Assembly (NCBI GenBank): GCA_964019335.1 | Contig: OZ025694.1 | Location: 248,001-312,000, forward strand | Source: Diplonema japonicum | Taxonomy: Eukaryota > Protista > Euglenozoa: Diplonemea | Direction of reading: 5' to 3' | DNA length: 64,000 nt | In this document: piece after piece, positions 1 through 64,000 of the stretch | Numbering within the stretch: the stretch's first letter is position 1 | Layout of the letters: the number at the start of each line of letters is the position of its first letter | Notes under the pieces: model-generated | The model's database searches: none | Told to the model about the DNA's origin: nothing | What the model saw: the letters and a program-made list of their open reading frames with translations, nothing else | Position numbers and translations under genes: made by a program

Positions 1-100
1 TTTTTTCCCCGATGTTGAAGGGAGATAGATGCAGGTTTGAGTAATGAAAAAAAAAAAAAAAAAAATCTTTTTAATTTTCTTCTTCTTTTTTTTTAATATT

Positions 101-233
101 CTGTAAAACACATTAATTTCCGGAAGGAAGATTTACCGGAAGGAAAGATTACCGGAAGCTTCGGCGAACCGGGAAAAAAAAACCCCCCTTTTTTTTTTTC
201 TTTTTTACTTCCGGTAATTTATTTGTTTTACAG
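101..233. mobile_element. MITE with CTGTAAAAC...GTTTTACAG ends (same terminal 9-mer as the pogo-like element at 22870)
   Basis: Terminal inverted repeat ctgtaaaaca/tgttttacag and internal ccggaag repeats; the TA target duplication is not retained. Confidence 0.6.
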
Positions 234-399
234 CATTTTTTTTTTCTCCCTTTTTTTTTTCCCCCCTCCTTCCCATCAAATTTCTGAATAACTAAAAAAA
301 GATTTTTTTTTTTGACCTAAGAGAACGCTGTCTTTTTTTTTTTGAGATTCCTATGAATAATAAAGTTGGAGGGGTATAAAAAAAAATCAAAAGAATAAG

Positions 400-1068
400 A
401 TGGATTTCAAATTTCCCAGCGCAAAGTTCTCCAATCGGCTGGAAACACTGCCACAAGGGGAGCAAGGGTACATGTTCATCATAATGGGCGGGTCCTTCAG
501 CCCGATCCACAAATCGCATCTGAAGTGCATGGAGGCTGCTAAGGAACGCTGCGAGGCTGAGGGGTACGCAGTACTGGGTGGCCTCTTAGTGCCGTCTACT
601 GACAGGCATGTGATGTACAAACTGGGCGACGAAGGGTTAAAAAAAGAAGTCAGGAACAAGCTGTGCCAGGACTGTGTGGAGGACAGTGACTGGATTGATG
701 TGCTTACTTCGGAAAAAAACTATGCCGACACAAGAATGGTAAGGTGGAACCTTACTAATGCACTGCCTGAGGTGTTGGACATATGCCCGGATGACATTAC
801 CGTCTACGAGCTGTATGGCTCTGACATTGTGAGTACCTCTTCAGAGAAGCTACTCGTCGTTGTTCGCGACCCCTCGCATGCACAACACCTACAAGAAGCT
901 ATAGACAGTGGAATGGCCAACCCTGGATTTTATCTCATATCTGATCCTTCTATAGAGCCCTTCTCCAGCACCGCTGCTCGGTTGGCGGTTCAGAACAGGG
1001 ATGTTGTCGCCCTGCGCACAATGCTCCCTCACAAGGTCCTTCTTGAGCTCTACCCTTGGGCCGTCTAA
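400..1068 (+). CDS. NMNAT: Nicotinamide/nicotinate-nucleotide adenylyltransferase-like (cytidylyltransferase fold)
   Basis: GGSFSPIHKSH (GSF.P.HxxH), DSDWIDV, YGSD and SSTAAR motifs; A-rich leader. Confidence 0.8.
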   Translation: MDFKFPSAKFSNRLETLPQGEQGYMFIIMGGSFSPIHKSHLKCMEAAKERCEAEGYAVLGGLLVPSTDRHVMYKLGDEGLKKEVRNKLCQDCVEDSDWIDVLTSEKNYADTRMVRWNLTNALPEVLDICPDDITVYELYGSDIVSTSSEKLLVVVRDPSHAQHLQEAIDSGMANPGFYLISDPSIEPFSSTAARLAVQNRDVVALRTMLPHKVLLELYPWAV

Positions 1069-1204
1069 AGAGGTTGGTGTGACAATCGGAGAAAAAAAAA
1101 AAAAAGAAAAAAGAAACGATGATGACAAAAATAAGAATTAAACACTTCCCCGCCCCCATTCCCCGTTTGCCCTAGCCCTTTATGGGGGGAGGAGGGTGGG
1201 ATTC

Positions 1205-1235
<31 letters not shown>

Positions 1236-1662
1236 TCGTACTAACCCCGGTTAAAAAAAAAAAAAAAAAAAACAAAAAAAAAAACGATTTTGACTCCCTC
1301 TCTTTTTTTTTTCTTCAAACAAATGGAGTTTCGAAACTCCTGATTCTTTTCTCGTTTCAGTGCTGTAGGAACTCGAAGGACGAGGCCATTCTTCGCATCA
1401 GGACAGACAGCGCAGAAGACGGAGTTGAAGGACTACGACAAGCTTTAAAGGCGACAAGATATCGATAGGGAGGAAGGCTATGCATTAATACATAGAAACT
1501 CGCACCACAAGAGGCTGTCCTCAAGTGGTTTAGTTTTGAGTTAAATCTTGAGTTTTCTTTTGTTCCTCCTCCCATGCTCTGCTTCTTCCCTTCTCAACAC
1601 GACTCAATCACATATCAGTGAACACTTGCTAAAAGAAAAAGAACACACACGCAAAACGAGAA

Positions 1663-4116
1663 ATGTATTCACCCCAGCACCTTGAGAAGTACAGGAAAGG
1701 GGAGCGCCTCGGAAAAGGGGGCCAGGGGTCGGTGTACAAGGCGGTGAGGGTGGCGGACGGGAAGGAGTTCGCAATGAAGTTGGTAGAGGCGGCGACAAGG
1801 GAGGAGCACGAGAGGCACGTGAAGGAGGTGGTGAACATGCTGCAGCTAAAAGACGAGAAGGTGGTCCCGTGCTTTGACTACTTCGAGACGACAAGGGAGC
1901 TGGCTGCTGGGGTGACGCAGTGGAAGCTCCACATCGTGATGCCCCTGTACACTGGAGGGGACTTGCAGAAGCTTCTGGAGAGGGAGGGACCGCTCTCTCG
2001 GGAGATGGCAGTGAACCTCCTCCGGGAGATGTCGGAGGCGCCTACTTGCACGGGAAGGGTTGGATCCACAGGGACGTGAAGCCTCAGAACATCATGGTGG
2101 TGTCGGGGGGCGACAACAACAACAACAACAACAACTCTGAAGGGAAGACGGGGTTCGTTCTGGCGGACCTGGGATTGTCGAAGTCTGTTGTTGGTGCAAG
2201 TGGTAGCTGTCTTTCTGGGGCCACCAAAAGCCTTGTGGGGACACCTGCCTTCATGGCACCCGACTTTCAAGGTACATCGTACACCAACAAGGTGGACATG
2301 TGGGCCCTCGGGGTGACGGTGTGCCTCGCCGTTCTGGAGAATGAGTGGCTGAGGGAACGCTTCCTGAATTACCTGGGGGAGAACCACGACTTTGTGATGG
2401 GTGAGCTGGAAGAACGCCTCCCGAAGCTTGTGGGAGAGTCTGTGGGGACCCTGCTGCTGCGCCTCCTCTGCGTGGACCCTTCGGAACGCCCGACCGCTTC
2501 TGAGGTTCTGTCTGTGGTGGGGGCTGCACCGGTGTGTGTGGTGGACCCTTCGAAGGAGACAGCTGTACCTGACGAGGCAGCTGTACCTGCGAAGACGAAG
2601 GTGTTGACGATGATGCTTCTGGCCTTCGTGGACTTCGGTGGTGAGGAGAGGAGGAGGCTACTCTGTGTGGCTCTGGGGTCGGGTATAAAAGAAGTTCGGG
2701 TGGCGGCAGAAGAGGCCTTCGCGAAGGACGGGCTGGGACGGGTGCGCAGGATGGAGGTCTTCAACAGCAACTTCAAACTGTTCGTGGATGTCGACAGCGA
2801 GACTGTTTTCGAAGACGGGGTGAAGGTGAAGGTGTACCCGAAGCTCAACTTGAACATAGACGCAAACAAGCTCATCTGGAAGGAAGCATTCAAGAGGAGG
2901 GGACTCGTTGCGGAGTGGGAACAAGGCGTGGAAGTGTTATTGAGAAAGATGCTGGTGCATGTGAAGCACGACGAGCTTGAGTTGCTTACTCAGCTGAAGG
3001 AACACCCACCGTGCTTGGTGATTGACTTCACAGGGGCTTCCCTGGTTCATGTGGAGGAGAGGTACGTCCCCATTGTGACTCGCTTTGAACATGTGGTCCT
3101 GAAGGGCGTACAAGGCGACATCGCTGATCACTTCCTGGCATCCACTTCGTCGCGGCTGAGGTCACTACGCATCTCTCTCGACTCCCCTGTTTGTGCAGGG
3201 TCCGTCATCAGGATTGGCAAACGGTTCTTGAATGGAAGCGTCTTCCTTCGGGCCGTGGATCTCTCACCTCTTTCCAACATTACCAGCATCGGCAATAAAT
3301 TCTTGTACAGCTGCACCTCGCTTCAGGCTGTGGATTTCTCACGTCTTTCCAACATCACAAGCATCGGCAATAAATTCTTGTGTTGTTGCACCTCGCTTCA
3401 GGCTGTGGATCTCTCACTTCTTTCCAACGTCACCAGCATCGATCATTTGTTCTTGTCTGGGTGCACCTCGCTTCAGGCTGTGGATCTCTCACCTCTTTCC
3501 AACATCACAAGCATCGGCAATGAATTCTTGTGTGAGTGTATTTTGCTTCAGGCTGTGGATCTCTCACCTCTTTCCAACATCACAAGCATCGGCAATGAAT
3601 TCTTGTACAGGTGCACCTTGCTTCAGGCTGTGGATCTCTCACCTCTTTCCAACGTCACCAGCATCGGCAATATACTCTTGTCTGGGTGCACCTCGCTTCA
3701 GGCTGTGGATCTCTCACCTCTTTCCAACATCACAAGCATCGGCAATGGATTCTTGTACAGCACCTTGCTTCAGGCTGTGGATCTCTCACCTCTTTCCAAC
3801 GTCACAAGCATCGGCAATGAATTCTTGTGTGGGTGCACCTTGCTTCAGGCTGTGGATCTCTCACCTCTTTCCAACGTCACCAGCATCGGCAATATACTCT
3901 TGTCTGGCTGCACCTCGCTTCAGGCTGTGGATCTCTCACCTCTTTCCAACATCACAAGCATCGGCAATAGATTCTTGGACAGCTGCACCTCGCTTCAGGC
4001 TGTGGATCTCTCACCTCTTTCCAACATCAAGCATCGGCAATGAATTCTTGTGTTGGTGCACCTCGCTTCAGGCTGTGGATCTCTCACTCATCAAAAGAAA
4101 GAGAAAGTGTAAGTAA
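1663..4116 (+). pseudogene. Ser/Thr protein kinase fused to about 11 tandem 25-aa LRRs; two frameshifts (~2040, ~4028), so pseudogene or assembly indels
   Basis: GKGGQGSV and AMK in ORF 1663. HRDVKPQN, DLG, GTPAFMAPD and DMWALG in ORF 1920. 75-bp LQAVDLSPLSNITSIGNxFL repeats from 3247 to 4090. The last full unit lacks 'ca' relative to the other units. Confidence 0.8.
3247..4090 (+). repeat. 75-bp tandem coding repeat (BspA/TpLRR-like leucine-rich repeat), about 11 units
   Basis: Near-identical units cttcaggctgtggatctctcacctctttccaac.tcac.agcatcggcaat. Confidence 0.95.
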
Positions 4117-4179
4117 GTGTGATAAAAGAAGAAGGACACCGAAGTCTTGACACTTTTTGATTTTCATAATTTATTTTAC

Positions 4180-6652
4180 CAGTTTGAAGAGAGGCCGCAT
4201 CAACCGATCTACACAAGACGCTGATGTCACCATACCAAAACGAGAAAGAGGGTAGGCCCGAGTGGTTCATTTTTCTTTTAAGAATCCGAAGAGCCGCTAG
4301 ATCACAGACCTATTACTGTATCGAGCGCATTCTATCGGCTCTGGGCTGGCGCACGACTACCAGCCATCCTCGAATGGCAAGAGGAGTGGATTACTCCGCT
4401 CCAATTCGGCTTCAGACCGGAACACAGCACAGGTGACCTCCTCGCGAAGGTCTGCACCAGTGTGGAGTTGGCAAAAGTATCTGGCAACCACCTTTGGGGT
4501 CTCTCGGTCGACTTCAAGAAATGCTTTGACTCTGTCCCCCACGCACTCACGTTCGAACTGGTCGATCGGTTAGGCCTAAGCCAGCTCATCCTGAGACCGA
4601 TCAAGGCCATCTACTCTGACCTAATCCGCCGCCTACGTTTCCCCGTGGGAGTAGGTGCTCCATTCCGAACCACGAATGGAATACTCCAGGGATGCCCGAT
4701 ATCGCCCGTTTTCATCAACGCAATCCTTGCCATCTTCACCAAGAAATGTACGGCAAATCCAAGAAACGCACACCCAGTGTCATATGCAGACGACCTTAAC
4801 TTCACGTCAATTACCTCGGAGGCCGCGGTTCAGCGTTCCGTAAATCTACTAGGCAGCCTTTGCAAGCTCACGGGGATGACCGTACACCCGAAGAAGACCA
4901 GGTCATTTGGAACGAAACCCAAATACCGGGGGAATGTGAAGTTGAACGGAGAGACCTTTGCCACGACCAGTAGTCTGCAAATCTTAGGGGTACAAATCTA
5001 CTTCCAGCCGAGCAGGAGGGATAACTCGAGGGTCCACAAAGCCCTGGCCGAAATAGAACGCCTCGCCTCAACTAGGCTATACCACGATCGCAAGGTACGG
5101 ATCATCGCAGAGAACATCCTGCCATCCGCCTTCTACGGCATCCTGTTCGACCCGATCCCGGACTCTTGGCTGGAGAAATTGAAAAAGCGGATCACTCTTT
5201 GCGTCTGGGGTGCCCGCAACCCAATGCGCTCCGCCAGCGCCCTGCTGGGAATTGCCCATAAGGGACACACCCTGGACCCGTACTCTACTGCGATCTACAA
5301 GGCCATCTCTACTCTGGGACGACTTTGCACACGACATTCGAACAAGTCCCTTTTCATATCATGCTGGGAAGCGTACAGGAGAGCAAGGGATCAAGGCTCT
5401 ATCTTTTCCGATGGGACCATTTGCCAATGCAGACCTATGGCTCCGAGAAATAGGGTCAAGGTGGAAGGACTTCCAGACGAAGATACTACCGCAAGGCAAA
5501 CAGCTCCTGAAACACGAGATCAGGACGCTGCTGAAAGCCAAACTACGTGAGGATCTGGCCGAAGAGCGAGACACCTACCAGGGGGTCGAAACAGGCATTG
5601 ACGAGGAGAAAACGAACTTCCTCCACAACGAGGTGACGACCACCAACCCACAGAAAGCAAGGAGGATACTTTGTGCCATTGCGGGCGCGATGCTTCCCCT
5701 ACACCCCAGAGCTTACGGCGACATGAACGGCTCACATACGAAATGCCTGGGGTGTGGCACACCATATAACATTGGGAACGGGACCAGCTCCCTACTACAA
5801 CATACGATCTGGCAATGCCCAGCGCACGCCGACTGCAGAACGACCAACACTGACCGCATTCGGCTGGTGCAAGACCACGTCAGCTGGCCAAGCTGCGCCC
5901 GACTACACGGCATTATTACCTCTGATATGGACATAAGCCTGACAAGTGTCAAGGAACTACACCTGATGTTTGCGGAAATTGCGGGGAAACTCGAGAGCCT
6001 GCACACCGAGAAGCAGGTCAGATACGACAATCTGCACTTCTGGAAAAGACCATTCCAACCGGGAAACCTATTAGAACCGAAACCCCTCATTTGGTATCAC
6101 AAGCACGGGCTGGGGAAGAAGTACTTCCCGGGGCTGATCCCGTTTGTCCTCAAATGGCTGAGTGCCCTGAAATGGGGCAAGGATGGAGGGCAAGTGTCCA
6201 AGGCGGAGCTTGCTGTCGACTTCATAGCAACGGAGAGAATCCACATGGGTGGTGAAGACCTGGCATGCTGGGCTAGGAAAATCGGAAGAATCCTCAACGT
6301 CCTGGACAGGGCACACAGAACAGGAACGGGGAATCACCTGATTCCAGCAGAAACTAAGAAGTCAGTACACTCACTGCGTACCCTGGGGCTCCACAGCCAT
6401 TCCATCATTGGATACTCCACTCGTCCGGTCTTCGCGTCCCCGAAGGCAACCCATCCGATCCTAGAGGAGCAATTGTGAACGCATTGCATCCTCAACAACT
6501 CGCTAGTCGGTTTCACGCCCAAGCTGCTGATGAGATACTACGACGGGCCTAAGGCACTACCACGACAGAAGGGATCAAACACTAGATGAGTTGATTGTCG
6601 TTAGGCGATCCTGTCACATACTGCAGGTTCCCTTCAAAGACATCTTTTAATC
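4180..6652 (+). mobile_element. 5'-truncated, frameshifted non-LTR retrotransposon (RT + CCHC knuckle + C-terminal ELAxDF domain)
   Basis: RT motifs RPITVSS..YRLW, QFGFRP, DFKKCFDSV, GILQGCPISP and YADD; CLGC..HTIWQC knuckle; frameshifts near 5400 and 6478; reading ends QKGSNTR* at 6589. The 5' boundary is approximate. Confidence 0.9.
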
Positions 6653-7242
6653 TCTTTCTTAGGTAGAAGGTCTGTAGTCGATGTGCAGAAACAACGAAAT
6701 CACTCTCCTATTCTTTTTTTAAAAAGAGGCTCACGAAAGACCTCCATTAGCTCATATTTACTTTTTCTTTATCAATCATTGAGTTTTGTTTCCTTTTCTC
6801 ATTTATTTCTTTGGGGCAGCAGGACTTTACGGGTCCAGGTGATGACAGCACCTGGGGCCACGTGACAAAACGGCAAAGGGGGATCAAAAGGTACCCCTCA
6901 TGCCCAGAAGACATGATGGTCAATAACTATGCTCAGGTCTTGTTTTACATGAAGCGTCACTCTAGGAACAAAAAGCACATCTGGTCGCCTCTCTCAACAG
7001 ACGAAGGGGAGAGGTGGGCTTGGCAAGCCAGTAGGATGTGTCTAAAAAAAAAAAAAAAAAAAGCTTGCACCCAGCGTGGCGTGGAGTGTGGGGGGTCTTT
7101 GTGAAAGCAACCCTTCCTTATTTTAATACCTTTTGGTGGTTTTAAAAGTCTAAATTCTCCCCCCCCCCCCCCCTTTCCCTGTCCAAATACATACCTATCA
7201 CAGACTGAGTTTGAGCAAAAAAAAAAAAAAAAAAACAAGGAA

Positions 7243-7899
7243 ATGACATCGAGAGGCATAGTGGTTAACATCACCTCAGACATCCTGTGTCCCTGGTGCT
7301 GGGTAGGGAAGAGGAGTCTGGACGAAGCGGTAAGGACCGGGAAGAATGAGGTGACCGTGAGATGGCACCCTTACTTCCTCCACAAAGATGTTCCCGAGGA
7401 AGGTGTAGACAAGCTGAAACACTACAAAAAGAGATTTGGAAAGGCAAACGCACTGAAACTGCTGACCGACAAGGACTCAGAAGTCCAAGTAGCAGGGAGG
7501 GATCTGGGACTCGAGTTCAACTGGTCCAAGGGAACAATTCTATCAAACGCGATGAAGGGCCACCGCCTGCTGTGGTATGTAATGGACACCCACGGCCCCG
7601 CCAGCCAACACAACCTCATGGACGCAATGTTCTACCGATACTTCACGTTGAATCACGATATAGGCAGCGATGAAGTTCTCCTGGATGCCGCCAGGTCTGT
7701 GGGGCTCCCCTGTGATGAAATCTCCGCGTTCTTATCCACAAACAGCTACCTAGCAGAAGTCAATGACTTTGCTGCGAAAAATAACACCAATGTGAAGACA
7801 ATCCCCCACTTCGAGTTCAGCAGGGAAGGCGAGGAAACACCTTTTGAAATATGCGGCGGTAAAACGATCGATGGCTTCTCAAAGGTTATCAATACTTGA
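7243..7899 (+). CDS. DsbA-family thioredoxin-fold oxidoreductase (FrnE-like)
   Basis: SDILCPWCWVGKR (CxxC), WHPYFL and C-terminal TIPHF cis-Pro loop. Confidence 0.85.
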   Translation: MTSRGIVVNITSDILCPWCWVGKRSLDEAVRTGKNEVTVRWHPYFLHKDVPEEGVDKLKHYKKRFGKANALKLLTDKDSEVQVAGRDLGLEFNWSKGTILSNAMKGHRLLWYVMDTHGPASQHNLMDAMFYRYFTLNHDIGSDEVLLDAARSVGLPCDEISAFLSTNSYLAEVNDFAAKNNTNVKTIPHFEFSREGEETPFEICGGKTIDGFSKVINT

Positions 7900-7974
7900 T
7901 ATTTAAAAAAAAAGTTTTTTTTTTCCCCCCCTCCCCGTTTTAAATTATCATTCAGGGGGGGAAAAAAAAAAAAA

Positions 7975-10900
7975 ATGAATAACGCACCGCAAGATGCGGT
8001 GCAAAAGCTGAAATGTCGTGTGGCGCAGAACTTCTCCCTATTGCGGCTGCGGATGTTTCGCAAGCTGGATTTTCTCGTGAAGGACAGCGATTTGAACATG
8101 TTAACAGAACACAGCCAAGGACCGCTTCAAGAAGAAATGGTCGTCTATTCAGAAGAAGGGTACCACCTCAAAGAAATCACTAGTTCCACCGACATTGATT
8201 GCCAGTTCAAAACGTTCCTGGCAGAGGTGGGAGACAGGAAGCAGGCTTACGACGATGCAAACCCAAACCTTGCAGAACGCGACGCCCATTACGTAAAGGA
8301 GATACAGTCCCTTCAAGCTGTCATAGAAACGAAGTCCATTCAAATCGACAAACTAACCGGCAAGATCTTCCAGCAGAACGAGACCTCGAGGAACATGATA
8401 AACAGCTTTCTGAAAGAAGTCTGCATCTTACGGGAACAGCTCTACCGGTCGTACCGTGATAAAAGCTGCTTCGGCCGCCCTGTTGACATGATTGAAACTG
8501 TTTTAGAGGATTCCGAGGGCAACCCTTTAGGCACGTCAATCGACCAATTGTTAGGGTATCGAACCGCTGTGCTTGGTGACAGGGAGCGGACCAAGTTGAT
8601 GGAAAAGAGCATCGAGGAGGCTCGTGACCGATTGTCGCAAGGGTACGAAGTTCTTGAAAAGCGTACAAAGCATCTTATTGAGCTGGAACAGGTCACGGAG
8701 AGACAGAAACAAACGATTGCCGAGCAGCGCAGCGAGATCTTCTCGTTAAAGTCGTCCCTTGCTGTTGCTGAGGATCAGATCTGTGATCAGGACGCCCAAA
8801 AGGAAGAGCTCGAGCTTAAACTGTCGCTGGCGAGGGACGTCCGGCCGTCCCACCTCGTCATCGAACCCAAGCAGATGGAAACAGGGCTCGACCCTTTTCA
8901 AGAACACTTCGAGAAAAGCGCGCACTCGCAGTCCTTTTCCAACAACAGCACAACCGAGCAACTAAACCCGCAGAACGAAAGCAAAACGGATGCCGAATGG
9001 GACGACGGGACATCTGTAGGGAACGAGCATTCCCATCACGATGACGAACAAGAACAAGAACAATATCCAGAACAAGAACAAGAACCAGAACCAGAAGAAC
9101 AAGAACAAGAGAAACCGGAAGAAACGGTTCAGGAACAACAAAGCGAAGAGGAAGGGGAGCAGGAAGAAGAAAGGGAAAAAGAAAGGGAAAGAGAAGAACC
9201 GGAATTGGAGGTCTCACTTGTGGGCGACAACAACAACGACAACGACAACCGAAAACCATCGACCAATAATCGACAGAATCTGCAGACCAAAACCCCGCTT
9301 AAAAAGCTGCCCTCCAGCATCAGACGTAGCATGACCCCACTATCGACAAACGCTCCCACCAACGGAAGAAAATCCTTTACCCACCGCTGCTCTACCCTGC
9401 TCAGACGCAAGATAGACTCCACCTCTAAGGCAACGCAGACGACTCCACGAGGCAGCACAGGAAACTCTTTGCAGAAACCCGATGCTCTTGGAAAGGCCCT
9501 GTTTAAGGTGCTGCGAAGGAAAACACATCGAGAAGCTGGTGTGGCCGCGTTCACAGGGCTTTTGAAGAAAAACAAGAAATCTGTCTCCCTCCCTGTCGCG
9601 GCGAAGGACAAACGGGAAAAGAAAAAGGAGCAGAAACAAAAACCCGAGCACAGAACGATCAAAGACATAAAGCACACACACCAAGAAAAAAGGATAACAG
9701 ACGCAGTGAGGGATGACGAACCCGAAGGCGACCGTCTGGCACGGCCACCGCAATCGCCAACTTCTGTTCGGAAAACAACAAATATTAAAACAACAGCCGA
9801 CAACAACAACAACAACAGAAAACCGCGGCAGCCAAGTACAGTATCGTTCAGCGAGGAGCTGGAGGATAGGGGGGACAACAACGACATGGTGGAAGAGCGA
9901 GGTCAAGATGAAGAAAGCAACGCCAGCAACGAAGAAGAAGAGGAAGAAGAAGAGGAAGAGGAAGAACAACAATCACCGCTTTCCGCCGAGACCGAATCAG
10001 ATCAAGAGCAAACAGCCGACCATCCAAACATGCTCCCCCCCATGTCTGCTACCATCGCCACGCTCCAACCCACCTCGGGACAGGCCGTCTCAGGCAACGT
10101 CTTTAAACGCCTGTCAAAAATGTGCATCACCGCGACACGGCAAATGAAAAACACAGTGACCACGACACCTACAACACATAACGAAGCATCTTCAGAAGTA
10201 GATTGGAAACAGGTAGCCGAGGAATACCGATTGGAACTAGAAAACAAAACCAAAGCACTGGATGAGGTGATACAGTACGGGGAGGAAGTCGAGGACAGCC
10301 TGGGGAAGAAGGAGAAGGACGTGAGCACGCTGGAGATGTGGGTTGAAAAGGCAACCGTCATGAAAACAAATCTCGACGAGGCGCGCGCTGCGATGGAAGA
10401 ACTGCAGCAGGACAACAACAACCTGGAGGAACATATTTCGGAGCTTGAAACCACCGTCGCCACCGTCGTAGACCACGGGGTAGGGGCATCGACCCAGCTC
10501 GCCGATAAACTCCGAGAGAGCTTGACACAGGTTCGAACATTAAACAAGAAAAACAGGGTTTTGGAAGCCGCATTCGTGTACCACAAACGAAAAATCCGAG
10601 ATCTCAAAACCGCGCACGGCTTGGAGGCATACAAGAAAACCGTTCAAAACCGCGAGCGCTCCAAATACAACAGAGAGCTGACACTGCAAAGCGAGGAGTT
10701 CAAAGCCGTCATCTCCTCTCTTAAGATAGACCTAGAAAAGGCCGCACAGGCAGCAACGCAAACACGCGAGAACCTGAACATGAAGTTAGAGGACAAAGCC
10801 ATGCAAGTCAAACAAATCGAATCCGCTGTCACAACTCTTGAGAGCAAGGCCATGGCCTTATCAGTCACAGTGACAAGACTTCAAGAGGAAAACAGAATCC

Positions 10901-11916
10901 TACAAGAGGAGTGCAGGAAGGACGTCAAGGAAGACGGACCATTCGACGGGAAAGTATATCTCACAGAGGTTTCACAGGAATTGTTAGTACCTGTTGAGTC
11001 GCTGCCCGTCAATACCACAAGAGCGATCAAGGTTGGGAGGAGACTGGACGTGATGCTGCCTGAATTCGTTGAAAAAATTGAGCTCGAAGAGAGGGGCGTG
11101 CAGACTCTTCTAGGGAGTTATTTGGTCAACAAAAACCTTCTAAACTTCTACTATTTTCTCGAAGAGAAAATGTCCGAGACGAACAAGCTGGAAAACACGA
11201 TCCACGCGGCGGTCACTCCACAGCTAGCAGAGGTCACCCTCGTGTCCTTGAAGAAATTTTCCATCTTCAACGAGATCTCCATGGAGCTGGACTCCGCCAA
11301 ATGCTTCTTAAAGCACGTGACGAGTGCTGTCAAGAGCTGCACGTTACATCTGTCCGAACGTCTCTTGAAGGAGCTCCCGGCACTGTATCAACAGACCGAT
11401 CCGGCTTATAAAATATTTGCCGAAACTGCGCAACAAAGCAGGCCCGAGGTCAGTATCCGTCAGATATCTGAGGATATCAAGCAGTTGAAGGCTACCCTGC
11501 AAGGGGACCATGTAGACGGTGTCCCGTCACAGACAGATCAGTACATTCCCCGTAAGAAATCTGTGTTGCTTGGGCTTCCTCCTTTGTCTGCTGGTACCCC
11601 ACGTGTGTCTGTGCCTTTTGTACCACGCACGCTTCAGCAGCGTTACGAGGTTATCGATGAATCGCCTGAAGAACCTGCCGAGGTGGCTGCGCCTCCGCAG
11701 CAGCCTTTCAGTTCCCTCACGCGGCCTTTCATTGAGAAGAAGCCCTTCCGGCGGTCTAGCTGTCTATCCATCGACCTTGAAGACGATGTGGCGATCGTGC
11801 CGTTCACCTCGGAGGACAAGGTGAGAAAGCTGGGGACGATATCATTCTCCGGGAGGCGGAACAGGCAGCGGAACACTAAGGGGAAGCGGGAGAGCTCCCC
11901 GGCGAGAATTGTTTGA
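7975..11916 (+). CDS. Large coiled-coil, low-complexity protein of unknown function
   Basis: 1313-aa open frame with a poly(A) leader, heptad-like E/K/Q-rich segments and acidic tracts. Confidence 0.8.
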   Translation: MNNAPQDAVQKLKCRVAQNFSLLRLRMFRKLDFLVKDSDLNMLTEHSQGPLQEEMVVYSEEGYHLKEITSSTDIDCQFKTFLAEVGDRKQAYDDANPNLAERDAHYVKEIQSLQAVIETKSIQIDKLTGKIFQQNETSRNMINSFLKEVCILREQLYRSYRDKSCFGRPVDMIETVLEDSEGNPLGTSIDQLLGYRTAVLGDRERTKLMEKSIEEARDRLSQGYEVLEKRTKHLIELEQVTERQKQTIAEQRSEIFSLKSSLAVAEDQICDQDAQKEELELKLSLARDVRPSHLVIEPKQMETGLDPFQEHFEKSAHSQSFSNNSTTEQLNPQNESKTDAEWDDGTSVGNEHSHHDDEQEQEQYPEQEQEPEPEEQEQEKPEETVQEQQSEEEGEQEEEREKEREREEPELEVSLVGDNNNDNDNRKPSTNNRQNLQTKTPLKKLPSSIRRSMTPLSTNAPTNGRKSFTHRCSTLLRRKIDSTSKATQTTPRGSTGNSLQKPDALGKALFKVLRRKTHREAGVAAFTGLLKKNKKSVSLPVAAKDKREKKKEQKQKPEHRTIKDIKHTHQEKRITDAVRDDEPEGDRLARPPQSPTSVRKTTNIKTTADNNNNNRKPRQPSTVSFSEELEDRGDNNDMVEERGQDEESNASNEEEEEEEEEEEEQQSPLSAETESDQEQTADHPNMLPPMSATIATLQPTSGQAVSGNVFKRLSKMCITATRQMKNTVTTTPTTHNEASSEVDWKQVAEEYRLELENKTKALDEVIQYGEEVEDSLGKKEKDVSTLEMWVEKATVMKTNLDEARAAMEELQQDNNNLEEHISELETTVATVVDHGVGASTQLADKLRESLTQVRTLNKKNRVLEAAFVYHKRKIRDLKTAHGLEAYKKTVQNRERSKYNRELTLQSEEFKAVISSLKIDLEKAAQAATQTRENLNMKLEDKAMQVKQIESAVTTLESKAMALSVTVTRLQEENRILQEECRKDVKEDGPFDGKVYLTEVSQELLVPVESLPVNTTRAIKVGRRLDVMLPEFVEKIELEERGVQTLLGSYLVNKNLLNFYYFLEEKMSETNKLENTIHAAVTPQLAEVTLVSLKKFSIFNEISMELDSAKCFLKHVTSAVKSCTLHLSERLLKELPALYQQTDPAYKIFAETAQQSRPEVSIRQISEDIKQLKATLQGDHVDGVPSQTDQYIPRKKSVLLGLPPLSAGTPRVSVPFVPRTLQQRYEVIDESPEEPAEVAAPPQQPFSSLTRPFIEKKPFRRSSCLSIDLEDDVAIVPFTSEDKVRKLGTISFSGRRNRQRNTKGKRESSPARIV

Positions 11917-12115
11917 TAAGAAAAAAAAAAAGAAAAAAAGAAATGCTTTACAGCACTTTTTTTTTTTTTTACCCCTCCCCCATGCCCCATCTTTTTTTTT
12001 TTTTTTTTTTAAAGAAGTTTTTTATTAATTTTCTTTTCACCCAAATATAAAAAAAAAAAAAAAAAAAAATAAAAATAAAAATAAAAAGGTGGTACATCAC
12101 CTGAACAATATAAAA

Positions 12116-13063
12116 ATGTCTGTTAAAACCCTTGCAGCGACGGCAGGGGCAGGTGCTGCCCTATACTTGGGCGGGTTGGAAGTAATGGACGAAGCAGTGG
12201 CATGGACGTACGGGAAGTGTCTGGAACACGGGATGCCGTACCTCACCAACATGTACTTTGAGGCAAGTCTGGCATTTGTGGTGTGGTTCGCAAGCTGCGT
12301 GTACTTCACGTACCTGGACGTGACACGCTCCCCCACCAAGATCCAGAAGGACTACTGGCCGACGAACAAGGAAATGCTGGAATGCGGAGTACCGCAGTTT
12401 TTCATATACGGTGTGGGCTGCGCCATAACATGGTACCAGTGGGCAGGGGACCCAAGCCTCACCATAGACATCACGTCTACCCCTCCGACCTTCTTTGAGC
12501 TGGCATGGCAGGTAAGCATTTCCCTTATTGTAGGAGACTTCATCATCTACTGGGAGCATCGTATCATGCACATAATTCCCTACCTCAGGAATAATGTACA
12601 CAACGTGCATCATGTCTACTCTGCTCCCTTCGGGTGGGCTGGTGGGTGGGTTCATCCTGTTGAAGATCTTATCGTGATCACCGCGCAAGTTATTCCTGCT
12701 GTGATATTCTGCCACCCTATGTCGAGGTGGGTTTTCTGTATTTTGTGGGTTGTTCTTCTTATTGATGAGCACAGTGGGCATGATGTGTGGTGGTCTCCCT
12801 TCAACTGGCTCATCCCTTTCCATGGTAAGGATTCTCTGGGTGGTGGGGGTGACCCTCATGATGTGCACCACTACATGCCCACCAAGAACTACTCTTTTGT
12901 GTTCTGTGTTTGGGACCAGTTGTTTGGTACTTATGTTGACCCTTCTCCTAAGCTTGTGAACCCTTTCAAGCCGCCTTTTATCAGCGAAAGACGGTCCAAT
13001 GAGGAGATCTCTGAACTTCTTCACAAGCAGGTAATTGCCAAAAAGCCAGTTGTTTGTGAATGA
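12116..13063 (+). CDS. Sterol desaturase / fatty acid hydroxylase family, copy 1
   Basis: His boxes HRIMH, HNVHH, DEHSG and HDVHH; hydrophobic segments; ATG at 12116 matches the start of copy 2. Confidence 0.88.
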   Translation: MSVKTLAATAGAGAALYLGGLEVMDEAVAWTYGKCLEHGMPYLTNMYFEASLAFVVWFASCVYFTYLDVTRSPTKIQKDYWPTNKEMLECGVPQFFIYGVGCAITWYQWAGDPSLTIDITSTPPTFFELAWQVSISLIVGDFIIYWEHRIMHIIPYLRNNVHNVHHVYSAPFGWAGGWVHPVEDLIVITAQVIPAVIFCHPMSRWVFCILWVVLLIDEHSGHDVWWSPFNWLIPFHGKDSLGGGGDPHDVHHYMPTKNYSFVFCVWDQLFGTYVDPSPKLVNPFKPPFISERRSNEEISELLHKQVIAKKPVVCE

Positions 13064-13347
13064 GAAAAAAGAAGGGGAAAAAAAAAAAAAAAAAAGAATT
13101 TTTTTTTTTTTTAGATTTTCCATTTTTTTTTTTTTTTTTCCTAAGGAGGGGTAGATGGCTTTAGCTCTTTTGTTGTGTGAATTTGTGTCTTCTTTTCAAA
13201 ATATTGCTAAAAAAGAAGAAAGGAAAAAAAAGAAAAAAAAAAAGAGAGTAGCACTTTGTTGGGCTTATCCTTTCTACAGGTTAATCCCGGTTGTGCACAA
13301 AAAAAAAAGAACAACTATCAAACTCTTTTTTAATAAAAGAAATTGAA

Positions 13348-13397
13348 AGATGTTGTGCCAAGGGGGCGTCTCACAAAGACATTCCTTCAACTCATAT
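13348..13397 (+). mobile_element. Solo 3' tail of the non-LTR family seen at 37157
   Basis: caagggggcgtctcacaaagacattccttcaactcatata, nearly identical to 38152-38190. Confidence 0.75.
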
Positions 13398-14166
13398 ACT
13401 GTCTTTTCTTTCTTCTTTTTTTATTTTTTTTTTAAAATTCTTTTTTTATTACTCCCCCAGGAAAAATGCGTACTCGTTTGCACAAACAGATACCTGAATA
13501 TTTTTATTTCTTCTTTTTGGAAAAGAAATTGCAAAGATTTTTTTAAAAAGGTTTGAAGATGAGGAAAAACACGCTGAAACACGCCATAGTTCAGAACGAA
13601 GAAGAAAATAGCAGATACAAATACACATGACACACCCCTCCTTGTTCACATTCCCTCTCTCACTCCTTTTCTTTTTCTTTTTTTTCTTTCTTTGTTTCTC
13701 TCTTCTCTCTTTGAAAAGCTACTTCTTTTCCGCAAAAACATAAGATTGCCGTTGCTGCATCTTCTTTTTAAAAAAACACCCTTCCCTTCCCCTTTGCCGA
13801 CGAACGAAACAAAAAAAAGAAAAAAAAGTTATTCTCCCCGATGTGGATGGTTTCCCTTACGCAAACCCGCAAACCCACTAATATGAGAAAGTGCTGGACC
13901 TTCAGAAAACCTTTTCACTTACTGTATATATACAGCCACATCTCGTCCGTCTCTTCAACTTCTTAAAAAAAAAAAAACCTGAAAAAAAAAGAAGTTCTCC
14001 CTCCCACTCCCACTCCCACTTTTTTTTTTTTATTATTTATTATTTTCGCATTTTTTTTTCCACCTCCGAATAACAAGAAGGGGGGCATTTTTTTGTGTCA
14101 CGCCCCACTCGGCCGGGCACAAGGTGGCTCTCATTCAGGGTGGTCAATCGCACAGGCTCTGCTCTT

Positions 14167-14199
<33 letters not shown>

Positions 14200-14284
14200 T
14201 TTCCTCCAGAAATCTTTTTTAATTATTTTACAAAAAGGGGGGGGGGGGAAGAAAGAAAAAAAAAGAAAAAAAAAACCCCGTTTT

Positions 14285-15244
14285 ATGTCTGTTAAAACCC
14301 TTGCAGCGACGGCAGGGGCAGGCGCTGCCCTATACTTGGGCGGGTTGGAAGTAATGGACGAAGCAGTGGCATGGACGTACGGGAAGTGCCTGGAACACGG
14401 GATGCCGTACCTCACCAACATGTACTTTGAGGCAAGTCTGGCCTATACAGCGTGGTTCGCAAGCTGCGTGTACTTCACGTACCTGGACGTGACACGCTCC
14501 CCCACCAAGATCCAGAAGGACTACTGGCCGACGAACAAGGAAATGCTACAGTGCGCGGTCCCCCAGCTCTTTGTCAACACGATAGGCTGCGCCATAACAT
14601 GGTACCAGTGGGCAGGGGACCCAAGCCTCACCATAGACATCACGTCTACCCCTCCGACCTTCTTTGAGTTTATGTGGCAGGTAAGCCTCGCCCTTGTCAT
14701 GGGAGATTTCATTCTCTATTGGCACCACAGGATGATGCATTTCGTGCCCTACCTCAGGAACCATGTACATTCAGTTCATCATGAGTACTCTGCTCCTTTC
14801 GCATGGGCTGGTGGATGGGTCCATCCTTTTGAGGTGTTTCTTGCTGTGACAGCGCAGATGATTCCTGCTTTGCTATTCTGCCACCCTATGTCGAGGTGGG
14901 TTTTCTGTATTTTGTGGGTTGTTTGTCAAATTGATGAGCACAGTGGGCATGATGTGTGGTGGTCTCCCTTCAACTGGCTCATCCCTTTCCATGGTAAGGA
15001 TTCTCTGGGTGGTGGGGGTGACCCTCATGATGTGCACCACTACCTCCCCACCAAGAACTTCGCGCTTTTGTTTGTGGTTTGGGATCAGATTTTCGATACT
15101 TATGTGAAGCCTTCTCCTAAGCTTGTGAACCCTTTCAAGCCGCCTTTTATCAGCGAAAGACGGTCCAATGAGGAGATCTCTGAACTTCTTCACAAACAGG
15201 TAACGGCTAAAAAGAATGCCTCCCTCCCCGTGGGTAGCGAGTGA
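14285..15244 (+). CDS. Sterol desaturase / fatty acid hydroxylase family, copy 2
   Basis: HRMMH, HSVHH, DEHSG and HDVHH; long blocks identical to copy 1. Confidence 0.88.
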   Translation: MSVKTLAATAGAGAALYLGGLEVMDEAVAWTYGKCLEHGMPYLTNMYFEASLAYTAWFASCVYFTYLDVTRSPTKIQKDYWPTNKEMLQCAVPQLFVNTIGCAITWYQWAGDPSLTIDITSTPPTFFEFMWQVSLALVMGDFILYWHHRMMHFVPYLRNHVHSVHHEYSAPFAWAGGWVHPFEVFLAVTAQMIPALLFCHPMSRWVFCILWVVCQIDEHSGHDVWWSPFNWLIPFHGKDSLGGGGDPHDVHHYLPTKNFALLFVVWDQIFDTYVKPSPKLVNPFKPPFISERRSNEEISELLHKQVTAKKNASLPVGSE

Positions 15245-15405
15245 AGAAAAAAAAAAGAAACTGTACTATAACCTCTTAAGATTTAAAAAAAAGTTTTTTT
15301 TTTGTGTTTTTTTTTTGTAAAAGTGAAATGTTTAACTTTAAAAACAATTTTTTTTATCTTTAGCAAATCGACGGGTTTGCTACTCCCTCCACAAAAACTA
15401 AGAAT

Positions 15406-15455
<50 letters not shown>

Positions 15456-16467
15456 CGACGCCGTCTAGTTTTTTGGAGTGGGAACGGGTGCATGAACCCT
15501 TGAAGGGTGCCTCTTGCCTGATGTGGGCAGCATCTAGAGGAGTTTGATGGAGGGATCAACTGGCAATAGTAGGTATATGGTGAATTTCTGTACTTGCTTC
15601 TTATGCCTTTACTCTTTTCCCCCTCCACGGCTCTGAAATGCATTTTTTGCACAACCCTCCTCAACCAATTAAACGAAAAGCAGGTAAGGACACGGGACCG
15701 CTTTCACATATTCCATTTTTTTTTTTGTGTGCACAACTGTCAACAACGAAGAGTGCTAACTTCACCCTCTTTTTTTTCGATTTTTTTTTTTCCTTGGCTT
15801 TAGCCCTTTTTAGTAAGCCCTACATTGCACTTGAATAAAAATATATAAAAAATATATTAAAAAAAAAAAAAAAAGGGCTCGCTTTACCCTTTTTTCACCG
15901 GCAACCCGCCACATCCTTGAACTAACGACAACTGTACAACTATTGTGTTTTTACCAACTCGGTTGAGGGTTTTATACCTAAGGTACCGAGGAGGTTGAGC
16001 GAGGGGCCAAAGCTCACAAGAGATTGGTTGAGACTCTTTAGGTCCTGCCACATACCGCAGGTACCCCTTAAATGTCTCTTTTTTTTTTTCTTCTTCTTCT
16101 CTTTCTTCTTTTTGAAAAGCAGGGATAATGGGGACGTTCCAAAACGGGGACCTCCTTTGTCTCGTCTCTCTTGTTCGTTGAAAATGAAAGTGGCTCCCCC
16201 CCAGCGGAGTGACAAAGAACTACGATTCTTTTCACCATTCCTTTCAACCACCTACAGCTTCTTTTTTCTTTTTTTTTTTCTTCTCGTTATTCGTTCGTAC
16301 ATATAAAAAAAAAACACCCTCACCTGACTCTCTCCTTGACTTGCGTCACCTTGACGTTAACGGTCGAGTTTTTTTTTTTCTTCTTCTTTCATACAATAAA
16401 AAAAAGATTATTCTTCTTTTTACAGGATTTTTATTCTCTTTACAAATAAAAAAGAAAAAGAAAAAAG

Positions 16468-17430
16468 ATGAAAAACGAGAAAGCGCACACCGACGTGAAG
16501 ACATTAAAAACCATGGCCCTCACCGCAGGCGCCACCGTAGCGGTGGCTGCGGGCGGGTTGGAAGTAATGGACGAAGTAGTGGCATGGACGTACGGGAAGT
16601 GCCTGGAACACGGGATGCCGTACCTCACCAACATGTACTTTGAGGCCACCCTGACCTACTTGGTGTGGTTTGCCACTGGAATGTACTTCACGTACCTGGA
16701 CGTGACACGCTCCCCCACCAAGATCCAGAAGGACTACTGGCCGACGAACTGGGAGATGCTATCCTGCGCGGTACCGCAGATTATCGTGTACGGGCTAGGC
16801 GTGGTTATCGGCTGGGTCCAGTGGGTGAAACACCCTCAGGAAATGTCGCAGGTTATCCAGGAAGCACCCCCGACTTTCATCGAAATGATTTTTCAAATCG
16901 TTGTAACATTCCTGATCTTCGATTTTGTCATGTATTGGCAGCACAGGGCGTTGCACACGGTCCCATGGCTGAGGAACAACATCCACTCTGTTCATCACGT
17001 ATTCTCAGCACCGTTTGGATGGGCTGGGGGCTGGGTTCATCCTGTTGAACAAGCTGGTTTGATTCTCGGTGCTGCCGTTCCTGCTTACATGATCTGCCAC
17101 CCGTTTGCAAGGTGGTGGTTTTTCTCCACAATGGTGATGATTCTTGTAGATGGGAACAGCGGGCACAGTGTGTGGTGGTCTCCCTTCAACTGGCTTATCC
17201 CCGGGCATGGTATCGACCGCCTTGGGAACGGTGCTGAGGTACACGATGTCCACCACTACTTGCCGACGAAGAATTTCGCGCTTATTCTTATTGTGTGGGA
17301 CAAGGTGTTCGGGACGTATGTAGATCCCGATGCTGAGAACGTCCCCACAAACCCTTACCAGCCTCCTTATATTTACAAGTTCCGTGAGGAGGTTAAGAGG
17401 GCACCTTCTGTTACCGGTGGGTCTGAGTAG
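16468..17430 (+). CDS. Sterol desaturase / fatty acid hydroxylase family, copy 3 (divergent)
   Basis: HRALH, HSVHH and HDVHH; DEH replaced by DGN; N-terminal block shared with copies 1 and 2. Confidence 0.85.
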   Translation: MKNEKAHTDVKTLKTMALTAGATVAVAAGGLEVMDEVVAWTYGKCLEHGMPYLTNMYFEATLTYLVWFATGMYFTYLDVTRSPTKIQKDYWPTNWEMLSCAVPQIIVYGLGVVIGWVQWVKHPQEMSQVIQEAPPTFIEMIFQIVVTFLIFDFVMYWQHRALHTVPWLRNNIHSVHHVFSAPFGWAGGWVHPVEQAGLILGAAVPAYMICHPFARWWFFSTMVMILVDGNSGHSVWWSPFNWLIPGHGIDRLGNGAEVHDVHHYLPTKNFALILIVWDKVFGTYVDPDAENVPTNPYQPPYIYKFREEVKRAPSVTGGSE

Positions 17431-17602
17431 TAGAACCCATGGTATTTTAAAAAAAAAAAAAAAAAAGACTTGTATTTGTATTATTTTGCCTTTTTTTTTT
17501 TTTCTTCCCCCCCTTTCTCGGAGTAGGAAGAAAAAAAAAAAAATGAAAAAAAAAAACGATAATTTTTTTTTTTTTTTTTTTTTTCCCATATTTATTTTAT
17601 TT

Positions 17603-17842
17603 CTCGTCGGTCATCACCGGTAGCGCAAACATAATGCAGATGCTCAGGGTGACGAACAGGCAGCAAACTGCACAAGAGCGCAGAATCTTGGTTACCCGGG
17701 ACGCCCCCGGCTGGGGTTGAGCTGTACGCATTAAGGACACGGGGAACGCAGAAGAAGCTATTGCTCGGCCGTAGTGCCCCCTGTAATCAAGTAGACAGTT
17801 CTTGTGCAGGGCGCCGCCAACACCGGCCTCCTTTAACTCATA
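17603..17842 (+). mobile_element. Short non-autonomous retroposon (SINE/SIDER-like), 5'-truncated copy
   Basis: Matches copies at 33428, 41774, 59464 and 60776; ends caccggcctcctttaactcata. Confidence 0.85.
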
Positions 17843-19239
17843 AAAAAAATCTTTTTTTTTTACTGTTTTATAGTCCTATGGAGCTCTTTTTTTTTTTCTT
17901 TTCGGGTTTTCTCCTCCCCTACCCTGGTTTTTTCTTTTTTTTCTTTCAGGAATTATAATGCTGCTGGGCCCACTATTGTTTGGCAGCAATAGTTTTTTTA
18001 GGCAGCAGGGTTTCTTTTGTTTTTTTCTTGAGGGGGGGGGGAGAAAAATAGTAACAATGAAAAAAAGAAAAGAAGAAAAAGAAAGTGAAAAAGAAAAAAA
18101 AAATGAAAAAAGCAATTCGGAGCTGCTTTTGGTCCGGAAGATCCAGTAGCAGTAAAAATAATGAAAAACCCTCTTTTTTTTTAATTCTCTTTGTGAACAG
18201 GGCAAATGAAAAAAAAAAAAAAAAAAGAAACTGAATTGCCACCTCCTTACAATTCTTTATAGTGACTCCCCCTCCCCCTCTCCCCCTCTCACGTTTTTCC
18301 TTTTACTCCCTCTCCTGCTCTGACTACATATATATCTATTTTTATTTTATTTTATTTTTTATTGGTTTTTTTTTTTTTTTGTTTTTTTCAAATTTATTAT
18401 CAGGGAAGTTAGCAGTGTGATTTCCCTTTCTTCCCCCCACTCCATTTTTCTATCTATTGCTCCCATTTCCCGTTGCCTAGGTGATACAGGTCTTCCAGTC
18501 CCGCAAGTTTGGCTGTCGCAGCTCTTCCCTCGTTGGCAAGTCAGCGATCCAAAATACTATGTTGCTGTCACTTTTGCTCGCAACGGGAAAACGGCCAAAA
18601 AAAGAAGATTCTTTCTCTTTTCTTTTTTTTTTTTCGAAGCGCTTTTCTTTTTTTTTCTTTTTTGTCTTCGTATTTTTCGCCTTGTTGATCGAAAGCGCAA
18701 AAGAAAAAAGAAAAAAAAAGAAAAAAAAACAGTTATTCTGTTTTGATTTCTTTTTTTTTTTCATTTAACAGCTTCGATAAAACAACGAAACTATATGGGC
18801 CTACAGGCAGAGGAAATAAAAATTTAAAAAAAAAAAAAAAAAAGAAGAGAAAAGAAAAAGGGGGGAGAAACCACCCCCTCCGCCTCCCTTTTTTCGTTGC
18901 CTTTATAAAAAAAAAGGGGAAAAAAAAGAAAATAGGGAGAAGAAGGATGGGGTGGGGATGGAAAAAAAAAAAAAAAAAAAAAAAGAAGAAATATTTTTTT
19001 TTGAGAGAGGACCTTTCTCTAGATGTATTTCTGCCCACTGCACGTGCAAAAAAAGATAAATAAAACAACGGCTATTCCCTTTTTTGCTTGAACATGACAA
19101 CCTAAAAGCTCTTTTAGGATTCTTTTAGAATTGGTTGTGTGTTCTGACAAAAAACGGTAACTTCATCTTAACCTTGGGGAAAAGAAAACAAGAGATAAAA
19201 AAGTTGTAAATTGAAATTTGTTGCTGCTATCCCCCACCC

Positions 19240-19386
19240 TAGGGCTATGTTGGCAAGGAAACGGAAACGTTTCTTTATTTTGAGGCTGTTTCCTTAAGAA
19301 GGGAACACGTTTCCTAAAGTATCTGAAAAAAACTAAGGAATACGGAAACGGAAACGGATTCCCCGTTTCTTGACAACATAGCCCTA
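19240..19386. mobile_element. hAT-type MITE (TAGGGCTATG termini, GGAAAC subterminal repeats)
   Basis: TIR tagggctatgttggcaag / cttgacaacatagcccta; same ends as the element at 20558. Confidence 0.8.
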
Positions 19387-19800
19387 GGGGGGGTATCAAA
19401 CTCCCCTAAAAACCCATGCAAAGGTGCTTTTTTCAGTTTTTTGCAAAAAGAAAAAAAAAAAAAAAAAAAAAAAGGTACTAGAACTTGGTACCTGAGGGTG
19501 TCCAGGAAGCGATGCAAGAAGGCAGAATGTTCCCATCTCTCTGGCAGCCTCTCAGAGGTTCGAAGTCAAGGCCAAGGCCCAGGTTGCATTTTGTGAACCA
19601 TTCGCCGCTGGAAGACGCGGATGAAGCGAACGGGGTTCATGACGTGCGACGCGCAATTCTTAGTCGTTTTTCCACGTGGCAGCCACTACACCAGAGTACT
19701 GAACGGCTGGGTGGGGTTAGAAAAGCGTTTTTTTTTTTTTTTTTGGCAAAACTGAAAAAAACCACCTTTGCATGGGGCTTTTGATACCCCCCCCCCCCCC
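19387..19800. mobile_element. MITE with about 55-bp TIRs (GGGGTATCAAA..CCCCATGCAAAGGTG), superfamily unclear
   Basis: The left end ggggtatcaaa...ccccatgcaaaggtgcttttttcagtttt is the reverse complement of the right end aaaactgaaaaaaaccacctttgcatggggcttttgatacccc, apart from one indel. Confidence 0.75.
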
Positions 19801-20299
19801 CCCCGACTTTACCACACCAAAAAATTAAAAAAAAAAAAAAGAAAGAGAGAAGAATGATAACAACTCCTTTGTGCGAAGTATTTTCTTCCCTTTTTTTTTA
19901 TTTTTTTCTTTTCTTTATTTTTTTTTCCCCCTGTGTTTTTGAAAACCGGTGGTGAAATAAGAGAAAAAAGAACAAAGAAAAAAGGGGGGAAACCATCATT
20001 CGGAGGGAAAAAAAAAGAAAAAAAAAAGTCTGAATTTATTCCTTCGGATAGCGTCGTTAGCCCTCTCCCTTTACGCCCTGTTGGCGGCAAGGTAATAGGC
20101 TACTTTCCCACAGTACAGGTTCGGATATCGTGGTCACTAATCTGCAGTCGTATCTGTCAGGTTGGGAAATTGACTTTTTTGTCAATTCGGGGGGGGGGGG
20201 GGGGGGGGGGGAGGCGATGGTGGGGTAAATAAATATAACGAAAAAACTATTTTCTTGTTCAACACCGTAATCAGAAAGATATTCTTACTCTTCTGGAAA

Positions 20300-20330
<31 letters not shown>

Positions 20331-20557
20331 GAAAAAAGCCTCCAGTATAATGCCGAATTCTATTTATTCTTTTGGACCCTTTAAAAAAAAAAAAAAAAGT
20401 GCCGAAAGAATTAAAAATAAATTGCTGAAGAATATACTTGCGCAGAACATAGTTCTGAATAATACGGTAAAACCATTGCTACTATTATTTATTCTTTTTT
20501 TTTAAAAAATCTAAGAATCTAGAAAGTTTAAAAAGAAATGCTCTATATCCCCCCCCC

Positions 20558-21503
20558 TAGGGCTATGCTGGCAGGAAACGTGGAAACGTTTCCGTTTCCG
20601 TTTCCATGTTTTCAAAATTCTCATGGAAACGCGTTTCCATGGTTATGGAAACGGCTATGTATATTTCGGTAAACACTGTTTAGAAGGTCCTTATATATTT
20701 GGGGTTTTTGAAGATACTTACTTTTGGGGTTTTACAAGGAAAGCGCACGTCGGTCTCTACAAAAACGAAAGTAAACATGGTCCAGAGAAAGCACCCCGGA
20801 GGCGCTTTGGGGATGGGGTGGAGGTTCAGGCGGAGGATGGGAAGAAGACAGTAAAATGTCGCTTCTGTGATATGTGATATGGTACAGCAGACTCCGCGCC
20901 CACATGTTCCAAACAAAAGGCCAAGGAGTAGCGACGTGTGTCCCCAAAGGGATAGTGTAGAGCCCCACAAGAGGCTGTTGGAGAAAGCGACAGCGGAGGC
21001 GAAGGCTGAGGCAGAGGGAACGAAGAAGCGTAAAGTGGAGAACAGGCCAACGGGATTTCTTTCTCGAAACTGGGACCCCATTTTTGAGGGTCGAACATCG
21101 GTATGATGTTTATCTGTTTCGTGTCCACAGAACATTCAAGGCACTGTTTGAGAAGGTGAAGCGCCTTCCGCTCGGGGCCACGTACGAGCTACCGGACAGG
21201 AAAGCTCTGAGCGGAAGGCTGGTTGACGACGCTGTTCAAAAAATGGATGCCACAATCGCATCCTTCATCGAAACCCAGAAGATTTCCCCAGGGCGCCACC
21301 AACACTGGCCCCCTTTGTCTCGTATATTTCTTCCGAGTGATTTGCCCCCAAAAAAATAAGTCTCTAAAACCCCCAAAATAAGGAAACGTTTCTGCCCCAA
21401 GGAAACGGCCCCAAAATAGGGAAACGTTGCCGTTTCCGTTTCCGTTTCCGTTTCCCTTTTTTTCAAAAAATGCATGGAAACGCGTTTCCATGCCAGCATA
21501 GCC
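20558..21503 (+). mobile_element. Internally deleted hAT transposon with BED zinc-finger transposase remnant
   Basis: TIR tagggctatgctggca / tgccagcatagcc; gtttcc subterminal repeats; broken frames VKCRFCD..LRAHMFQTKGQGVATC and FKALF..GATYELPDRKALSGRLV resemble hAT N-termini. Confidence 0.75.
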
Positions 21504-21642
21504 GCCCCCCCCACCACCAATTAAAAGAAACCCTTGGTCCCTTTGTTCATATTTGCAGCTTTTTGACAGTGCTATTGCATTTTCAATCTTGACTTCTTCT
21601 CGCTGCTGTGTCACACGACCACTAGGTTGGTAAAATATTTTC

Positions 21643-21673
<31 letters not shown>

Positions 21674-22062
21674 CTAAGAGTCTTTTTGACTTATCACACA
21701 AAAAGGAAGAATACCCCTCTATGTATGCTATAAAAAAAAAAAAAAAAAAAAAGATATTTTTAGGTCCAACAGGGAACTGGTCGAGATGTAAAGATCAGGA
21801 CTTTTTGTTGCCCTTCAAGATTTGGGGGGAGGGGGAGAAAGAAATACTCCAGCTGTGCTATGTTTTTTAGTGGAAAAAGCACTCCGGTTGTATTTTCTTT
21901 TTTTCGCCCCTTTTTATTTCACAATGACTTATTTGTATGAACAAAGGTCGTTTTAGCAACGCGCTTACGGGTTATAAAACTTGACCAATTTCTGCGATTA
22001 TCTTGTTTATCCCTGATGAAAAGTACGGGGGAGGGGGGGAAGATATGTGAGATGCTGTGATA

Positions 22063-22099
<37 letters not shown>

Positions 22100-22260
22100 C
22101 CTTCACACTTTTCCCTAAATATATAGCTATTTTTTTTTCAAAAAAAAGTTCCCCCCCCCCTCCCCTGACCACCTTTTTTGTAGAACTAGGTTTTTTTTTT
22201 TTTCTTTTTTTCTTTTTTTTTTTTTTCTTTCTTTGGCTTTTGGTTGTAAAATACAAAAAA

Positions 22261-22291
<31 letters not shown>

Positions 22292-22410
22292 GAGTGAGCG
22301 AAAAAAAAAAAAAAAAAAAAAAAAGGTGATTTTTTTTTTACTACTTAGAGCAACGAGGACCTACGTGCTTGTATTTACATAAAACCCCTTTCTCCCACCT
22401 TATTACCCAA

Positions 22411-24630
22411 AAATAACTATTTATTGCCAACAAATAATGAGTCATTATTTAACTCGAGTTCCCGAATTTTTTGCACGAGGGCCCGCAGGGCCCGAGTGCA
22501 AAAAAACGGGTAACGAGAGTTAAATAATGGCTCATTTGGCGGCAAGTAAGTCGTTTTATTTCACTCTTCGTCATTTGAGTCACTCACTCTTCACTGCTTT
22601 CACTGCTGTTTTTTTTCACGCAGGTCAGCCTTTTTGGGGAGTTTCCTAAGGTAATATGGGGTTGCTATTTCGCCGTGGCATTTAAAGGGGAAGTAAGGCA
22701 CTTATTCCCACTTTTAAGGGCTGGAATGGCCTCAGATGGCCAAAATAGTCAAAATACGCCCACCCCAAAAAGATTTTTCAAGGGGTTGGGTGCATTTTTT
22801 TCCACGGCGAGACTCATTTTTCCACTCTGAAGGGCCATTATTTAACTGCAAAATCTCATTATTTAACTACTGTAAAACGAATAATGTCGGACGGAAAAAT
22901 TCTCGGACAGAAAAACTCCCGGACGGAAAAACTCCCGGACACCAAAAAAACCCGGACATTTTTCCGTCCGGGAGTTTTTCTGGGAAGAAGTTTTTTTACT
23001 TAAGGGGGGTAGCAGCTCCCACCACGTTTGCCTGGAAGGGCTTTATTCCTTGTGCAGAGCCAAAATGTCACCCTGCGTGGCAGTTTGAATTTTTCTTCCC
23101 CTTTCAATGCACCAACAAACAGCACCCACGGGATCTTTAACTTCTCATAAACCCGTACTTCTTTCGTCAGATTGACCAGTTCGACTACCCAAGGCACGTT
23201 GAGCAGCTGGCTTGTGAGGGGCCCAACTTTGGTGCTGACACCCCCGGCCAGCTCACCCCCGAGAGGTGGAGGAGATAAACTCCTTACACCGGGCCACCCC
23301 CGAAAGCAGCTTGGCGGCCTCTGCCTCGGTCAGAAGACGGCAGCAACAGGTTCAACAGAGCCCCCGGTTTCTTCCAGACGGAAATACTGGACGTTGCTAT
23401 TCCACCCTACCACACCCTGGCCGCCGCGACGCCGTGATAGCAGCGTATCGCCCAATACGGGATTTAGCATCCTTCGGGGGCTGAAAGATTTTTGCTTGAG
23501 TCGATAGGTAAACGGGCTTGGTGAGCCTATCCCAGCACAACAAATATGCACCTATGCAGAAGGGCTGCTGTGCGCCAATCCAGCCCGAAAGACAGACCTG
23601 GTAGACTTTGGTGGGGCACTGCCCTTTTCCACTGGCTAGGCTGACAAAACTTTGCAGCAAGAAAGACAAAAGCCGCAAGCCACCTCCGGAAAGCCCGGAA
23701 ACGAGAAGGACAACGAAGAAGGCACGCTGTTTCACCATGGAATTCAGGTCCATAATCGACACCCATAAAGTAAGGCCGGAATTGGTCTGGAATACGGGGT
23801 TAAAAACCAAAACAAAAAGGGGGGCTAAGGTCGTAAAAGTCCGTGGCTTTGGACAAAACGGGCTATAACCGAACAGCTGGCTGTTTCCTTGGCTGGATGG
23901 TTAAATACAAAGGCAAAGCGGAAACGCAACCGGCAGGGATTATCCGGTGATGCCCCGGTCAAGCACCCGCCCACCGAATGGAGCCTAACGGCATCGCCCA
24001 ATCATTGGGCTAATTATGATACTCGGTATCTGGGTTACGGAGCTGTTTCTTCCTTTTTGCTGGTTTTGCCGAACGGGCCGATTCTGCTGCTTGTCGGCGA
24101 CCACAACTCTCACACGACCTATGCCTATGGGTTCGTAGAGTGGTTCGCAGGCGCAAACGTGCACATTGCTTTTGTCCCCCTGGGCTCACCTACATGGTTC
24201 AACCGATGGATATTGGGTTGAACGCAGCTGTAAAGCATCTATTAAGAAAGGTAGTAGGCCACACGAAGGCTCGACAAGCTGATTGCCTCAGGGCAGCAAG
24301 GGAGGACAAAGATGCAGAAAGGGAACCCTGGGGGTTTCTTCGCGCGGTTGCCGTTTGCAGCCCAGGCCAGTATGCAGGTGGTAGTGGACCAGGCCCCCTG
24401 ACGGCCTTACCTAAAAAAAATTCCCGGACGGAAAAACTCCCGGACGGAAAAATTCCCGGACGCCAAAAAAACTCGGACATTTTTCCGTCCGGGAGTTTTT
24501 CGTTTTACAGTAGTTAAATAATGGCGATTTCGCGTTAAATAATGGCCGTTTCGCGTTAAATAATGGCCATTTCGCGTTAAATAATGAGGCCCCTAGTGAG
24601 TGAAGAAAATGACGAAGAGTGAAATAAAAA
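22411..24630 (-). mobile_element. Hairpin-ended element family A (sub-terminal IR + long terminal hairpin), interrupted by a pogo insertion
   Basis: Reverse complement of 60213-60767. IR ttttatttcactcttcgtcattt (~22555) pairs with aaatgacgaagagtgaaataaaa (~24608). Hairpin spans about 22411-22560. Confidence 0.85.
22870..24510 (+). mobile_element. Degenerate pogo-like (Tc1/mariner superfamily, DDE_1) transposon with TA target duplication
   Basis: TA|CTGTAAAACG...CGTTTTACAG|TA; the empty site is visible at 60301-60320; remnants ILLLVGDHNSH..VHIAFVP and PPGLTYMVQPMDIGLNAAVK. Confidence 0.9.
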
Positions 24631-24931
24631 GAAAAAAAAAAAAAAAACCTACTTAACGAGAAGTGGCGTGCACCTGTTCTGTTAAGGTCCATAGTCTATT
24701 CGGGTATTGTTGGTTTGTTGATGCTCGCGGGCGGCCGTCTCAAGTGTTGCCTTGTGGAGTCATTCACGTAAAAAGGCGGGGGAAAGGGGTTTTCTTTTTA
24801 AAAAAAAAAAAAACAAAAAAAATAAATAAATAAATAAACAACAAAAAACAAGTCAAATGCTATAGGGCTGAAGCCGACGTGCTCAGATGGTTGAATCTCT
24901 ATTTCTAAACAAAAAAAAAAAAAACTTTTTA

Positions 24932-24969
<38 letters not shown>

Positions 24970-25933
24970 GAGGAAAACAGAATATGGACTTTTTTTTTTT
25001 TTAAATTTTGCTATTTGATAGATCCTACTTGTGGGGTAAATGTTGTCATTGTGCAAAGAAATCTTTTTTTAAAAAGATGAGAAGTTCGTGCCCGGGCTTT
25101 TCTGTTCTTCCGAATTAATTTCACTCTTTTTGAATCCCCCCCCTTTATGGTGGGTCATTGCCCCTTGCCCCATCATACAGATTTCTTTTTTTTTTGTAGA
25201 ATCTCATGTACATTTGCTGCGACACTCATATAAACCCAAAAGAAAAGGGGAGAAAAAAAAAGGAGGAAAGAAATAGAACAGGGAAAAAAAAAGAAAAAAA
25301 AAAAAAAAAAAAAAAGAAATGAAGAAAAAAAAAAGAGAAAAAAAACCTCCTTTAAGTTAGGTTAGTTATTTTTTTCGGCCGGTGAGCGCAAAAACGCATA
25401 CCTTAAAAGAATAGTTTTTTTTTTTTTTATATTCTTATTTTATCTTTTTTCTTTTTTTGAGGGCCGTTGCTAACCACTTCGTTCCCATCATAGTGAATTT
25501 TTTTTTTTTTTTTTGCGATTTCTTTTTTTTACTCTCTTGCTCTGTTTCAGGAAATACACTATGTTTTTTTTTTTTTATTTACAAAAAAGAAGAAAAAAAA
25601 AAAAATTGAAAAGGGGGAGTATTAATCTTTTGTGAATATTGATGGGCTATCTCATTTCGTATGAGCTCTAAGTGAATGTGAAATTTAAAAGAAAAAAAAA
25701 GAAAAAAAAAAAGAATAAAAGAAAATCATCTATTTGCGGGACCGAAAGCAGTTCCTCAACTGTTCCACTTTGGACAGTTTTGGACTATTTTTCGTGTCAA
25801 ACAAACAGACGTTGGACTAGTGACTTTTTTATTATTATTATTATTATTTTATGTTTCATGTTTTCTCCACTGGGGTACCTAGCACAAGTTTTTTTTTTTT
25901 TTTTTTAAACTTAATCTTGTTGCGAGCGTGTGT

Positions 25934-25974
<41 letters not shown>

Positions 25975-26247
25975 ACATTTTTCAGATACCGTTTCACATT
26001 TTATTTTAGTACCTTCTTACACCCCTTTCTCCCACGGTGGCGCCTACACGATACCGATTCAAGATTCAAACTTTCCCTTTATGCTTCCCTTTAGCATTGC
26101 CTGCCAGTCCAGTGTCCCGGCACTGTGGACAACAGAAAGCAAGAAACAAAAAGAAAAACTGATTGGTCTTTTCTTTTCTTTTCTTTTCTTTCTTTCTTTC
26201 TTTCTCCCCCCCCCCCCCTTTTTTTACCTCCCCCATTTCCCGCTCTC

Positions 26248-26286
<39 letters not shown>

Positions 26287-26680
26287 ACTTTCACGAATAA
26301 GCGATTTCAACGATTGTGTCCTCACGCTTTTCTTTTCTTTTTTTTTTTTTTCCCATGCACAACAACACCCCAGGAAAAGATCACCGTTGCTTTTTTGGAC
26401 CATAACCTTTCTTTAACAAAGCTTTTTTTTTTTTTTTTTTTTTAAACCGAACTCTGTGGGCACAGCCCATTCGAGCCGGGGAGTCTATACCTTTTTTTTT
26501 TTGTTTTGTTTTGTTTGCAGAACGAGTCTTTGACTTGTCTACACAAGTGGAACGTTGGCAACGTGTCAACGGGCTATAAATTCCCCTCAGGTTTCTACCC
26601 GGCACCACACGAACAACGCCCAGTTCCTCTTTTTTTTTTTTTTTTTTTTTTTGATTTTTATGGCCTAGTAGTAAATTGTG

Positions 26681-26718
<38 letters not shown>

Positions 26719-26729
26719 TCCCCTCCCCA

Positions 26730-26795
26730 GGGTGAAGGCCAGACGCCAAGGAGCAGACGAATACGTTCAAAAGGCGTGACTTCCTTTAACTCATA
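26730..26795 (+). mobile_element. Solo retroposon 3' tail (variant)
   Basis: Ends gacttcctttaactcata followed by a T-run, as do the other tails. Confidence 0.55.
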
Positions 26796-27026
26796 TTTTT
26801 TCATCCCTCCCTCCCATAAAATTTTTTTTTTTTCCTACTTTCTTTTTATTCTTTTTTTTTTTGTATTTAACAAGTAGTGCATCAGTTTTTGCTTTTTTTT
26901 TTTGCGAGAGCAAGAGTAGTGGTGTATGCAGTACCCCCCCTAACACTCGACGCTTCGCAACCTTTTTTGGGAAATCTTCACAATTTGGCCTTTTTTTTTT
27001 TTAAAGAAAAATAAAAAGAAATAAAA

Positions 27027-29429
27027 ATGCCAGAATACTCGGATATTGGGAAGGACGTCCCGGACAACGGCAGCGAAGACAGCGTAGTAGTCATCCTGCC
27101 TGTGGAGGCGTACAGGAAGAGAAGGCGGTACAACGCGTTCCTTACACTCGTAGCAACGTTAGCAGCGGTATCAATCGTATCAGGAATCATAGCAGGGCTG
27201 GAAGACGGGGACGATGACGACGACAATGAAGACCGCCCAGGGGAACCGGCAGCACTCCTCTCCAGAACAGAGGAGATATATAACCAAGCTGCAACAACAA
27301 CAATCGACATCGACGAGTACATCGAGGGGTTTTTCAAACAAGACGATAATCACACCCTCTTCGACCCCGTGTCCACTCAAACCTACAAAAACAACGTTAG
27401 GGGAAATCTATACACAAAACTGTCAACGGACAACCCCGAGAAATGCCACATTACCATTGCAACACTCAAGCGCTCCCTTCAGTCCGTCGCAGTAGCGCTT
27501 CGTCTAGCAGAGGCCGTCCGTCAGGATTATGTCGCACATCGTTATAAGATTAGGTGCACGTTGTCCTTTTTGTTTCTTTCGGGTTCCTCCACGGAGGGTG
27601 CAACGTGGTTCGCGAACAGTTGGGCGCTTAAAGAAATTCCGTTGTGGGGGCCCGCGCATTCTTTGTCGTCGGTTACGACATTTTTGTCGATTGACAACGT
27701 GCTGTGCAGTGGAGTTGAGATCCACTCCTACTTCCCTTCGACTCGCGAACAACTCCGAGAAATAATAGACCTAGCTCGTGAATACCAGCTGGTTACCGGT
27801 TCCACACTCCCTGATGCAATGTTCGGAAAGGTATCAAACCCATCAGCACCTCCACACGGGCTGCACCTTCCTTTCCTGTCAACATCATGCCCGGCACAAG
27901 GATCATGTGTACCCGTTCTTTACATATCGCCGCAGGAAGGGAAAACATGTGATGCAGTGGTCGACCCGAGGGTTACCGCAATGTGGGATTCCATTCTCGT
28001 GAAATGGTTGGTTGAAAAGACGTTTCAAACTCGTTCGGAGAACAGCGAGGATGAGAATGGCAGCCCGGCCCCGACTAACGATGAAACCCTCGAGACAATG
28101 TCGAAAACCGGGGTGAAAGAATATTTGACAACACTCTTAGGTCCTCCCACGGTGTCTTCTGAGACAACAATGAGATATGATGTTGGAGGCGATGGGGATC
28201 CCTACCTGTTCATCGCGAGATGTGGGGAGGGTGTCTTTTCCGTACCCGGTGCAGCGCTTCTTGCGGAGATGGTGCTCGAGCGCAGGAGGGAAAGGTACCT
28301 CCCTGCGAGAAACATTTTCATGTTCACGTTCGGCCCCTTAAAACCGCTCGGGTTTCCCAAGTACTCGCTCGTCGTGTTCCTTCGGAACGTGGCGTCAAAA
28401 CACGCGATCCTCCCTTACCACAAGGGGTCGGACGTAACGGAGTGGGGGTATCTAACAGATGCTGGTTTGAATTCGTCTAGTCTTCACGCGGATATCAAGC
28501 AGATCCATGAGGAGACTAACGTGCTTCCTGTAGGTACCTCTGTGGTGGAACTGGTATCGTATCCCTTGCCCTCTGCAAAACACTATTCAATGGATTTTTC
28601 AGAAGCGGTTGACGAGCGGAGATACGCCAACGTCCGAAGCTCGGTTTTGAAGTGGTTGGAGCTGCACCACAGCGACGTCGATATGGACACCATTGTACAG
28701 GTTCGCGGGGCACCGTGTTCCGCGAAGGGTTTTTTCTCCGTGAGGACGCTGGAAAACTGTGAAAAAACCGCGCGTTTCAAAAAGGCAGGATTCACGGTGG
28801 CAGAACACAGCAACAGGGCTCCAAAAGGATGCTCCATACACCTGTCTACAGGGCATGTTCTGTTCGTGAAGCGCTCTACCCTGACGGCCTCTTCAACGAC
28901 AGAATACCAGCTTTTGTGCAGCAGAATCGGGAAGATATATGATAGCAGTGCGAACGCCACCTTGCAGACGGGCGCGGAAAGAATAGTGGTGGTGGGGAAC
29001 GACCTTGGCCACTTGCCCATACTTGCTTCCATTCAAACTGCTGTGAATGCTTACCTGGGATCCTCTGGGAAGGCCGTGTCGTGTGTGTTTAAAAGAAATG
29101 AGCAACAACAAGTGTTTTCTTCTTCGATTGTTATTTCGTTGGGCGACCTTGACAACGAGCCTGCCCTTATAGATCTCGTCGATCCGACAATTTCCACTTC
29201 TCTTGTGTATCACGAGCTGCAGGGCATTGAAGAGCGTTCTGGTGATTTTCCTTACCGCATGTTTACTGGTAAGGTTGCCGTGCCTTCTTTGTTAAATGGT
29301 TCTTCTGACACATTGCATTTGGCAACACGGAGAAGGGACGAAAAGGCCTCTGGATCCGACACCTCCACCGCCAGCCAGCTGACAGAAATTTTATGGAGGT
29401 ACATCCTCTCTCAAATTTGGGAGGGTTGA
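27027..29429 (+). CDS. Type II membrane protein with decayed M28/glutaminyl-cyclase-like domains
   Basis: N-terminal TM segment; NLYTKL..CHITIAT, EGATWFANSW and SVTTFLSID align by eye to the 30222 paralog, but HYD, GATD, DGEE and DDH are absent; both genes start MPEY. Confidence 0.7.
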   Translation: MPEYSDIGKDVPDNGSEDSVVVILPVEAYRKRRRYNAFLTLVATLAAVSIVSGIIAGLEDGDDDDDNEDRPGEPAALLSRTEEIYNQAATTTIDIDEYIEGFFKQDDNHTLFDPVSTQTYKNNVRGNLYTKLSTDNPEKCHITIATLKRSLQSVAVALRLAEAVRQDYVAHRYKIRCTLSFLFLSGSSTEGATWFANSWALKEIPLWGPAHSLSSVTTFLSIDNVLCSGVEIHSYFPSTREQLREIIDLAREYQLVTGSTLPDAMFGKVSNPSAPPHGLHLPFLSTSCPAQGSCVPVLYISPQEGKTCDAVVDPRVTAMWDSILVKWLVEKTFQTRSENSEDENGSPAPTNDETLETMSKTGVKEYLTTLLGPPTVSSETTMRYDVGGDGDPYLFIARCGEGVFSVPGAALLAEMVLERRRERYLPARNIFMFTFGPLKPLGFPKYSLVVFLRNVASKHAILPYHKGSDVTEWGYLTDAGLNSSSLHADIKQIHEETNVLPVGTSVVELVSYPLPSAKHYSMDFSEAVDERRYANVRSSVLKWLELHHSDVDMDTIVQVRGAPCSAKGFFSVRTLENCEKTARFKKAGFTVAEHSNRAPKGCSIHLSTGHVLFVKRSTLTASSTTEYQLLCSRIGKIYDSSANATLQTGAERIVVVGNDLGHLPILASIQTAVNAYLGSSGKAVSCVFKRNEQQQVFSSSIVISLGDLDNEPALIDLVDPTISTSLVYHELQGIEERSGDFPYRMFTGKVAVPSLLNGSSDTLHLATRRRDEKASGSDTSTASQLTEILWRYILSQIWEG

Positions 29430-29518
29430 TAAGATTTCTTTTTCCCTTTTTTTTTTTTTTTTTCGAATGACGTAGGCAGAAAATGCGCAGTCAAGGGGAC
29501 CACTATATGTCTATTTAA

Positions 29519-29832
29519 CCCTTATGCTACCGGGGGGGGGGGGGGGGGGGGGGGAATTGATTTTTGAATTTTTCCGAAGTTACCTGTCAGTTAGTTTTGG
29601 TAAGATCTGTTTGCAACGAAAGAGACTTTCTGTTGGGAAAAAAAAAGGGGGAGGGAAATGGAAAAATACCAATCTTTTTTGGTGAGTCGATCCCCCACTA
29701 ACCATCAGAGGTGAAGTACTGAGGTTTCAGATGGATACGGGGAGCGCATTTTTTTTCAAAATCTTTTCCATTCTTTTTCCTGAAAATCGACCCCAGGCTT
29801 TGGTCTAGATGGACCAGATGGTAGCATAAGGG
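29519..29832. mobile_element. piggyBac-type MITE
   Basis: TTAA|CCCTTATGCTACC...GGTAGCATAAGGG|TTAA. Confidence 0.9.
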
Positions 29833-30221
29833 TTAAGAGGTGCGTATAGTTATCTTCTTTTACCCCTTATTCTTTTTTTCTAAGGTTTCTTTAGGTTTTT
29901 TTTTTTTTTTTTTTTTTTGCGCCATATGTTACAAAAATGACAAGTTTTTACCATATTATTTCTACACAGTGAGCACCCCCCCCCCCCCCCCCCCCCCCAT
30001 GCAGGGGAGGAAAAAATGCTTTACAGCCTTTTTTTTTTTTTACCCCCTTTTTTTTTCTTTTTTTAAATTTGTGGGGGGGGGAGGGATAATAGGGAAAAAT
30101 TTATTTTTCTACATCTGCTTCTATATTTTTATTTTCCCTCGCGCGTTCTTTTAAAAGATTCAAGGAAACAAGGTGGGAGTAGAGGGTGGAAAGGGGTTGG
30201 GGGGGGGGGCAAAAAAAGAAT

Positions 30222-33125
30222 ATGCCTGAATACGAGGAAACCTGCGATGAGATACAAATGGCCGACATCGAGCTATCCTCGGCCGGGACAGGCGAAGAGG
30301 AAATCAGCCTTGGCGACGAACCGCCTGAAATGCCACCCCCCTCGAGATCTACTGCAAAGGCACTACTATGCATAGGCACCGCACTGTGCTTCATATCAAT
30401 TATAGTAGTGGTGGCAGTTGGGTTATCACAAAGAGACTCATCCTCCACCTCAAAGAACGCAATTCAACATGTTGAAGAAATCCTCAGTTTCGGGGAGAGG
30501 AGTGCCGGGGATGATAACGCACCGCACGTCAAGACACAGGAGTACATTGTCCGTCAGCTAACTGAAGCAGGGTCATGGCTTTCCGAGGTAAGGAGCCAGA
30601 CGTTCCACGAGAATACCCCACTGGGTCCAAAAATGTTCAAAAATCTGTACGCCACGTCGACTCTGGCTCCGCACGAGGATTCCTCGCCGTGCCATCTTGT
30701 TATCGCAACTCACTACGACAGTTACTACAGACCAAATATCACGGAAACACCTGGTGCGTCGTCCGCTACGGGGCTTGGGTTGATCCTTTCCACGATACAT
30801 TCGGTAACCAGCTCGCTTAACCCTGAGAACTACCATTGTAACGTGACTGTTTTGTTCCTCGATGGATCGCAAGGTTTCGTTGACAACGACCCTGGAGCGT
30901 ACGGTTCAACCCGGTTCGCCTCGGAGTGGGCGAAGGGAAGCCTCCCTTACCTCGAAGGGGTATCTACCGTCACGGATTTCATTTTGTTGGGAACGTTGGG
31001 TCCTAAGGACACTGTCGTGCCCCGGTTCGGTACGAAAACCGACAAATTGTTCAACAAGCTTGCAAAATGCGAATTGGACACCACGTTCTCTAGTAGCAGT
31101 AGTAGCAGCGTTTTCTCTTCAAACCTGAATACCCAATCCGATGGTGAAGCTGCCCCGTTCGTCGATGCGGGTGTTTCCAATATTCTTCGTGTTGCATCGG
31201 ACCCACTCCCGGTAACATACCACACTAATTCAGATACTTTGGAATCGTTAGACAAGAATGTCATGGCGATGCTGGATGAGTGCGTTGCCAATCTTGTAAA
31301 AGATATAGTGTTCAAACCCTTGAAACCGGTTTCGGTGGAAATGACGGAGGAGATCCTCTCATTCGGGCCGAGGTTGGTGGACGACACATCGTCTGGGTAC
31401 TTCAAGGCTATCCTGTACATCGAGGACGCGTTCAAAAACCTGCACTCTTTCGAACCCATTTCGCGTCACACCTTCACACAGGACACCGTTAAGGGGAAGA
31501 AAACATTCCGTAACCTATACACCCGCCACAAGAAAGCCGTTCTGAAAAGCGCAGTATGCCACACTGTTCTAACTGTTCACTACGATTCCATGCAGCACGA
31601 CTCGCTGCCCAACTTCGTCGGTGCAACGGACTCGGCAACAGGCGTCGCGCTGGTAATAAACATGGCGAAAGCAATTCATAAACTAACCGAATTCGGGTGC
31701 AGCGTTTCAATTATATTCTTCGACGGTGAGGAAAGTTTTGTAAGCTGGACGGACACCGACTCTGTATACGGGTCACGACGATTCGCTTCAGATTGGGAAC
31801 AGAATAAAATACCAGGTTGGGAGCCGCCGTACTCGATGGAATCCGTTTCAACATTCACGCTGCTGGACCTCCTCGGAACATCTGACTGCAAAGTCCCGAT
31901 ATTCACAGCCTTCCTCGACACAACAAGACAATACCAGTCTCTGCGTTATTATGAAGACCAGTACAACAAGGTTTTCAAGAAGAAGGGGATGATCTTCACG
32001 GGGGTCCGTTCGTCGGCGCACATATCTGACGATCACAAACCGTTTCTGAAGGCGACATGTCAGGAGAAGTGTATGCCGATTCTACACTTAATCGCAAACC
32101 CTTTCCCGCGTGGTGTGTGGCATACAGCATTAGACGTTTTCGCATCAGTGGATTGGGCGGTTATGGCAAAACTTGACTGGGTGTTTCAACAGTGGATCAC
32201 CGACGTTGCAGGACCGCAAAATCCAGTACCGCCTCCATCAGTTATGATAACACAAGAGATTATCTCTTTCGGGACGAGGAGGACGGATGATTCATCTTCA
32301 GGGTACTTCCGGGTCATCAAATACCTTAAGGAGTCGGTTTCACAACTTGAAAACTTCGAACCTCTCCGCGAGCACACCTTCACGATGAACACCGTGGTGG
32401 GTAAGAAAACATTTCGCAATTTATATACAAGGCTGATCCCCGGAGTGTCGTACTCAAGCTCATGCCATGTAGTTCTAACTGCTCATTACGACACGCTTCA
32501 AAAGAGTACCATTCCGAAATTTGTGGGTGCTACAGATTCCGCGACTGGTATTGCTTTGATCCTTAGTGTGGCCAAGGTTGTGGGTGGGTTCAAGAATGCG
32601 AAATGTGCGGTTTCATTGGTTTTCTTTGACGGTGAGGAAGCTTTCAAAACATGGTCCGCCACAGATTCTCTGTATGGGTCGACACGATTCGCGGAAGATT
32701 GGAAATTGGGGAAGATCGACGGGTGGGGCATTGATTACTCCCTTGATTCTGTTAAGGTTTTCGCTCTTCTAGACCTTCTCGGGACAATGGATTGTGTTAT
32801 ACCCGATTTTTTCCCCGGTGACACTGGCAAGGAGTACGCCAGGTTGTCACAGATTGAGCAGAGTATCCGGGTGGGATCGATGAACAGGAAGCTGCTGCAA
32901 CGACCCCCCCCCGACGTTATCTTTTCGAATCCTGTTGTTCACGGTGCTATTGATGATGATCATGCGCCTTTCAAGCGGCTTGGTGTCCCGATATTGCACC
33001 TCATCGCCAGCCCTTTTCCCTCTGTGTGGCACAATTCAGGCGACACGCTTGACGCGGTGGATTGGAACACAATGTCGAAACTGGAAACGATTTTGTCGAT
33101 CTGGATTGAGGAGAAGCTTTCGTGA
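30222..33125 (+). CDS. QPCT: Membrane-anchored protein with three tandem M28 glutaminyl-peptide cyclotransferase domains
   Basis: Domains 2 and 3 have HYD, GATDSA, FFDGEE, LLDLLG, DDH.PF and WH. Domain 1 has HYDS but GASSA, DGSQ and DGEAAPF. N-terminal TM helix. Confidence 0.85.
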   Translation: MPEYEETCDEIQMADIELSSAGTGEEEISLGDEPPEMPPPSRSTAKALLCIGTALCFISIIVVVAVGLSQRDSSSTSKNAIQHVEEILSFGERSAGDDNAPHVKTQEYIVRQLTEAGSWLSEVRSQTFHENTPLGPKMFKNLYATSTLAPHEDSSPCHLVIATHYDSYYRPNITETPGASSATGLGLILSTIHSVTSSLNPENYHCNVTVLFLDGSQGFVDNDPGAYGSTRFASEWAKGSLPYLEGVSTVTDFILLGTLGPKDTVVPRFGTKTDKLFNKLAKCELDTTFSSSSSSSVFSSNLNTQSDGEAAPFVDAGVSNILRVASDPLPVTYHTNSDTLESLDKNVMAMLDECVANLVKDIVFKPLKPVSVEMTEEILSFGPRLVDDTSSGYFKAILYIEDAFKNLHSFEPISRHTFTQDTVKGKKTFRNLYTRHKKAVLKSAVCHTVLTVHYDSMQHDSLPNFVGATDSATGVALVINMAKAIHKLTEFGCSVSIIFFDGEESFVSWTDTDSVYGSRRFASDWEQNKIPGWEPPYSMESVSTFTLLDLLGTSDCKVPIFTAFLDTTRQYQSLRYYEDQYNKVFKKKGMIFTGVRSSAHISDDHKPFLKATCQEKCMPILHLIANPFPRGVWHTALDVFASVDWAVMAKLDWVFQQWITDVAGPQNPVPPPSVMITQEIISFGTRRTDDSSSGYFRVIKYLKESVSQLENFEPLREHTFTMNTVVGKKTFRNLYTRLIPGVSYSSSCHVVLTAHYDTLQKSTIPKFVGATDSATGIALILSVAKVVGGFKNAKCAVSLVFFDGEEAFKTWSATDSLYGSTRFAEDWKLGKIDGWGIDYSLDSVKVFALLDLLGTMDCVIPDFFPGDTGKEYARLSQIEQSIRVGSMNRKLLQRPPPDVIFSNPVVHGAIDDDHAPFKRLGVPILHLIASPFPSVWHNSGDTLDAVDWNTMSKLETILSIWIEEKLS

Positions 33126-33427
33126 TAGGAAAAAAAAAAAAAAAAAAAAATTGAAAAATCTTTTTGTATGATACACTTTTTTTTGTGTGAGAAAAAAAAG
33201 AAATAATAAAAAAAAAATACAAGTATTCGACTAAGCACACTCCTGTGCACTATATAGGGGGGGGGGGGGGAAGGACACGAGAAAAAAAAAAGAAAAAAAA
33301 GAAGAAAGTACTGTAAACCAAGAAACATTACCACACCCAAAGTAGTGATTATTCGCAAAAAGAAGAAAAAAGTGAGGGGGGAAAAAAAGAATTTTTCTTT
33401 TGTGTGGGTGAAATCTCTTTTTTTTTA

Positions 33428-33741
33428 CTGGTGGTGGGGATAACATGGAAATATAAAGAAGTACATCAGATGTGTTGTTCGCTGTTGACCTCCCCGTCGG
33501 TCATCACCGGTAGCGCCCAAGTGGAAGAAGCAGATGCTCTGGGTGGCGAACAGGCAGCAAACTACACGGGCTCAGAATCTTGGTTACCCGGGGCGCCCCG
33601 GCTGGGGTTGAGCTGCACACCGCACGCATTAAGGACACGACGCGGAACGCAGAAGAAGCTACAGCTAGGCCGAGGTGCGCCCCCTGTAATCAAGTAAATG
33701 GTGCTTGTGCAGGGTGCCCCCACCGGCTTCCTTTAAATCAT
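33428..33741 (+). mobile_element. Short non-autonomous retroposon, near full length, diverged
   Basis: Colinear with 60776-61082. Confidence 0.85.
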
Positions 33742-34137
33742 CGAGTCTTTACTTTTTTTCTGCCGGCTTTGCAACTTTTTTTTTATATCTTCTGAGGAAA
33801 TGTTTCCCCCGATGATTCCATTTTCTTGGCTTTTACAAAAAAAAAAAAAAAGAAATGTTTTCTTTAAAAAGAAATGTTTTCTTTAAAAAGAAATAGTTTT
33901 TTTTTGCTGTTCTTCTAAAGAAAAGTAAGTGTGGGGGGGTTTTTTTTTCTTTTTCTTTCTTCCTTTCTTGCTGCTCTGGGGGGGGTTTGCGGATTCATTG
34001 CATTACTTTTTTCTGTTCAGTTTTTTATTAGCTTTTCTTTCAATTATTCGCCATTTTGTCATGGCAAAAAAAAAAAAGAAAAAAAGAATTCAACAAAGAA
34101 ACAAACAAACAAAAAAAACAAAAACAAAAAAAAAAAA

Positions 34138-36219
34138 ATGGAAGAGAAAGAAAGACACGACGATGACGAAAGCATCGAAGACCCACAACAGGCCATCGCG
34201 AGGCTAAAAAAACAACTATCAACTCTGGAGGCAGGGCACGGCAAGAGCATGCAAATATGGGAGAATCTTCTGAAACGGAAAGGCGACCAGCTCGTCATGG
34301 TGATGAACCGCGAATCGGCAACCGTGGGGAAGCTCCGACAAAAACTGGCCCACTCTGAGATGGAAGTCACGTTCCTACTTACCGAACTGGGCAGGATGGA
34401 AGAAGGCGACACCCCTCTCCCACCGAACATCAGCAACAAACTGGCAGAGCAGTCCCACGAACGAGTCCTCGATATCCAAAAACGCCAGGAACGGCTCGCA
34501 AGGCTTCTAGAAAGAATGCACATTCTGAAAACCGGCGAAAAAAAAAACCCGAAGAAAAGCTGGTCCAACATAAAACAAAACCTCTTAGGAATTGACGAAG
34601 TCGACGAAGGCGACAATAATTGGGACGATTCTGAACCCACTCCCGAACAGAGTATCATTCGAGACCTTGCCGCCCTCGCCATAGAAGGTACAAAATCAGC
34701 TCGTGCTGCATGTGATTTCGCACGAGATCAAGTAACGAGTTTGCAAGGGTACGTAGATGAGGAGGTTGTAAAGGTGTTAACAGCTTTGAATGGAGGCAGG
34801 GCTCCTACCCCGCCGCCGCCCCCCGCCGTGGTTCATGCTGTTGAACACAGCACACCTATCATCCTTCGAAAATCAACGTGTCGAATTCCCGTGAAATCTT
34901 CACGCTCGGTATCGCTTCAAACCGAACAGCCACCGACTAGCATGCTGCCGGTACCCGAAAAGAGGCAACCTGCTCAATTGAACAGCTCCCTTACGGAAGG
35001 GATGAAACTGGCCGTAAAACCGAAAAAGCTCACCGTTTCGTCACATCGATCGTCTGCACGAAGTTCCTCGCGATCATCACTCACCACCACCACCGTCGAG
35101 CTGGCTTCATGGACAGCACAACCTGTTGTGGGAGAAGCAAATTTTTCATATTCATCGTTGGTAGCGTCGGGTGAACGAGACTCAAATGAGGAAGAAGAGG
35201 ACGACGAGGAAGAAGAAGAAGAAGAGGAAGAATCCGAAGAAGAGCATTGCAACGACAACCCCGCGCACAACGGGGCTAAGACCGCTATGAAGACAACTAC
35301 AACAAAAAAAAAGAAAACGAGAAAACTCGAGAAAACAACATCGTCATCGCGGAAAAAACCAAGGAGAACAAAGTTTCGAAAGCCCTCCCGGCATTTCACC
35401 GCACGAAAACGCAAAGTTCGAGAGAGACCCTCAACCTCAACCTCACCAAAGCCACGCTGTAGTGAGCCACACGTGAATGACGTCGCTGAGAAGCTTTTTA
35501 TCATGACAAAAGGCAATCTTAAAAACCACGAACGTTTCCAAACCAGCGACGCCACCGCCCGCCTAGTGGAACTACGCCGGCACCTCTCCTGGTTCATCGG
35601 AGATGACATGCAAACTACCGACACTCTCGCATCCCTCATTGCTTCTTCTTCTTCTTCAAAATTAAAATGTGAAACATCTACCATCGGCACCTGGACTGGT
35701 TACGCCTACGATCAAATGCTCCTTGAGAGCAAACCCGGCATTTCATACCCCGGCGCAAAATCAATCCCAGGCTCCGGGGGGTATGTTGATCAGATTCTAT
35801 TCCAATTCGAGAACCCTGTGTTAAACGAAGACATAATTCAAGATATTGGTGGTACAATAAGCAAGCAGCTTCCGCAAGGGGTTTTACCGCCTTTAAGTAG
35901 ACGGGAAAAGGAGGCTGCGGTTGTGGGGCAGGTTAAAGGGGGTTCGAATGAAGTGCGGGCGGCGTTGGGAGCGATATTCAAAAAGGTGCCGAAGAACTCA
36001 CAACCCCCCCCGACTTCGCAGGTGATCATCATGCCGTCGCATTCTGGGCCGAACGAGGTGACGAAAATACTCCGAGGGAGTGCAGGACCTGCACCGCCAC
36101 CCCACGCACCAGAGATGCCTCGTTCTCGAAAACCTTCGCTGAAAACTAAACGGTCTGCGTTCCTCCCTAACCTCGCCACTCCTACAGAGAGGGTGCAAAC
36201 GGCAGCGTTTACACGCTGA
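34138..36219 (+). CDS. Unknown protein with N-terminal coiled coil and disordered acidic/basic centre
   Basis: Long open frame; ATG follows an A-rich leader at 34138. Confidence 0.75.
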   Translation: MEEKERHDDDESIEDPQQAIARLKKQLSTLEAGHGKSMQIWENLLKRKGDQLVMVMNRESATVGKLRQKLAHSEMEVTFLLTELGRMEEGDTPLPPNISNKLAEQSHERVLDIQKRQERLARLLERMHILKTGEKKNPKKSWSNIKQNLLGIDEVDEGDNNWDDSEPTPEQSIIRDLAALAIEGTKSARAACDFARDQVTSLQGYVDEEVVKVLTALNGGRAPTPPPPPAVVHAVEHSTPIILRKSTCRIPVKSSRSVSLQTEQPPTSMLPVPEKRQPAQLNSSLTEGMKLAVKPKKLTVSSHRSSARSSSRSSLTTTTVELASWTAQPVVGEANFSYSSLVASGERDSNEEEEDDEEEEEEEEESEEEHCNDNPAHNGAKTAMKTTTTKKKKTRKLEKTTSSSRKKPRRTKFRKPSRHFTARKRKVRERPSTSTSPKPRCSEPHVNDVAEKLFIMTKGNLKNHERFQTSDATARLVELRRHLSWFIGDDMQTTDTLASLIASSSSSKLKCETSTIGTWTGYAYDQMLLESKPGISYPGAKSIPGSGGYVDQILFQFENPVLNEDIIQDIGGTISKQLPQGVLPPLSRREKEAAVVGQVKGGSNEVRAALGAIFKKVPKNSQPPPTSQVIIMPSHSGPNEVTKILRGSAGPAPPPHAPEMPRSRKPSLKTKRSAFLPNLATPTERVQTAAFTR

Positions 36220-36340
36220 GAACAAGAGAGGGATTGGTCATGCGCGCGCATGATTCTTTTTTCTTCTTTTTTTCTTTTTTCTTTTTGTTTTAACAATATT
36301 ATTGTCTAATAAAAAAAAGGGGGGATAACAATAAGAAAAA

Positions 36341-37079
36341 ATGCCGCGTACAGCGTCGAGGCAACGGGTACGTGACGAGGCACGCGCCCTTTACGAGAAG
36401 TCTCTTGAAAGCAGAATCGCACGAGACCCTTCTTCACGGGCCCTGCGGCACAACCAATCACACCAGATTTTTGAGTATGCATAGAAAAAAAGGGGAGAGG
36501 GAAAAAAAAAGAAAAAAATCTCCCAGCGGGTCGCGAACACTAATGGAGCAGTTGATGCACGGGTGCTACACAAAGAAAGACCCAAAACAGGCATGGGGGA
36601 CGAATATTGAGAACGGAGAGAAGATGCCTCAGAAGGAACAACCCACAGCGAGAAGAAGCCAAAGCCAGCCGACACACATCAGGCCACCATCACAAGTGCA
36701 AAGCACTACACATAGTACCCAAACAGAAGGTGACAGCACTGTCAAGCCGGAGCAGGAGTTTGTACAGCCTCAACCAAACAGGTTACTGCGCAATGCGATG
36801 ATGAGGAGCTCTTCTTACGTCACACCAAAACCTAGCTCTACCTTTGTACCGCGAAGGGGGGGGCTGGCGCACAACCCGCTCTCAGGGTGCAGGCCGTCTT
36901 CGGCTAATACAGAGCCTGCAGCGCAACGTACTACTAGTATCTTTACCAAAGCTGAGTACGACGAGATCAAGAGGCTTGCCTCGGTGCACCCCGCCCCCAA
37001 GATCGTGCAGCCTGCCAGTACAGGGTCACGGAACAAGAGGTACCAGTCGCGGCCTGCCGACCACGTCTTCCTGTTTTAG
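36341..37079 (+). CDS. Unknown two-exon protein (exons 36341-36474 and 36527-37079)
   Basis: ATG after an A-rich leader; removing GTATGC..CCCAG (52 nt) joins the two frames (IFD-GSRTLME). Confidence 0.7.
36475..36526 (+). other. 52-nt A-rich GT-AG intron
   Basis: gtatgcatag, then A/G tracts, then tctcccag; splicing restores the frame. Confidence 0.75.
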
Positions 37080-37156
37080 TTGAAATACTTAAAGGAATAT
37101 AAGGGAAAAGAGAAAAGAAGTTGTAGGTGTATATCTGCGCCCTTTCTTTTTTTTTG

Positions 37157-38188
37157 AGAAGAAGACGAGGATGAAGACGAGGCTGAAGATGAACAAGAAG
37201 AAGAAGAAGAGGAAGGACAGGACACCGAAAAGTGGCTGATTGCGGAGGCGAGGAAGCAAGAAGCTAAGCAGGCCGAACCCACGACGGCACACTGCGACAT
37301 CTGCGGTCAGGAGCAACAGCTGCCCAACATGCTGGAGCACGCACTGTGGGAGTGCGAAAAGGCCAAGGAAGTGCAACAGCGGGAAGAACACGAAGGCATG
37401 ACGCGCAGGGGGCTGGAACCGTGTACGAAGCTGCATGGCATCCTGCCAAGGGGAGCAGGGAAGGATGTCAGGGAAAGGCTCGAAGGAACGCAGAGGTACC
37501 TGCTGGCGGTGGTGGGGGAGCGGGACGCAGCCCTGCAAGCGAAGAGGCAGGAGGTGTACCACACACACCAGTGGCTGGAGATCACACAAGGTCAAGAACA
37601 CCCAGTACCGTCGGACAAGGACTTCGGCAAGCTACCGGCAGGGGATGTCCTACGGGAGTACACGAAGGAGGTGCTGAGGTGGATGCGGCAACTGCGCTGG
37701 TATGCAGGCAGCAGAAACACGTCAGTGTCGACGGTGGAGCTGGCACTGGATTTCGAGAACGTGACCGGGAAGACCCTTGGAGGGAAGCTGGGGGATCTCG
37801 CAGAAGTACAGCAGAAAGCGAGGAGATTGCATGGACTGATGAAGAAGATCTGGCACACATGGGAGCTAGGGAGGGTACTGAAGAAGGTGAAAGGAAGGAG
37901 GGCCTTCCCAGCTGAGCCGAGCACAAGGGTGCACACACTACGATCCATCGGGAGGACAAAGGCGGTGATCGGATGGAACAGGAGGGCGATATTTGCATCA
38001 CCGAAGACCAAGCATGACCTAGAGGCATTGAAAGGACAATGGGCGAGAGAACGAAGAGAAAGAGCGGCCAGGCTGGGGAGAAGGCCGGCAAGACCACCAA
38101 AGGAGGAGAACCCGCTGCTGAAAGGGGATAGGTGCAGGTAGAAGATGAGAACAAGGGGGCGTCTCACAAAGACTTCCTTTAACTCATA
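37157..38188 (+). mobile_element. 3' fragment of a second non-LTR retrotransposon family
   Basis: CDIC..HALWEC knuckle; LRWMRQLRW..VSTVELALDFE..HTLRSIG..GWNRRAIFASPK is homologous to 5210-6478; tail ends cctttaactcata followed by poly(T). Confidence 0.85.
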
Positions 38189-38548
38189 TATTTTTTTTTT
38201 TTTTTTTTTTTAATTCCCTTCTCTTAGAATTTTGGCTTTTTTTTTTAGATAGAATTATTCGACTTTTTTTTTTCTTTGCCCCTCCCCCTTCCTGCCTTTG
38301 ATAGACATTTTTTTTTTTTTTTTTACTTAATTTTGTAAAGTTACATGAGGAAATTTCTAAAGAGCCATAAAAATCAGAAATCACTTTACCGTTCACGTGT
38401 AAAAATATAGTGGACCATAAGTAATAGGCCGAATTTGGCTTAAAAAAGTGCCATAAATGTAAAGTAAAATCTGATTTTTACGCTGAGCAATTTTCGGACT
38501 TTTTCGGCATTCGTCTTCATTTTTTTGCATCTGGTGGCCGCTAACACC

Positions 38549-38617
38549 GCCGTAGGTCAGTGGTCAGGACCCTCGGCCAGGGTTTTAGGGGTTCAAGTCC
38601 CGAGGGACCGTTTTTTT
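38549..38617 (+). ncRNA. tRNA-derived Pol III-like unit (not a functional tRNA)
   Basis: A-box-like TAGGTCAGTGG, B-box GGTTCAAGTCC and a T7 run; no closed cloverleaf. Confidence 0.5.
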
Positions 38618-38633
38618 GACCCCGATTTTATCG

Positions 38634-38720
38634 AAAAAAGTTCGGGGTCCGGGATTTGATCTGGCGTCTCCAGGAGACGAGTGCGACGACATGACCACTG
38701 AGCTACCACTGAGCTACGGC
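38634..38720 (-). ncRNA. tRNA-derived Pol III-like unit, convergent with 38549
   Basis: Minus strand reads gccgTAGCTCAGTGG (duplicated), then a degenerate B-box AGATCAAATCC and a T6 run. Confidence 0.45.
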
Positions 38721-39445
38721 ATGTTGCGCTTTTACAAACGTCACTCGACATATAAATTAACTGGTTCGCAAAATATGAGACGTAACCCAACCTGCCCAAA
38801 ACACAGCCAGGTATCCGAGGCAAAACACAGTCAGCATCCGAGGCAAAAGAGGCACAAACACACTTTACCAGGTTTCCGAGCCACCAAGCATCACACCTGA
38901 GGCCGGCAAATGCCGAAAATTACACTGGCCATGCATACAGGCGTTCTTTTACACGATACCTTGTTGATGAAGGAACCTGCTATTTTGGCTGGAAGTCAGA
39001 CCTGATCAAGCCCCTGCACAAAACCAGTAGTTTCTGAAGTGCGATGATCAAGTGCCGACACAAATTACACAAAACCTACAGAATTCTGTCAATTTGACAT
39101 CGTCTTCTCAGGCAATCAGGCTTAGTTTTGACATCAGTGTGAACATTTCGTAGAAGTGAACATAAAGGGTTCACAGTGTCCGAAATTTCCTCATTTAACT
39201 TTACAGAAATTAAGTAAAATATCATACTAAATAAAAATCAGCCAGATTTTTTACTCGGAACTTTTTTTTTTTCACTCGTTTTTTTTGAATTTCACTCGCT
39301 TCGCTCGTGAAATTCAACTACTCGTGAAAAAAGAAATTCTTCGTAAAAATCAGGTAATCTGATTTTTATTTAGTAAATAGTTATTTTTACGATGGGTCGT
39401 TTTTTTTTTTTTTTTTTTTTTTTTTTTGCCCAATTTATCCAAGGG

Positions 39446-39476
<31 letters not shown>

Positions 39477-39477
<1 letters not shown>

Positions 39478-40202
39478 TGAGATCTACAGTGGTGTTATCA
39501 GTGTTCGCATTGGCATGCGGGGCGCAGGAGGCCGTCCCGGTGCTGGAGGTCCCGAGGTGCGACAAGGGGAAGGCGGAGATCAAGCAGTACTATGTGTCGA
39601 CGGCACTAGGCATGGTGGTACCGAAACAGCAGACGAGATCCCTACTGTGCTGGGACGCTGAAGGGTGGCTTGTGGAGGAACACGCTGAGGACAAGCACGT
39701 CTTCAGCCCTTACAAGGAGTGCAACAGCAACGTGTGGGAATCATCAGATGTCATGGAGGCATTCTTCAGCCCTGTGTTACACGAGACGGATAACCCTGAG
39801 TACTACTATGAGATGGATGCCACCCCAACAGGTGCCTTCTTTGTAGCTGTCATCAACAATACCAAAGGAAACGCTTCTTACTGCCCGCTTGAGACGTGTT
39901 CTGCAGGGCCTCTGCCTTGCTCTGGTAGGGCTACCTTCCCTTCCGGCCAAAGTGCCAATGCCACATCGACTGGTACTTCGTGGACCGTCACGCTTCGTGT
40001 GCCTTGGACTGTTTTTCTTCCCAAGTACCAGCCGGCGTCTTCTGTGCCGTGGCCTACATGGAGGGCTAACCTGTACCGTTATGACTATCCTGAAGGGCCT
40101 AACTCGAATTACACAAATTTCGAGCTTTCAGCGTGGAGCCCTACACACGACCCTTCGTTTCATGTTCCTGCAAGGTTCGGGGTTTTGAAGCCTATTATGT
40201 GA
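39477..40202 (+). CDS. Secreted CBM9-like (DOMON-type) sugar-binding protein
   Basis: Signal peptide MRSTVVLSVFALACGA; VWESSDVMEAF, YYEMD..P.G and WRANLYRYD..WSPT..FHVP..FG motifs. Confidence 0.7.
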
Positions 40203-40672
40203 GTAGGAAGGGGATTTTAAGGATAGCACTGTGAAGAAAAAGAAAAACTTTTTTTCCCTCCCCCCCTCCCCCCCCCCCCCCGCCGTTCTTCGTCAGAGGG
40301 CTAACAGCTACCCTGAGAAAGAGAAAAAAAAATAAAAAAAAAAAAAAAATAAAAAAAGGAAAGAAATCTTGGGGGATGATTATTTTGACCTTTTTTCCCC
40401 CCCCGTCACCCCCCGCCCACCGATAACCGCGTGTACAGGGGGAGGGTTGCATCAGCAGCTCCCCCCTTTTCCTTTTTTTTTTCCCCTCCTTCTTTTTTTT
40501 TTTTTTTTTACCTCTAAGAAAAAAAGAGTAGTAAAGCAACTAACTTTGTTGGTTACAAAAACTACTTTTCTTTTTTTTTTGTATCACCCCCCCCCCCCCC
40601 CCCCCCCAACAACAAGAAAAAATAAAATCATGCAGGATCTTCTAAAAAAAAAAAAAAAAAAAAAAAAAGAAA

Positions 40673-41533
40673 ATGTCGACCGGATCCACTTTTTACAGTT
40701 ACGACGAACCGTCAAAAGTGTACAGTAAAACACGAAAGGCCGTTGGAGGTGACTTGATGTTGGAGAAGCTGAAGTCAATGGAGACCGACGGGCTCACCGT
40801 GAAGGACATGACAGTCCTCGACGGCGGCGCGGGCACAGGTAACTACAGTACATGGCTTGCCCCGATGGTGAAGAAAGTCGTGGCCTTCGAATTCAACGGT
40901 GGGATGATCAACACCCTGAAGCAGAGAGCAGAGGAGTCCGGCGTGGCCGACAAGATTGAAGTTGTTCAGGGCTCGCTTTTCGACAAGCTTCCTTTTGAGG
41001 ACAACACCTTCGACATGGTGACCATGAATCAAGTTGTTCACCATCTGGATGCTCTGGAGGGCACTGCAAAGGAAGGATTCCCAAGAAACAAATTTGTTGC
41101 AGAGGAGTACTACCGTGTCTTGAAGCCGAACGGGCACATCTGCATAAACTTCACCACACCTGAGCAGAATGTGGAGGCTTGGTGGTGGTCCACTAGTATG
41201 TTGCGAAATGCTGCTTCGACCTTCGCGCTTAGAATGCCTTCTCTTGAGATCCTCCAGAAGCACTACTCAGGTGCAGGTTTTAAGGACCTTACACCTGTTC
41301 CTATTCTCGAACCGCTTCAGGGGGATGCGCACTATGAGGCCCAAGCCTTGCTTAACGAGACCATCCGTAATGGGGACTCGTTGTTCGGGACCGTGCCAGA
41401 GGCGGAGCTAAAGGCCGCCCTCTCGAAGGTCACGGAGCTCATCAAGGAAGGAAAGGATAAGGAGTTCGTCGAGACCCACAGCAAGTGGGGGAAGACCCAC
41501 GGTCAGAGCACTACGCTAGTTGGCAGAAAGTAG
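40673..41533 (+). CDS. Class I SAM-dependent methyltransferase (Methyltransf_11-like)
   Basis: VLDGGAGTG, LPFEDNTFD and YRVLKPNG motifs. Confidence 0.9.
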   Translation: MSTGSTFYSYDEPSKVYSKTRKAVGGDLMLEKLKSMETDGLTVKDMTVLDGGAGTGNYSTWLAPMVKKVVAFEFNGGMINTLKQRAEESGVADKIEVVQGSLFDKLPFEDNTFDMVTMNQVVHHLDALEGTAKEGFPRNKFVAEEYYRVLKPNGHICINFTTPEQNVEAWWWSTSMLRNAASTFALRMPSLEILQKHYSGAGFKDLTPVPILEPLQGDAHYEAQALLNETIRNGDSLFGTVPEAELKAALSKVTELIKEGKDKEFVETHSKWGKTHGQSTTLVGRK

Positions 41534-41773
41534 AAGTTGTCTTGGCCATGGCTTGCTCGATATTTTTTGATTTAACTAAAGGTCGAAGCACTAGAAAAAG
41601 CCAAGAAACTGCAATGCAATCAAAAAACTTTTTTTGGGGGGGGGGCTAAACCTCTCGTCTTTTGAAAACAACCGGTCCTGGAAAAAAAAAAAGAAAAAAA
41701 AAAAAAGAAAAGAAAAGGATGTTCGCTGCATTTCAATAAAATAAAAAAAATCTTTTTTTTTTAAAAAAAAAAA

Positions 41774-41856
41774 CAGGTGGTGGGGGATATTCCTCGTCGG
41801 TCATCACCGGTAAGCGCCCGAGTGGAAGAACGTAACACCGGCCTCCTTTAACTCTA
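41774..41856 (+). mobile_element. Internally deleted short retroposon keeping both ends
   Basis: caggtggtgggg 5' end, ctcgtcggtcatcaccgg block and aacaccggcctcctttaactc 3' end. Confidence 0.75.
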
Positions 41857-42140
41857 ATTTTTATTTTTATTTTTTTAAATCTCTCCCCTTCTCACAAATC
41901 GATTCTCACAGAGAATCTGTTTTTTTTTTTTTTTTTTTTTTTTTTCCCTGTTTTTTTTTACACAAATACTAGTGGGGAGGGAGGCGCCCCTTTGCTTCTG
42001 AACACTTTTTTTTTTTTTGAAAGAACGAGTCTTTGGCTTGTCTAGGCAGAAGAGGGGCGTTGCTGTTGGCAACATGTTTTCGACATGTACCAGCAACGGC
42101 CATTTCCTCTTTTTTTGATTTTTTTTTTCTTATGCGGACG

Positions 42141-42176
<36 letters not shown>

Positions 42177-42700
42177 AAAACGACAATTGAAACATATGAA
42201 AGTGAAAGGAGGGGAAACAATTTTTTTTTTTTCATTTCTAACCTTTCGTTGTAAAAAAAAAAAGAGAAAAAAAGGAAAGTAAGTATAAAGAGAAAAGGGG
42301 GAACTCACACCCCCCTTTTCTGTTTCTTCCACCTCCCATCTTCTCCTCTTTTTCTCTCTTTTCTTCTCTCCGTTTAAAAAAAGAAGAAAAAAAAAAGATA
42401 TCCTTCACTTTTTATTTTATTTTTTTGTTCTCCCCACCTTCCTCTCTTTTTTTTTTTTTTATTCCCCCTTTTGTTTTTCTTTCTTTTTTTTTTTATCACC
42501 AGGAGACAAAGAAAATGCTGTCAATATTGCTAGAATAGGGATACGAAAAAATGGTGAAAGCATCGAGCTTTTATTTTTTTTTTCTTTCTCCTCTTTATCC
42601 CCAATACAAGCTTGCCTTCGTTAGCATTTCAATTCGACTTGAGGCAAGGAGAATTAGGCAAAATTTCTTCCCCCCCCCCCCCCTCCTTTCTTCTTCCTCG

Positions 42701-42746
<46 letters not shown>

Positions 42747-42819
42747 AAAAAACAACAAAATACACTCTTATTTTTTTTTTCTTTTTTTTTTTATGGTAAT
42801 CTTTTTTTTTATTACATAT

Positions 42820-43846
42820 GAGCTCGTCCGGACGAAAATGTCAACTCTTTTTTGGGCACCTCCGAAAATTTCTTGTTTTGATTATTTGAGCAAAAAAAGG
42901 GCAGCATGCAACCATAGGAAGATGACATATATGGTGTACATGACGCCGTTCTTTCAATTGCGATGCTTGTTTTGCCATGAGGGTGGCAGGCTTTGCAACC
43001 GGCTGCCCCCGGGAAGCGAAAAATAGAGGTCAGAAAAACGGCGAAAAATGTTTAAAATACAATCTTATTGCTTAAAATGCAGCATCTAGGGTGCATAAAA
43101 TTGGTGATCAAGCGCACTTGTGACCCCTGGGTACAACCCAGGGTCGGGTTACTGTTAAAAGTACTTAGCGAAAAATATATGGCGCCGCATAGCCCCCGAA
43201 AATCCGGTTTTTTACACCCTATTTTTTGGCTTTTTCAAGGGGTTCCTAAGGGATTTTGGCCTTTTTCAGAAAGACCAATTCTTAACACTTGCCTGCTCAT
43301 GCAGAGCTTCGACATTGGTATCTTTGGGGTCAAACTTTCATTCTCAACCCATCTGCTGAGGTTTTTCTTTTCTTTTGCACTCATAATACTTTAAAAGTGA
43401 AAAATTTGCTTTTTTAAGGGGTTTTAAAGGGATTTTAGCCTTAAATAGGCCAAAATGGCACTGTAAGGATAAGTTCTCCCCACCCCATTTTAATAGTGAT
43501 TTAGAGTCCAGCCCACCCAAAATGACCCCAAAGGTTTCACAGATTTTCAGTCTGCGTCCATTCCTCCTGTCACTTTTCACGGAAAAACGAAAATAAAAAT
43601 GGAGTCTGGGTTATGGGTAACTTCCAAATTGAATCGTTTGCCAAAAACCATTCTAAAAAACATGTTTTTGCACGTGCGTTTTAAAAATAAAACAAACGGC
43701 GAGCATTTTGACCTATATGGTGATCAAGCTTAGACTGCATTTCTGCACACAAAGTGGTGTCGGACTACTTTTTTACTTAGAAGTTTAACGGGGGTTTTCC
43801 GCCGCATAGGAGGGTCATTTGTTGACATTTTTTTCCGGACGAGCTC
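42820..43846. mobile_element. Non-autonomous TIR element with GAG..CTC termini and ATAT flanks (Sola-like)
   Basis: ATAT|GAGCTCGTCCGGAcgAAAATGTCAAC ... GTTGACATTTTtttCCGGACGAGCTC|ATAT. The superfamily is inferred from the termini only. Confidence 0.75.
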
Positions 43847-44025
43847 ATATAATATAATAATATATAGATATATATATTTTTTTTTTTTTCCTTCTCCAAG
43901 TACAACAAACCCGCTCCATTTACTTTCCATCCCCCCTTTTCATTTAACAAAAGAAGAAAAGAAAAACACACACCTCCCCTTTCCCCCCCCTTTTTTTTTT
44001 AAAAAAACCTTTTTTTTTTCCTTAT

Positions 44026-45719
44026 CCCCTAAACGCCCGGAGCCTATCTACGGTACCCCCCCATTTTCGTTGTTGCTTTAAATACTCAAAAAAAGGGCAG
44101 CATGCAACCATAGGAAGGTGCAAGGAAAGGGTAAACGGTACTAAAATTTTCAATTCCAGGTGCCAGATTCAGATGAGAACACTTAACTATGTGTGTAAGA
44201 GGGGGATTGAAGGTGTACTTTTTATGTCCGATTTTGGGGGGTCTTGTCGTGGGGGGTCCGTGCTGTGGGATGAAAAAAGCAACTTGTGAGTTTTTTTCCA
44301 GCTGGGGTAGCATGCAAGGGTAAAAAACACGTTTTGCATAAGGGGGTTTTGCAACAGGGGCACCACGTTTGCACCTTCTTCCCGCACTCAGGAACAGCAC
44401 AGAGCACCCTCCTCACCTTCGTTCCGTTCATCATGGTCTCGGAGGTGTGATTTAGGGTCAAATCGAGACGTTTTGGATTTCTGAGTGAGGGAATCCTCAT
44501 TGCTAGTGATTTGCGCTTGGGGGTCGGTGACGGTGTTGTCGGGGGGTGTGTGCTATCGGTTTTTGGGGCATGGGTGAGAAGCTTGCCAACAAGTTCTTCT
44601 TCGAAGCTCGGGAAGCCATAATTTTTGCCACATTCCCTGCTCTTCTTCCAGATTATGGAGGAGTTGGCAACACTTTCGCTTTCCAGGACCCAATAAAAAA
44701 CGACTCCACTTCCGGGTTTTCATATGCCGAACTCCAGTCCCCTGGATCTGGTCTTGCCGGTCAGGGGTCGACAGCAAACCCTTAGGAGTCGACAGCACGC
44801 ATGACTAGGTCCTGTGTTGTGGACTTCTTGCTGAAAATGTTGATATTCGCCAGTTAACCGTTTTATGAGTCGCATGTAGCGATTACCTTGATGCCCACCG
44901 AGTTGCTTTTTCGTGGTGCCATGACTTTTATTGTTGTCGGGATAACACTGTCGTCAACAGACAACCACTTGCCAGGGGTCCGCACAGTCCTACACCGGTT
45001 GACAATGATGTCAAGAAACCTGCGCATGAGGTGCAGTTTCAGGCCTTCCAAATGTTTTCCAGGTTGTTAAAGGTGAGGTTGCGCTGTATGTCAACGAATC
45101 GGTTTGCTCATTTTCTCAAAAGCCTGGATGGTTAAATTAGAATTTGTTGTCCAGTAGCTCTTCATGTTCGGTGCCGAGTAAACCCATTAACAGGACCAAC
45201 CCAAGCCAAATTTTGTACTCTGGGATGGAAAGATTCAGATTCCGCTGTTTCTTTGAATCAAAACGACCGTTCGTGGAAGAAACTATGAGCTCAAGTACCG
45301 CGTGTGTAAAAAAAAAGATTAAAACACCCTCCTCATTGGCCGCTTCACCTAGAGGTGTCCTAAGCCCACCTTTTTACGGAAATGATATGTTTCGGGCCTT
45401 TGGGGGTATTTCTCCCACCCAAGCATCGTTTCCGGCCCCTCTTTGACCGCCTCATCGTCTTTTTCTTCTTTTTCTGACCAGTCGGGGGAGACTCACGTTT
45501 TCGCTGCTATTTTGACCATCTGATTTCATTTTAAGCCAACCCTGCCGGTTTCAATTAAAACAAAACTTTTAACGCAAAATGTAGTTCCAAGACAAAATAA
45601 ACCGCGCAACAATGCCATATTTTGAAAGTCCAGGGGCCGTGTTCAAAAAAAAAAGTACTTAGCGAAATAGCAAAATTTTGAAAATAAGGACAAAAACGTC
45701 CGCGCGGGCGTTTAGGGGG
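44026..45719 (-). mobile_element. Degenerate piggyBac transposon with TTAT target duplication
   Basis: TIR cccctaaacgccc; minus-strand remnants PGKWLSVDDSVIP..GIKVIATCDS and a Cys-rich tail CAVPEC..WCPCCKTPLCKTCF..H. Confidence 0.88.
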
Positions 45720-45781
45720 TTATATTGAAAAATTTCAAAAAAAAAAAGAAAAAAAAACAAAAAAAAAAAAAAAAAAGAAAA

Positions 45782-47185
45782 ATGCGTCTTACAGTCTTCC
45801 TCGCCTTGGCAGCGACAACATTAGCTTCAAAGCAAAAAATCGCGGTCATCGGAGGCGGCTTCACAGGTGCCAGCACAGCATACTACTTAAATCAGCTTTG
45901 CGAGGACTGCTACGAGGTGACAATCTTTGAAGCACAAGACCGTTTGGGTGGAAGAGTCCTGCACCAGAAATGGCCCAACAGCAGCTTAATAGTCAACGCC
46001 GGTGGTGATGAATGGTCAAAGGTCAACACTTACTTGATGCAACTGATGCAAGAACTACCCATTGAAGAAGACACATACCCATCTAGACCCTACAAAACAA
46101 GCGGTTTATACCAAGGTGCAGGAAACCCTTGGATGCAAATGGCCGTCGATCGCAAAACTGACCCAAACTATGACAGTTCCGCGCTGATCATAGAAAAGCA
46201 AGTTCAGGAAGTCCAAGAATCTTTAAAATTAAACTACAAGGAGCGCGGGTTAAACCTAACCACGGGTAAGCCTTACGAGTCGATAGAAGAATTCGTAAGA
46301 TTCGGAGGTTTGGAATTGTTCACCGCAGATACAACAGCAACCCGTCTGGATAAAGTTGATGTTCTCATGATTAACAGAACTATCATCCCAGCGTGTCGGG
46401 ATATTTACGATCAAAGTATTGGGTTAAACAGTTTTGCTGGAATGGCGGTTGCTCTGTCGGCGCTGACCCCTGCGCATTCTTCTAAAGGTGGGAATGATCA
46501 AGTTGTCATGAAGCTTGTCGAAAAATCCGGTGCGAACACATTTTTATCATCGACGGTAGAAACAGTCTCGTTGCAGGCGAACGACAATGGTGCTGGGTCT
46601 TCATTTTACCTTTCTGTGAATCGTTCAAACCAAGGCCCGTTTGACAGGGTGGTGCTCGGTGCGCCGTTTGAAAACGCTGGGGTTTGGAACAACAACAACA
46701 CGGTTACTCCTATTAAATGGCAGGGATTTTCGCTTCCTTCATTCCCGCTGAGAAAATATCAGCATTGGTACGTGATTTGGGTCGAAGCCAAGGCAGCGAA
46801 CCCGGAAGCATTCGGGCTTTCCTCAAAGGATGTGGTACCCGACATAGCTCTTACGATGGCCAATTCCACTGCAAAATTTGTGAAGCTTGCAGCGGAGTAC
46901 GACCTCGAGAACGGGAACAAAGCGTTCCGGTTTTTCTCGAACGTCCCCATCACGAATCTTGATGAGCTTTTCACAGGGCTCACTTGGAACAAGACTTTCC
47001 ACTGGCCTTATACCTTCCCTGATCTCGCGCCGACATCGACTTTTCAGCCTGTCAAACTGCACGAAAGAATTTACTACCCGAATGCTTTGGAGTCGGTCGC
47101 GGTTGCAATGGAAATGGGTGTCATAGGAGGACGCAATGCGGCTATGCAGATTTATGCCGATGGGCAGAACCCTTCTAAGAAGTAA
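45782..47185 (+). CDS. PCYOX1: Prenylcysteine oxidase-like FAD-dependent oxidoreductase, secreted or lysosomal
   Basis: Signal peptide; IGGGFTG and EAQDRLGGR; C-terminal YPNALESVAVAMEMGVIGGRNAA resembles the prenylcysteine lyase family. Confidence 0.75.
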   Translation: MRLTVFLALAATTLASKQKIAVIGGGFTGASTAYYLNQLCEDCYEVTIFEAQDRLGGRVLHQKWPNSSLIVNAGGDEWSKVNTYLMQLMQELPIEEDTYPSRPYKTSGLYQGAGNPWMQMAVDRKTDPNYDSSALIIEKQVQEVQESLKLNYKERGLNLTTGKPYESIEEFVRFGGLELFTADTTATRLDKVDVLMINRTIIPACRDIYDQSIGLNSFAGMAVALSALTPAHSSKGGNDQVVMKLVEKSGANTFLSSTVETVSLQANDNGAGSSFYLSVNRSNQGPFDRVVLGAPFENAGVWNNNNTVTPIKWQGFSLPSFPLRKYQHWYVIWVEAKAANPEAFGLSSKDVVPDIALTMANSTAKFVKLAAEYDLENGNKAFRFFSNVPITNLDELFTGLTWNKTFHWPYTFPDLAPTSTFQPVKLHERIYYPNALESVAVAMEMGVIGGRNAAMQIYADGQNPSKK

Positions 47186-47213
47186 ATAAAAAAAATAAAT
47201 AAAAAAAGAAATT

Positions 47214-47297
47214 GTTTTTTTTGTTTTTTGTTTTTTGTTTTTTGTTTTTTGTTTTTTGTTTTTTGTTTTTTGTTTTTTGTTTTTTGTTTTTGTTTTG
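47214..47297 (+). repeat. (TTTTTTG)n simple repeat
   Basis: About 11 tandem units downstream of the oxidase gene. Confidence 0.9.
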
Positions 47298-48164
47298 ATA
47301 CAGCGCTTGAAAAAACAGCAGGTGCAGCACCAGTATTTCTTTTTTTTTTTTTTTTTTTTTTTTTCCCTTCGAAGAAATCCTGTAAATGGGGCGCACTTTG
47401 CCGCGAATTCTTTTTGTTTTTTGTTTTTTGTTTTAACAATATCATTTGTCGAGACTTTTTTTTTAAAAAAAAAAAAAAAAAGAAAAAGAAAAGAAAACTA
47501 GTTTGATGGCTACGTAATGAAGTTTATTATATTAGGGTAAAAGTCCGCTGTTGCGCTCAAGCAAATGAAACGCCCCTTTTTTTATAATGAACAGAACACA
47601 AGTTGTTATTTGTTAGTTATCATATAAAAAAGATTTTCTTTTTTTGTTGCCAGTGTTTCGCGTTACAAATAATCTCATTATTTAGGTAAAAAGAAAAAAA
47701 AGAAAAGTTTGCAACCCTTGCGCACAAATAAAACCCCCGCAAAAGAATTATTATTATTATTATTTTCTTTTTTTTTTTTGGGCAGTTCATCTTGTATTGT
47801 ATCCTTTTTTCCCCTACCCTGGGGAGGAGAAGAAAAAGAAAAAAAAAAAAGCAAGAAAGAAGAACTTTTTTAAAAAAAGAAGGGAACCATTTAGTATAAA
47901 CGTTTTTTTTTTTTTTTTTTAACACTTTATTTCTTTTTTTTTCTTCTTCTACTAACAATGAAAGAATAATAACTCCCTTCCCGCGCCCCCCTTCCCTCCT
48001 TTCCTTATCTCACCTGTTTCTTTTTTTTTTTCTTTTTTTTTCTCTACCTTCGCCACATTATTCTCTTTTTTTTTTTTTTTCCAAGAATGCGTCTTTTCTA
48101 CCTTTTCTACCAACTCGGCACGTACAAACAGCTGCCCGGTTTCTTTTTTTTTTTCATTTTTTCA

Positions 48165-48362
48165 TGGCATACATGGGAGCTAGGGAGGGTACTGAAGAAG
48201 GTGAAAGGAAGGAGGGCCTTCCCAGCGGACTGTGCACGAGGGTGCACACACAACGATCCATCGATCACCGAAGACAGGGAGAAACCGCTGCTGAAAGGGG
48301 ATAAGTGCAGGTAGTGGATGAGAACAAGGGGGCGTCTTACAAGGACTTCCTTTAACTCATAT
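48165..48362 (+). mobile_element. Deleted 3' fragment of the 37157 non-LTR family
   Basis: WHTWELGRVLKKVKGRRAFPA and the tail are nearly identical to 37851-38188, with internal deletions. Confidence 0.9.
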
Positions 48363-49182
48363 ATATTTTTATTAAATGTCTCTTTTTTTTCTTTTTTTTT
48401 TTATTTGCACGAATGCTGGTTTTCGTTGCATGTTATTTTGAATCTCCTTTTTTCTTTTTCTTCTTTTTTTTTTTTTTGTTGAGGAGCTAAGTCCTCTGCT
48501 CCTCCCACTCCATTCTCTACGTGTGGCAAGTCTTCTATTTTGTTTTTTTTTCCCCCCTTTTTTTTTGGATGGGTTGTTTAAAACACGTTTCATTTCTTCA
48601 CTAACGGGGACCTGATAGTCACATGCACAGTACTTTATTTGACAAAAATTAAACTATTTGTTAGTTGGAAAATAGTACATAAAGAAGTAACGAAGGAAAG
48701 CGTTTTTGCAGTATATTCTTTGCAGGCACCCTTAAATAGTCTCTTTTTTTTTTCTTTTCTTTTTTTTGCTCCTTCTACTATTCTGCGGTCATTTTTCTTC
48801 AAGAGAATTAAGAAAGAATTGCGCAAAAAAAAAAAAATCTGGAAGGGGAAGAAGCAAAAGGTTTTATAAAAAGAAAAAGATAAAAATGAACGCCTTCTCC
48901 TTTTTTTTTTCCCCCCTTATATATTGATTTTGAAATCTTTTTTTGAGATTTAAAAAAAAAAATAAATAAAAAGAACGAAAAAAAAGAAAAGTTGCGAAAA
49001 AGAAGAGAGAACAGAAAAAAAAACTGAACCGCTCCATGTAAAAAAAAAAAAAGAAAAAAAAAATACCCCCCTGGTTTTTTTGTTCTTCTTTTCTTTTTTT
49101 TCCTTTCGAAAAAAAAAAAAAAAAAACCATTACTTTTGAGTAAAAGAGCACCCGGGACACCGGGGGGGGGAAAAAAAAATAC

Positions 49183-49845
49183 ATGAACCTTCACATAATA
49201 CTTGCACTCTCCGCCTCGGCTCTGCCGTCGGAAAGCAACAACACAAACCCCTTAAACTGGCGGCAAAATATAGCCATGATCACTATCGAAGCCAGCGATT
49301 TCGAAACCGCAGCAGCAGGCAGCAGGGTTGCATCAGAAAGGGCAAACGAGGTGCTCGGCAGCGAAGGATGGTCAGGTTGCGGTGAGGTGTGCAAAACAAG
49401 GGGAGGGGACGGGCCAATGTGCTTCCCGTGCAACAACCTGCAGCAAGGCGGGAATTCGTCAATCACCATCCAGCGTTTCACCTACACCCTTAGCGTTTAC
49501 AGCATGCTGACCCCAACGGGCGTGTACGAGTTCATAAAGACCAACCAGCAGTTTATGCATTTCAAGTTGTCCATTACCTACATTAGCCACACTGTCAACG
49601 GGCATAATTTCAACTCCCCGGAGTCGATACACCTAGAGTCTGTTGTCATCCTTTCCTTTGTGATTATCTGCTTGGTCACGCTTGCCGTCTGTTACTGCCG
49701 TCACATCACACCATCTTCCTTGCCGAGGAGCATGCCCTCTCCCACCCCCAACGAGCCTATAGATACTGCCGAAGAGGTTCACGGTGACAAGGGAAAACCC
49801 AAACGGGACAATAGTAGTGGTGATGAAGAGGTGACGAAGGTGTAG
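49183..49845 (+). CDS. Small type I membrane protein of unknown function
   Basis: Signal-like N-terminus, four Cys, TM segment VVILSFVIICLVTLAVCYC and a disordered tail. Confidence 0.7.
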   Translation: MNLHIILALSASALPSESNNTNPLNWRQNIAMITIEASDFETAAAGSRVASERANEVLGSEGWSGCGEVCKTRGGDGPMCFPCNNLQQGGNSSITIQRFTYTLSVYSMLTPTGVYEFIKTNQQFMHFKLSITYISHTVNGHNFNSPESIHLESVVILSFVIICLVTLAVCYCRHITPSSLPRSMPSPTPNEPIDTAEEVHGDKGKPKRDNSSGDEEVTKV

Positions 49846-50664
49846 TGAAAATCTTCTTGTTTTTTTCCCTTATTTACATCGGGGAAAAGGAAAGGAAGAG
49901 AAAAAAAAAAGAAAACGAGAAGAAAAATGATGGGTTATTCCTTTTCAACCCCCCCCCCCCCTTTACCGTTACACTCGCTAAATCTAAATTTTTTTTCCCC
50001 CCTTTTTCTTTTTTTTTTTAGTTTAAAGAACAACACCCATATATTAAAAAAGAATTCGGTTGTCTTTTTGCTTTTTTTTTTTTTCTTTCGTTCCCCCTCC
50101 GAAGGGTACTCCAGTGGATTCCGCATCGGTCAGCTTGACTCTGCTGTTATCACCGGAATTGTTGTCCTCAGCCCCCAGGGGAAGGTAACGTCCCTATGCG
50201 GTATGAGCATCGCCTTTCTCAAGGCGGCGATCAATCACGTTCTTCAGAAAATGAAGAAGACTTATGTAGGTCACCACCCTCAGCTTTAGGGTCCTGCTGA
50301 CAATGGAAGGCCAGTTCTTGACCCCGAAGTCCCTTCGCCCTTCCAGGTTTCCCCATCCTGGTGCTCAAGAGGAGGGAGTATGAGATATTTATCCCGATCA
50401 GCTCGTCCGCTCTTCCACCCCTGAAAGAGCGATACCTCACAAAGACGGCTCTCTCGAAAACTTAGCACCTTTGTAGCGGATGGCGTGTTCGGTGCCGTAC
50501 CGGTGATTCTCTTGCCCTGACCTCATCCGTTCTGTGTGCTTTTGTGCAATGCTTCTGTGCAGATGCTCGGCATGGCCTTCCTAAGGTACCGTGTTTGCGT
50601 TGTAAATGAATTAGTAAAAAAAAGAAAGGACACAAAAGAGGGAAGAAAAAAAAAAAAAAAAGAA

Positions 50665-51765
50665 ATGTCGGACATCGATGAATGTTGGGAGTACCTTGCT
50701 GACGATCTGAAGGACATGAGAATAGGGGGCAGCTCCGAGTGGGACGAAAAAAGGCTTAAGGAGGCGTGCGACGAAGGGGCCGAGGATGCCACCTTCCGGT
50801 CTATCGTGCAACAGCTCGTGCAGGAACTGGTGGGGCGGACCCTCGACACTCGCCAGAAGCTCGGCTTCTACAAATCCATCAACTTCGCAATGACATCAGC
50901 CAGAGTGGAGACCTACATGCCCCTCAAACTTAACAACACAAAAGACGACCGTCGATATCTCGTAGAATACCTCACGGGCGAAGTCATGGCCAACAGGATG
51001 CTAGAAACAAACCTTTTAGAACAATCCGGCGAAGATGTCAGGCTCTACCAGTCTGGCGACTTGGAAAAGAACCTATCAAGCCACTGCAAATCCATCTGCA
51101 ACTCGATGGGCTACACCACCGCGAGAATCGGTACCGCGATCATGAAAAAAGTTGAAATGGAGCTCCCCGAAAAGCTTAAGAAGATATCCCCCGAGCTGCT
51201 CCTCCCCATATTGGATAAATCTGCCGTGACGCCGGAGGATGAAGAGTTTTTGAAAGCGGCACTAACCTTGCTTCGGTGTGCTTACTCCAAGCGCCGATCC
51301 CTCTTACTCCGACGGACGGAGGGCACTTTTCAATCGTTCCAGTGGTCTGACAAACCAGGCATCGACTTATTCAAATTGAAGAACCGATCTGACTCAATGC
51401 TTGCTGAGTTGTCTACAAAGCCGTCTGTCGCGATGTCGATGCTATACACCATCACACCGCTTAACCTTTATGTCGCGATGCGGACGGGAATGGCAGATCT
51501 TACAAGAAAGCCTGTTTTATATGGGGCGCACAAGTCGTACAAGGTAGGTAAGGTACCTGATCGAGACGGGCGGATTAACACGTATAATGCGGAGGAACGG
51601 TTGGAGCAGGATGTGGTCAGGGCGAACCAGCGGATGAGGGGCGAGAAGTCAGGGGGGTACCAAAGAAAACAGGACTGGAAATGCCCGAATTGCAGTGCGG
51701 ATGTATACGGGTCGAAGGATAAATGCTTCAGGTGCCATACAACTAGAGATGGGAAGAAGGTTTTT

Positions 51766-51800
<35 letters not shown>

Positions 51801-52200
51801 CACAGCCCTCGGACTGGCTGTGCAATAACTGCAACGCTACCGTTTTCGCTAGCAAGTCGCATTGCTTTAAGTGCGGTGCTGCGAAGGGGAATTCCCCAGA
51901 TGCTTCCACTGCCCAGCGAGGCGGGGGCGGATACCAACCCCGTGGAAATGACAAGAACAGAATGCAAGGGTCAAAGGGAACAGGCGGAGGCAAAGGAAAG
52001 TCAGGGAAAGGGTTTGGGGCTGCAAACCGTGACGTTGGTATTTTGGAAAAAAGGGAAAAAAAAAAAAAAAAAAAAAAATCAGTACAAAGCGGCACGCATT
52101 ACAACCAATCTCGGGGTGGCGGAGGTTACCAGGTTTGTGGAAAAAAAACAGGGAGGGGAAAAAATAAAAATTCACACTCCAGGGATACAGCGGGAAATGA
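50665..52200 (+). CDS. FAM98: FAM98 family protein with two RanBP2-type zinc fingers and a Gly-rich tail; 4 predicted exons (50665-51759, 51806-52037, 52083-52132, 52183-52200)
   Basis: YSKRRSLLLRR..TFQSFQWS and VPDRDGR (FAM98 motifs); DWKCPNC..CFRC and DWLCNNC..CFKC fingers; frames joined by GT-AG introns. Confidence 0.8.
51760..51805 (+). other. 46-nt poly(A) GT-AG intron
   Basis: aag|gtttttc(A-run)cccacag|ccc; phase-0 removal fuses the two zinc fingers in frame. Confidence 0.85.
52038..52082 (+). other. 45-nt poly(A) GT-AG intron
   Basis: gtattttgg(A-rich)tcag; removal deletes a poly-Lys stretch. The length is a multiple of 3, so the frame does not force this call. Confidence 0.65.
52133..52182 (+). 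other. 50-nt A-rich GT-AG intron
   Basis: cag|gtttgt..actccag|gga gives GGGYQ-GYSGK*. Confidence 0.6.
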
Positions 52201-52595
52201 TAGGAGATGGCAAAAACAAACAAGGGGGCTTTGGGTCACGGGGTCCAGGGAGGAAAAAAAAAGGGGGGGAGAAGAATGGCTCTCCCTTCATATCTGTTCG
52301 GGGAGTGTGGACCTCACGATGGTTTTTCTTCTTTTTTCTTTTTATATTCTTTTTTTTTTTTTTTTTTACAACTTACTTATAACAGCTGTTTCTTTTTTTT
52401 TGGGGGGGGGGATAGGGGAGAATGGAAAAAAGAAAAAGAAAAGAAAAAAGAAATACCGCCAAAAAAAAAAAAGAATCCCTTTCTTGTCCTTTCAAGTACC
52501 TCTCTAACATTCTTTTTTTTTTATATATATTTTTTTACATCCCTTCCATGTTTATAAAAAAAAAAAAATTAAAAAAAACAGATTTTTAATATAAA

Positions 52596-54137
52596 ATGCC
52601 ACCTAGCAACAGTTTTATCCTGCTCGCGTGTTGTGCGGCAACAGCAACAGCGATGAGCCAACAAGCGGCTCTTTCCCGTGCCCGCTCAGGCGAGACCCAT
52701 GGCAAGAGCACCTACGCAATGTCCACCAACGGAGTGGAAGTATTCTACAACATGCAGTACCTCGGTCTGTTACCCCCAGAGGGTACCATAGATGTCGCTG
52801 TAGCAGGGGACCGCCTCTTCCTACTAGGGAGAACCGTGGCGCATAACATGCTGAGAATATACCAAACCACGGAAGGTGAGGTCCCGAAAAGAATAGATAG
52901 TTATTCCGGGTTATCGACCGAGGCGGAGGTCCACCCGATTGCCGTGAAGGCGCTCAACGAGACCGCCATATTCATCGCAGCGAAAAACGCAATTTACGCA
53001 ATCGATTTGATCGAAAGAACGATCTGGGCCACCGCAAAAATCGATGGGTGCAAATCCGTCTCCCTCTTGGACGGTGCTATCGCGGTTATCGATTCCTCCA
53101 ATATGGTCAGCCTGTTCAGCACGGCAACATTGGAAAGACTCGACACCGTGAGAACCCACGGGTTGCCCGTTGTATTATCCAGCGATGAAACCGATCGATT
53201 CTTCACCGTGAGCGATGAATGCTGGTTGGAACAGTACCAAGTAACACACGATTTCCGTGTCAAGAACATCTTTAGCAAGCAAGCTTGTGTTGTTTTCCCA
53301 AACGGGAGCCACAAACTACATTACACACCCACAACGCTGGAATACGACTCGGATCGCGAAAATATTTTTTTCTCGTACGGGTTGGCACCTTGCAGTGTGT
53401 ACGGATGCGGTGTTGTCTTCGCATATAATGTGGCTGCAGGAACATCACGCAAAATGTACACACCCAAGGGAGACATTCTGAGCGTGTCGCACATTAACGC
53501 AAGCCATCTGTTATCCTGCTCAGAAAGTTCAGGTTGTGCTGTTGTAGATCTCGTTTCCGATTTTTTCGAACAGTATGCGAACGACAGAGTTGTGGAAAAC
53601 CCCGTGCCAGGCTCTGTGGAGAATCCGGAGGACTTCATGCGCGACCACATGGCTGAGATAATCGCCGCCGTTGTGCTTTTTCTGATGCTGATTTTCGCGT
53701 TTTACCTTCGCAGATTATTGAAGGAAAACGAGCGCCGACGGAATGAGGCCAATCGACAAACCGTTCGCGGCCCTGAAGACCACAACAACAATGAAGAGGT
53801 TTGTACCCCCCAAGCTTTGCCTCCCCAGCCTTATGGCGAGGATCTAACCGCACCCGAACACATGGTGTGTCCTATTTCGCTAGAGATTATGGTAGACCCT
53901 GTTGTTTGTGTTGATGGGTATCATAATTTTGAGAGGTATCACATTGAACGGTTTTTGAGTAAGGTGAAGAGCGAATGTCCTGTGAGTAGGCAGGCGATGT
54001 GTGCTGAGGATATTAAGGAAAATACCGGTTTGAAAAAGGAAATTCTTGAGTGGGTCAACGAAAACCGAGCGAAGACGGGCAAGGACGAACATTTCGACAA
54101 CAAAAGCTCAGAAGACTCTGATAGCTGTGAAGTGTGA
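52596..54137 (+). CDS. Signal peptide + beta-rich ectodomain + TM + cytoplasmic U-box (putative E3 ligase), paralog 1
   Basis: PEHMVCPISLEIMVDPV..DGYHNFER.HIE.FL..CPVSRQ..N..LK.EI.EW is a U-box; TM segment IIAAVVLFLMLIFAFYL. Confidence 0.85.
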   Translation: MPPSNSFILLACCAATATAMSQQAALSRARSGETHGKSTYAMSTNGVEVFYNMQYLGLLPPEGTIDVAVAGDRLFLLGRTVAHNMLRIYQTTEGEVPKRIDSYSGLSTEAEVHPIAVKALNETAIFIAAKNAIYAIDLIERTIWATAKIDGCKSVSLLDGAIAVIDSSNMVSLFSTATLERLDTVRTHGLPVVLSSDETDRFFTVSDECWLEQYQVTHDFRVKNIFSKQACVVFPNGSHKLHYTPTTLEYDSDRENIFFSYGLAPCSVYGCGVVFAYNVAAGTSRKMYTPKGDILSVSHINASHLLSCSESSGCAVVDLVSDFFEQYANDRVVENPVPGSVENPEDFMRDHMAEIIAAVVLFLMLIFAFYLRRLLKENERRRNEANRQTVRGPEDHNNNEEVCTPQALPPQPYGEDLTAPEHMVCPISLEIMVDPVVCVDGYHNFERYHIERFLSKVKSECPVSRQAMCAEDIKENTGLKKEILEWVNENRAKTGKDEHFDNKSSEDSDSCEV

Positions 54138-54534
54138 TATTGTTTTCGTGTACAATCGAAGCGCACACTGACTGCTTTGCAACAGGGACCGCCTATAAGA
54201 CCTGAATTGGAAACAATGGCGAGGTTAGGTTAGCTTATACGCAAAGGGCAAAGCCTCTTCTTCTTTAAGAAAGTGTGCAGCTGGCCTTCCATATATTTCT
54301 CCTCCCCCCCTTTTTTTTTCCCCCTCCCTGTTTGCACCCACTTGTTTGTGGAGTTACTTTCAGAGGGGGGCTATTATACTATTTTTTTTTTTTGAAATTG
54401 TATATTCGAGAAGGGAAAAAAAAAAAAAAAAAAAGAAGGAAAAAAAAGAGAGAGAGAAAAAAAAAAAAAGAAATACTTCTGCAAGGATGGGAAACAACTC
54501 CTCTTTTTTTTTTTCTTTTTTTCCTTTTTTGCTT

Positions 54535-55211
54535 GCGATCATCAGGAGAGTGAGCGCGAAGCAGGAAACGAAGAAGGCCGCGGTAGAAAGGTTCCCTTGG
54601 AACAGACCGCTGGTTGGAAGAGGGTGCTCGGTGCCAAGCCTGGATTGGTACAAGAACAACGGACTGAAACACTTCCAAGGGGATACGATTGTCCCAGAAG
54701 TGCTCAAATGGCTTCGCATGCTGCAGTGGAGCCCACATGGTTCAGTCTCAAGGATAGAGCTCGCACTCGACTTTGAGGCCACGACCAAACAGCTCATCTT
54801 GGAAGATACGGCTGACGTACGTAAGCGTGCAAACCGGCTAGCTAAAGTTCTGACAAAACTGTCAGAGGTGGCCGAAAAGAAAGCACGACCCCCTCCTATC
54901 CCCGGGAAACCTTTCTGACATCCTCCCTCCGATCCATTGGTGCAAACAAACGGATCCGAGGGTATACCTGCAGACCCACATTCGCATCGTACGACAAGGT
55001 GCGCTTCATCCTCGAACAGCGACTCGCAACCGGTTCACCGGGGAGAGACGACTGGAGCGACAAGCTCGTGCCGACCTACCTCGAACCTACCCGAAGTATC
55101 CCCACCCCATCTGCCGATAAAAATGCAGCGACGCAGAAGGGTAACAACACAAGATAGACCCCCCACCACGCTGCACACTTAACGCCAAATAGTGTTGCAA
55201 CCAAAGCCCCA
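54535..55211 (+). mobile_element. 3' fragment of a third non-LTR family with a different tail
   Basis: LKWLRMLQW..VSRIELALDFE; after a frameshift SLRSIG..GYTCRPTFAS..QKGNNTR*; tail gtgttgcaaccaaagcccca followed by poly(T). Confidence 0.85.
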
Positions 55212-55295
55212 TTTTTTTTTTTTTTTTTTGCCTTCTTATGTGTATTCATTTTCTGCATTAAATCTTTTTTTGGTTTTTTTTTTTTTTTTAAACGG

Positions 55296-55331
<36 letters not shown>

Positions 55332-56571
55332 ATGTTTTTGGCTTGCGCGCAACAAAGAATAAACAAACAACAGCAGTGGTTTCTTTTGTTTTTTGTTGAA
55401 AAAAAGAGCAAAATACGTCGGTTTTTTTTTTTTTATTATTACTTTTTTAGATAGCTGTGTCGCTAGTAGAGCTATCTGCATATCCGTAAGAAAGAAAAAA
55501 AAAGATTGAAAAATAAAATACGAAGGGGAAAACTTAAATTTAAATAAAGAGAGAAAAGAAAATCGATAGCTCCCCCAGAATCCCCTGAAGGGCAACACTA
55601 TTTTCTTTCCCCCCCCCCTCCCTTTCTCTTTTGTTTCTCTATTCCCTTTTTCTTCTCTTTTTTTGGTACATTATTGACCTTACATTACATTACTTTCCTT
55701 TCTCCCTCCTGCCCTTGTCTCAAGAAACAAACCCCCAGAGTTAACTTTCTGAAGGGTATGTTTCTATTGCTTTTTTTTTAAAAAGCTTTTATTTTATTCT
55801 TTTTTCCGTCTTTCTTTACTTTAGGGGGTTATAAGCTCACTCCTGTGACCAAGTAAGTTTTTTTTTAGAGAAAAAACAAAATACAACATAAAAAAGAAAA
55901 TTGTTTTTCTTTTACTAACCTTTACGACCCGACATTTTCGTTCTCTCTCTCTTTTTTTTTTTTTTTTTTTCTTCTAAAAAGAAAAAAGAAGAAAAAAAAG
56001 GGGGGGGAAAAAAAACACATATTCCCCTTTTTATTACTTCCTCCCGAGGGAAAAGAGAATAAGAAAAAGCAGCAAACATAAGCTGCTCAGAAAAAAAAAT
56101 TCTTTTTTTAACTGACCCACTATTCTGTCGTTAAATGCCAGACACTCGAGGGGCCTGCCTGTGTTCCTTAGTGATTAAAAAGAAAAAAGGAATCCTACCT
56201 GCACTATCCCCCATATTGCTGCCCTATCCCGGGGCACGTAAAAAAATATTTGCATGAAGTTCTTTTTTTATTCTTTCTTACCAACTTGAGATGGGGGGAG
56301 GAAAAAAAAAACGAGAAAAGAAAAAGGAAGAAGAAAAAGATATGTGAACTGGAGTGTCGCTCAGCGACCTCCTTTCAGCTCATATTAATTAAAAAGATTG
56401 CTGGAATTCTAGTATTTGGCCTTTTTTTTTTCTGTTCTTTTCTTTCTTCTTTTTCTTTTTTGTTTCTTCCGTACTTCCTTCCCTCCCCCCCCCCCCTTTT
56501 TTTATTTCGCATTAAAAATCTCCCACTCCCCATAATCGCTACACTACTATTATTTTCTTTTTTCTTTTTCT

Positions 56572-56603
<32 letters not shown>

Positions 56604-56662
56604 CCGCGTGCAAAAAAAAAAAAAAAAAAAAGCTTTCAAAACAAAAAACAAAAAAAAAAACC

Positions 56663-58786
56663 ATGACACTTCAAGGTTGCACTCAAGCACTCTTCTACCT
56701 CGCACTGCTCACCATAACGAAACCAGAGGTCCTTTGTTCCATATGCGAACCGGTCATCCGGATGAAGTTTCAAACCCACCACCACAAATACTCAGGCAGC
56801 CAGCACAAGTTCGCCCTCCACTTAATCCACAAAAACGGCTCCAAATGGCACGCCACCGACCTATGCTGCGCGTTGTTAGGTTCAGAACTGGCGGTTAACC
56901 TAACACCAGGTTACCCAAGAGGAGATCTCATTTCTGTAGAAGTCAGCGCGTATAATTCCAGTACCGACGGGTGGAATATGCACAGCATGAGAATTGAAGA
57001 ACCAGATTTAACATGGTCAAGATACAGCAGCGGATGGGTGAAGTACGGCACCAAACCCATCTATGATAAGCGGGTTTTCAACACAACGATAACCACAAAT
57101 TTAACGACGCCATGCAGGCTCCTCCCTCACCCACCACTACCTGAACCTGTTACTTCAATCGACGCTTACTCCACTGAAACCTTCAACCGAACCACCTACG
57201 CAATCTCTTCTAAAAACGTTAATATCTACTACAACATGAGGTATATCGGTAATTTGTCGGGAAGCGTTGTAGATGTCGAAGTGGTGGACGACCGCCTTTT
57301 CATATTAGGAAACGCGGATGAAAACATGTTAAGAATATATAACACAACCGAGGGGCAAATGCCTGTTCTTATCGGGACATACTCCGGGTCACAATGGGAC
57401 GATGGAATGGTTACTGTCTCTGTAAAAGTGTATGGTGATACCGCGTATATCGCGACGAGAAATTCTGTTCACGCTGTGGACTTGTTGATGAACGAAACAG
57501 AAGTGTGGGGAACGGTTAAAATGTACCATTGCAAAGATGCAGCGTTGGTGTCAAACGTGCTGGCGGTGGTGGAACAAACCACCGTTTCGTTTTACGCGGT
57601 GGACGATCTCCGAAAGGTCGCGTCAGTGACAACATTCGGCAGTCCTTCCTTCGCCACCACCGGTACCTGGAACGACATCCCAGCCATCTTCCTAGCTGAC
57701 AACAAGGGAATAGTGTACGGATTCTGGTTGAAACAACCTTACTCAACCACATCACACAACAACCCATCTAGCTACGTGGAGCTATTGTACAAGCGCCACA
57801 CAACAACTAGTTCCGATGTCAAGGTGGCACCATCATCGATGACGTACAACCCAGACGGATATTTAAATTTTGCGTACGGGATACTACCTTGCAGTGTGTA
57901 TGGGTGCGGTGTCGTGTGGAGGATGGATCTAAAAACAGGATTAACACGCAGACTATACACGAAACGAGGCGACATTCAATCTGTCGAAACATACAACAAA
58001 TCACACTTGCTACTATGCGCCGACAGCACCGGGTGCGAGATTTACAGAACTGACGCTTTCAAAACAGAGTATCCAAACGAAGGGACGCTCGAACAGCCTA
58101 TTGAGACCCCTTCCGAGATTACTGAGAAGCATCGCGGCAAAACATCTTTCGCCCAGCAGCACAGTGCGAAGCTAATTGGCGGGAGTATATTGTTAGTTGG
58201 GTTTGCCGTCATGCTTTATATCAGACGGTATTTCTTCTTGCGTTCTATTCAGCCATCATCTGCTCCTGATATCGAGTCGCGTGCGGCCAGTCCAGATAAG
58301 ATAACTTTACCGCCGTTGCCTCCCCAGCCTTATGGCGAGGATCTAACCGCACCCGAACACATGGTGTGTCCTATTTCGCTAGAGATTATGGTAGACCCTG
58401 TTGTTTGTGTTGATGGGTATCATAATTTTGAGAGGTATCACATTGAACGGTTTTTGAGTAAGGTGAAGAGCGAATGTCCTGTGAGTAGGCAGGTGATGAC
58501 CATGGCTCAGCTTCGGGAGAACCGCCCTTTGAAGGATGAGATCTTGAGGTGGGTTGAGAATTATCGGAAGAATGCGAAAGTGGGTGTGGCGTCGCCGACG
58601 TCAATGGTCTCTAAGGACGAGGACAAAGCGGTCGTGGTGGCTGACAACTTAGAGATAAATGATCTGAGCCTTGATGAACTTGATGATAAGGAAGTTGCTG
58701 TGTCGCTTGGCAGCGTAAGCGATAATCTGGAGGAGACAGAAGAAGACGATGATGATGATGATGATGATAATGATGGTGCACCTTAA
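56663..58786 (+). CDS. Signal peptide + extended ectodomain + TM + U-box, paralog 2
   Basis: Shares YNM.Y.G, DRLF.LG..NMLRIY.TTEG and YG..PCSVYGCGVV with paralog 1, plus an identical U-box core. Confidence 0.85.
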   Translation: MTLQGCTQALFYLALLTITKPEVLCSICEPVIRMKFQTHHHKYSGSQHKFALHLIHKNGSKWHATDLCCALLGSELAVNLTPGYPRGDLISVEVSAYNSSTDGWNMHSMRIEEPDLTWSRYSSGWVKYGTKPIYDKRVFNTTITTNLTTPCRLLPHPPLPEPVTSIDAYSTETFNRTTYAISSKNVNIYYNMRYIGNLSGSVVDVEVVDDRLFILGNADENMLRIYNTTEGQMPVLIGTYSGSQWDDGMVTVSVKVYGDTAYIATRNSVHAVDLLMNETEVWGTVKMYHCKDAALVSNVLAVVEQTTVSFYAVDDLRKVASVTTFGSPSFATTGTWNDIPAIFLADNKGIVYGFWLKQPYSTTSHNNPSSYVELLYKRHTTTSSDVKVAPSSMTYNPDGYLNFAYGILPCSVYGCGVVWRMDLKTGLTRRLYTKRGDIQSVETYNKSHLLLCADSTGCEIYRTDAFKTEYPNEGTLEQPIETPSEITEKHRGKTSFAQQHSAKLIGGSILLVGFAVMLYIRRYFFLRSIQPSSAPDIESRAASPDKITLPPLPPQPYGEDLTAPEHMVCPISLEIMVDPVVCVDGYHNFERYHIERFLSKVKSECPVSRQVMTMAQLRENRPLKDEILRWVENYRKNAKVGVASPTSMVSKDEDKAVVVADNLEINDLSLDELDDKEVAVSLGSVSDNLEETEEDDDDDDDDNDGAP

Positions 58787-59463
58787 AAAAAAAAAAAAAA
58801 AAAAAAAGAAACCTCTTTTTTTTTTTTTTTAAATTCTTGCTTTCCAGCAAAGAGAGAAAAAAAAAGGGGGGGAAAACATTGCATTTTTTTTTTCCACTTC
58901 CTCACAGCCTCTTTTTTTTTTTTTTTTTTTTTGCAAACTTGTTACAAAGGGAGAACGTTTGGAACGCGTGTTTTACGGGGTTTATATGACTTTTCTCCAA
59001 TTTTATTTTTATTTTTTTTACCCGGAGCACGTAACAAGCCAGTTCCCTCTTTTTTTTTTTCTTTTTTCTTTTTTCCTTCTTTTTATTTTCATATAAAGAA
59101 CTCCTTTCCTTTTTTTTTTACATTTTTCACGCCCACATCTCTAAAATCCGTCTACCGGTCAATCGTGGACTTGCTCTAAAGGGATATATCTCTTCCCAGG
59201 AATACCAGCGTGTTCAATCATGCAATACACAATTGTTGTCGCGAAAGGAGATAGTTTAGATAGTTAATTTGAAAAGAAATAGCAATTTCTAGTTGTCCTG
59301 AACGGGGTTTTAGAGATTCTGAGGCGTATATTTTTTTCAAAAGTTATCGAAGACTTGACGTGCTTGTGCCGGAGCAAGAAAGCTTTAGCAGGTTGAAAAA
59401 AGAGAAAAAAAAAAACCCTTTTTTTTCACCTTCCTTCACTATTCTTGATCCGTGCGATGAACA

Positions 59464-59667
59464 GTGATGATCAGGCAGCAAACTGCACGAGCGCAGAATC
59501 TTGGTTACCCGGGGCGCACCGGCTGGGGTTGAGCTGTACACCGCACGCATTAAGGACACGACGCAGAACGCAGAAGAAGCTACAACTCGGCCGACGGCGC
59601 GCCCCCTGTAATCAAGTAGACAGTTCTTGTGCAGGGCGCCGCCAACACCGGCCTCCTTTAACTCATA
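59464..59667 (+). mobile_element. Short retroposon, 5'-truncated copy
   Basis: Nearly identical to 60893-61082. Confidence 0.85.
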
Positions 59668-60179
59668 TATTTTTTGTGCCCAAGGATTATTTTCCCCCAC
59701 TTTTTTTTTCTTTCACTAGGTCTTTTTTGTTTATCCTTTTTTTTTTTTTTACATTGTTTCTTCTGCCTTTCTCGCACTTCTTTGCGTTAAGCGAAAAAAA
59801 AAAAAAAAAAAAAAAACCAAACTTTTTTTTCCAAGGGGCAGCAAGACCTTTGGCCGGGTCTAGGTGCGTAACGACACCTCCCCTTAAGCGAGTCATTTCA
59901 GAGACCATTTCACTTGGAGCCGAGTGGTGGTCGTAGCTGAGTGCCATTCGACGTGTGCTACCTTGACGTCAGTTAGAAGTTCGAATTCTCTCTTTTTTTT
60001 TCTTCTTTTTGCAGCGCCTCCTTTTGGCCACAAGATTTAATGCTACTATCTGTTTGTATTAACAAAAAAAACCCCCTCCCCCTCCCGCCCGCACCCACTT
60101 CTTGACGCCTCGGGGAAACAGTAGCTAGTCAACTAGTTTTTGTCAAAAGGTAGCAATAAGTTGGGTTAGGGGCAATGCC

Positions 60180-60212
<33 letters not shown>

Positions 60213-60215
<3 letters not shown>

Positions 60216-60767
60216 TATTTCACTCTTCGTCATTTTCTTCACTCACTAGGGGCCTCATTATTTAACGCGAAATGGCCATTATTTAACGCGAAATCGCCAT
60301 TATTTAACTAGTTAAATAATGAGATTTTGCAGTTAAATAATGGCCCTTCAGAGTGGAAAAATGGGTCTTGTCGTGGAAAAAAATGCACCCAACCCCTTGA
60401 AAATTTTTTTTGGGGTGGGGGTATTTTGACTATTTTTGGCCATCTGAGGCCATTCCAGCCCTTAAAAGTGGGAATAAGTGCCTTACTTCCCCTTTAAATG
60501 CCACGGCGAAATAGCTACCCTGTATTACCTTAGGAAAATCCCCAAAAAGCTGACCTGCGTGAAAAAAAAACAGCAGTGAAAGCAGTGAAGAGTGAGTGAC
60601 TCAAATGACGAAAAGTGAAATAAAACGACTTACTTGCCGCCAAATGAGCCATTATTTAACACTCGTTACCGTTTTTTTGCACTCGGGCCCTGCGGGCCCT
60701 CGTGCAAAAAATTCGGGAACTCGAGTTAAATAATGACTCATTTTGTTGGCAAAATAAATAGCTATTT
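60213..60767 (+). mobile_element. Hairpin-ended element family A, uninterrupted copy
   Basis: Reverse complement of 22411-24630 without the pogo insert; flanked by T-runs. Confidence 0.88.
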
Positions 60768-60775
60768 TTTTTTTT

Positions 60776-61082
60776 CAGGTGGTGGGGATAACATGAAAAT
60801 ATAAGAAAAACATCAGATGTGTTGTTCGCTGTTGACCTCCTCGTCGGTCATCACCGGTAGCGCCCGAGTGGAAGAACATAGTGCAGATGCTCAGCAAACT
60901 GCACGAGCGCAGAATCTTGGTTACCCGGGGCGCACCGGCTGGGGTTGAGCTGTACACCGCACGCATTAAGGACACGACGCAGAACGCAGAAGAAGCTACA
61001 ACTCGGCCGACGGCGCGCCCCTGTAATCAAGTAGACAGTTCTTGTGCAGGGCGCCGCCAACACCGGCCTCCTCTAACTCATA
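60776..61082 (+). mobile_element. Short retroposon, near full-length copy
   Basis: Runs from caggtggtggggata to cctcctctaactcata. Confidence 0.88.
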
Positions 61083-61477
61083 TATTTTTTTTTTGGGTTT
61101 ATTGAAGTGAATTACCCCTCTTTTTTTTTTCACTTGTCTTTGTAGACATCTTTTTTTTAACAACAACGAAAGAACATTTCTGTTGGTTTCCTGTTGTAAA
61201 AAAAGAAAAGAAGAAATAAGGGGACGACTGGCCCCATCCCCCCCACCTTCCTCTGGCAGTACACAGCATATATATTAAGAGAAAAACACGAAAAAGAAAA
61301 CAGAAGAAGAAGAAGAAAAAAAAAAAGAAGCTTATGGTTTTTTTTTTTCTCTGTCTGGAAAATTTGAAAGAACTAGGTCGAATCTGTTGTTTTTTTCTTT
61401 TGTGTGAAAAAAAAGCTGGTTTAACTTAAGTTAGCGGGCAAAGCTACACCTGCTCTTTTTCCTTTTTTTCTATTCAT

Positions 61478-61517
61478 TGCACGCTTAACGCCACCTAGTG
61501 TTGCAATCAAAGCCCCA
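61478..61517 (+). mobile_element. Solo 3' tail of the third non-LTR family
   Basis: tgcacgcttaacgccacctagtgttgcaatcaaagcccca matches 55172-55211. Confidence 0.75.
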
Positions 61518-62112
61518 TTTTTTTTATTTTTTTTTATATCCTTTTTTTTTTCTTTTTGCTGGATTTATTGACAACGAATGAGCCTATCCTTTTTTCTAAA
61601 GATTTACCTCCCCCGAGCTCTTTTATTTATTTCTTATTTTTACTTTTTTTTTTTTTTTTTTTTATTATTGCAATTACAATTCAAAAACCTTGCTTACTGT
61701 AAATCTCTTTTTTTTTTTCTTCCTCTTTTTCTGTACCGGAAAGAAAAGAGGCGAATCTGGTAGGTATACAATGGGGAAAAGAGAAAAGAAAAAGATGGAA
61801 CTCTTTTTTATAACCTCACTTGGGTCTCTCCTCAAGGCCAACATCAATCTCCTAGCAAAGCCTACCTCGGCCTTCCCTCTATATGGTTATAAGGGATTTC
61901 GTAAATGAAGGCCAAATAAGATTCGTCTAAAGCGGAGAGAATTTTCCGGGAAGATTGTCCTTTTTGTTTTGGCGCTTTAAAAAGAAAAAAAAAAAAAAGC
62001 ACTTAAGCTTGCCGCTTTTGTGCTGAGCAAAAAAACGGAGAATACTGCGTGCATCTCGGCTCGTTGTTTCGGGTTTTGTTAGTTTAGGTAATAATTTAAA
62101 GAAAAAAAAAAG

Positions 62113-62145
<33 letters not shown>

Positions 62146-62244
62146 GGATTTTTCTTTTTCTTCTTTTTTCTTTTATCTCTAGCTGGGGTAGAGTTGGATT
62201 AGAAAGCTACAGCTCGGCAGAGGGGTTCTTTTTTTTTTTTTCTT

Positions 62245-62277
<33 letters not shown>

Positions 62278-62417
62278 CCTATCCATTATCTCTTCTCTCT
62301 CGTTCTACAAAACAAACACAACAAAAAAAGGTATTTCTTGCTTTTTATTAACCTTTAAAACCTTCTATTCCATAAACCAGTACGTTCCCATGAACAGGTC
62401 AACCCCCCCACCTCCCC

Positions 62418-64000
62418 ATGTGGTTTAAGTGGTTTCTCACCTCTGTAATATGTTCGATCTCCACGGTGCACGCCCAACGAACCAGAGTAGGGTGCTACAC
62501 AGATGCGATTTCAGCCAGAACGCTGTCTCACCTTGAAGGGGCAAGAGAAAGTGATTTAACAGTGAAAGGGTGCTCGGATCGGTGCCAGTCGAAGGGCTAC
62601 CGGTTTGCTGGACTGGAAATCGGTAACGAGTGTTTTTGTGGAGACTTCATCTTCGAGGTTTCAAGCCAGGTGCCCGACAACGAGTGCAGCCTGAGGTGCA
62701 CCGGAAGCCTTGAAGACACATGTGGAGGGCTGTTCAGGATTGAAATATTTGACCTGTTGCCTGTGCCTGCTCCAGTCACGCCTCCGCCTCAGTACCTCAA
62801 ACGGTTAGGCTGTTATAAGGACCGAGACTCCCCCCGTGTGCTCTCTCGTGTTGTTCTGTACCGTGACCCTGCCCTCACGGTGGCAAAATGTGTCTCTGCG
62901 TGCCTTTCCCGTGAGGCCCTCTTTGCCGGTGTGGAGTTCGGCAATGAATGCTTCTGCGGCGACGTCCCCACCTCATGGGACTGGGTCCCTGACACGCAGT
63001 GCCGCGAGCCTTGTTCCGGCAGCCCCCAGGACACCTGCGGTGGGTTTTACAAGATTGAGCTCTTCCGCATCGCTGTTGCTCCCGTGCCTGTTGAGGCACC
63101 CGCGCAATCTCCTTACGCTGCACCTCATAGTGCCCCTCTTGATATCCCTCCGCCTCTCGACAGCCTTCCTGCTAGTGTGCCTCTTGACGTACCCATTGAC
63201 AGCCTTCCTGCTGACACCCCTCTTGACGCTGTGCCTTCTGACGGCATCCCTCTCGACGGTGTCCCCGTTGACAGTCCGAGTCTTCCTGTAGTAACCCCTG
63301 ATGACATCACTCCTGATAGTGTCCCTCTAGATGGTGTGCCTCCTGGCAGCATCCCTATTAACAGTCCGCCTCTTGACAGCCTTCCTACTGATGTGCCTTC
63401 TGACAGCGCCCCTCTTGATGGTGAGCCTGAGAGTACCCCTCATGGTGACAGTGCCCCTCATGGCGATAGCGTGCCTGAAAGTACCCCTCATGGTGCGCCC
63501 GACAGTGTCCCTCTTGATGGTGTGCCTGAGAGTACCCCTCATGGCATGCCCAACAGTGCCCCTCGTGGCGATAGCGTGCCTACCCCTCATGGTGTGCCCG
63601 ACAGTGCTCCTCTTGATGGTGTGCCTGAGAGTACCCCTCATGGCGTGCCCGACAGTGCCCCTCTTGACGGTGTGCCTGTTGAGGATCCAAGCGCCCCAGT
63701 GGGAGCGCCTCCTGCGAATGACATGCCGGGTGAACCTGGTGCCACTCCCTTGGTGTCTGGTGACACGGCACCGAACTCAAACCAGGCGCCAGAAACTGCA
63801 GGCCACGTACCTGTGAATACACAGGTCACAAGAGAAGAAAGGATAGCAGCTGCCCAGAGGGCGGTGGCGGAGGAATTGGAAGGGGGTTTGGGGCCTTTTG
63901 GGGATTTGCACACGATGCCAATACTGACGGAGGAGGAAATAGAACATGCAGAGGAAGATCTTAGGCAGTCGGCGTTGATGACGACATTAGTCATTGTGCT
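62418..64000 (+). CDS. Cell-surface or secreted protein with two WSC domains and a Pro/Asp/Ser-rich repeat stalk; runs off the window end (not in the ORF track)
   Basis: Manual translation gives signal MWFKWFLTSVICSISTVHA and GCY.D..C...C..FAG.E.GNECFCG..C...C.G...CGG twice, then PLDGVPESTPHG repeats, with no stop before 64000. Confidence 0.88.
   Translation, partial: MWFKWFLTSVICSISTVHAQRTRVGCYTDAISARTLSHLEGARESDLTVKGCSDRCQSKGYRFAGLEIGNECFCGDFIFEVSSQVPDNECSLRCTGSLEDTCGGLFRIEIFDLLPVPAPVTPPPQYLKRLGCYKDRDSPRVLSRVVLYRDPALTVAKCVSACLSREALFAGVEFGNECFCGDVPTSWDWVPDTQCREPCSGSPQDTCGGFYKIELFRIAVAPVPVEAPAQSPYAAPHSAPLDIPPPLDSLPASVPLDVPIDSLPADTPLDAVPSDGIPLDGVPVDSPSLPVVTPDDITPDSVPLDGVPPGSIPINSPPLDSLPTDVPSDSAPLDGEPESTPHGDSAPHGDSVPESTPHGAPDSVPLDGVPESTPHGMPNSAPRGDSVPTPHGVPDSAPLDGVPESTPHGVPDSAPLDGVPVEDPSAPVGAPPANDMPGEPGATPLVSGDTAPNSNQAPETAGHVPVNTQVTREERIAAAQRAVAEELEGGLGPFGDLHTMPILTEEEIEHAEEDLRQSALMTTLVIV

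What the first reader, a model, noticed from the sequence alone, without database searches (positions are those of the whole stretch)
36475..52182. Cis-introns filled with poly(A) instead of a polypyrimidine tract: possible cis/trans splice-site code
Seen: four GT-AG segments of 52, 46, 45 and 50 nt (36475, 51760, 52038, 52133) consist mainly of A or purine runs, with only a few pyrimidines before CAG. Removing the first two repairs reading frames, one of them joining two RanBP2 fingers. Intergenic DNA upstream of genes instead has long poly(T) tracts. Established: U2AF binds polypyrimidine tracts, and in euglenozoans such tracts direct SL trans-splicing and coupled polyadenylation. Inference: U-rich acceptors mark trans-splicing, while short A-rich, length-constrained introns mark cis-splicing and avoid being trans-spliced.
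Basis: partly seen in the sequence, partly recalled or inferred. Interest (0 to 1): 0.8.

Follow-up and report, generated by a model that had tools for sequence, protein, structure and literature searches.

The report
A-filled short introns of Diplonema japonicum
Four short introns in two genes of the marine flagellate Diplonema japonicum carry runs of A where most organisms have a U/C-rich stretch, an oddity already published for this species, and the same A-runs also sit in front of its start codons, so they are likely filler rather than a special label for cis-splicing.

Summary
The four GT-AG segments are present as described. Intron 36475-36526 is confirmed by an identical transcriptome-derived D. 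japonicum protein. Intron 51760-51805 is skipped exactly (46 nt) in contigs of two runs. The other two are supported by homology and word-share arithmetic, not by a directly seen joint. The window is Diplonema japonicum, for which Thakur et al. (RNA 2025, PMC12621601) already report A as the commonest base of the 'polypyrimidine' tract (10,131 introns, median 41 nt). The cis/trans code is not in that paper and my searches did not find it, but it is only half supported. Introns lack long pyrimidine runs (longest 6), while 15 of 17 genes have a run of 10 or more upstream. However, A-richness is not specific to cis sites: 76% A in the 20 nt before ATG against 74% before intron AGs. Five of 15 predicted SL acceptors are A-preceded, and orthologous introns in relatives look pyrimidine-rich. 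No SL site was mapped. The scan's earlier notes did not hold this finding.

The parts
36341..36474 (+). Gene A coding exon 1 (134 nt from ATG); 228-aa protein with no Pfam family
   Evidence: Spliced model identical to EukProt D. japonicum protein P0005; no Pfam hit at E<=0.1
36475..36526 (+). Intron 1, 52 nt, GTATGC..CCCAG, 29 A; donor matches the published (G)/GTATG consensus
   Evidence: Only junction giving P0005; X7 and X8 contig pieces start exactly at 36527 with 148 and 176 further letters upstream; X3 contig spans it without gaps
36527..37079 (+). Gene A coding exon 2 to stop
36254..36286 (+). 33-nt pyrimidine run (28 T) upstream of gene A; predicted SL trans-splicing tract
   Evidence: Sequence; function inferred from trypanosome rules (PMC6597758)
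36318..36319 (+). First AG after that tract, predicted (not mapped) SL acceptor of gene A, with 53% A in the 17 nt before its -3 base
   Evidence: prediction only
50665..51759 (+). FAM98/DUF2465 gene exon 1, ending just after the first RanBP2-like finger
   Evidence: PF10239 E 4e-24; diplonemid orthologues 42-49% identical; start chosen from alignment
51760..51805 (+). Intron 2, 46 nt, phase 0, 32-nt A-run; lies in the linker between two RanBP2-like fingers
   Evidence: 46 nt missing in contigs of X8 and X1; P0001 and P0002 break from the alignment at the same GKK/V point
51806..52037 (+). FAM98 exon 2: second RanBP2-like finger and Gly/Lys-rich linker
   Evidence: PF00641 E 0.003, below cut-off; contig pieces end at 52037
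52038..52082 (+). Intron 3, 45 nt, frame-preserving, 23-nt A-run
   Evidence: Indirect: homologues lack the 15-aa poly-Lys insert; pieces end at 52037 (could be a mask edge); word share
52083..52132 (+). FAM98 exon 3 (50 nt)
52133..52182 (+). Intron 4, 50 nt, 24 A, phase 0
   Evidence: Indirect: removal gives the GYSGK end seen in P0001; D. papillatum isoforms P0003 and P0006 diverge at the homologous point; word share
52183..52200 (+). FAM98 last coding exon to TGA; spliced protein 464 aa
12087..12088 (+). Counter-example: only AG between the last pyrimidine run and the ATG of the first fatty-acid-hydroxylase gene; 82% A before it
   Evidence: predicted SL acceptor, not mapped
52580..52581 (+). 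Counter-example: only AG (CAG) between the last pyrimidine run and the ATG of U-box gene 1; 88% A before it, looks like an intron 3' end
   Evidence: could also be the end of a 5'UTR intron
56631..56632 (+). Counter-example: only AG between a 33-nt pyrimidine run and the ATG of U-box gene 2; 100% A before it
   Evidence: predicted SL acceptor, not mapped

Best explanation
The four segments are short GT-AG introns of Diplonema japonicum (two shown spliced, two likely), probably removed by the ordinary U2 spliceosome, and their A-runs are likely passive filler rather than a cis-specific signal. Shown: lengths 45-52 nt, CAG ends, no pyrimidine run over 6, little or no fold, and the same A-rich filler in front of start codons. 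Inferred: in this species homopolymer slippage fills gene-proximal non-coding sequence (5'UTRs, sequence after the stop, introns) with A. The intron is then recognised as a unit: U1 at the GT, a CAG about 45-50 nt on, and any A of the run as branch point. The cis/trans choice would be set mainly by whether a donor lies close upstream, with the long upstream pyrimidine run serving acceptors that have no donor.
For: Splicing. A-filler is not intron-specific: 76% A at -20..-1 of the ATG and 52% at +1..+20 after the stop in 16 genes, against 74% at intron -20..-4; 13 of 17 pre-ATG and 8 of 17 post-stop 48-mers are as A-rich as the least A-rich intron, against 10% of non-coding 48-mers. Non-coding DNA is full of runs of all four bases (runs of 10 or more on +: A 83, T 118, G 8, C 11). 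Filler differs by species at a conserved intron position: P0002 reads through four Phe codons, P0001 through Ser/Pro/Leu/Phe and a Thr-His repeat. Thakur et al. report C-rich tracts in the other five species, a full U2 snRNP set and U2AF1/2 in D. japonicum, and a YTRAY branch motif in only 13.9% of its introns (PMC12621601); 0 of 4 introns here have YTRAY. Donor strength governs cis versus trans at first acceptors in Ciona (PMC11155486).
Against: A neutral filler should sometimes be T: T-runs outnumber A-runs in non-coding DNA here, yet 4 of 4 introns are A-filled, and the published species-wide trend is A. Some strand-specific selection or mutation bias is therefore needed and is not identified. 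Absence of pyrimidine runs over 6 in 4 of 4 introns has a chance of about 0.046 against all non-coding 48-mers and 0.005 against those holding an A or T run (overlapping windows, three introns from one gene). Two donors (GTTTTT, GTTTGT) are poor U1 matches by recalled consensus, which sits badly with donor-driven definition. No experiment on the A-run exists in what I read.
Confidence: 0.5

Rival explanations
1. Avoidance code (the testable half of the first reader's idea): a U/pyrimidine run of about 9 nt or more is enough to trigger SL trans-splicing at the next AG and polyadenylation upstream, so such runs are selected out of introns, and A is the one tolerated homopolymer.
For: Longest pyrimidine run in the introns is 4-6 and no T-run of 10 or more lies in any gene body; 14 of 17 genes have a run of 9 or more at -130..-41 against 55% of non-coding 90-mers. 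In T. brucei, trans-splicing is poor with poly(U) under 9 nt and polyadenylation is set about 100 nt upstream of the tract (PMC9639853).
Against: Purine runs of 9 or more are also enriched in the same upstream region (12 of 17 vs 43%). Orthologous introns of two relatives appear pyrimidine-rich (inferred from protein read-through, DNA not seen). Other diplonemids have C-rich tracts. Trypanosomatid cis-introns all keep polypyrimidine tracts, and trypanosome UTRs hold many unused tracts. FAM98 has no run of 10 or more within 564 nt of its ATG.
Confidence: 0.3
2. Positive A-code: a factor (altered U2AF large subunit, a poly(A)-binding protein or another RRM protein) reads the A-run just before an AG and is needed for splicing, at cis sites and perhaps at many trans sites as well.
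For: The last A-run ends 2-10 nt before the AG in 4 of 4 introns; 5 of 15 predicted SL acceptors are also A-preceded; the paper calls the A significantly conserved in the D. japonicum tract.
Against: Run length and purity vary widely (longest A-run 8, 9, 23, 32; G-runs interrupt two). The same filler follows stop codons, where no acceptor is expected. U2AF1/2 are present; I did not examine their sequences.
Confidence: 0.17
3. The segments are not introns: A-runs are retained coding sequence, retro-insertion tails or assembly errors.
For: The loose pattern occurs 37 times on the non-coding strand. The joints of introns 3 and 4 were not directly listed (one search shows 15 joints and hides 208). 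Intron 3 preserves frame.
Against: Identical spliced protein, exact 46-nt skip in two runs and a gap-free contig over intron 1, conserved intron position in relatives, word share 0.85.
Confidence: 0.03

Closest known systems
[quoted passage not shown]
   Same: Same species; GT-AG, CAG end, (G)/GTATG donor in intron 1, short length (45-52 vs median 41 nt), A as the main base before the AG, usually no YTRAY.
   Different: The paper does not compare introns with SL acceptors ('spliced leader' 0 occurrences) and offers only 'a highly adaptable spliceosome'. Its logos and supplements were not visible to me, so these four introns may or may not be among its 10,131.
Trypanosomatid SL trans-splicing with coupled polyadenylation (PMC6597758, PMC9639853) and their three cis-introns (PMC11613528)
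   Same: Head-to-tail genes on one strand with an upstream pyrimidine run; no branch consensus.
   Different: There the first AG follows the tract and cis-introns keep pyrimidine tracts; here an A-run of up to about 50 nt often separates tract and first AG, and the introns have no tract.
Cis/trans choice at shared acceptors in Ciona (PMC11155486) and C. elegans outrons (cited there)
   Same: One spliceosome serves both reactions; trans-spliced 5' regions are U-richer; a nearby donor competes.
   Different: There the bias is a modest compositional one over hundreds of bases; no A-filled mini-introns are described in the passages read.
FAM98 / DUF2465 family (PF10239)
   Same: Host gene of three introns has the DUF2465 domain and a Gly-rich tail.
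   Different: It carries two RanBP2-like fingers; P0003 (D. papillatum) and P0004 (Flectonema neradi) show none in the alignment, P0007 one.

Membership tests
U2-type spliceosomal cis-intron | GT...AG ends | tested here: met
   4 of 4, all CAG
U2-type spliceosomal cis-intron | Removed from mRNA with flanking exons joined in cis | tested here: met
   Intron 1: identical Trinity protein. Intron 2: 46-nt skip in X8 and X1 contigs. The runs' kind is not on record; RNA is inferred from the skips.
U2-type spliceosomal cis-intron | Removal of introns 3 and 4 | tested here: inconclusive
   Homology and word share favour it; no joint listed
U2-type spliceosomal cis-intron | Polypyrimidine tract and YTRAY branch motif | tested here: not met
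   Longest pyrimidine run 4-6; YTRAY 0 of 4. Typical, not obligatory; the same lack is published for this species.
U2-type spliceosomal cis-intron | Lariat formation, dependence on U1/U2 snRNP | not testable with these tools
   snRNAs and U2AF reported present in D. japonicum; no snRNA gene in this window
D. japonicum A-tract introns (PMC12621601) | Organism is D. japonicum | tested here: met
   228 of 228 aa identical to EP01064_Diplonema_japonicum_P020187; one protein only
D. japonicum A-tract introns (PMC12621601) | A most abundant in the last 20 intron bases; short length | tested here: met
   A fraction at -20..-4: 0.65, 0.82, 0.94, 0.53; 45-52 nt
Euglenid/hemistasiid non-canonical introns | Non-GT-AG ends brought together by base pairing | tested here: not met
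   Ends are GT-AG; two introns have no fold (0 kcal/mol); the others -8.9 and -6.2 kcal/mol without pairing of the two ends
   5 of 15 predicted SL acceptors have A fraction 0.5 or more; pre-ATG DNA is as A-rich as introns. Acceptors are predicted, not mapped.
   15 of 17 genes vs 0 of 4 introns
   Needs minigenes

The most novel reading that the evidence does not exclude
D. japonicum has split the 3' splice signal in two: a long upstream U-run is the dedicated trigger for SL trans-splicing and coupled polyadenylation, and cis-introns are purged of it, kept near 45 nt and spliced with no pyrimidine tract at all. That would be a composition-based cis/trans switch on one spliceosome, in which U2AF-type tract reading serves only trans-splicing.
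Probability: 0.25. Interest if true: 0.65.

Novelty: already known. Interest (0 to 1): 0.3.

Why it matters
How one spliceosome keeps cis- and SL trans-splicing apart in a polycistronic, intron-containing genome is open. D. japonicum is a clean test case because its introns have lost the pyrimidine tract while most genes keep one upstream. The A-tract itself is published. What this window adds is the side-by-side picture (tract, then A-run, then ATG upstream of genes; A-run only in introns), which makes a genome-wide comparison with existing RNA-seq straightforward. It also warns annotators that poly-Lys stretches in D. japonicum gene calls can be unspliced introns.

Tried and rejected
No whole genome is held for this window, so no genome-wide intron or acceptor census was possible. 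No listed run is on record as RNA. The one read-laying answer was dominated by repeats: 15 joints shown, 208 hidden, none of the 15 at the four introns; SL tails could not be seen (24 loose ends shown, 1241 hidden). The 176 letters upstream of 36527 in X8 fit exon 1 plus UTR with or without an SL piece, so they do not locate the acceptor. The 236 letters after 52037 in X8 fit several splice patterns and were not used. Metagenome scan with the FAM98 alignment: 586 pattern matches, no relative. Exact look-up of six window ORFs: none in the collection. Search with FAM98 exon 2 for a spliced D. japonicum form: nothing at E<=1e-5 among 29 candidates. Rfam: 0 matches in the window. Exon 2 was scanned in the wrong frame (no hit), redone. 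The finger pattern was mis-specified (0 matches), corrected. One gene start was off by one base, corrected. Other intron-like + strand candidates inside or at the end of ORFs (374-419, 7031-7074, 11911-11953) gave no clear frame repair and were not counted. Structure-guided splicing was rejected; the intron 1 hairpin (z -2.6, 1 of 200 shuffles) is one of four tests. Paper searches with nothing on a diplonemid cis/trans code: 0 papers; 0; bioRxiv 10.64898/2026.07.29.740908 passages held nothing relevant.
Full report
Observation. Pooled they are 61% A and 12% T; the longest pyrimidine run is 6, 6, 4, 4; none has YTRAY. The pattern alone proves nothing here: a loose rule (GT, 38-60 nt, at least 45% A, an A-run of 6, YAG) finds 22 acceptors on + and 37 on -, because non-coding DNA is full of homopolymers (runs of 10 or more on +: A 83, T 118).

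Organism. The gene at 50665 is a FAM98/DUF2465 protein (PF10239). Its four homologues at E<=0.001 include Diplonema papillatum DIPPA_03833 and a Flectonema neradi protein. Exon 2 of the gene at 36341 found one homologue among 15 candidates, 100% identical, 228 aa: EukProt EP01064_Diplonema_japonicum_P020187, a Trinity ORF. The window is thus D. japonicum, on the evidence of this one protein. The 17 intact genes I modelled all lie on +, and 15 have no coding intron that I could find.

Are they spliced? Intron 1: yes. The two-exon model equals that protein at all 228 residues, and only the 36475/36526 junction of 625 tried gives it. Contig pieces of runs X7 and X8 begin exactly at 36527 and go on for 148 and 176 letters upstream, more than an SL could supply (SL length of about 39 nt is recalled). 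A 3073-nt contig of X3 crosses the intron with no gap. Intron 2: yes. Records 30 (X8) and 7 (X1, a variant with 34 differences in 903 nt) have 9 letters where the window has 55, a 46-nt skip. Removal brings two RanBP2-like fingers into one frame; both score below Pfam's cut-off. Introns 3 and 4: likely. The fully spliced 464-aa model aligns best to 3 of 4 homologues. The exception, P0001, is an unspliced gene call and differs by 4 points. The model ends GYSGK like P0001, and two D. papillatum isoforms diverge at the point homologous to intron 4. The expected share of 31-mers is 0.854 with three introns out, 0.90 with two, 0.95 with one; X7 and X8 show 0.85 of 157 words. The kind of X3, X7 and X8 is not on record; I infer DNA for X3 and RNA for X7 and X8 from these patterns.

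What is known. Thakur et al. (RNA 2025, PMC12621601; parts 1-4 of 8 read, i.e. abstract to start of methods, plus passages; figures and supplements not seen) analysed 10,131 D. japonicum introns: 98.3% GT-AG, median 41 nt, donor (G)/GTATG, CAG end, YTRAY in 13.9%. The paper does not mention spliced leaders. In D. papillatum essentially all mRNAs carry an SL (PMC10161547, passages); I extend this to D. japonicum by inference.

Testing the code. For 16 genes, T peaks at 43-50% from -120 to -61 of the ATG, but A is 54% at -40..-21 and 76% at -20..-1, and 52% just after the stop. Intron positions -20..-4 are 74% A. With 17 genes, 13 pre-ATG and 8 post-stop 48-mers reach the A content of the least A-rich intron, against 10% of 31,749 overlapping non-coding windows; the threshold was taken from the introns themselves. 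So upstream regions read tract, A-run, ATG. Taking the first AG after the last pyrimidine run of 10 or more as the SL acceptor (the trypanosome rule, PMC6597758 passages), 5 of 15 such AGs have 50% or more A before them. In three genes that AG is the only one available and has 82, 88 and 100% A. These sites are predictions; the true site could lie upstream of the tract. Two of 17 genes, including the FAM98 gene, have no such run within 250 nt. Kinase, retrotransposon and element-remnant ORFs and the truncated last gene were left out of the counts. Starts were the first in-frame ATG except for gene A (from the transcript protein) and FAM98 (from the alignment).

In favour of the negative half of the code: no intron has a pyrimidine run over 6 (chance about 0.046 for 4 of 4 against all non-coding windows, 0.005 against windows holding an A or T run; three introns come from one gene). 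14 of 17 genes have a run of 9 or more at -130..-41, against 55% background, though purine runs are also up, 12 of 17 against 43%. T. brucei needs about 9 U for good trans-splicing and sets polyadenylation from the same tract (PMC9639853, passages). Against it: two unspliced gene calls from related genomes leave the alignment at the same GKK/V point, and read through four Phe codons (P0002) or Ser/Pro/Leu/Phe and a Thr-His repeat (P0001), which implies pyrimidine-rich introns at this position (DNA and species not seen). The other five species in the paper have C-rich tracts, and trypanosomatid cis-introns universally carry tracts (PMC11613528, passages). In Ciona, donor strength is the main correlate of cis versus trans use (PMC11155486, passages).

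Mechanism. Shown: short GT-CAG introns, A-filled, mostly unfolded, two certainly removed. Inferred: removal by the U2 spliceosome through intron definition, with the branch A taken from the run; A as species-specific slippage filler in gene-proximal non-coding sequence; a nearby donor deciding cis. I put this at 0.5, active exclusion of U-runs as the cis/trans switch at 0.3 (the two can both hold in part), a positive A-reader at 0.17, artefact at 0.03. Why the filler is A and not T on the sense strand is the unexplained point.

Novelty and verdict. The feature is real and already described for this species. The cis/trans reading was not found in nine paper searches of a library that lacks most subscription papers, and unread supplements may touch it. 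The scan's own notes hold nothing on it; five notes on this genome concern retrotransposons. Interest 0.3: a known oddity with a cheap, worthwhile follow-up.

Noticed in passing
window 1663-4043: Protein kinase plus LRR_5 gene whose kinase domain is split between two frames near 2040 with no intron-like segment; pseudogene or assembly error.
   Followed up: partly
window 50665-52200: This FAM98 orthologue has two RanBP2-like fingers; related diplonemid proteins show one (P0007), none (P0003, P0004) or apparently two (P0001), so finger number varies in the family.
   Followed up: partly
window 50101-50391: Non-repetitive stretch upstream of FAM98 covered by a low-depth contig in run X7 (4.5 vs 43 for the FAM98 exon); no clear ORF; FAM98 lacks a near pyrimidine run.
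   Followed up: partly
window 52550-52581: GT...A-run...CAG segment of 32 nt just before the U-box gene 1 start: either an A-preceded SL acceptor or a 5'UTR intron.
   Followed up: partly
window 36493-36524 and 52152-52180: Introns 1 and 4 each have a GGAG-type purine patch that can pair with a CUCC-type patch next to the acceptor, hiding internal AGs (intron 1 z -2.6, intron 4 z -0.7).
   Followed up: partly
window 12116-17430: Three tandem fatty-acid-hydroxylase-family (PF04116) genes, two nearly identical.
   Followed up: no
window 30222-33125: One ORF with three Peptidase_M28 stretches behind a likely membrane anchor.
   Followed up: no
window 17610-17840, 33500-33700, 59450-59670, 60840-61080: Several copies of a short non-coding repeat (about 200 nt) that looks like a SINE or element remnant; also a repeat at about 22440-22990 found inverted at about 60240-60740.
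   Followed up: no
window 4282-6478, 37158-38141, 48170-48310, 54560-55100: Non-LTR retrotransposon reverse transcriptase (RVT_1) and 3' remnants of related elements.
   Followed up: no
window 52596-58786: Two related membrane proteins with a C-terminal U-box (PF04564).
   Followed up: no
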